A stretch of DNA of 20,000 nucleotides from an uncultured virus (IMG/VR IMGVR_UViG_3300025410_000672) (taxonomy: Duplodnaviria > Heunggongvirae > Uroviricota > Caudoviricetes): the IMG/VR virus record IMGVR_UViG_3300025410_000672, positions 57,738-77,737 of that record, one strand, 5' to 3'. The translations under genes and the position numbers were made by a program. This document shows, piece by piece, positions 1-20,000 of the stretch. Each line of letters opens with the position of its first letter. Within the stretch, counting starts at the first letter, position 1. Below the pieces are notes generated by a model, which was not told where the DNA came from, made no database searches, and was given only the letters and a program-made list of their open reading frames with translations.

Positions 1-2
1 AT

Positions 3-170
3 GAAGTTCGTCGCTTTATTCAAGAAGGATATGAAACAGCAAAGAAGATCTTAACTGAGAAGAGAGATCAACTTGACAAACTTGCAGAAGCTCTTATAAT
101 GTATGAGACACTAAGCGGTCAAGAGATAATCGATCTTTTGGACGGTAAGGAACCAGTCAGGGAGTCTTAA
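3..170 (+). CDS. ftsH: ATP-dependent zinc metalloprotease FtsH, C-terminal fragment (gene begins upstream of the window)
   Basis: Manual frame-3 translation EVRRFIQEGYETAKKILTEKRDQLDKLAEALIMYETLSGQEIIDLLDGKEPVRES* matches the peptidase M41 C-terminal pattern (..EVRR..Y..A..IL......L..LA..L..YETLSG.EI..LL.G). Its TAA overlaps the next ATG (TAATG). Not in the ORF track. Confidence 0.85.
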   Translation, partial: EVRRFIQEGYETAKKILTEKRDQLDKLAEALIMYETLSGQEIIDLLDGKEPVRES

Positions 171-664
171 TGACTATCTTTGTAATTTCGGACACACACT
201 TTGGACATGCTAACATTCTGAAATTTACAAGACAGGATGGCAGTCCAATGCGTGTCTTTGAATCAGTGGAGCATATGAATGAAACAATGGTTGAAAACTG
301 GAATCGAGTTGTCACCGACAGCGATATTGTCTATCATCTTGGCGATGTTTATTTTGGGAAGGGTCACGAGATACTTGGTCGGCTAAAAGGTCGTAAGCGT
401 CTTATCCTCGGAAATCATGATAACGGCAAGTGCCAGAATTTACACAAACATTTCCAGAAGATTATGATGTGGAGAATGTTTCCAGAATTTAATTGTCTGC
501 TAACTCATGTACCTGTTCATGCAAGTGTACTTTATAAGACAAAGTATAACCTACACGGACATGTACATCATAATAGTCTTCCTGAAGAAAACTACATTAA
601 TTGTTGTGTAGAACCCTTAAACTTTACTCCTACTCCTTTGGAATCTTTAATTCCAAAGGAATAA
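170..664 (+). CDS. Calcineurin-like metallophosphoesterase
   Basis: Motifs DTHFGH, HLGDV, GNHD, H, HGHVH in canonical order. Confidence 0.92.
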   Translation: MTIFVISDTHFGHANILKFTRQDGSPMRVFESVEHMNETMVENWNRVVTDSDIVYHLGDVYFGKGHEILGRLKGRKRLILGNHDNGKCQNLHKHFQKIMMWRMFPEFNCLLTHVPVHASVLYKTKYNLHGHVHHNSLPEENYINCCVEPLNFTPTPLESLIPKE

Positions 665-671
665 ATACCAT

Positions 672-797
672 ATGAAAAGATTAATTTTAGTTACATCAAT
701 ATTATCGTTCGGAGCAGGTCTTATTGTTGGGTGGAATCTTCTACCTCAACCACAATGGCTATTTGATGCTTACGGATATTTGATATTATTCAAATAA
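672..797 (+). CDS. Small membrane protein (41 aa)
   Basis: Manual translation MKRLILVTSILSFGAGLIVGWNLLPQPQWLFDAYGYLILFK*. Fills the gap between neighbours; TAAATA 4 nt upstream. Confidence 0.6.
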   Translation: MKRLILVTSILSFGAGLIVGWNLLPQPQWLFDAYGYLILFK

Positions 798-805
798 ATA
801 AAAGT

Positions 806-1249
806 ATGAAAAAACTACTACTTTTATTCTTTCTATTCACTTCTTCTGCATTTGCTGTAGACTTACCTATTTTACCAAATCCCAAACTTACTCCTGGTGA
901 TATAGATCATAATGCTTCAACTAAAGAATTTTGTACTCCTGGGTATACTCGTAAAGTTAGAAATGTTCCACTGTCTGTAAAAAGACAGGTTTTTGTTCTT
1001 TATGGAATTGATCCAACATCTAGCGATTTCGAAGTAGATCATCTTATTAGTTTAGAATTAGGCGGATCTAATGATATTAAGAATTTATGGCCACAAAGTT
1101 ATGATACACAACCATGGAATGCTTATAAGAAAGATGGTTTAGAGCATAGATTACATGCTTTAGTTTGTAATGGCAAAATAGACGTAAGAGAAGCACAAAA
1201 AGCCATTGCATCTGATTGGATTTCAGCGTATAACAAATATATGAATTAA
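806..1249 (+). CDS. Signal-peptide-bearing HNH (His-Me finger) nuclease-like protein
   Basis: N-terminal MKKLLLLFFLFTSSAFA signal peptide; EVDHLISLELGGSNDIKNLWPQ HNH-like core; two Cys. Confidence 0.75.
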   Translation: MKKLLLLFFLFTSSAFAVDLPILPNPKLTPGDIDHNASTKEFCTPGYTRKVRNVPLSVKRQVFVLYGIDPTSSDFEVDHLISLELGGSNDIKNLWPQSYDTQPWNAYKKDGLEHRLHALVCNGKIDVREAQKAIASDWISAYNKYMN

Positions 1250-1255
1250 TAGAAA

Positions 1256-1332
1256 GGCTTGGTATCTCAGTTGGTTAGAGTGCTGCCCTGTCACGGCAGA
1301 GGTCGCCGGTTCGAGCCCGGTCCAGGTCGCCA
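1256..1332 (+). tRNA. tRNA-Asp (GTC)
   Basis: Cloverleaf: acceptor GGCTTGG/CCAGGTC, anticodon arm CTGCC-CTGTCAC-GGCAG, T-loop TTCGAGC, G73, encoded CCA. Confidence 0.95.
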
Positions 1333-1366
1333 GTTTGTTAAATAGTTGTAGTTAACGGAGACTACA

Positions 1367-1642
1367 ATGAAAAAGAAACTTCTTACACTATTAACGGTGC
1401 TTGGACTTACTATTGCTACAGTTGCTCCTGCTAATGCTTGGTACCGTGGATATTATGGCGGATATTATGGCGGATGGGGTTACGGTGGTGCAATGGCTGG
1501 GGCTGCTATTGCAGGTGCTCTTGCTGGGGCTGCTATTGCTAATTCATATGCTTATCCATATGGAGGATATTATTATGTACCACAATATTATTATCCTGCG
1601 CCAACATACTACTATTACCCAAATTATTACTATGGATGGTAA
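1367..1642 (+). CDS. Secreted Gly/Tyr-rich low-complexity protein
   Basis: GGAG SD; signal peptide ending APANA; GYYG repeats, a GAAIAGALAGAAIA segment and a Tyr/Pro-rich tail, resembling small secreted proteins of Rhizobiales. Confidence 0.75.
   Translation: MKKKLLTLLTVLGLTIATVAPANAWYRGYYGGYYGGWGYGGAMAGAAIAGALAGAAIANSYAYPYGGYYYVPQYYYPAPTYYYYPNYYYGW
1448..1471 (+). repeat. Tandem 12-bp duplication GGATATTATGGC x2 (encodes GYYG GYYG)
   Basis: Read directly from the sequence. Confidence 0.8.
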
Positions 1643-2077
1643 ATGTTACACATAATAAATGATATTTCAGATCCTTTATTAGAATTAGTAAAGGATGATC
1701 CTGTTCGATCAGATATCTATCCTATAGAAAGAATTATGGGTAATAAAGAAATTATGGTTTTGTTGGATCCTATTAGTAAAGAACCACAATCGGTAATTTG
1801 TGTATCTTATCAAGATCATATACCTGCAGATATAAGAGATTTAATATCTTCTGATTCTCCTATATTTGCTGTATTCTATACTATCTGGAGTTACAAAACA
1901 GGTTCAGGAAGAAGATTGCTCTTTAAGGCAAAAGATTATATAAAAGAACATAGACCAGAAATTAAACGTTTCATAACTCTTAGTCCAAAAACATTTACTG
2001 CTAGTAGATTTCATACTGACAATGGTGCTAAAATATTAAGAGTTAACACAGACAGCGTCAATTATGAATACCAATAA
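1643..2077 (+). CDS. Hypothetical phage protein, possible GNAT-like fold
   Basis: 144-aa ORF abutting the previous stop. The FYTIWS..GSGRRLL...A.RFH..NGA pattern is reminiscent of GNAT motifs A/B (inference). Confidence 0.6.
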   Translation: MLHIINDISDPLLELVKDDPVRSDIYPIERIMGNKEIMVLLDPISKEPQSVICVSYQDHIPADIRDLISSDSPIFAVFYTIWSYKTGSGRRLLFKAKDYIKEHRPEIKRFITLSPKTFTASRFHTDNGAKILRVNTDSVNYEYQ

Positions 2078-2078
2078 C

Positions 2079-2168
2079 GGAGAGGTGGCCGAGTGGTTTA
2101 AGGCAGCGGTCTTGAAAACCGCCGTAGGTGAAAGCCTACCGTGAGTTCGAATCTCACCCTCTCCGCCA
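2079..2168 (+). tRNA. tRNA-Ser (TGA)
   Basis: GGAGAGG/CCTCTCC acceptor, anticodon arm GCGGT-CTTGAAA-ACCGC, long variable arm GTAGG-TGAAAG-CCTAC, G73, CCA. Confidence 0.96.
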
Positions 2169-2198
2169 TACGATATATAATATATTAGGAGAATTAAT

Positions 2199-2369
2199 AT
2201 GCGTATAATTTTATCTTTACTAACTATTATGGCTTTAGGAAATTCCGCTTTTGCTGGTCCTATTCCAAGAGTTGATCATTCATCGAAATCAAAATCAACA
2301 CAAGAATGGAAACCACCACTAGAGATTCAGAAAAAAGAAAGTATTGTTGTTGCTCCTACAAAGAAATAA
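2199..2369 (+). CDS. Small secreted protein (56 aa)
   Basis: AGGAG SD; manual translation MRIILSLLTIMALGNSAFAGPIPRVDHSSKSK...APTKK*, with an AFA signal peptidase site. Confidence 0.7.
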   Translation: MRIILSLLTIMALGNSAFAGPIPRVDHSSKSKSTQEWKPPLEIQKKESIVVAPTKK

Positions 2370-2370
2370 T

Positions 2371-2712
2371 ATGAGATATATTTTTCTTGCAATGTTTGCA
2401 GGAGTAATAATCTATAGTATAGTCAACACTAAACTAAGCGTTGACTATCAATGTTATAGTAAAGAAGGCCTTAATAAATTAATCGACGAGAAAAAATATC
2501 AAACTCTAATTCAAACTTTTACCGATGATGGTAAAATAAATGAAACAATGTTTACACCTTACTATGATAAAGAAACAATTATTGTTGAATATAAAAAACC
2601 AAATACAGAAAAATATTGTATTAAATCAATAACACACGGTACAATGGTAAATGAATATTCTGTTGAAATGCTTTATGAGGCTCTTGAAAAATATAAAGGA
2701 AAACGAGCATGA
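2371..2712 (+). CDS. Hypothetical protein with N-terminal membrane anchor
   Basis: Start moved to ATG 2371, just after the upstream stop; hydrophobic MRYIFLAMFAGVIIYSIV. Confidence 0.7.
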   Translation: MRYIFLAMFAGVIIYSIVNTKLSVDYQCYSKEGLNKLIDEKKYQTLIQTFTDDGKINETMFTPYYDKETIIVEYKKPNTEKYCIKSITHGTMVNEYSVEMLYEALEKYKGKRA

Positions 2713-2915
2713 GATACATAATTCTTTTATCACTATTTCTAGCAGGATGTAATTCGTTAGCCCCAGTTAACGCTGGATTAGATATTGTCGACGTTGCGGG
2801 CAAATTAGGTCTTGACGCAGATACTAATGGTGTCTATTATAAACATAGAGGACCAATAGAACATGTATGTGAATATAAGGTTAAACAGAATTTTACAGCA
2901 TTTCGTCCTTGCTAA
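2709..2915 (+). CDS. Small lipoprotein
   Basis: Lipobox LAGC after a hydrophobic leader; ATGA overlap with the upstream gene. Confidence 0.7.
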   Translation: MRYIILLSLFLAGCNSLAPVNAGLDIVDVAGKLGLDADTNGVYYKHRGPIEHVCEYKVKQNFTAFRPC

Positions 2916-2929
2916 TAATGGAGATTTAA

Positions 2930-3070
2930 ATGTTTAATATTTCAGACGAAACTAAAGCAGAAGCAGTTGCACAGATGAAGGAAATTCTTGGACATGACAT
3001 TCCAGAAGAAAAACTACAAGAAGCATTTGATGCTGCTGTTAAAGTAGTTGCTAGAAGTTTTGGAATGTAA
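2930..3070 (+). CDS. Small hypothetical protein (46 aa)
   Basis: GGAG SD; MFNISDETKAEAVAQMKEILGHDIPEEKLQEAFDAAVKVVARSFGM*. Confidence 0.7.
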   Translation: MFNISDETKAEAVAQMKEILGHDIPEEKLQEAFDAAVKVVARSFGM

Positions 3071-3072
3071 TT

Positions 3073-3234
3073 ATGGATAAGTGGGACGAATTGAAACTAT
3101 TATTAGAGGCAGATTTGTCTCACACCGTCCATTATTCTCATGATAAAAATTATGAACATGGGCAATTATTACGTGTCAAGGAATGGATGGAGTATCTTGA
3201 GAAGAAAGAATTAACTAAAGAAAATTCATCATAA
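3073..3234 (+). CDS. Small hypothetical protein (53 aa)
   Basis: ATG 2 nt after the previous stop; MDKWDELKLLLEADLSHTVHYSHDKNYEHGQLLRVKEWMEYLEKKELTKENSS*. Confidence 0.55.
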   Translation: MDKWDELKLLLEADLSHTVHYSHDKNYEHGQLLRVKEWMEYLEKKELTKENSS

Positions 3235-3269
3235 TTTACGATAAATACTATCTTTGTTAGGAGTATAGT

Positions 3270-3440
3270 ATGAAAACATTCGTTATGGCCACACTTTTAA
3301 TGTGCCTAAATAGTGGCCCATGTGAACAAAAACAAGTTCAGATTGAAAGTAGAGCCTGCACAATAGGAACACTAGATGCAAAAGTTCCTATGAACGGTGA
3401 ATATGAAGATGCAAAAATTCATGTGAAGTGCCACAAATAA
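3270..3440 (+). CDS. Small 4-Cys protein (56 aa), paralog of 3511..3690
   Basis: AGGAG SD; MKTFVMATLLMCLNSGPCEQKQVQIESRACTIGTLDAKVPMNGEYEDAKIHVKCHK*. Confidence 0.75.
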   Translation: MKTFVMATLLMCLNSGPCEQKQVQIESRACTIGTLDAKVPMNGEYEDAKIHVKCHK

Positions 3441-3510
3441 CACTAAATATATTTGGCTTTTGCCAAAAATGATTGTAGTATACAATTATACACACACAAG
3501 GAGAGACACA

Positions 3511-3690
3511 ATGAAGACCCTAATCGCAGCCACTCTATACACATGTCTTAATATCAGCGGAACAAATGTTTGTCAATACAAAGATGTTCAGTTAGAAAAA
3601 GATACTTGTAAGACTGGTGTTATTGAACAGACCCTTCCAAGAGGTACTGAACTTACTAAGATTAAAGTCGCTACTATATGTAAGGGTTAA
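3511..3690 (+). CDS. Small 4-Cys protein (59 aa), paralog of 3270..3440
   Basis: AGGAG SD before ATG 3511; MKTLIAATLYTCLNISGTNVCQYKDVQLEKDTCKTG...ICKG. Confidence 0.75.
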   Translation: MKTLIAATLYTCLNISGTNVCQYKDVQLEKDTCKTGVIEQTLPRGTELTKIKVATICKG

Positions 3691-3692
3691 TA

Positions 3693-3920
3693 TTGATAAA
3701 ATATATTCCAATAATTTTGATTTGTCATGTTAGCGTTCCTTCGTATGACTGTAAATCAGAACATAAAAATGTAACAACTGCTATTGGGGAATTTCAGAAT
3801 ACCCCGATGGCTTGTTTAGTTGAGGGGCAAACTAGACTTGCGAGTCTAGCATTTGCTCCAAAACTAGGAGATCCTTACTATGCTAAAATTAAATGTGTTC
3901 CAAAGATGTTTATCGATTAA
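3693..3920 (+). CDS. Small 4-Cys protein with hydrophobic N-terminus
   Basis: TTG start just after the previous stop; IILIC..DC..PMACL.EGQ..LA..KIKC pattern. Confidence 0.65.
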   Translation: MIKYIPIILICHVSVPSYDCKSEHKNVTTAIGEFQNTPMACLVEGQTRLASLAFAPKLGDPYYAKIKCVPKMFID

Positions 3921-3930
3921 AGGACAAAAA

Positions 3931-4143
3931 ATGAACTTGTTTGAACTGTCGACTGGCGAAACTATAGTTGTAGAAAAAATTGAATCTATCACTAATGTTG
4001 ATCACAAAAATGGATATAAAGGTTCTTTATATGAATTTACCATCTTTATGGATTCTGGACGAACAATTCATGTATCTAACGAAGATAATAAACCACTCAT
4101 CAAAGAACAAGAAAAACTACTATACATAATCAAGAGAACTTGA
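3931..4143 (+). CDS. Hypothetical protein (70 aa)
   Basis: AAGGA SD before ATG 3931; start trimmed relative to the ORF track. Confidence 0.65.
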   Translation: MNLFELSTGETIVVEKIESITNVDHKNGYKGSLYEFTIFMDSGRTIHVSNEDNKPLIKEQEKLLYIIKRT

Positions 4144-4168
4144 CAAGTATCACTTAACCTGTTAAATT
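4140..4168 (+). promoter_or_regulatory. Sigma70-like promoter for tRNA-Leu/kdsC
   Basis: TTGACA-N17-TAAATT with an extended -10 TG, 8 nt upstream of the tRNA. Confidence 0.55.
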
Positions 4169-4176
4169 AATATCAT

Positions 4177-4261
4177 GCGCTTGTGGTGGAATTGGTAGAC
4201 ACGGCAGACTTAGAATCTGTTGCTTCACGGCGTGGGAGTTCAAGTCTCTCCAGGCGCACCA
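4177..4261 (+). tRNA. tRNA-Leu (TAG)
   Basis: GCGCTTG/CAGGCGC acceptor, anticodon arm GCAGA-CTTAGAA-TCTGT, long variable arm, A73, CCA. Confidence 0.95.
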
Positions 4262-4282
4262 AAATATTGAAGGTTTAATAAA

Positions 4283-4792
4283 ATGCCGTTCAAATCAAAA
4301 TTATCTAAATGTAAATTAGTTATTACCGATGTAGATGGGGTACTTACAGATGGTAGAATCTATTATACAGAGCATGGTGAAACAATGAAGGAGTTTCATG
4401 CTCGAGATGGTTTTGGTGTTATAATGTTACAAAAGATGGAAATTAAAACGGCAGTTATAAGTGGACTCGGTTCTGAGGCTTTACAAAAACGAGTTTCCGA
4501 TTTAGGTATTGAATATAGTTTTTATCATGTAAAAGATAAATCTGCGATATGTAAAACACTTATGGAAAATTTATCTCTTCATCCAAATGAGGTAATTTGT
4601 ATTGGTGATGAAATAATAGATCTTCCAATGTTTGAAGTTTGTGGAACATCTTTTGCTGTAAATGATGCTCCAATATACATAAAAGAAAAAGCCGAAAGAG
4701 TTCTTTTTTCGAATGGTGGAAGAGGAGCGTTTCGAGAAGTAGTAGATGAGATAGTAAAAGCAAAAGGGTTGCCTTTCGAACACTTTGTTTAA
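4283..4792 (+). CDS. kdsC: 3-deoxy-D-manno-octulosonate 8-phosphate phosphatase (HAD, KdsC/YrbI family)
   Basis: DVDGVLTDG, K.F..RDG.G, IGD..IDLP and GGRGAFREVVD motifs. Confidence 0.9.
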   Translation: MPFKSKLSKCKLVITDVDGVLTDGRIYYTEHGETMKEFHARDGFGVIMLQKMEIKTAVISGLGSEALQKRVSDLGIEYSFYHVKDKSAICKTLMENLSLHPNEVICIGDEIIDLPMFEVCGTSFAVNDAPIYIKEKAERVLFSNGGRGAFREVVDEIVKAKGLPFEHFV

Positions 4793-4803
4793 GGGACCTT
4801 TTG

Positions 4804-4879
4804 GATCCCTTAGCTCAGTAGGTAGAGCACTCGACTTTTAATCGAGTTGTCCTGGGTTCGAATCCCAGAGGGATCACCA
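4804..4879 (+). tRNA. tRNA-Lys (TTT)
   Basis: GATCCCT/AGGGATC acceptor, anticodon arm CTCGA-CTTTTAA-TCGAG, TTCGAAT T-loop, CCA. Confidence 0.96.
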
Positions 4880-4882
4880 TTT

Positions 4883-4908
4883 TGGGGTATCGTCTAATGG
4901 TAGGACAG
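4883..4908 (+). pseudogene. Truncated 5' fragment of a tRNA-Gln-like gene (acceptor 5' strand plus D-arm only)
   Basis: TGGGGTA-TC-GTCTAATGGTAGGAC-AG: U1-GGGG start typical of bacterial tRNA-Gln and a complete D-arm (GTC/GAC, conserved GG). It lies 3 nt after the tRNA-Lys CCA and breaks off at the anticodon stem. Confidence 0.8.
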
Positions 4909-4916
4909 TATAAATA
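4909..4916 (+). promoter_or_regulatory. T4-type late promoter TATAAATA driving the HNH gene
   Basis: Exact T4 gp55 consensus, 4 nt before ATG 4921. Confidence 0.7.
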
Positions 4917-4920
4917 CTAT

Positions 4921-5460
4921 ATGTTATCCAAAAATATTGATGAAAATTTAATTAAAGAATTATTAGATAGCGGAAAGACTAATAAAGAGATTTCTTTTAT
5001 TCTAGATATTTCGGCACCAACTGTTACATATTGGAGAAAGAAACTTAAAAAAGGATTATCAATAAAAAGATACAATTGGAAAGAAATACAAGAAGCACAC
5101 AATAATGGATCTTCTTATTCAAATTTAAGAAAAGAATTTGGTGTAACTAAACGGTCAATCGAAATGGCTAAGAAGAGGGGAGATTTTAGTACAAGAAAAA
5201 TTCCTTGTATGGATCCGGAACAAGCAAAATTAAGAAAAAGAAATAGAAGAGAAGCATGGATGAGATATCATAGCCGAAAGAAATATCAGACTCCCGCCGA
5301 CGAAGATATAAAAAAACTACAAGAATTTTATGCTAACTGTCCACCTGGATACGAAGTCGATCATATTATACCAATTTCTAAGGGAGGATTACATTCAATA
5401 TCTAATTTACAATATTTAACAAAATCTGAAAATCGTGCTAAAAGTAATAAAATAATTTAA
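4921..5460 (+). CDS. Free-standing HNH homing endonuclease with N-terminal HTH domain(s)
   Basis: HTH GKTNKEISFILDISAPTVTYWRKK; a second HTH-like segment; C-terminal YEVDHIIPISKGGLHSISNLQYLTKSENRAKSNK. True start is taken as ATG 4921 because the track's 4882 start reads through the tRNA remnant. Confidence 0.88.
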   Translation: MLSKNIDENLIKELLDSGKTNKEISFILDISAPTVTYWRKKLKKGLSIKRYNWKEIQEAHNNGSSYSNLRKEFGVTKRSIEMAKKRGDFSTRKIPCMDPEQAKLRKRNRREAWMRYHSRKKYQTPADEDIKKLQEFYANCPPGYEVDHIIPISKGGLHSISNLQYLTKSENRAKSNKII

Positions 5461-5535
5461 TGGGGAGTGGTGCAATGGTAGTCACGTCGGACTTTGACTC
5501 CGAAAATGATCGTTCGAGTCGATCCTCCCCAGCCA
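5461..5535 (+). tRNA. tRNA-Gln (TTG)
   Basis: TGGGGAG/CTCCCCA acceptor, anticodon arm TCGGA-CTTTGAC-TCCGA, T arm GATCG-TTCGAGT-CGATC, G73, CCA. Confidence 0.93.
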
Positions 5536-5537
5536 AA

Positions 5538-5545
5538 TATAAATA
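5538..5545 (+). promoter_or_regulatory. Late promoter TATAAATA upstream of tRNA-Gly
   Basis: Exact consensus 6 nt before the tRNA 5' end. Confidence 0.65.
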
Positions 5546-5551
5546 CCTCAT

Positions 5552-5650
5552 GCGGGTGTAACTCAGAGGTAGAGTTCTTGCTTGCCTGAAGACATTAAGG
5601 TGTCTTGAATAAGCAAGATGTCGAGGGTTCGAATCCCTTCGCCCGCTCCA
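5552..5650 (+). tRNA. tRNA-Gly (GCC) with a 24-nt intron-like insertion (5587-5610) in the anticodon loop
   Basis: GCGGGTG/CGCCCGC acceptor with U73 (Gly identity), D arm ACTC/GAGT, anticodon stem CTTGC/GCAAG, T arm GAGGG-TTCGAAT-CCCTT, CCA. Removing 5587-5610 gives a canonical TTGCCAA loop and a 75-nt tRNA. Confidence 0.88.
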
Positions 5651-5661
5651 AAATCTCCAGG

Positions 5662-5689
5662 TTGACATATCTATAATAGACTGTATAGT
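5662..5689 (+). promoter_or_regulatory. Sigma70-like promoter
   Basis: TTGACA-N16-TATAGT in the intergenic gap. Confidence 0.6.
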
Positions 5690-5734
5690 TATAATTGTAA
5701 GGTGAGTGAAAGACTTACTATTATGGAGATTGAG

Positions 5735-7090
5735 ATGAGCAAGTCTAAAGACATAACGAAGACTCCGTTTGACCCTAGTGAAGGTTGGAAAAGTCGCAAA
5801 GTGCCTTTGGTTCAGGTTGCTAGAAATATTAATAAAAGATTAAAAATTAAAAAGCCAAATACTTCTTTTAATTATAAAGATGTGTTAAAATTTGATTGGG
5901 TACCTGTTAAGAAATGTATTCTTAATTATGACCGGCAGAGATATCCAGAGCCAACTCACATTGAAAAATTGTTGATTAAATGGAATATTATTTGTGCTAC
6001 CCCTTTACAGGCTAGATATAGTAAAGAAGAAGATTTGTATTATATTGCAGACGGGCAACAACACGGTATTGGTTGGGTTTTGCAATATGGTGAAGATAGT
6101 CTTGTTCCAGTTTGTTATGTTGAGAGTGAAGATGAAAATATTGAATCTATTCAACTTCTTGCTCTCAATACTGATTCTGAACCTATGGCAAAGTATTTTA
6201 TCCATAAGCAGAAATGTATAATGGGAGATGCTGAGTCTATTGCTCTCGAGAATACAGTCGTTAATGCCGGATGTTCAACTGGATATAACAAGAGGGCGCC
6301 TGGCGTTATTACTCTTATCAATGACTTACTGATTGCTCAAAAGGATTATGGATTAGAAGATCTAGGAAAAGTTCTTTCTTTTATGAGGAGACATTTTCCT
6401 ACTGAAAAAATTCATACTGCTAATATGTTAGGGTTTCTTAAAGTTAAAGAACTTCTTACACTCGAACAGAAGTATAGTGATACACTGTTTGAGGATATCT
6501 TTAATGCATCTACTGATTACTTCGATGCAGGTGATGCCTTACATAACAATATTAAAAGAGAATTTGAAATTTTATATCCAACAAATTACAGAGGCATGGG
6601 AGTTAGAGAAAAAGTTGCTAGTGGAATTATTAGTATCTATGAAAAAATCGAAGGGAAAGAACTTTGTTCAAAACCCTTTAATGTAGATATGCCTTATAAT
6701 AAAAATATACCTAACTACGATCCTAGCACTTATCATACTTGGAAATTATATCGTACCGTTTGTAAAACTGAGGACTTCCGTCCAGTTTGGGCTCACAAAA
6801 ATGCAGATAAATGGGGGGTAGAATACAATGACTTTCTTCCTCTTTGTCACGATACTTGTTCTTGCTGTGGTAGTGAACTTGACTATGGTTTAGGGAAAAA
6901 TAATAATAATAAGTTAGATGAAAATACTCCTTCAACTGATCATCGTATTCCTCGTAGTAAGGGAGGAACAAATGATGTAACTAATCTTCAGGTTATATGT
7001 ATGAAATGTAACACATTAAAAAGTAATTCTACTCCTGATGATATTCCACGATACAAGAAGATTATCGAGATGCACGAGAGTGTCAACTAA
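5735..7090 (+). CDS. ParB/Srx-like (DGQHR-type) domain fused to a C-terminal Zn-binding HNH endonuclease
   Basis: N-terminal RQR...YYIADGQQH motif; C-terminal CSCCG...STDHRIPRSKGGTNDVTNLQVICMKCNTLK. GGAG SD favours ATG 5735. Confidence 0.75.
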   Translation: MSKSKDITKTPFDPSEGWKSRKVPLVQVARNINKRLKIKKPNTSFNYKDVLKFDWVPVKKCILNYDRQRYPEPTHIEKLLIKWNIICATPLQARYSKEEDLYYIADGQQHGIGWVLQYGEDSLVPVCYVESEDENIESIQLLALNTDSEPMAKYFIHKQKCIMGDAESIALENTVVNAGCSTGYNKRAPGVITLINDLLIAQKDYGLEDLGKVLSFMRRHFPTEKIHTANMLGFLKVKELLTLEQKYSDTLFEDIFNASTDYFDAGDALHNNIKREFEILYPTNYRGMGVREKVASGIISIYEKIEGKELCSKPFNVDMPYNKNIPNYDPSTYHTWKLYRTVCKTEDFRPVWAHKNADKWGVEYNDFLPLCHDTCSCCGSELDYGLGKNNNNKLDENTPSTDHRIPRSKGGTNDVTNLQVICMKCNTLKSNSTPDDIPRYKKIIEMHESVN

Positions 7091-7147
7091 AAATGTGTTA
7101 AATCTGCAACACCGTTAATAAAGATTAACAATATGTGAAAAAACACA

Positions 7148-7176
7148 TTGACGTTAACCATTATAACCGCTAAAGT
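7148..7176 (+). promoter_or_regulatory. Sigma70-like promoter of the porin gene
   Basis: TTGACG-N17-TAAAGT, with a GCTA -10 context as in alphaproteobacterial RpoD promoters. Confidence 0.5.
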
Positions 7177-7204
7177 AGAAAATGTAACAAAGAGGAGAAG
7201 TTAT

Positions 7205-7993
7205 ATGAAAAAGACAGTTACTACTTTGCTTGCTTCGGCAGCATTAATTAGCGCAGCTCAGGCAGCCGATCTTCCAAGCAGGAAGGCACCTGTTGCTCCG
7301 CCTCCACCAGTTTTTACTTGGACTGGTGCTTATGTAGGTGCTAATGTCGGCGGTGGATGGAAGTCCAACGGCAATGGCAACGTTTATGCTTTTAATCCAA
7401 ATACATGGCAGAATGTTCTTTGGTCACGCAACGGCAATGGTAATGCTGGTGTTGTTGGAGGCATTCAGGCTGGTTATAACTACCAGATCGGTTCGATGTT
7501 TGTTGTTGGTGCTGAAACTGACTTTCAAGGCTCAACAATCAGCGGCGGTTCAAATAGTGCTTATAACGTAGCAGCCGTTAACGCAGTTTACCCAGGTTGG
7601 GTTGCTGGATATACAGGCGGTAACAACCTTAATTGGTTTGGTACTGTTCGTGGTAGAGTTGGTGTTGTTCCGCTAATGCCTACTTTACTTGTTTATGGTA
7701 CAGGTGGTTTTGCTTACGGCAACGTTTCAAGCAATGGTACATATGGTTCACAGAATGCTACACAGACGGGCTGGACAGCCGGCGGCGGCGTCGAGTGGGC
7801 TTTTGCTCCTGCTTGGTCCGTTAAGGCAGAATACCTCTACACAGATATTAGCGGTGGCAATCAGAACAAATTGTTTAACAGTCCTGCTTCTTTAAACAAT
7901 GTTAATAACAGCACAAAGTTCAATACAGTACGTGCTGGTGTTAACTATCACTTTAATGCAAGTGATGTTCTTCCAGTACTTGCTAAGTACTGA
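7205..7993 (+). CDS. Outer-membrane beta-barrel protein, Omp25/Omp31/RopB family
   Basis: GAGGAG SD; signal peptide then ADLPSRKAP..PPPVFTWTG.YVG.NVG; WFGTVRGRVG, LLVYGTGGFAYG, GWTAGGGVEWAF, SVKAEYLY, VRAGVNYHF...PVLAKY. Confidence 0.92.
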   Translation: MKKTVTTLLASAALISAAQAADLPSRKAPVAPPPPVFTWTGAYVGANVGGGWKSNGNGNVYAFNPNTWQNVLWSRNGNGNAGVVGGIQAGYNYQIGSMFVVGAETDFQGSTISGGSNSAYNVAAVNAVYPGWVAGYTGGNNLNWFGTVRGRVGVVPLMPTLLVYGTGGFAYGNVSSNGTYGSQNATQTGWTAGGGVEWAFAPAWSVKAEYLYTDISGGNQNKLFNSPASLNNVNNSTKFNTVRAGVNYHFNASDVLPVLAKY

Positions 7994-8001
7994 GTTAAAA
8001 A

Positions 8002-8023
8002 GAGTAGCCCTACGGGGCTACTC
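8002..8023. terminator. Stem-loop, probable intrinsic terminator
   Basis: GAGTAGCCC-TACG-GGGCTACTC: 9-bp stem with a C(UACG)G tetraloop right after the porin stop. A-tract on the 5' side; weak U-tract on the plus strand. Confidence 0.7.
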
Positions 8024-8038
8024 ACTTAAATATTCCGC

Positions 8039-8113
8039 GGGCGGTTGGCACAGTGGAAGCGCATCTGGTTTACACCCAGAGGGTCGGGAGTTCGAACCTC
8101 TCACCGCCCACCA
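8039..8113 (+). tRNA. tRNA-Val (TAC)
   Basis: GGGCGGT/ACCGCCC acceptor, anticodon arm TCTGG-TTTACAC-CCAGA, A73, CCA; TAAATA 6 nt upstream. Confidence 0.94.
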
Positions 8114-8127
8114 TAACTAAATACAAT

Positions 8128-8517
8128 ATGAGAGAATTAAGAAAACTTGCCCAACTAGTTGAGGCTAACAGCGGATCAATGCAACAAGATGTTGCTGCGG
8201 CTATTCCAGCACTCTATGTTGTACCATCTTTAACAAACGGAAATCCTTATTATCAATACAGAGTGGGATTGGCATTTGCTGCTGCTCGTGCTAACGAACA
8301 AGGATTAGTTCCCGAAGTAGATAAATCTAGTGTGTATGGAGAAAATATGGTTCTCGTGGCAGATACCGAAGAAGAACGAAGAACTCTCGAACTAGCATTT
8401 AAAATGATGGGTGTTACCGATGCTAAAATGATCACAACTTCTACTAGCGATGAGGCAAAAGATGTTTCTAAAGTTAGTCCGGTTGCTAAATTTGTTCCAA
8501 CTAAACGCCCTAGGTAA
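8128..8517 (+). CDS. Hypothetical late protein
   Basis: Start moved to ATG 8128 because the track start overlaps tRNA-Val; TAAATA 4 nt upstream. Confidence 0.7.
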   Translation: MRELRKLAQLVEANSGSMQQDVAAAIPALYVVPSLTNGNPYYQYRVGLAFAAARANEQGLVPEVDKSSVYGENMVLVADTEEERRTLELAFKMMGVTDAKMITTSTSDEAKDVSKVSPVAKFVPTKRPR

Positions 8518-8525
8518 ATAGGTTT

Positions 8526-9065
8526 ATGAACCTCAAAGATGAAGATTGTTTTTATCCCATAAACGGAGACACTTCAGTTGTTGAAAATTATTGTAAAAAT
8601 AATTTCAATAATTTTGATTTTGTATGTCCTAACGAAAATTTCAATGTTTGGAAATGTTATCATTTTAAATATGATGAGGTTAGAAAATTAATTAGTAGTG
8701 ATCCAACACTTTCAAAAATCGATCAAGTACTAGAAATTTCTCATTGTTTTGTTATGGAAATTTCTAAAAATTCTTGGGTTGGGTGGCATTTTGATTACCC
8801 TAGGAAGGGACCAGCATTAAACTTATTATTAACACCTGATGCAAGAAGTTTTTCTTTATTCACCGATACACTTTATGATATGTCAAATATTGTTGAATGT
8901 AAATATCAACCACATCAATACCTTTTATATAATACAGATTTAATTCATTCTATTGTAAACTTTGATCAACCAAGATATCTATTTTCTGCTCTCTTTAAAC
9001 GAGGAAAAGAAAATCTAGTTTGGCAAGAAGCTATAATGTTACTAGATAATATAAAATATGATTAA
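8526..9065 (+). CDS. 2OG-Fe(II) oxygenase/cupin-like protein (paralog 1)
   Basis: WHFD...ALN...YNTDLIHSIVN...RYLFS: HxD...H triad plus distal Arg. Confidence 0.72.
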   Translation: MNLKDEDCFYPINGDTSVVENYCKNNFNNFDFVCPNENFNVWKCYHFKYDEVRKLISSDPTLSKIDQVLEISHCFVMEISKNSWVGWHFDYPRKGPALNLLLTPDARSFSLFTDTLYDMSNIVECKYQPHQYLLYNTDLIHSIVNFDQPRYLFSALFKRGKENLVWQEAIMLLDNIKYD

Positions 9066-9570
9066 TCAACGAGATTGTTTTTACAAACTTACTACAGATA
9101 CAAAAAATATTACAGATTATTTTAAAAATAATTTTAATAATTTAAATTGGCACGAGCATGAATCACTTTGGAATTTATCGTTTGTACCATTAGAAACTTT
9201 ATTAGAAAATAAAACACTTGCAAAAATTCACAAACAATTCGAAATAGAAGGTGCTGGATTTATAAAAATGGATCCAGAACAATGTTATAAATGGCACGTA
9301 GACTATAGTAGAGGACCTGCTATTAATATGCAAATGAATCCAGAAATTCAAAGTCTTTGTTTATTTGAAACAGAAGAATTAAACAAAGAAAGAATAAGAT
9401 ATCTCGAATTAAAATATCAACTAGATACTTTTTATCTATTCAATACTCAAATTAATCATACCATTATAACTTTTTCTGAAACAAGATATTTGTTTACACT
9501 ACAATTTAAAAAAACAAAAGAAGAACTTTCCTATTATGATGTCCTAAAATTTTGGACCGACTTGACATAA
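9058..9570 (+). CDS. 2OG-Fe(II) oxygenase/cupin-like protein (paralog 2)
   Basis: WHVD...AIN...FNTQINHTIIT...RYLFT; collinear with the upstream gene. Confidence 0.72.
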   Translation: MINQRDCFYKLTTDTKNITDYFKNNFNNLNWHEHESLWNLSFVPLETLLENKTLAKIHKQFEIEGAGFIKMDPEQCYKWHVDYSRGPAINMQMNPEIQSLCLFETEELNKERIRYLELKYQLDTFYLFNTQINHTIITFSETRYLFTLQFKKTKEELSYYDVLKFWTDLT

Positions 9571-9589
9571 TTTGTAACTAGTGTATACT
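9562..9589 (+). promoter_or_regulatory. Sigma70-like (early) promoter
   Basis: TTGACA-N16-TATACT followed by an AGGAG SD. Confidence 0.65.
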
Positions 9590-9611
9590 GTTACAGTAAT
9601 AGGAGAGACGC

Positions 9612-10853
9612 ATGGCAAGAGCAGCAACTAAAAAAAGTTCGGGTGGTAAAATTAATTTGGCTCCGAGAGCCAAAAAGAAAAAGGTTACTCGAAACCCTCT
9701 CTTTATGGATGAAAAATATACAGGTCCAGAACCAGAATGGGATGGGTGGGAATCTTGGTCATTTGAAAAATTCAAAAAGGTTCGTCACTGGGGCTACTTC
9801 TATTACAACTACTTTAGCAATGCTAAAGAAATGATTCCACAAATCACAAAATGGATGGGAGAAAATGGATATTCAAAAGACGATATCAAAGCGTTCAAGA
9901 CTGCTCCAGATCATCGCTGTTCCGTTACAATGGGATCCGCTGCTAGTATGCTACTCCGCGGCATGCCTGCTAATCATCCTGAAGATTCTGATAATGATAC
10001 AGCATCTTGGTTAAAGAATAAAATTACTCCTATTATCGAAGAAGGACAAGAAATCTTAAAAACACAGAAATCAGAAGAAAAGGTAGGAGGCTATGTTCCT
10101 TCGATTCAAGAACGTATCCGTGAGGCTACTTATACTCACATGGAAGATATTATTGACTGGTTGGAGACTTGGTTGGTTGATCCTACAAAGTTTGATTCAA
10201 AAGAAATGAACATAATCAACTACTTTAAAGGTAAAGAAATTAACCAATCTCATGCTCGTATTATTCGAGATTTTTACGAACCTATACATAAAGAATTTAC
10301 ACTACTTGTTAATCCTCCAAAAATTAAAGATGAGGAGTATGCTCAATTAGTAGAAGGTTATCGTGTTTATACAAAGCCTCAGTTAAAAAGTATGTTAGAG
10401 GCACTTGAGTCTATTATGAGTGCTACTAATATGTTCTTACAACAGGCTAAAGTTAACCGCAAGCCTCGTGCTAAAAAGTCTCCTAGTAAGGAAAAACTTG
10501 TTAGCAAACTCAAATTTAAGACACATGACGATCGTTATAAACTTGTCAGCATTAAACCTGAAGAAGCAGCACAGGCTCTTGAACTTTGGGTATTTAATAC
10601 AAAAACCCGTAAATTAGGGGTATATGTAGCAAGTGACGCTGCGGCACTTAGCGTTAAAGGTACAACTATAATTAACTTCAATGAGCAGAAGAGTATTGCT
10701 AAGACACTCCGCAAGCCCGAAGAACAGTTGAAAGATGTTAATAAACTGCCAAAGACTAAGTTACGTAAACTATTTGATGATGTGAATAGCGTAGAAACTA
10801 AGATGAACGGACGTATAAACGCAGATGTAATCTTGCTCAAAAGTTATACTTAA
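9612..10853 (+). CDS. Large Lys-rich hypothetical phage protein (413 aa)
   Basis: Long ORF with promoter and AGGAG SD; no catalytic motif recognised. Confidence 0.8.
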   Translation: MARAATKKSSGGKINLAPRAKKKKVTRNPLFMDEKYTGPEPEWDGWESWSFEKFKKVRHWGYFYYNYFSNAKEMIPQITKWMGENGYSKDDIKAFKTAPDHRCSVTMGSAASMLLRGMPANHPEDSDNDTASWLKNKITPIIEEGQEILKTQKSEEKVGGYVPSIQERIREATYTHMEDIIDWLETWLVDPTKFDSKEMNIINYFKGKEINQSHARIIRDFYEPIHKEFTLLVNPPKIKDEEYAQLVEGYRVYTKPQLKSMLEALESIMSATNMFLQQAKVNRKPRAKKSPSKEKLVSKLKFKTHDDRYKLVSIKPEEAAQALELWVFNTKTRKLGVYVASDAAALSVKGTTIINFNEQKSIAKTLRKPEEQLKDVNKLPKTKLRKLFDDVNSVETKMNGRINADVILLKSYT

Positions 10854-10895
10854 CCCCACTAAAGGGCATGATAAATATTGTTAACGATAGGAATC

Positions 10896-12536
10896 ATGCC
10901 CTTGTCTGATCAATCTTTTAAGAATATACCCGACGACTCTATAAGTGGGGATAAAATTCACGGAGGAGAAATTAGTTCTTTTTCAAGTACAGGTATTTCT
11001 GATCTTTCTTCTAAAACTACATTAACAGTTACAGATGGTCGTATAATTGTCGATGCTGTTAGAACAAATTCTTTAGAAGGAAATATAACAGTTAATGGCA
11101 GTATAACTGTACAAAAACATGTTTCTATATATGAAGATAGTATATTTCATCATAATTTAACTGTAGGGAACGACATTATTGTTCAAGGAGAACTTAGAGT
11201 ACCCACTCTATATGCCGATAAAATAATTACAAAAACAAAATTAGATCAAAAAGATCCTGTTATATTTTCAATCAAAGATGGCGGTATCGATAATAAAGGA
11301 CTAATTTGGAAAAGATCTGACGAGGATACAAGTTTACTTGTTTACAAAAAAGATCCAGATAGACTCTTTACTAATTTAGACATAGATTTATACCGTGATA
11401 ATTCATACCATATAGATGGCACTTCTGTTATAACCAAAGATACATTAGGACCAACTGTTATTAAAAGTAGTTTAAGAAAACTTGGAAGACTATCAAATCT
11501 TATTGTAGACGGAGAAGTATCACTAGGTGAACATTTCTTTTATAATCCTTTATCAAATAGAATAGGAATAGGAACAGACAAAGCCTCTGCTGCTTTAAGT
11601 TTAGTCGACGAAGGTATTGAATTTGTTATAGGAACACTTGAAGACAATGTAGGTAACTTTGGAACATTTACTAGTCATGACTTAGGTATAATTACAGATG
11701 GCGTTACTAGGGTTAAAATATCAAGAACCGGAAGAATAACATTTGGTGATCCAAAAGCATCAAATGCCGATGTTATAGTAAATGGAAAATTATTTGTAAA
11801 AGAATTAATAATTGATAAAAAGAATGAAAGATCAGATGCTTTAGATTTTAAAGCAGAACCAAATACTTCAAATTATGGAAAAGGTATGATCTTTACAGGT
11901 GACGGAATAACAAAACAATTTGTTTTAGCAGCACAACCTGATCAATTATACAGTACAGAAAATATTAATATACAAAGAGGAAAAAGTTATTATATAAACA
12001 GAAATGAAGTATTATCAGAAACAGAATTAGGAAACACAGTTACAAAAAGCAGTTTAACAGAATTAGGCACTCTCAAATTTCTTACAGTCGACGGTACTAC
12101 TAGTTTCAGTGGAGTATTAGGTGTTGTTAATAAAAAAGTTTATATAGGTAAAACTTTATTTGATACTAGTAATGGTCTTAATATAATTGGAGAAAATCTT
12201 AAATTAACAACAAACGATCAAACAATTTCTTTATCAAATGATTATATTTCTTTTGGTGATAAAGATTCTCCTAATGCAAATGTTATAGTAAATGGTAAAC
12301 TAGGTGTAGGAATACAAAAAATTAGCAATGATGCTCAATTTGAAGTTGCTGGAAATATTAGATTTACAGATAAATTATTTGCTGTAGGATCGCAAGCACC
12401 TAAAGATGGCAATTATAAACAAGGCGATATTGTTTGGAACGATTCTCCGAAAGAAACCGGTTACGTTGGTTGGGTATGTATTAGAAGTGGTAACCCAGGT
12501 ATATGGAGAGGGTTCGGACAAGTTGGGGTTGAATAG
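10896..12536 (+). CDS. Virion structural / tail fibre-like protein with internal duplication
   Basis: TAAATA upstream; beta-rich; NRIGIGT and KLGVGI fibre motifs; C-terminal GDIVWN..P...GYVGWVC..SG.PG.W..FG; start taken as ATG 10896. Confidence 0.7.
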   Translation: MPLSDQSFKNIPDDSISGDKIHGGEISSFSSTGISDLSSKTTLTVTDGRIIVDAVRTNSLEGNITVNGSITVQKHVSIYEDSIFHHNLTVGNDIIVQGELRVPTLYADKIITKTKLDQKDPVIFSIKDGGIDNKGLIWKRSDEDTSLLVYKKDPDRLFTNLDIDLYRDNSYHIDGTSVITKDTLGPTVIKSSLRKLGRLSNLIVDGEVSLGEHFFYNPLSNRIGIGTDKASAALSLVDEGIEFVIGTLEDNVGNFGTFTSHDLGIITDGVTRVKISRTGRITFGDPKASNADVIVNGKLFVKELIIDKKNERSDALDFKAEPNTSNYGKGMIFTGDGITKQFVLAAQPDQLYSTENINIQRGKSYYINRNEVLSETELGNTVTKSSLTELGTLKFLTVDGTTSFSGVLGVVNKKVYIGKTLFDTSNGLNIIGENLKLTTNDQTISLSNDYISFGDKDSPNANVIVNGKLGVGIQKISNDAQFEVAGNIRFTDKLFAVGSQAPKDGNYKQGDIVWNDSPKETGYVGWVCIRSGNPGIWRGFGQVGVE

Positions 12537-12839
12537 TTGGATACAAAATATATATTATGGCAAATCAAATTATGGGATAGATTTGCCAAATTAACCCCCT
12601 TTATTATAGCAATTTCTGCAACAGTATTTTATTTTTTAGGATATACTGATTGGGAATTAATAACAAATGTATGTATAACATTTTTTGTTTCACTAGCTAT
12701 TGCTTGGTGGTTTTGGGTAATTTACACTATGGCATCTATTGTAGTAGTATTAAATCATTCTGGAAAAAGTTTAGAAGAAGTTATCGACGAATTGAAAGAA
12801 ATAAAAAAAATTATTCGTCAAGAAAAAGAAAAATTATAA
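12537..12839 (+). CDS. Two-TM membrane protein with charged coiled-coil C-terminus (holin-like topology)
   Basis: Two hydrophobic stretches followed by LEEVIDELKEIKKIIRQEKEKL; TTG start abutting the previous stop. Confidence 0.6.
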   Translation: MDTKYILWQIKLWDRFAKLTPFIIAISATVFYFLGYTDWELITNVCITFFVSLAIAWWFWVIYTMASIVVVLNHSGKSLEEVIDELKEIKKIIRQEKEKL

Positions 12840-13046
12840 TTTTGGCCATTTATTAATAGGACAATCTGTAAAATAAAGATAAGTTTTAACTGGAAGAAAA
12901 CATTTACATATTTTACACATTTTAAATCCAGTTATATTAGGACACTTTTCACATATTTCTATACGCTGTTGCCGAATAGATTTTTCTACCTCCCGATTTC
13001 CAGTAGGTCTATGTTCTTGATCATTCCAATCAGGTATACCAACCAT
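12834..13046 (-). CDS. Small Cys-rich metal-binding protein (DUF6171-like)
   Basis: R..ICEKC......CKICKCFLPVK......CP..KW pattern; ATG at 13046 with TAAATA 5 nt upstream on the minus strand. Confidence 0.7.
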   Translation of the reverse strand: MVGIPDWNDQEHRPTGNREVEKSIRQQRIEICEKCPNITGFKMCKICKCFLPVKTYLYFTDCPINKWPKL

Positions 13047-13109
13047 AAAATTATTTAATTGATTTTTTAAAATACATATATTATAATTGTAAATATTCAG
13101 GAGTTCTTT

Positions 13110-13586
13110 ATGGCAAAATACATCTCTACAAAAACTTATAGGCAAATAGGGCCAGTAGCATATAGACAATGGCGTGCCGATAGTCATTGTAATCTTATTC
13201 ACGGATACGCACTAAGTTTTCATTTTGAATTTGAGTGCGATACGCTAGATACTCGCAACTGGTGTATGGACTTTGGCGGTCTTAAACCACTAAAAGCATT
13301 GCTGGAGGATTGGTTTGACCATACGCTATTAGTTGCTGAAGATGACCCACAACGTGATGAACTATTGCGACTCGGTACGCTGGGACTTGCAAAAATCACT
13401 GAGGTATCTAAAACTGGATGTGAAGGTCTAGCGGACTTCCTCTACGAATATGTAAATACGATCTTTTTGCCGAACTACGGTGCTGAAGAAGCAAAACGTA
13501 TTTGGTGTTGTAAAGTAGAAGTGAGAGAGACTGATTCCAACATGGCTATGCGTGTTGGACATAGAGAGGACAAAGAATTTGATTGA
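13110..13586 (+). CDS. queD: 6-carboxy-5,6,7,8-tetrahydropterin synthase (QueD/PTPS family)
   Basis: CNLIHGY, MDFGGLK, FDHTLL, GCEGLA and VEVRET motifs; AGGAG SD. Confidence 0.9.
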   Translation: MAKYISTKTYRQIGPVAYRQWRADSHCNLIHGYALSFHFEFECDTLDTRNWCMDFGGLKPLKALLEDWFDHTLLVAEDDPQRDELLRLGTLGLAKITEVSKTGCEGLADFLYEYVNTIFLPNYGAEEAKRIWCCKVEVRETDSNMAMRVGHREDKEFD

Positions 13587-14394
13587 TATTCACAGTACTC
13601 TTGTAGATAATACATTACCATTTGTTCTTATAGCAGGTCCTTGTCAAATAGAAAGCAGAGATCATGCTCACTTCACCGCGGCTGCTATTAAAGAGATTTG
13701 TAAAGAATTAGATATTAAACTTATCTATAAGAGTAGTTATGATAAAGCGAATCGCAGTAGTATTAAAGGAAAAAGAGGAATTGGTATTGAAGCAGGATTA
13801 GAAATTCTTCTCGAGATTAAAAAAGAACATAATCTTCCTATTATAACCGATGTTCATGAAGTTTGGCAAGTTGATATGGTTAAACATGTTGTTGATGTTA
13901 TACAAATTCCTGCTTTTCTTTGCCGTCAAACAGATTTGTTAATAGCATGTGGTAATACAGGACTTCCTATCAATGTTAAAAAAGGACAATTCTTATCACC
14001 ATATGATATGAAAAATGTTGCTGATAAAATTGCCAGCACAGGTAATAACAAAATTATGCTATGTGAACGTGGAACTAGTTTTGGTTATAATAATCTTGTT
14101 GTAGATTTTCGTGGTATTGAAATTATGAAAGAAACAGGTTATCCTGTTATCTTTGATGCTACACACTCTGTTCAACATCCTGGAGCAAACGGCGAGAGTA
14201 GTGGTGGTGATCGTCGTATGGTTTGGCCACTAGCAAAAGCAGCATGTTCTTTAGGTATTTCTGGATTATTTATGGAGATGCACGAAGACCCCGATCGTGC
14301 TCCTAGCGACGGTGCTAATATGATACATATTAAAGATGCTAAACATATTTTAACAGACTTAAGAAAGTTAGATAGATTAGTAAAAAACAATTAA
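13579..14394 (+). CDS. kdsA: 3-deoxy-8-phosphooctulonate (KDO8P) synthase
   Basis: IAGPCQIES, KSSYDKANRSS, TDVHE, QIPAFLCRQTDL, NVKKGQFL, ERG.SFGYNNLVVD, DATHSVQ, SDG. Start codon uncertain (TTG 13579 or GTG-frame 13552). Confidence 0.96.
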   Translation: MIDIHSTLVDNTLPFVLIAGPCQIESRDHAHFTAAAIKEICKELDIKLIYKSSYDKANRSSIKGKRGIGIEAGLEILLEIKKEHNLPIITDVHEVWQVDMVKHVVDVIQIPAFLCRQTDLLIACGNTGLPINVKKGQFLSPYDMKNVADKIASTGNNKIMLCERGTSFGYNNLVVDFRGIEIMKETGYPVIFDATHSVQHPGANGESSGGDRRMVWPLAKAACSLGISGLFMEMHEDPDRAPSDGANMIHIKDAKHILTDLRKLDRLVKNN

Positions 14395-14402
14395 GAAAAA
14401 AT

Positions 14403-15101
14403 ATGGATCGAACTATAGCATGTCTAAAATGGGGGAACAAATATTCTCCTCATTACGTTAATGTATTGTATAATATGTGCAGACGTCACAACTCTGAATA
14501 TTTTAATTTTATTTGTTTTACTGATAATTCAGATGGATTAGATAAAGAAATTATTATTAAATCTTTGCCAAATTCATCATTGCACGGATGGTGGTATAAA
14601 CCATTTGTTTTTTGTAAGGAAAATAATATAAAAGGAACTGTTTTATTTTTAGATCTAGATGTCATTGTCTATGATAATATTGATAAACTTTGGAATTATA
14701 GAAAAAATGATTTTTTAATTATTAGAGATTTTACAAAACATATGAATCCAGCATGGGACAAATTTAACAGTAGTGTTTTTAGATTTGAGGCAGATAATTG
14801 TTATTGGATATGGGAAAAATTTTATAAAGAAAAAACACAAATTATGTCTAAGATGCACGGAGACCAAGATTATCTATATTCTATATTAAAGAATAATGCA
14901 TTTCATTGGCCAGATAACTGGATACAAAGTTATAAATGGGAAATGAGAGATAAACATGATATAATATTAATAGATGGAAAACGTAATTTTAAAGATATTA
15001 AAGATCCTAAATTAACAGAAGAATGCTCTATTGCTGTATTTCACGGTGAACCCAATCCTCACGAAGTTAAAGATCCTTGGGTTATTAAAAATTGGAAGTA
15101 G
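14403..15101 (+). CDS. GT-A fold glycosyltransferase (GT8-like)
   Basis: CLKWG.KY, FLDLDV (DxD), FNSSVF, GDQDY and VFHGEPNP motifs. Confidence 0.85.
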   Translation: MDRTIACLKWGNKYSPHYVNVLYNMCRRHNSEYFNFICFTDNSDGLDKEIIIKSLPNSSLHGWWYKPFVFCKENNIKGTVLFLDLDVIVYDNIDKLWNYRKNDFLIIRDFTKHMNPAWDKFNSSVFRFEADNCYWIWEKFYKEKTQIMSKMHGDQDYLYSILKNNAFHWPDNWIQSYKWEMRDKHDIILIDGKRNFKDIKDPKLTEECSIAVFHGEPNPHEVKDPWVIKNWK

Positions 15102-15130
15102 TTGACTATATCCATAAAGACAACTATACT
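15102..15130 (+). promoter_or_regulatory. Sigma70-like promoter of the UV endonuclease gene
   Basis: TTGACT-N17-TATACT, 6 nt before ATG 15137. Confidence 0.55.
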
Positions 15131-15136
15131 ATAAAT

Positions 15137-16162
15137 ATGACTAAGAAGATAGGCTTTTGTTGCAAATACGTAACTCACGATTCTAAAAAAGGCATTGTTT
15201 CAATTCCCGAATTGAATACCTCTACTACTACTGTAGCATGGCTCAAAAGGCAAACTCAACAGGTTGCAGAACAAAAACTTTGGGATCTTATGGTCCATAA
15301 TATTGAATCAATTAAATTGTTGGTTCAAAAAGTAGGAATGTTAAATGAACAATTACGTATGGTTAGGCTATCCAGTGATATTCTTCCTGTATACACTGAA
15401 TCTAACTTTTCTTATTTTTGGCGCCAAAACGATATTAAATCTTATGCAGAACGAGCTTTTGCCGACGTGGGTATGCTTGCTCGTAAACTGGACGTCAGGC
15501 TTAGTTTTCATCCTGGCCAGTTCTGCGTATTGGCTAGTGATTCAGAAGATATTGTAAAACGTTCAATAGAAGAATTTGAGTACCATGCAGATATGGCTCG
15601 TTGGATGGGCTATGGTAAATATTTCCACGATGAAGGTTTTAAAATTAATGTTCATATTGCTGGCAGGCGTGGTGCCGCTGGCGTTATTGCTGCTCTTCCC
15701 CTTCTTAGTAGTGAAGCTCGCAACCTTATTACCATAGAAAATGAGGAAATGGCTCACGGCCTAGATGATGTTTTAGAATTAGAGAAGTATTGTGCTATTG
15801 TTCTCGACATACACCACCACTGGGTTAAGACTGGCGAGTATATTGATCCTAACGATAATAGAGTTAAACGTGTCATTGACAGTTGGCGCGGTACTCGTCC
15901 AGTTCTTCATTACTCCATTAGTAGAGAAGAACACTTACACGAAACAGTACTTCGTAATAACGAAATGTTATTAGATCTTAATGAACTATTAGAAACAGGA
16001 CATAAGAAACAAAAACTCCGAGCACATTCTGATTATTATTGGAATAGCGCAGTTAACGAATGGGCGTTAGGGTTCTGGGATAATTTTGATATTTGTTGCG
16101 AAAGTAAGGCTAAGAATTTAGCAAGTTTTGCATTGTTTGAACAATCTAAAAATTTATGTTGA
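15137..16162 (+). CDS. uvsE: UV DNA damage endonuclease (UvdE/UvsE)
   Basis: KIGFCC, RLSSDILP, RLSFHPGQF.VLAS, INVH, TIENEE, VLDIHHH, HYS, AHSDY, ESKAKNLA. Confidence 0.93.
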   Translation: MTKKIGFCCKYVTHDSKKGIVSIPELNTSTTTVAWLKRQTQQVAEQKLWDLMVHNIESIKLLVQKVGMLNEQLRMVRLSSDILPVYTESNFSYFWRQNDIKSYAERAFADVGMLARKLDVRLSFHPGQFCVLASDSEDIVKRSIEEFEYHADMARWMGYGKYFHDEGFKINVHIAGRRGAAGVIAALPLLSSEARNLITIENEEMAHGLDDVLELEKYCAIVLDIHHHWVKTGEYIDPNDNRVKRVIDSWRGTRPVLHYSISREEHLHETVLRNNEMLLDLNELLETGHKKQKLRAHSDYYWNSAVNEWALGFWDNFDICCESKAKNLASFALFEQSKNLC

Positions 16163-16186
16163 CATCACATATTTAGAGTGTATTAT
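16159..16186 (+). promoter_or_regulatory. Sigma70-like promoter for the nuclease-methyltransferase pair
   Basis: TTGACA-N16-TATTAT. Confidence 0.6.
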
Positions 16187-16209
16187 TAAAATTATAAATG
16201 GAGATTGAT

Positions 16210-16758
16210 ATGTTAACAGATGCAGTTATTAACGATCTTAAATCATTTGATTGGAAGAAAATTCTTGGAATGGATTTAAAAGATTTAGATAATTCACAAT
16301 GGCGTTTTCTAAAAGGACTAGTAGTTGAACGTACTGTAGAAAAATACAGTGGTAAAGATGGATTAGTTTATGTTGGTGATATTCATAAAGATTATAATTG
16401 GCCAAAACATAATGTAACAGTTGAGTTAAAAAGTCAACTTAGCAATGATATGTACGGTGTAAGAGGACTACCTTGTAAGAATTTCACAATAAAACTGAAT
16501 AATAGTAACGGTACTAATAATAAAGATACTCTTTCTCCTAGTGATGTTGCTGATATACTTCTTGTTGTTCGAAATAACGGTGCATTTGCTATTGATAGAG
16601 ATACTGTAATGAAAAAGGCAAAAAAGGGAGGAGATGGTTTTGAAGTTAAAGTTCACAGAGATGAAATAACCGAGATAACTGGAAAATTGATCGTAGAAGA
16701 CAAAACTAAACCTAATTTTAGAGCCGCGGTAGATGACCTTGTTAAATCACGAATATAA
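16210..16758 (+). CDS. Putative PD-(D/E)XK restriction-like endonuclease
   Basis: E..VE...KD.....VELKSQ pattern; overlaps a DNA methyltransferase gene; GGAG SD before ATG 16210. Confidence 0.55.
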   Translation: MLTDAVINDLKSFDWKKILGMDLKDLDNSQWRFLKGLVVERTVEKYSGKDGLVYVGDIHKDYNWPKHNVTVELKSQLSNDMYGVRGLPCKNFTIKLNNSNGTNNKDTLSPSDVADILLVVRNNGAFAIDRDTVMKKAKKGGDGFEVKVHRDEITEITGKLIVEDKTKPNFRAAVDDLVKSRI

Positions 16759-17620
16759 AGTTTATAACCAATCTTGTATAGAAGGTATGCGTGAGCATAT
16801 AGCAGATGGCTCTGTTGATCTTATTTTCACAGATCCACCATATGGCATCGATGGTGATCAATTAGATGCTCATTATCATAGAGATGAATCTAACGTAGTT
16901 CCAGGTTATATCGATGTTCCTTTAAAAGAATATGCAAAATTTAGTAAAGAGTGGATCGACGAATGTGCTAGAATTTTACGTCCGGGTGGTAGCATTTATA
17001 TTGTTAGCGGATATACCAATTTACATCATATTTTAAATGCTTTACACGACACTGATCTTGTAGAAATAAATCATATCATTGCCAAATATAGTTTTGGAGT
17101 TAGCACAAAGAATAAATTTGTATCAAGTCATTATCATGTTTTGTTTTGGCAAAAACCCGATAAAGGGAAACAAAAGAGGACATTTAATTCAAATTGGAAA
17201 TATACTGATCAAAAAGATAGTTATCATGACAGATTAACTGTTCAAGATATGCCACGTGATTATAAGCCTGGTCAAGTTAAAAATAAAAATCAATTAAGTG
17301 AAGAATTCATTATGAAGTTTATTATGTACTCTAGCAATAGAGAAGATATTGTACTAGATTGTTTTGGTGGAGGTTTAACTACTGCTAGAACTGCCTTACG
17401 ATATGGAAGAAAATTTGTGGGTTTTGAACTTAATAAAAATGCGTATGATACATTTCTTCCTACTTTAGATGATGTTGAAGTTCTTCCAGATCCTGTCCCA
17501 ATTTCACCCAGTGCTGAAGAATTAGCAAAAAGGGAAAAAATGAGACAAGGATGGAAGAACGATAGAGTAAAAAGAAAACAAAAAAATACACTTAATTCAA
17601 AAAACTGGGACGTTTCTTAA
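16733..17620 (+). CDS. N6-adenine/N4-cytosine DNA methyltransferase, beta class
   Basis: VDLIFTDPPY (motif IV) precedes VLDCFGGGLTT...GRKFVGFELN (motif I). Confidence 0.93.
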   Translation: MTLLNHEYKVYNQSCIEGMREHIADGSVDLIFTDPPYGIDGDQLDAHYHRDESNVVPGYIDVPLKEYAKFSKEWIDECARILRPGGSIYIVSGYTNLHHILNALHDTDLVEINHIIAKYSFGVSTKNKFVSSHYHVLFWQKPDKGKQKRTFNSNWKYTDQKDSYHDRLTVQDMPRDYKPGQVKNKNQLSEEFIMKFIMYSSNREDIVLDCFGGGLTTARTALRYGRKFVGFELNKNAYDTFLPTLDDVEVLPDPVPISPSAEELAKREKMRQGWKNDRVKRKQKNTLNSKNWDVS

Positions 17621-17847
17621 ACAGGATTTTTCTTAGGGCGACCACCTTTTTTCTTTGGAGCAATTACTTCAACCGCAGAATCAACTTCTGATATTGCTGT
17701 TTCTTTCTTTTTTCTAGGGGTTTTTTCTTTCTTTACTACTGGCTTCTTATCAACAGCCTTTTTAGCAGTTCTTTTTGCTTTAGGAGGTGGCGGAATTACT
17801 ACCTCTTCTGGCTTAGAACCAAATAAACTTTTTAACCATCCAAACAT
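17617..17847 (-). CDS. Small Lys/Pro-rich basic protein with amphipathic N-terminus
   Basis: AAGGAG SD and TAAATA on the minus strand; MFGWLKSLFG..., C-terminal GGRPKK AT-hook-like motif. Confidence 0.75.
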   Translation of the reverse strand: MFGWLKSLFGSKPEEVVIPPPPKAKRTAKKAVDKKPVVKKEKTPRKKKETAISEVDSAVEVIAPKKKGGRPKKNPV

Positions 17848-17947
17848 ATCTGTCTCCTTTGGTAGGAATATTTATTAAGGTAAATACGATATCCGCACAA
17901 TAATAAATATAATAAATTGCTAAAAATGGTATTTGATTGGAGCCAAG

Positions 17948-20000
17948 ATGGTTAAACAGATTATTAATATAGGTGTTGAAGGTAATGATGCTTCTGGTGA
18001 TCCTATTAGAGAAGCATTTAATAAGGTAAATGAAAACTTCAACGAACTTTATGCTGTATTTGGTAAGGGTGGCCAAATATCAATAACTTCTTTATCTGAT
18101 GGTCCAAGTCAAGTTCTTCCAGAATCAATATTAATTGCAAATGCAAATGCTAGTCAATATATTTCTAAAACCTTAGAAGGTGACGGAATTAGTATTGATA
18201 ATACTGATCCAGAAATTTTAAAATTTACTGTAACAGCATCTAAACTTATTAGTGATAAAAATCCTATTCTTTCAAATCACTTAGATGCTTCTAATTTTGA
18301 TATTTTTAGAGTAGGAAACCCGAATTCAACAGTAGCAGCACATTATGCAGTACCTTTAGACTCATTTGCAATTAATAAAGGATATGCAGATTCTAATTAT
18401 GTAAATAACACCGGCGACACTATGACCGGTCCACTTATTGTTCCTGCAGGACAAACTGGAACAGGCGTTGCTAGAGCAAATGAAACTGTTTTAAAAACAG
18501 GCGGAACTAGTAATCAATTACAAGGTCCTCTTATACTTTTTGAAGATCCATTAGAAACAGACAATCCACTAACAGCAACAACTAAAAATTATGTCGATAG
18601 TTCAACATATTATAGTAAAATTAATTTATATGTTAATACAAAAGGAACAGATAATCAATTTATCTATCCAACAGACAAGCAAGGAAGATCCCCTTCATAT
18701 GCTTTTGCATCTATTGGTGCTGCATGTAGATATGGCGAAACTTTAATTAATTCTGCTCCAGTAACAATTGGTCCATATAGAAAAAGAATTACCTATAATA
18801 ATGGTGCAAACTTTTCTACCGTTGCTTCAATAACACAAACAAGCGGAAGTTATTATCTTTATATAACAAATGCTGGTCCTCAAACTGATCCTAGAAACGG
18901 AAACAATATTACCCCAGGACAATTAATACACGGTATACTAAGTGATGCCTATGCTTTTATTGTTAGCCTCGGCGCCGTGAGTGGAAATCAAGAATTATAT
19001 ATTGTTCAATATACTGGAACTAATACTTTCCAAGTTGGAGAAGGTTTAGAATGGGGCAATAGTATAAAGAACTTACAATTAACTGTATTAATCGAAGCCG
19101 GAGATTATTACGAACACTATCCTATACGTGTTCCAGAAAATACTACTATACTCGGCGATGAGATGAGACGTGTAGTTGTACATCCAAAATCTGGAAGAAG
19201 TGCTGGTTTTCATGTCGATACATATTTTAGAAGAGATACTACATTTGACTCTACTCTAACAATTGCCACACAAAATTATGGTCGTCATTATCTTACAGAT
19301 TCTACAAAACCCTTATACACTGGAACAATTTCTAATCCCGGATACTACAATAATTCTGCATCATTAATTATTGCAAATAAAAATTTCTTAATTGCAGAGA
19401 CTATTGGATATGTTAATCAAGTATGGAATGGGTTGGATTACAATCAAACCACATGTGCTAGAGATTTAGGATATATTATCGATGCTTTAGCATATGACAT
19501 GGCGTTTGGAAGCAATTACCAATCTATTATGGCAGGAAAAGCATATTTTAGAGGATTAGAAGCAGCAGTCGTTTTAGGTGCAGAAAAAACAGCAACACTA
19601 GATTCTCTTACTTATTTGAGTGGGTTACTATCTAATCAAGTAATTGGTGCAAACTCAAAACTTAGCATCACAAATAATATTACAGTTATTAAAAATATTA
19701 TTACAAATGGAATATCATCAACACCTACAATATCATGGACATCTCCATCTTGGATAGATACAGGATTTTCTAATGCTAGACAGATTCTTATAGATAATAT
19801 TTCATTTATCCAGGCTGAAACTATTGCATATCTAACAGCAAATTACTCATCATTGAATTATAATTTAACAACATGTGAACGAGATATTCTTTATATTATT
19901 AATGCTATAGTATATGACTTAACATATGGTGGTAATAGCATGAGTATTCAAGCAGGATATGCTTATTATTCAGGCAACTCTTTAATCATAAATTCATCAG
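17948..20000 (+). CDS. Very large virion structural protein with T4 gp9/gp10-like N-terminus (runs off the window)
   Basis: Manual translation MVKQIINIGVEGNDASGDPIREAFNKVNENFNELY matches the gp9/gp10 N-terminal motif. Also GDTMTGPL, ATTKNYVD and IEAGDYYEHYPIRVPENTTILGDEMRR. GGAG SD and TAAATA upstream. Absent from the ORF track because there is no stop in the window. Confidence 0.85.
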   Translation, partial: MVKQIINIGVEGNDASGDPIREAFNKVNENFNELYAVFGKGGQISITSLSDGPSQVLPESILIANANASQYISKTLEGDGISIDNTDPEILKFTVTASKLISDKNPILSNHLDASNFDIFRVGNPNSTVAAHYAVPLDSFAINKGYADSNYVNNTGDTMTGPLIVPAGQTGTGVARANETVLKTGGTSNQLQGPLILFEDPLETDNPLTATTKNYVDSSTYYSKINLYVNTKGTDNQFIYPTDKQGRSPSYAFASIGAACRYGETLINSAPVTIGPYRKRITYNNGANFSTVASITQTSGSYYLYITNAGPQTDPRNGNNITPGQLIHGILSDAYAFIVSLGAVSGNQELYIVQYTGTNTFQVGEGLEWGNSIKNLQLTVLIEAGDYYEHYPIRVPENTTILGDEMRRVVVHPKSGRSAGFHVDTYFRRDTTFDSTLTIATQNYGRHYLTDSTKPLYTGTISNPGYYNNSASLIIANKNFLIAETIGYVNQVWNGLDYNQTTCARDLGYIIDALAYDMAFGSNYQSIMAGKAYFRGLEAAVVLGAEKTATLDSLTYLSGLLSNQVIGANSKLSITNNITVIKNIITNGISSTPTISWTSPSWIDTGFSNARQILIDNISFIQAETIAYLTANYSSLNYNLTTCERDILYIINAIVYDLTYGGNSMSIQAGYAYYSGNSLIINSS

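Follow-up and report, generated by a model that had tools for sequence, protein, structure and literature searches.

Homing endonucleases are already known from phage tRNA gene clusters, T4 SegB being an example. Integrase-type islands and prophages also insert in tRNA genes, where they rebuild a working tRNA and leave a partial duplicate; they use a recombinase, and it is the 3′ end of the tRNA that is duplicated at the far border. The closest known system to the locus described here is SegB which, according to the available portions of the cited papers, is a free-standing homing endonuclease of the T-even tRNA gene cluster (PMC2330249) that spreads its own gene and the neighbouring tRNA genes in co-infection (PMC2330249, PMC13096335). 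SegB recognises a site that takes in the T-psi-C stem-loop, a motif conserved among tRNAs, which makes the tRNA genes themselves the target (PMC2330249). In what is available of PMC13096335, SegB is often tRNA-linked and drives the tandem amplification of a unit made up of tRNA-Tyr and segB, which allows T6 to escape Septu. As far as the accessible text of the respective sources goes, MobE and other free-standing HNH homing endonucleases occur in T4-like phages (PMC2790892, PMC2988022), and HNH genes are conserved beside the tRNA clusters of mycobacteriophages and cyanobacterial L-arrays, where they have been proposed to spread the clusters or to diversify the tRNA repertoire (PMC6409571, PMC8421152).

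The locus analysed here lies in a 20,000-nt stretch of DNA from an uncultured virus, referred to below as the window. Positions 4909–5535 are probably a compact homing-type cassette that replaced a resident tRNA-Gln gene from about position 27 onwards in a large freshwater T4-like phage. The cassette would comprise a late-promoter-like box, a free-standing gene for an HNH endonuclease whose head is a tandem HTH, and an entire tRNA-Gln(UUG) gene, and the first 26 nt of the resident tRNA-Gln gene appear to have been left as a dead stub. The layout of the locus is as follows.

4804–4879, + strand: tRNA-Lys(UUU), the resident upstream neighbour, outside the insert (ARAGORN; Rfam tRNA model, 76.6 bits)
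Between the tRNA-Lys end and the tRNA-Gln stub: 3-nt spacer TTT (from the sequence)
4883–4908, + strand: 5′ stub of a tRNA-Gln gene, TGGGGTATCGTCTAATGGTAGGACAG, 26 nt, identical at 26/26 positions to the starts of intact tRNA-Gln genes
4909–4916, + strand: box TATAAATA, 4 nt upstream of the ATG, forming the left border of the insert
4921–5460, + strand: HTH-HTH-HNH endonuclease gene, 179 residues, ATG at 4921 and TAA at 5458–5460 (Pfam, PHROGs, AlphaFold2, Foldseek)
5461–5535, + strand: intact tRNA-Gln(UUG), interpreted as cassette cargo (ARAGORN; Rfam, 58.1 bits with a gathering score of 29)
5544–5550, + strand: TACCTCA, tentatively a 7-nt relic of the 3′ acceptor strand of the resident tRNA-Gln

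An earlier note on this DNA had described the arrangement of tRNA-Lys, stub, box, HTH-HNH reading frame and intact tRNA-Gln, and all of its coordinates proved correct against the sequence, ARAGORN and the Rfam tRNA model. The intact tRNA-Gln(UUG) follows the TAA of the HNH gene with zero spacer, and the 179-residue HNH protein is the sole protein encoded in the 0.63 kb insert. Both cassette junctions are spanned without differences by contigs from public freshwater runs (4 of the 23 listed were compared), at 4764–4928, 4832–5229 and 5207–5543, although these runs may share a campaign with the source. A tRNA-Gly-like gene that carries a 24-nt insert is located nearby (5552–5651).

Compared with integrase islands, the cassette has no recombinase, is only 0.63 kb long, leaves a 5′ fragment and supplies a whole, different tRNA. 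Like SegB, its nuclease is encoded by a free-standing gene within a phage tRNA array, but SegB is a GIY-YIG enzyme whereas the window protein is an HNH protein with a tandem-HTH head; furthermore, the tRNA gene of the cassette locus is interrupted where D-arm and anticodon stem meet, with a same-isotype tRNA accompanying the nuclease, and the available portion of the SegB paper (PMC2330249) contains no such stub-plus-replacement layout. MobE belongs to the same nuclease superfamily and, in the accessible parts of its sources, is likewise free-standing between or inside conserved T4-like genes and spread by break repair, but it is found by nrd genes and the cassette nuclease by tRNA genes. The corresponding parts of the mycobacteriophage and L-array papers report neighbourhood only, with no broken target, fixed breakpoint or carried tRNA. 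In the literature searched we found no description of the stub-and-replacement layout, of a nuclease lineage with a fixed break position in a tRNA gene, of a same-isotype replacement tRNA gene accompanying the nuclease or of what may be a DNA-binding head that is reused and directed at a single tRNA gene.

From its profile matches and modelled fold, the product of the reading frame is a member of the HNH (beta-beta-alpha-metal) superfamily and a predicted endonuclease. The HTH-HNH identity given in the earlier note is borne out by Pfam matches to HNH families (PF01844, 28.9 bits with a cut-off of 21.4; PF13395, 26.9 with a cut-off of 22) and to a GerE-type HTH (26.4 bits with a cut-off of 23.5), and PHROGs returned phrog_1035 'endonuclease VII' (1.2e-14) plus many HNH PHROGs. 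The AlphaFold2 model (mean pLDDT 88.2) displays two three-helix units and a beta-beta-alpha end, the HTH units corresponding to residues 8–41 (nt 4942–5043) and 53–86 (nt 5077–5178), followed by a long helix (residues 99–123) and the HNH element (residues 144–175, nt 5350–5445), which is modelled with strands at 144–148 and 163–167 and a helix at 168–175. Residues D147, H148, H158, N162 and N171 are invariant in A1. Foldseek against the PDB gave no match at E ≤0.001; the chains ranked highest were HNH domains, those of Cas8-HNH, Gme nickase and McrA, with a probability of up to 1.0 and an E-value of 0.04. No GIY-YIG domain is present among the Pfam matches at E up to 0.01, which rules out membership of the SegB/GIY-YIG Seg family, and by analogy the nuclease may work like SegB without belonging to it. 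Among 50,697 GenBank phage records none contains a close clade member or reaches 80% query coverage of the nuclease, the matches being confined to the C-terminal ∼60 residues at <60% identity. For a second HNH gene, the homolog search in cultured phages returned one weak match.

The stub spans the 5′ acceptor strand and the D-arm and ends with position 26 and the opening base of the anticodon stem. Its first 25 nt are found exactly in intact tRNA-Gln(UUG) genes of five other IMG/VR contigs, three of which (L227, L230 and L231) match all 26 nt. When 574 pooled phage tRNAs were compared, by their first or last 24 nt, with the 77.7-kb record at ≤4 mismatches, the stub was the sole matching place outside called tRNA genes. 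Owing to this identity and uniqueness, the stub is, as judged from its sequence, a true gene fragment rather than a chance match, and the truncated tRNA-Gln-like gene that had been noticed after tRNA-Lys is thereby upheld. The 3′ two-thirds of the ancestral tRNA-Gln were found nowhere else in the window at ≤3 mismatches. The heptamer TACCTCA at 5544–5550 pairs 7/7 (with one G–U) with TGGGGTA of the stub, in a post hoc test that was equalled in 43 of 3000 random 60-nt windows, and is perhaps a remnant of the resident 3′ end. The acceptor strand of the downstream tRNA-Gln pairs 7/7 with its own 3′ strand and not with the stub.

The box TATAAATA resembles a T4 late promoter and is described here as a putative, late-promoter-like element. 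ATAAATA occurs ≤14 nt upstream of the ATG in 17/30 close-clade loci versus 4/50 distant loci, and an identical TATAAATACTATATG is common to the window and locus L003; across the genome there is no excess of TATAAATA, with ten occurrences on the + strand versus ∼11 expected. It is the conserved box that suggests that the element may be self-promoted, as had been proposed. An AGGA is located 14 nt upstream of the nuclease ATG. A leaderless mRNA or missing Shine–Dalgarno sequence was considered as a special trait and was unusable, since many reading frames of the window are without a clear Shine–Dalgarno sequence.

The arrangement recurs. Full-length homologs of the nuclease define five loci in four lineages (the window with its identical sister contig, L003 and L240, which form one lineage, L148 and L239), and in all five a tRNA-Gln-like stub is followed by an (A)TAAATA box and the HNH gene, with an intact tRNA-Gln(UUG) beginning −2 to 24 nt after the HNH stop; the pairing of a 5′ stub with a downstream tRNA of the same isotype, which the earlier note had suggested looking for, recurs in each of them. 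For the three stubs that were tested against the tRNA pool, with intact neighbouring tRNAs set aside, tRNA-Gln was the best match and scored above shuffles. The stub ends at tRNA position 25–27 in four of the five loci and also in L076, and a breakpoint at ..GGAC plus 0 to 3 nt is common to the window, L003, L240, L239 and L076. The nuclease of locus L076 is of another HNH type, and its HTH head is homologous (34% over 85 residues, E 8e-7); the order there is stub, TATAAT, tRNA-Gln, HNH, so that the tRNA is situated between stub and nuclease. In L148, a 5′ stub and a 3′ relic (T-arm, acceptor strand and GCCA) flank the box, HNH gene and tRNA-Gln; the acceptor strands of stub and relic pair 7/7, which was equalled in 9 of 3000 random windows, and the pool tRNAs nearest to the relic, three tRNA-Gln(UUG) and one tRNA-Lys, differ from it at two of 19 nt. 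This split resident tRNA is the best evidence, at the level of sequence, that the tRNA belongs to the insert. A 3′ relic is clear in L148, weaker in L239 and was not seen in L003, L240 and L076. By blastn, the window and L003 share only window positions 4890–5536 (68.9% over 672 nt), and over ±1.5 kb their flanks have nothing else in common but a single match between tRNAs; that one module occurs in unrelated contexts points to horizontal spread.

The tie between nuclease and tRNA genes extends to the clade, an ARAGORN tRNA being present within 25 nt in 25 of 30 close-clade loci versus six of 50 more distant HNH loci, in agreement with the association proposed in the earlier note. The tRNA label is clustered on the nuclease tree, where it takes 14 changes; shuffles averaged 22.9, and 0/200 of them were as low. 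Monophyly of the Gln-linked nucleases was not significant (three changes on the nuclease-domain tree, with 50/500 shuffles as low). The HTH head adjoins tRNA-Gln in eight of 11 loci, with three nuclease types. Among the antiparallel relatives (Trp, Pro, Arg and Cys) the stub isotype is mostly undecidable: Trp is the best stub match in two of seven Trp-linked loci, and three stubs score no better than shuffles. A scan of genome contigs yielded one distant bacterial locus only. Some D-arm motif matches (L034, L041, L048 and L053) are stubs without a nuclease gene.

A cassette-free form of the window phage or of the L003 phage, which the earlier note had suggested looking for, was not found. The KdsC-like neighbour protein retrieved from IMG/VR only the identical sister contig, the exact 3′ ends of the flanking tRNA-Lys and of the tRNA-Trp of L003 matched only known records, GenBank phages gave only tRNA-sized matches to window positions 4200–5800, and contigs of the four public runs contained only the cassette-bearing form. 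A single joint skipping from 4883 to 5556 was discarded on account of its 20-nt side and seven foreign letters.

Whether the tRNA is part of the insert bears on the main competing explanation, in which only the box and HNH gene were inserted into the first of two tandem resident tRNA-Gln genes, overwriting its 3′ part, and the second (5461–5535) was never mobile. The carried tRNA of the window has no other occurrence than that in the identical sister contig. It is 69% alike to that of L003, no closer than random phage tRNA-Gln pairs, which favours this explanation and leaves co-travel in all cassettes unsupported by identity. Phage arrays may also contain more than one tRNA-Gln, as in L239 (CUG and UUG) and L054 (two), and there is no clear 3′ relic past the tRNA in the window, L003 or L240. 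However, the resident 3′ relic of L148 stands past an intact tRNA-Gln, which places that tRNA inside the insert; the tRNA of L076 is located between stub and HNH gene, the HNH stop is within a few nucleotides of the tRNA end in independent contexts, and the homology of window and L003 stops exactly at the tRNA 3′ end. We consider an insert of box and HNH gene only to be unlikely. Because the carried tRNAs differ as unrelated tRNA-Gln genes do, the grounds for co-travel are limited to the geometry of L148, the gene order of L076 and the likeness of the L239 and L076 tRNAs (mutual nearest neighbours, 83%), which together suggest that the tRNA may move with the nuclease. The claim that promoter, nuclease and tRNA were inserted into a resident tRNA-Gln gene therefore stands as the best reading, since the L148 halves surround the HNH gene and tRNA-Gln and in view of the recurrence and the block shared with L003.

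Other explanations are still less probable. That the module is kept mainly for the benefit of the phage, by tRNA amplification or exchange or as a defence-resistant tRNA-Gln, with homing secondary, has a precedent in the SegB-driven tandem amplification of tRNA-Tyr plus segB and T6 escape from Septu, in the portion of PMC13096335 available, and is in keeping with purifying selection on the HNH gene (dN/dS 0.11, L003 versus L240) and one cassette copy per genome in the five records searched. We nevertheless think it improbable: the window displays no sign of amplification, the stub and the split gene of L148 mark insertion, and there is no known defence target for tRNA-Gln here. Frequent rearrangement of tRNA arrays, together with the nuclease-free stubs noted above, could also make the stub a decayed leftover of an old tRNA-Gln duplication with the HNH gene merely in the gap, but the breakpoint is directly at the HNH start in five of six Gln-linked loci, the stub is undecayed (26/26) and the tRNA tie is clade-wide (25/30), and such a coincidence is very improbable. 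A stub that is still used, through splicing or trans-joining, is barely conceivable even with the insert in the neighbouring tRNA-Gly-like gene in mind. Rfam detected no intron or ribozyme in window 1–9000 at E up to 10, nor at gathering score in L003, L148, L239, L076 and L240; the break at position 26/27 is outside the anticodon loop, and the downstream tRNA is complete alone and its 3′ end is unpaired with the stub acceptor. The same observations dispose of a group I intron in the tRNA gene, and an integrase island at a tRNA att site is ruled out by an insert with one HNH gene, no recombinase and duplication of the 5′ end; the earlier note had rightly set both aside.

Returning to the homing cassette, the nuclease gene sits at its presumed target, which is disrupted in the carrier: a stub is present at the 5′ edge in 5/5 loci and the L148 gene is split. 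The purifying selection on the nuclease gene counts in favour of this reading too. Points against it are the failure to find a cassette-free allele, the lack of a 3′ relic in L003, L240 and L076, the non-significant grouping of the Gln-linked nucleases and the L240 nuclease copy, which starts with GTG and is frameshifted by one base. The promoter, cleavage site, immunity and direction of transfer that we infer would combine as follows. During co-infection, the HTH head would bind D-arm-coding DNA of cassette-free tRNA-Gln genes, the nuclease would nick or cut near the boundary of D-arm and anticodon stem, and repair of the break would draw on the genome that bears the cassette. The carrier genome would itself escape cutting because its site is split in the stub and its carried tRNA differs in sequence, and the carried tRNA would maintain the phage tRNA-Gln supply, so that insertion would cost little. 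The D-arm alone cannot be the whole target, because in L239 an intact tRNA-Gln(CUG) persists that is, over its first 24 nt, one base off the stub of that locus. The replacement tRNA had been called recoded; its D-arm is of a common natural type found in other tRNA-Gln genes, and only one of eight unselected phage tRNA-Gln genes is within one mismatch of the 'target' D-arm consensus, so that neither this label nor a deviant D-arm as the cause of resistance was retained. The comparison with a toxin–antidote gene drive may serve as an analogy.

A more far-reaching version, which we regard as possible though doubtful, is a portable 'overwrite and replace' tRNA gene drive in which the target supplies both homology arms, the 5′ stub on the left and the 3′ part of the carried tRNA on the right. 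Any genome with a similar tRNA-Gln gene could then be a homing target, whatever its flanks, and the carried tRNA might also escape host tRNA-cutting defences. A portable drive would explain the same breakpoint in unrelated phages, stubs that seem to be fresh copies of working genes, the usual loss of resident 3′ parts and the recombination of a tRNA-Gln-specialised HTH head with three nuclease domains, namely DUF559 and two types of HNH, in both phages and bacteria. If the reading of the locus as a homing cassette is true, it would account for some of the rapid turnover in phage tRNA repertoires, would constitute a natural cut-and-replace drive that acts on a gene of essential type while costing the carrier little, and would provide compact DNA-binding modules with predictable, highly conserved targets.

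We read 4909–5535 as a homing-type cassette with putative cutting activity. The locus is built as follows, each feature being found where the earlier note had placed it (the intact gene at the end is referred to as the carried tRNA).

4804–4879: tRNA-Lys, followed by three T
4883–4908: 5′ fragment of a tRNA-Gln gene (the stub), 26 nt
4909–4916: TATAAATA box
4921–5460: HNH ORF, with ATG at 4921 and TAA at 5458–5460
5461–5535: intact tRNA-Gln(UUG)

Contigs from other public runs span both cassette junctions with zero differences. The TATAAATA box is what we take to be the T4 late-promoter consensus; the motif shows no enrichment across the 77.7 kb record. The start codon is taken as 4921 because an in-frame ATG within the D-loop of the stub, considered as an alternative start and rejected, is not conserved (L003, a related viral locus, has a stop there). 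The carried tRNA is probably functional, since it retains U1–A72, G2–C71, G3–C70, G73 and the UUG anticodon, which are identity elements for E. coli GlnRS.

On sequence grounds, the stub is a genuine gene fragment. Five other viral contigs contain nucleotides 1–25 without a change inside intact tRNA-Gln(UUG) genes, and in three of them (L227, L230 and L231) all 26 are matched, with the 3′ end of the gene forming the complementary acceptor strand. The stub D-arm is the commonest among phage tRNA-Gln and tRNA-Glu genes (at least 120 IMG/VR loci among the matches listed). Outside the called tRNAs, the 77.7 kb record contains no second stub-like site in a search with the first and last 24 nt of 574 pooled tRNAs at up to four mismatches. 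A consensus tRNA-Gln/Glu D-arm followed by non-tRNA sequence was also observed at L078, L090, L034, L041, L048, L053, L096 and L122 (around position 900); L078 and L090 resemble tRNA-like genes carrying long post-D-arm inserts and others in this set are stub-like, with no nuclease gene within the available locus DNA.

Full-length homologs of the nuclease, including its HTH head, are present at the viral loci L003 (67% identity; 328 kb record), L240 (a relative of L003), L148 (51% identity) and L239 (58% identity). The earlier note had proposed checking HNH homologs for a tRNA stub on the 5′ side and a same-isotype tRNA on the 3′ side, and this layout recurs at all five full-length loci, the window included: a tRNA-Gln-like 5′ fragment leads into an (A)TAAATA box 4–6 nt upstream of the start codon, and an intact tRNA-Gln(UUG) lies at −2 to 24 nt past the stop. 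When intact neighbouring tRNAs were set aside, tRNA-Gln was the best match in the tRNA pool for each of the three stubs tested, and the L239 stub differs from the start of its own contig's tRNA-Gln(CUG) at one of 24 bases. The stub ends with ..GGAC plus 0–3 nt (tRNA position 25–27) at four of the five loci, and about four bases further along in L148. At a sixth locus, L076 (893–1590), it ends at the same place; next come a TATAAT box and an intact tRNA-Gln(UUG), the CCA of which is overlapped by the ATG of an HNH gene of another type. The N-terminal HTH head of the product of this gene is homologous to that of the window nuclease (34% across 85 residues, E 8e-7). The HNH genes of L003 and L240 show a dN/dS of 0.11 (180 codons, 15 amino-acid differences, dS 0.32), with ∼89% identity in the flanks on both sides. 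Their stubs differ at nine of 27 positions, which is close to the neutral expectation, although each still resembles a genuine tRNA-Gln 5′ end. The L240 nuclease copy has a GTG start and one additional A within a poly-A run.

Sequence comparison says that the carried tRNA-Gln is part of the insert, most clearly in L148 and then in the relics (leftover 3′ parts of the resident tRNA-Gln) of L239 and, tentatively, the window. In L148, a T-arm, an acceptor strand and GCCA lie immediately 3′ of the intact tRNA-Gln. The relic acceptor strand pairs 7/7 with that of the stub (random windows were equally good in 9 of 3000 cases), so that the resident tRNA-Gln is split by box, HNH gene and tRNA together; the nearest pooled tRNAs (two mismatches in 19 nt) are three tRNA-Gln(UUG) and one tRNA-Lys. 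The shorter L239 relic, two bases past the tRNA, consists of 7 nt that pair 6/7 with the stub, followed by GCCA, and TACCTCA at 5544–5550 of the window pairs 7/7 with the stub (one G–U; random windows 43 of 3000) in a post hoc test. No relic was seen in L003, L240 or L076. By blastn, the window and L003 loci have only window 4890–5536 in common (68.9% across 672 nt), the flanks (±1.5 kb) being unrelated except for a tRNA-Leu match. L239 and L076 have the tRNA-Gln alone in common (83%), and each of these two genes is the other's nearest neighbour in a set of 94 tRNA-Gln genes. The carried tRNAs of the window and L003 are only 69% alike, which counts against a constant passenger.

The 179-residue product gives HNH profile matches that exceed the Pfam cut-offs and also matches a GerE/LuxR-type HTH (Pfam) and several PHROG HNH families. 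The AlphaFold2 model (alignment of 27 relatives; mean pLDDT of 88.2) consists of two three-helix units (residues 8–41 and 53–86), a long helix (99–123) and a ββα end (144–175). The best PDB chains found by Foldseek were HNH domains for the C-terminus (Cas8-HNH, Gme nicking endonuclease and McrA) and LuxR/NarL-type and transposase HTH domains for the N-terminus, none at E 0.001 or better. An IMG/VR scan with an alignment of five relatives yielded 80 loci, of which 30 (E 2e-24 or better) form a close clade with a conserved ..ANCPxGYEVDHIxPxSKGG.. segment; no close clade member was found among 50 697 GenBank phage records. A tRNA called by ARAGORN lies within 25 nt of the ORF at 25 of the 30 close loci (22 of 27 distinct proteins) but at only six of the 50 distant loci, and ATAAATA occurs within 14 nt upstream of the ATG at 17 and four, respectively. 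Among the five exceptions, the L152 ORF runs into an uncalled antiparallel tRNA-like sequence, the neighbourhoods of L153 and L167 are cut off by the locus end, and L169 and L174 have uncalled tRNA-like ends, judged by eye alone. The nuclease gene may be parallel with tRNA-Gln downstream, antiparallel with its end adjoining or extending into the CCA end of tRNA-Trp, -Pro, -Arg, -Cys or -Met, or immediately 3′ of an intact tRNA-Met, depending on the sublineage. The tRNA label clusters on the nuclease-domain tree (14 changes versus a shuffled mean of 22.9; none of 200 shuffles as low); for the four Gln rows alone, the clustering is not significant. In L164, of the tRNA-Met sublineage (∼1184–1765), 11 nt repeating the 3′ end of the tRNA (..GGCCCACCA) come after the HNH stop, an arrangement that mirrors the layout with a 5′ stub.

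Three nuclease domains occur in combination with the YxWKxIQ-type HTH head: the clade HNH, a second HNH type (L076, L241 and L247, the last from a bacterial genome, an Eremiobacteria MAG) and DUF559 (PD-(D/E)XK-type; L242 1477–2439, L243 1501–2079 and L244 1492–2244). The head adjoins tRNA-Gln at eight of 11 loci and tRNA-Lys at two, with one locus lacking an adjacent tRNA. The L243 DUF559 gene ends 2 nt short of an antiparallel tRNA-Lys, and that of L244 is flanked by tRNA-Lys(UUU) and tRNA-Lys(CUU).

A tRNA-Gly(GCC)-like gene at 5552–5651 of the window, missed by ARAGORN (Rfam tRNA model, 54.9 bits), starts 16 nt past the carried tRNA-Gln, with a second TATAAATA (5538–5545) upstream. Its anticodon loop has 28 nt instead of the expected four owing to a 24 nt hairpin insert after GCC; the predicted fold (z −3.5) is a cloverleaf in which the anticodon arm is long. 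Among 247 loci, only the window phage and its sister contig have this gene. In L148, a tRNA-Asn(GUU)-like gene (2149–2268) immediately downstream of the HNH–tRNA-Gln unit carries a ∼45 nt insert at position 26/27 (D-arm/anticodon stem) that ends in ..AAATAA. This insert may have been left behind by a cassette since lost, or may be an unfamiliar kind of intervening sequence. A second, far larger HNH gene in the window (5662–7090; 462 residues, HNH at 386–448) has a strong σ70-like promoter sequence, TTGACA-16-TATAGT (11/12), at 5662–5689, no detected stub and a single weak homolog in GenBank phages. A 147-residue ORF at 806–1249 that matches HNH weakly (E 0.004) is preceded by ATAAATA, 5 nt and ATG and stops 6 nt before tRNA-Asp (1256–1332); it may represent a third cassette in this style, one in which no stub can be detected.

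The 77.7 kb record, of which the window is the final 20 kb, has 35% G+C, a completeness of ∼22% (CheckV), 19 tRNA genes (ARAGORN) and all of its long genes on the + strand. A gene content that includes a T4 gp9/10-like baseplate protein, KdsA- and KdsC-like enzymes, UvdE and a DNA methylase points to a large T4-like phage. The DNA was found in freshwater metagenome runs; a 107 kb sister contig is identical across 8507 nt and therefore does not provide an independent locus. Host-like genes in the window are listed below.

4283–4792: KdsC-like HAD phosphatase
7148–7993: OmpA-like outer-membrane β-barrel protein
13552–14394: KdsA-like (DAHP_synth_1) enzyme
15092–16162: UvdE UV endonuclease

The KDO-pathway pair (KdsA-like and KdsC-like) suggests that the phage interferes with host lipopolysaccharide.

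By its predicted features, the cassette belongs with the free-standing homing endonucleases known from tRNA clusters of phages, and its nearest known counterpart is T4 SegB, which is a GIY-YIG enzyme, whereas the window nuclease is HNH. The 27 bp site of SegB includes the TψC motif of tRNA genes, and SegB drives inheritance of the T4 tRNA region; truncated or duplicated tRNA remnants and tRNA pseudogenes did not turn up in the SegB paper (PMC2330249). Promotion of tRNA–segB amplification against Septu by SegB (PMC13096335) and HNH genes next to tRNA arrays (PMC6409571, PMC8421152) have been reported. No description of a layout that combines an HNH gene with a 5′ stub and a tRNA of the same isotype turned up in the open-access full texts searched.

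In the proposed mechanism, tRNA-Gln genes without the cassette would be bound at their D-arm DNA by the HTH head and nicked or cut by the HNH domain close to position 26/27. Repair off cassette-bearing co-infecting genomes would then bring in box, nuclease and tRNA, leaving the stub as the surviving 5′ part of the resident tRNA-Gln, the 3′ part of which would be replaced or would collapse through recombination with the corresponding part of the carried tRNA, which is similar in sequence. The recurrence and the split tRNA in L148 favor, in part, the earlier note's interpretation of an element that targets the resident tRNA-Gln and supplies a replacement, but the expected empty allele, a cassette-free complete tRNA-Gln after tRNA-Lys, was not found in IMG/VR (via the neighbouring gene and flanking tRNA ends), with the tRNA-Trp of L003 or among public-run contigs. 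The D-arm of the carried tRNA is of a class present in other tRNA-Gln genes and does not speak for the cleavage resistance that the earlier note proposed. L239 keeps an intact tRNA-Gln(CUG) whose 5′ part is almost identical to the stub; if the model holds, the target must therefore cross the break into the anticodon stem. In a bolder version, the stub and the 3′ part of the carried tRNA may serve as homology arms in their own right, in which case the cassette could enter unrelated genomes.

Follow-up and report, generated by a model that had tools for sequence, protein, structure and literature searches.

The accepted view is that introns of bacterial and phage tRNAs are self-splicing ribozymes, and that short introns spliced by proteins are an archaeal and eukaryotic feature. 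Group I introns, which act as ribozymes, typically measure about 200 nt or more and have a P3-P9 catalytic core. The bulge-helix-bulge (BHB) motif consists of two 3-nt bulges with a 4-bp helix between them and carries both splice sites. RNase III processing hairpins are found in phage and bacterial transcripts, for example as signals of the T7 early region. Group I introns occur in the anticodon loops of bacterial and phage tRNAs, can be mobile and move with homing endonucleases (excerpts of PMC3984707). Furthermore, "enigmatic" tRNA introns of 79-141 nt, one of which is predicted to contain a tRNA-like fold, have been described in Lak megaphages (Devoto et al. 2019, PMC6784885, in the sections available to us). 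The literature searched contained no description of phage tRNA introns that are hairpins of about 20-40 nt, nor of a way in which these could be removed, and the word "intron" was absent from the papers searched on pmoC and amoC phages. In this study, we analysed a stretch of 20,000 nucleotides from an uncultured virus (the window; the virus is called the window phage), in which a tRNA-Gly gene is interrupted within the anticodon loop.

The interrupted tRNA-Gly(GCC) gene and its surroundings

A complete tRNA-Gly(GCC) gene is present at positions 5552-5650 of the window, and 24 extra bases separate tRNA positions 36 and 37 (Table 1). This anatomy, including the hairpin nature of the insert, had been proposed in a preliminary description, and it was confirmed by a match to the Rfam tRNA model, by the predicted fold and by an intact orthologue. 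The Rfam model (RF00005) matched 5552-5647 from end to end (54.9 bits; cut-off, 29; model positions 1-71), and in this alignment 28 nt of the interrupted gene correspond to four loop positions of the model. All four cloverleaf arms are present and the spliced 75-mer folds as a cloverleaf. In the acceptor, G1-C72, C2-G71 and G3-C70, followed by U73 and CCA, are all found. Glycine identity is determined by G1-C72, C2-G71, G3-C70, U73, C35 and C36, and this bacterial-type set can be read completely from the sequence. The insert itself forms a 7-bp stem with a 4-nt loop; base 1 lies across from base 22, which leaves the final two bases as a 3' overhang. Its sequence is unique in the phage contig even when up to four mismatches are allowed.

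Table 1. Features around the interrupted tRNA-Gly(GCC) gene (window coordinates)
Feature	Position	Strand	Evidence and remarks
192-aa ORF, helix-turn-helix and HNH endonuclease domain	4882..5460	+	Pfam HNH 1.5e-6, GerE/HTH; PHROG endonuclease VII/HNH 1.4e-14
tRNA-Gln(TTG), 16 nt upstream of tRNA-Gly	5461..5535	+	ARAGORN, Rfam; same order in G006
TATAAATA, 6 nt ahead of tRNA start; status uncertain	5538..5545	+	Motif read; without sigma-70 match
5' exon of tRNA-Gly(GCC): acceptor 5' strand, D arm, anticodon-stem 5' strand, loop bases 32-36 (TTGCC)	5552..5586	+	RF00005 full-length match; alignment with G006 orthologue and G014 homologue
Composite hairpin: anticodon stem with U32-A38, U33-A37 and G34-U (last insert base); bulged C35/C36 opposite bulged A; insert stem	5577..5617	+	Pair probabilities; covariance model R1, 43.3 bits; RNAalifold consensus
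24-nt hairpin insert (putative mini-intron) between tRNA positions 36 and 37	5587..5610	+	Exact 24-nt gap versus G006; folds; three-sequence family
3' exon: loop bases 37-38 (AA), anticodon-stem 3' strand, variable loop, T arm, acceptor 3' strand, U73, CCA	5611..5650	+	Sequence, Rfam, G006 alignment
Strong sigma-70-like promoter (TTGACA, 16 nt, TATAGT; 11/12), directed into next ORF	5662..5689	+	Directly 3' of tRNA-Gly; sigma-70 scan
ORF, 455 aa from ATG at 5723: domain of about 330 aa of unknown function and C-terminal HNH	5702..7090	+	Pfam HNH; missing there in G006

The gene as it stands has no contiguous 7-nt anticodon loop: the loop is 31 nt long, and TTGCCAA appears only once the insert is removed. 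Eight different 24-nt removals leave a 7-nt loop. As the preliminary description had stated, TTGCCAA results from removal at 36/37 only; however, the purine at position 37, on which it also relied, does not by itself fix the site because three other frames likewise keep A37 (with anticodons GCT, GAT or AAT). The site is nevertheless exact. In the related phage G006, which has the same gene order, an intact 75-nt tRNA-Gly gene is called Gly(gcc) by ARAGORN, and alignment with this orthologue (A1) fixes the insert boundaries: the gap falls between TTGCC and AA and comprises the 24 nt exactly. ARAGORN without intron search missed the interrupted gene. With intron search, which had been suggested as a check, the gene was called, but wrongly, as Val(tac) with an 8-nt intron, and we dismissed this call as an artefact. 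In the ORFs of the window phage, GGC and GGU together make up 53% of glycine codons; the phage also has a Gly(TCC) gene.

The tRNA-Gln(TTG) gene and the interrupted tRNA-Gly gene are probably co-transcribed. The gene had been credited with its own TATAAATA promoter, and this claim was not borne out: a sigma-70 scan found no promoter in front of the tRNA-Gly gene, and the motif is not enriched in the window (3 copies versus 4.29 expected by chance), although it also lies 6-7 nt upstream of the homologous gene of phage G014 (see below). A near-match occurs in G006.

The DNA is real. A second assembly (G001) is identical to the phage over 27,698 bp with no mismatch, and contigs from two of the four further sequencing runs examined span the whole gene without differences or gaps (X5, 4700-5646; X6, 4822-5646). 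No joint skipping the 24 nt was found in the four runs compared; in the other two (X7 and X10), none of the contigs listed bridged the insert. One joint from 4883 to 5556, seen in three runs, skips 672 nt with seven other letters between its sides, the shorter of which is 20 letters long; it probably derives from the tRNA neighbourhood of another organism. DNA of the phage was located in 24 freshwater DNA sequencing runs of 2017, and no RNA run was among the matches.

A family of hairpin inserts at position 36/37

Homologous inserts are present in G014, a complete 543-kb phage unrelated to the window phage: its tRNA-Gly(GCC) gene carries an insert of 39 nt and its tRNA-Thr(GGU) gene one of 40 nt, both at 36/37, and the precursors would be 114 and 115 nt long. 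The family defined here thus has three members from two phages. The preliminary description would have regarded an insert unique to one genome and devoid of structural conservation as a recent pseudogene; in view of the G014 members, this case does not apply. Removal of the insert gives a clean cloverleaf in all three members, and their exons are intact; in the acceptor stem of the G014 Gly gene, U6 and U67 are mismatched. Sixty-six tRNAs were called in G014 (68 with intron search). Its sole Gly(GCC) gene is the interrupted one, beside two Gly(TCC) and two Gly(CCC) genes, and Thr(GGU) has a second, intact copy. The Leu(taa) and Ala(ggc) parses given by ARAGORN in G014 are artefacts or off by one base. 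Because standard tRNA finders miss or mislabel such genes (Val, Leu and Ala calls), tRNA sets of huge phages and analyses of their codon usage are incomplete.

We then compared the structures of the three members. For the precursor of the window phage, a cloverleaf is predicted (-38.5 kcal/mol; z = -3.71) in which the insert forms a hairpin that stacks on the anticodon stem, and none of 200 shuffled sequences folded as well. Pair probabilities in this fold are 0.87-1.0, except for U(i1)-A(i22) (0.53). The anticodon stem is lengthened by three pairs and bases 35-36 are bulged. The same junction geometry is found in all three members, namely pairs 32:38, 33:37 and 34:last insert base, bulged 35-36, and the first insert base opposite base n-2; in each, the excised hairpin would carry a 2-nt 3' overhang. 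On the exon side, three nucleotides would overhang, and fewer only if base 36 is taken to pair with base n-1, a C-A combination in two members and U-G in the third. The duplex has 9 lower and 7-9 upper pairs with an internal loop in the window phage, and 8 and 10 pairs in the G014 members.

Covariation of the hairpin, which the preliminary description had named as a means of checking it, was observed. In the three-sequence alignment (A6), 96.2% of 53 cells pair, versus 33-55% when the partners are slid, and 9 of the 18 pairs changed on both sides; the observed values were reached by none of 500 shuffles. RNAalifold recovered the same 18 pairs unguided. Part of the covariation falls in the anticodon stems because the tRNAs themselves differ. 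Paired changes keep the stems across the three members. G-U wobbles are on the tRNA-sense strand (G34-U24 and U9-G14 in the window phage, U9-G29 in G014), which fits an RNA structure rather than a DNA structure. The insert structure is conserved in the family.

To date the family is confined to these phages in our searches. A scan of viral sequences gave 14 loci, two of which were an interrupted tRNA-Gly(GCC) gene (the second assembly of the window phage, and G014). A scan with the 3' half gave at least 80 loci, and one of the 80 listed carried the insert. The second assembly was the sole match in exact-sequence scans with the insert and with the anticodon arm, and protein searches for close relatives with the HAD gene and the 455-aa gene returned the same phage only. 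Relatives of the OMP (55-68% identity) have no upstream tRNA-Gly. Among GenBank phages, 11 records matched the exon halves only and none covered 80% or more of the query; three that were inspected (Tunturi_5, Atu_ph07 and RsoM2USA) have ordinary, unannotated tRNA-Gly genes. Megablast of window positions 5000-6500 against GenBank phages gave no match, and the covariance model R1 found no fourth family member in 811,421 bases. A 122-nt tRNA of G002 with 53 nt in the loop was placed outside the family; its fold is no better than that of shuffled sequences (z = -0.53).

The exons of the interrupted gene are identical to the G014 homologue at 63 of 75 positions and to the G006 orthologue at 56 of 75. 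In the T arm there are no differences from the former and six from the latter, and the gene has flanks in common with G014. The interrupted allele therefore appears to have been imported into the window phage rather than inherited in place. The family is small and apparently mobile, and sits at 36/37 of huge-phage tRNAs with the loop U32 U33 G34 N N A37 A38.

Putative removal of the insert and competing explanations

We propose that the 24 bases may be a hairpin mini-intron, cut out and the exons rejoined by proteins, and on the strength of the sequences we give this reading about an even chance. Removal of the insert by any route seems to us similarly poised. With the insert in place, the anticodon stem would be part of a single hairpin of about 18 pairs, interrupted by a small internal loop where exons and insert meet. 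Proteins would then cleave the precursor at both of these junctions and join the exons, yielding a normal 75-nt tRNA-Gly(GCC). In the likeliest route, a host enzyme of the RNase III type, specific for double strands, would make a staggered cut. Such a cut would leave 5'-phosphate and 3'-hydroxyl ends and free the hairpin with a 2-nt 3' overhang, and an Rnl1- or Rnl2-type RNA ligase of the phage would seal the nick in the anticodon loop. We put forward RNase III and a ligase as the removing enzymes tentatively.

The candidate enzymes were searched for in the phages and in the probable host. PmoC is 93-95% identical to Methylocystis-group proteins, which points to a bacterial host, likely of the Methylocystis group (an alphaproteobacterial methanotroph), and RNase III is present in all seven genomes searched from this probable host group. 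G014 encodes RtcB, one Rnl1-type ligase and two or three Rnl2-type ligases; ligase genes lie at about 30.2 kb, 63.6 kb and 366 kb of this phage. RNA ligases are also present in G004, in which no interrupted tRNA is known; therefore, the presence of ligases is not discriminating. The window phage has a Pnkp-type phosphatase, and its relative G006 also has a Pnkp-type kinase, whose 464-aa neighbour has no PHROG or PDB match. A metagenome contig of 352,510 bp contains the window phage; RNA ligase, RtcB, RNase III and splicing endonuclease were not found in the approximately 157 kb searched (roughly 45% of this 352-kb genome). The search for ligases and endonucleases suggested in the preliminary description thus gave ligases in G014 and neither kind of enzyme in this part of the window phage. 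An uncharacterised phage splicing route by endonuclease and RNA ligase, which it had listed among several ideas, is still the best reading and gains indirect support from the conserved family, from the interruption of the sole Gly(GCC) gene of G014 and from the ligases of that phage.

In favour of splicing we count the exact 36/37 site, the homologous family in G014, the conserved structure, and the common junction geometry and intact exons of all three members. Interruption of the sole Gly(GCC) gene of G014, the ligases of that phage, RNase III in the host group, the Pnkp-type enzymes and the share of GGC and GGU codons are counted on the same side. Against it we count the negative search in about 157 kb, the ligases of G004, the small number of members (three), the 3-nt exon-side overhang, possible dispensability and the U6-U67 mismatch in the G014 Gly gene.

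A different explanation is that the gene is dead or dispensable. A selfish or accidental DNA insertion would never be removed, the 99-nt RNA could not decode, and the host tRNA-Gly(GCC) or the phage's own tRNA-Gly(UCC) would be used. To our knowledge, no splicing enzyme for such an insert is known in bacteria; palindromic inserts are able to arise and spread as DNA, and the lack of a ligase or nuclease gene in the 157 kb also fits. Gly(UCC) tRNA could cover GGN codons. Because of this, and because G014 has an intact second Thr(GGU) gene, the interrupted genes could be dispensable; the Gly(TCC) gene of the window phage agrees with this. However, a dead gene would hardly be expected to keep its stems by paired changes, with G-U wobbles on the sense strand only, or its exons intact in three of three members. 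Moreover, two unrelated phages and two types of tRNA share one and the same junction geometry, and the interrupted gene is the only Gly(GCC) gene in a complete genome with 66-68 tRNAs. We consider a dead gene unlikely, but with a chance that should not be neglected.

The unspliced 99-nt RNA may instead be functional. It could face host anticodon nucleases as a decoy or as a masked substrate, or it could be a glycine carrier that can be charged but cannot read codons; the GlyRS identity bases C35 and C36 would be exposed. Conservation of structure fits any functional RNA and not an intron alone. The predicted fold leaves C35 and C36 without partners, and the identity set of the acceptor is complete. 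In general terms, phages are known to have tRNA variants that escape host nucleases. In the Thr member, however, the bulged bases are G35 and U36, and thus which bases are exposed depends simply on the anticodon. In every member, exact excision would give back a canonical 7-nt loop, for which a decoy would have no need, and we know of no decoy target for tRNA-Gly. This explanation is improbable in our judgement.

Collaborative homing is rated marginally lower still. Here the insert would interrupt the DNA target of a flanking HNH endonuclease and shield its own genome while intact tRNA-Gly genes of competitors are cut; this may coexist with splicing. HNH ORFs lie on both sides of the gene, and both, together with the insert, are missing at the syntenic site of G006. 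The upstream ORF occupies the entire gap between tRNA-Lys and tRNA-Gln, and the downstream HNH gene has a strong promoter of its own. The apparently imported allele also agrees with homing, for which T4 SegB, a homing endonuclease that cuts tRNA genes in a phage tRNA cluster, is a precedent (PMC2330249, in excerpts). On the other hand, 19 ORFs lying up to about 4 kb from the two interrupted G014 tRNAs were scanned and none has an HNH domain, and the co-occurrence of HNH genes and insert comes from a single comparison, that with G006. The 455-aa ORF has 283 homologues, the best of which are about 330 aa long (60-67% identity over 70% of the query). This 330-aa domain is widespread; DUF6551 was hinted by Atlas and Pfam, and the N-terminal domain has no significant match in PDB, NCBIfam or Pfam. 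At 31 of 35 other viral loci this family is not close to a tRNA, and elsewhere it is a conserved two-gene unit, which is not obviously a selfish gene. The link between the insert and the flanking HNH genes is weak. The earlier idea that the insert destroys a nuclease target site thus gains from the HNH genes absent in G006 and loses from their absence near the G014 members.

Splicing by a BHB endonuclease of the archaeal or eukaryal type, as a short and necessarily protein-dependent insert in the anticodon loop might suggest, is close to refuted. All three members failed the BHB test, in agreement with the preliminary description, which had seen no clean motif: only 2, 1 and 1 of the four pairs of the required central helix are formed. 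The insert is at 36/37 and not at 37/38, the likely host is bacterial, and the Pfam domain tRNA_int_endo, positive in four control archaea, was absent from seven probable-host genomes, three records of the window-phage lineage and six other phage records including the complete G014. Finally, an assembly or sequencing artefact, conceivable for a contig derived from a metagenome and raised as a concern at the outset, is refuted by the two identical assemblies, the contigs of two further runs that cross the gene and the homologous inserts in the unrelated G014.

We therefore return to removal of the insert by proteins. In two unrelated giant phages of bacteria, a conserved hairpin of 24-40 nt occupies precisely the same tRNA position; it cannot self-splice, and no matching endonuclease was found in the host and phage records searched. 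If the hairpins are spliced, an RNA cut-and-rejoin pathway not described before would operate in bacterial infections. The shared architecture makes the expectation precise: a transcript of 99 nt would be cut at two predicted sites, leaving ends of defined chemistry, and the product would be 75 nt long. In its broadest form, the proposal would be a third, protein-only kind of tRNA splicing in huge phages of bacteria, distinct from group I and BHB splicing, in which mobile hairpins at 36/37 of UUGNNAA loops form an RNase III-type duplex, are excised by staggered cuts and are resealed by Rnl1/Rnl2-type ligases. This generalization is possible but doubtful; if it holds, the many RNA ligases of jumbo phages would gain a routine job beyond the repair of damage by host nucleases, and a phage could also gate or protect its own tRNAs during infection.

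Comparison with known systems

The insert resembles archaeal and eukaryal BHB introns, which are sealed by RtcB or Trl1-type ligases, in that it is short, is located in the anticodon loop, is not self-splicing and pairs with loop bases. It differs from them in the absence of the motif, the 36/37 position, the bacterial host and the lack of an endonuclease gene in the host and phage records searched. In contrast to group I introns, it has no catalytic core, and it cannot be one of them because 24 nt leave no room for such a core. The statement of the preliminary description that it is far too short for group I therefore holds; a permissive Rfam search of 5440-5700 (E up to 1) gave no ribozyme family, tRNA being the only match apart from a chance plastid match.

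Like RNase III hairpins, which offer a coaxial duplex of roughly 20 bp around the cut sites, the predicted precursor stacks coaxially for about two helical turns and has a small internal loop where it would be cut. The implied cuts would be staggered, with a 2-nt 3' overhang on the excised piece, whereas RNase III leaves 2-nt 3' overhangs on both sides and the exon side here would have 3 nt unless bases 36 and n-1 pair. We know of no RNase III site that is subsequently religated or that lies within a tRNA anticodon arm. Collaborative homing is reportedly known for the cyanophage psbA intron with F-CphI, and uses a self-splicing intron. The interrupted allele is similar in that it was seemingly imported with its flanks, but the insert is not self-splicing and there is no HNH gene near the G014 members. 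As with T4 SegB, endonuclease genes lie within a phage tRNA cluster and are missing in a close relative; in contrast, the SegB target is the T-loop region and, in the excerpts of that report, an insert is not involved (PMC2330249).

With regard to the Lak introns, the host of the window phage would be an alphaproteobacterial methanotroph rather than Prevotella, and no sequence likeness was seen to the one Lak intron inspected (PMC6784885, in part). Nevertheless, according to the available sections of that report, both are anticodon-loop inserts in tRNAs of huge phages, including tRNA-Gly, and both are conserved between genomes. Both were overlooked by bacterial tRNA finders, their boundaries were set by alleles with and without the insert, and the mechanism is not known (PMC6784885). 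Compared with the 79-141 nt given there for Lak introns (PMC6784885), the insert described here is a bare hairpin of 24 nt, with relatives of 39-40 nt, and it has a defined junction architecture at 36/37.

Structure and authenticity of the interrupted tRNA-Gly gene

The Rfam tRNA model aligns over its full length to window positions 5552-5647 (54.9 bits; cut-off 29); in place of the four anticodon-loop positions of the model, the gene has 28 nt. As stated in the preliminary description, the acceptor pairs G1-C72, C2-G71 and G3-C70, U73 and CCA are all intact in the sequence. The loop reads TTGCC, then the 24-nt insert, then AA. Deletion of 24 nt can restore a 7-nt loop in eight frames, and TTGCCAA is obtained only by a cut between positions 36 and 37, as had been claimed. 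The purine at position 37, which had been taken to mark the site, is insufficient alone because three other frames also retain A37 (with anticodons GCT, GAT or AAT). The site itself stands: the orthologue in the related phage G006 is an ordinary 75-nt tRNA-Gly(GCC), and its alignment with the interrupted gene leaves a gap of exactly 24 nt between TTGCC and AA. Judged from this intact sequence, the insertion site is 36/37. The precursor was predicted to fold into a cloverleaf, in which the anticodon stem continues into the insert (z = -3.71 at -38.5 kcal/mol; none of 200 shuffles as good), with pair probabilities of 0.87-1.0 except for one terminal pair at 0.53. Run by default, ARAGORN overlooked the gene; the proposed intron search produced an artefact, namely Val(tac) with an 8-nt intron and a poor additional arm.

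A viral contig of 77,737 bp (CheckV completeness, 22%) ends with the window, which makes up its final 20 kb. A second assembly of this phage from another metagenome (G001, 107,488 bp) is identical across 27,698 bp without a mismatch, insert included, and the same phage is also found on a 352,510-bp metagenome contig. The region is present in 24 freshwater DNA runs. In two of the four runs examined, one listed contig spans the whole interrupted gene with no differences and no gaps; the other two have no listed piece bridging the insert, and no listed contig of the four skips the 24 nt. Contigs of three of these runs join 4883 to 5556, with 672 nt skipped, seven other letters between and a shorter side of only 20 letters. 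This joint is probably the tRNA neighbourhood of another organism, or it may be a variant without the 192-aa HNH ORF and tRNA-Gln.

The preliminary description gave the gene its own TATAAATA promoter, a motif equal to the T4 late-promoter consensus. This could not be upheld: a sigma-70 scan placed its one strong site in front of the 455-aa ORF and found no promoter before tRNA-Gly, and TATAAATA is not enriched in the window (3 occurrences against 4.29 expected). The position of TATAAATA, kept in the unrelated phage G014, is the only argument for a promoter role. The gene starts 16 nt after tRNA-Gln and may be co-transcribed with it.

Coordinates of features in the window and in the compared phages
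Feature	Position	Strand	Basis or remark
tRNA-Gly(GCC) gene	window 5552-5650	+	Rfam tRNA model and sequence
24-nt insert	window 5587-5610
Flanking HNH-domain ORF	window 4882-5460
Flanking HNH-domain ORF (455 aa)	window 5702-7090
Strong sigma-70 site (11/12)	window 5662-5689		sigma-70 scan; drives the 455-aa ORF
PmoC/AmoC subunit C	L023:7411-8175 (G000:C1:45411-46178)		window's phage
Pnkp-type phosphatase domain	L021:686-1171 (G000)		window's phage
Pnkp-type kinase domain	L201:12940-13395 (G006)		related phage
Stretch beyond the window	G001:C1:1-79790		L104-L107; same phage
RtcB matches	G014:C1:14487-16685	-	L338, L339
Over-long tRNA calls	G014:C1:81155-81248, 98917-99008, 99623-99712, 99872-99956, 99969-100056, 103623-103711
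122-nt tRNA match	L110:228-349 (G002:C1:9727-9848)	-	complete 360-kb phage with terminal repeats

Hairpin inserts in other phage tRNA genes

Exact scans with the insert or with the anticodon arm matched the second assembly alone. A broader pattern (TTGCC, then 19-49 nt, then the common T arm) gave 14 loci, and an interrupted tRNA-Gly(GCC) was present in two of them, one being the second assembly and the other L325 in G014. G014 is a phage contig of 543,035 bp with a completeness rating of 100%. The G014 gene has a 39-nt insert, likewise at 36/37. About 850 bp away, directly 3' of tRNA-Gly(TCC), G014 carries a further member, whose loop reads TTGGT, then 40 nt, then AA; this insert is plainly homologous to the 39-mer, and its removal leaves a clean tRNA-Thr(GGU). 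ARAGORN called this gene Ala(ggc) by a one-base shift; tRNA-Ala requires G3-U70, and the gene has U3-A70. These are two further members, both in G014. A covariance model of the three arms (R1) found no other member in 811,421 bases. GenBank phages gave none; in 11 records the match is confined to exon halves, and the three examined hold normal genes.

Other long tRNAs were observed. A 122-nt match in G002 (43.8 bits) has 53 nt for the four loop positions of the model and a mismatched anticodon stem; it was rejected as a member, having no R1 match and a fold like that of shuffles (z = -0.53). The over-long G014 calls (Cys, 94 and 88 nt; Asn, 92; Lys, 90 and 89; Gly(TCC), 85) may owe their length to long variable arms or to inserts of another kind; the 94-nt Cys scores highest, below cut-off, with the tRNA-Sec model.

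In all three precursors, the 5-bp anticodon stem is extended by U32-A38, U33-A37 and a pair of G34 with the last insert base (G-U in the window, G-C in G014), bases 35 and 36 are bulged, and a 7-10-bp stem lies beyond the junction. Base n-2 is opposite the first insert base (U-A, U-A and C/U), and base n-1 is unpaired, although in the Thr member a U-G pair with base 36 is possible. When the three arms were aligned, standard pairs filled 96.2% of 53 cells, as compared with 33-55% when partners were slid by 1-3 columns. In the covariation test suggested in the preliminary description, 9 of 18 pairs changed on both sides with pairing kept, in an alignment of only three sequences whose columns move the window row by one pair, and with four of the nine in anticodon stems, whose differences reflect those between the tRNAs. 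None of 500 shuffles reached the observed values, and RNAalifold without structure input returned the same 18 pairs. In a hand alignment of the two Gly inserts, three of eight homologous stem pairs changed doubly. G-U wobbles are confined to the tRNA-sense strand, and therefore selection on RNA fits better than selection on a DNA cruciform. An insert unique to this genome and without structural conservation had been considered; instead, homologous inserts with conserved stems occur in G014. From these sequences, hairpin inserts at tRNA position 36/37 are a real, structurally conserved family in huge phages of bacteria.

G014 has 66 tRNA calls, or 68 when introns are searched for. Its sole Gly(GCC) is the interrupted gene, beside two Gly(TCC) and two Gly(CCC), and Thr(GGU) has a second, intact copy. 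In the window's phage, GGC and GGU make up 53% of glycine codons. The exons are intact in all three members, save a U6-U67 mismatch in the G014 Gly gene. The sole Gly(GCC) of G014, the codon demand and the intact exons argue for use of the gene.

Host and origin of the interrupted allele

The 77,737-bp contig encodes PmoC/AmoC, DnaK, ClpP, ClpS, FtsH, ribosomal protein S21 and IF-1, together with an OmpA-like barrel, an L,D-transpeptidase and T4-like baseplate parts. Its PmoC/AmoC subunit C, 93-95% identical to those of Methylocystis and other Beijerinckiaceae, marks the window's phage as one of the large 'pmoC phages', with an alphaproteobacterial methanotroph as the probable host, a bacterium and not an archaeon. 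Such phages are described in PMC7674155, the available text of which leaves introns unmentioned. The ~80 kb past the window in G001 encode a family B DNA polymerase, ThyX, GTP cyclohydrolase I, a ClpB-like protein, DnaJ, peptide deformylase, PhoH, several radical SAM proteins, Mtd-type tail fibre N-termini and a 1,477-aa collagen-repeat protein. G006 (128,772 bp) has an OMP-like protein 82% identical to that of the window's phage and shares the gene order Lys(ttt), Gln(ttg), Gly(gcc), OMP, Val(tac); all 20 of its tRNA matches measure 71-87 nt.

G014 and the window's phage, by their sequences, are not close relatives: matches were obtained for only 11 of 115 ORFs, with identities of 28-45% and one of the 11 an antisense artefact over the tRNA, and the GC contents are 35% and 49%. 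Nevertheless, the window exons agree with the interrupted G014 gene at 63 of 75 positions, without a T-arm difference, and with the syntenic intact G006 gene at 56 of 75, with six T-arm differences; short flanks also match G014, including TATAAATA 6-7 nt upstream. Because exons and flanks are nearer to distant G014 than to G006, the interrupted allele looks imported.

Both HNH-domain ORFs flanking the tRNA are missing at the corresponding sites of G006. In T4, SegB drives gene conversion in the tRNA cluster as a homing endonuclease (PMC2330249, available text), and by analogy the HNH ORFs might have driven the import. This link is weak because none of 19 ORFs within ~4 kb of the two interrupted G014 tRNAs has an HNH domain, 31 of 35 other viral loci of the 455-aa ORF's family are tRNA-free within 2.5 kb, and the 455-aa ORF is more than a simple homing endonuclease. 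Fused to its HNH domain are ~330 N-terminal residues of a very widespread family to which no function is assigned (283 homologues; identity of the best, 60-67%; DUF6551 is a hint only) and which has an invariant DGQQH block. In 33 of the 35 loci (L205-L239) the first frame ends after 320-340 residues, the other two being cut by contig ends; in most, an HNH match comes next, in some with 0.5-0.6 kb between the two parts.

Possible removal of the insert and known phage tRNA introns

As had been noted, 24 nt is far too short for the ribozyme core of a group I intron, and no RNA family but tRNA matches the region. A bulge-helix-bulge needs a 4-bp central helix; the members form 2, 1 and 1 of these pairs at the observed splice sites, so that all three fall short, in line with the earlier failure to draw a clean one. 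The archaeal-type splicing endonuclease family, which the search matched in four control archaea, was found in none of seven genomes of the probable host group, three records of the phage lineage and six other phage records including G014.

The excised piece is predicted to be a hairpin that ends in a 2-nt 3' overhang in all three members, and the whole arm a coaxial duplex of about two helical turns, broken by a small internal loop where insert and exons meet. RNase III substrates look like a coaxial duplex of this kind, and the modelled arm has this look. RNase III would cut the arm and release the hairpin with its overhang, and an Rnl1- or Rnl2-type ligase would join the 5'-phosphate and 3'-hydroxyl exon ends. 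RNase III products carry such ends, which these ligases join; RtcB requires the opposite end chemistry. RNase III is encoded in all seven probable-host genomes and absent from all phage records searched; RtcB is in only two of the seven. The proposed ligase search was negative for ~157 kb of the window's phage and positive for G014, which has RtcB, one Rnl1-type gene (111 bits) and two Rnl2-family genes above cut-off. A third, weak Rnl2 match inside the span of the Rnl1-type gene may not be a separate gene. The G014 RtcB gene is interrupted in frame: model positions 49-426 and 14-50 match ~0.9 kb apart in one 803-aa frame, which looks like an intein or other in-frame insertion. The window's phage has a Pnkp-type phosphatase, and G006 also has a Pnkp-type kinase ~12 kb from its phosphatase; polynucleotide kinase-phosphatase seems split over two genes in this lineage. 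A 464-aa ORF without Pfam, PHROG or PDB match adjoins the kinase gene. Because of the duplex look, the overhang and the enzyme distribution, we consider the chances evenly balanced that proteins splice out the insert, and regard RNase III with a ligase specifically as the favoured but tentative route, less likely than not.

A full-text literature search found no ~20-40-nt hairpin introns in phage tRNAs and no described removal route. Devoto et al. (2019; PMC6784885, available text) reported 'enigmatic' introns, predicted at 79-141 nt, in Lak megaphage tRNAs, with no mechanism given. The fate of the 24-nt insert is directly testable at the RNA level. As far as the sequences indicate, the hairpin inserts join these poorly understood phage tRNA introns, among which the short hairpin form is new.
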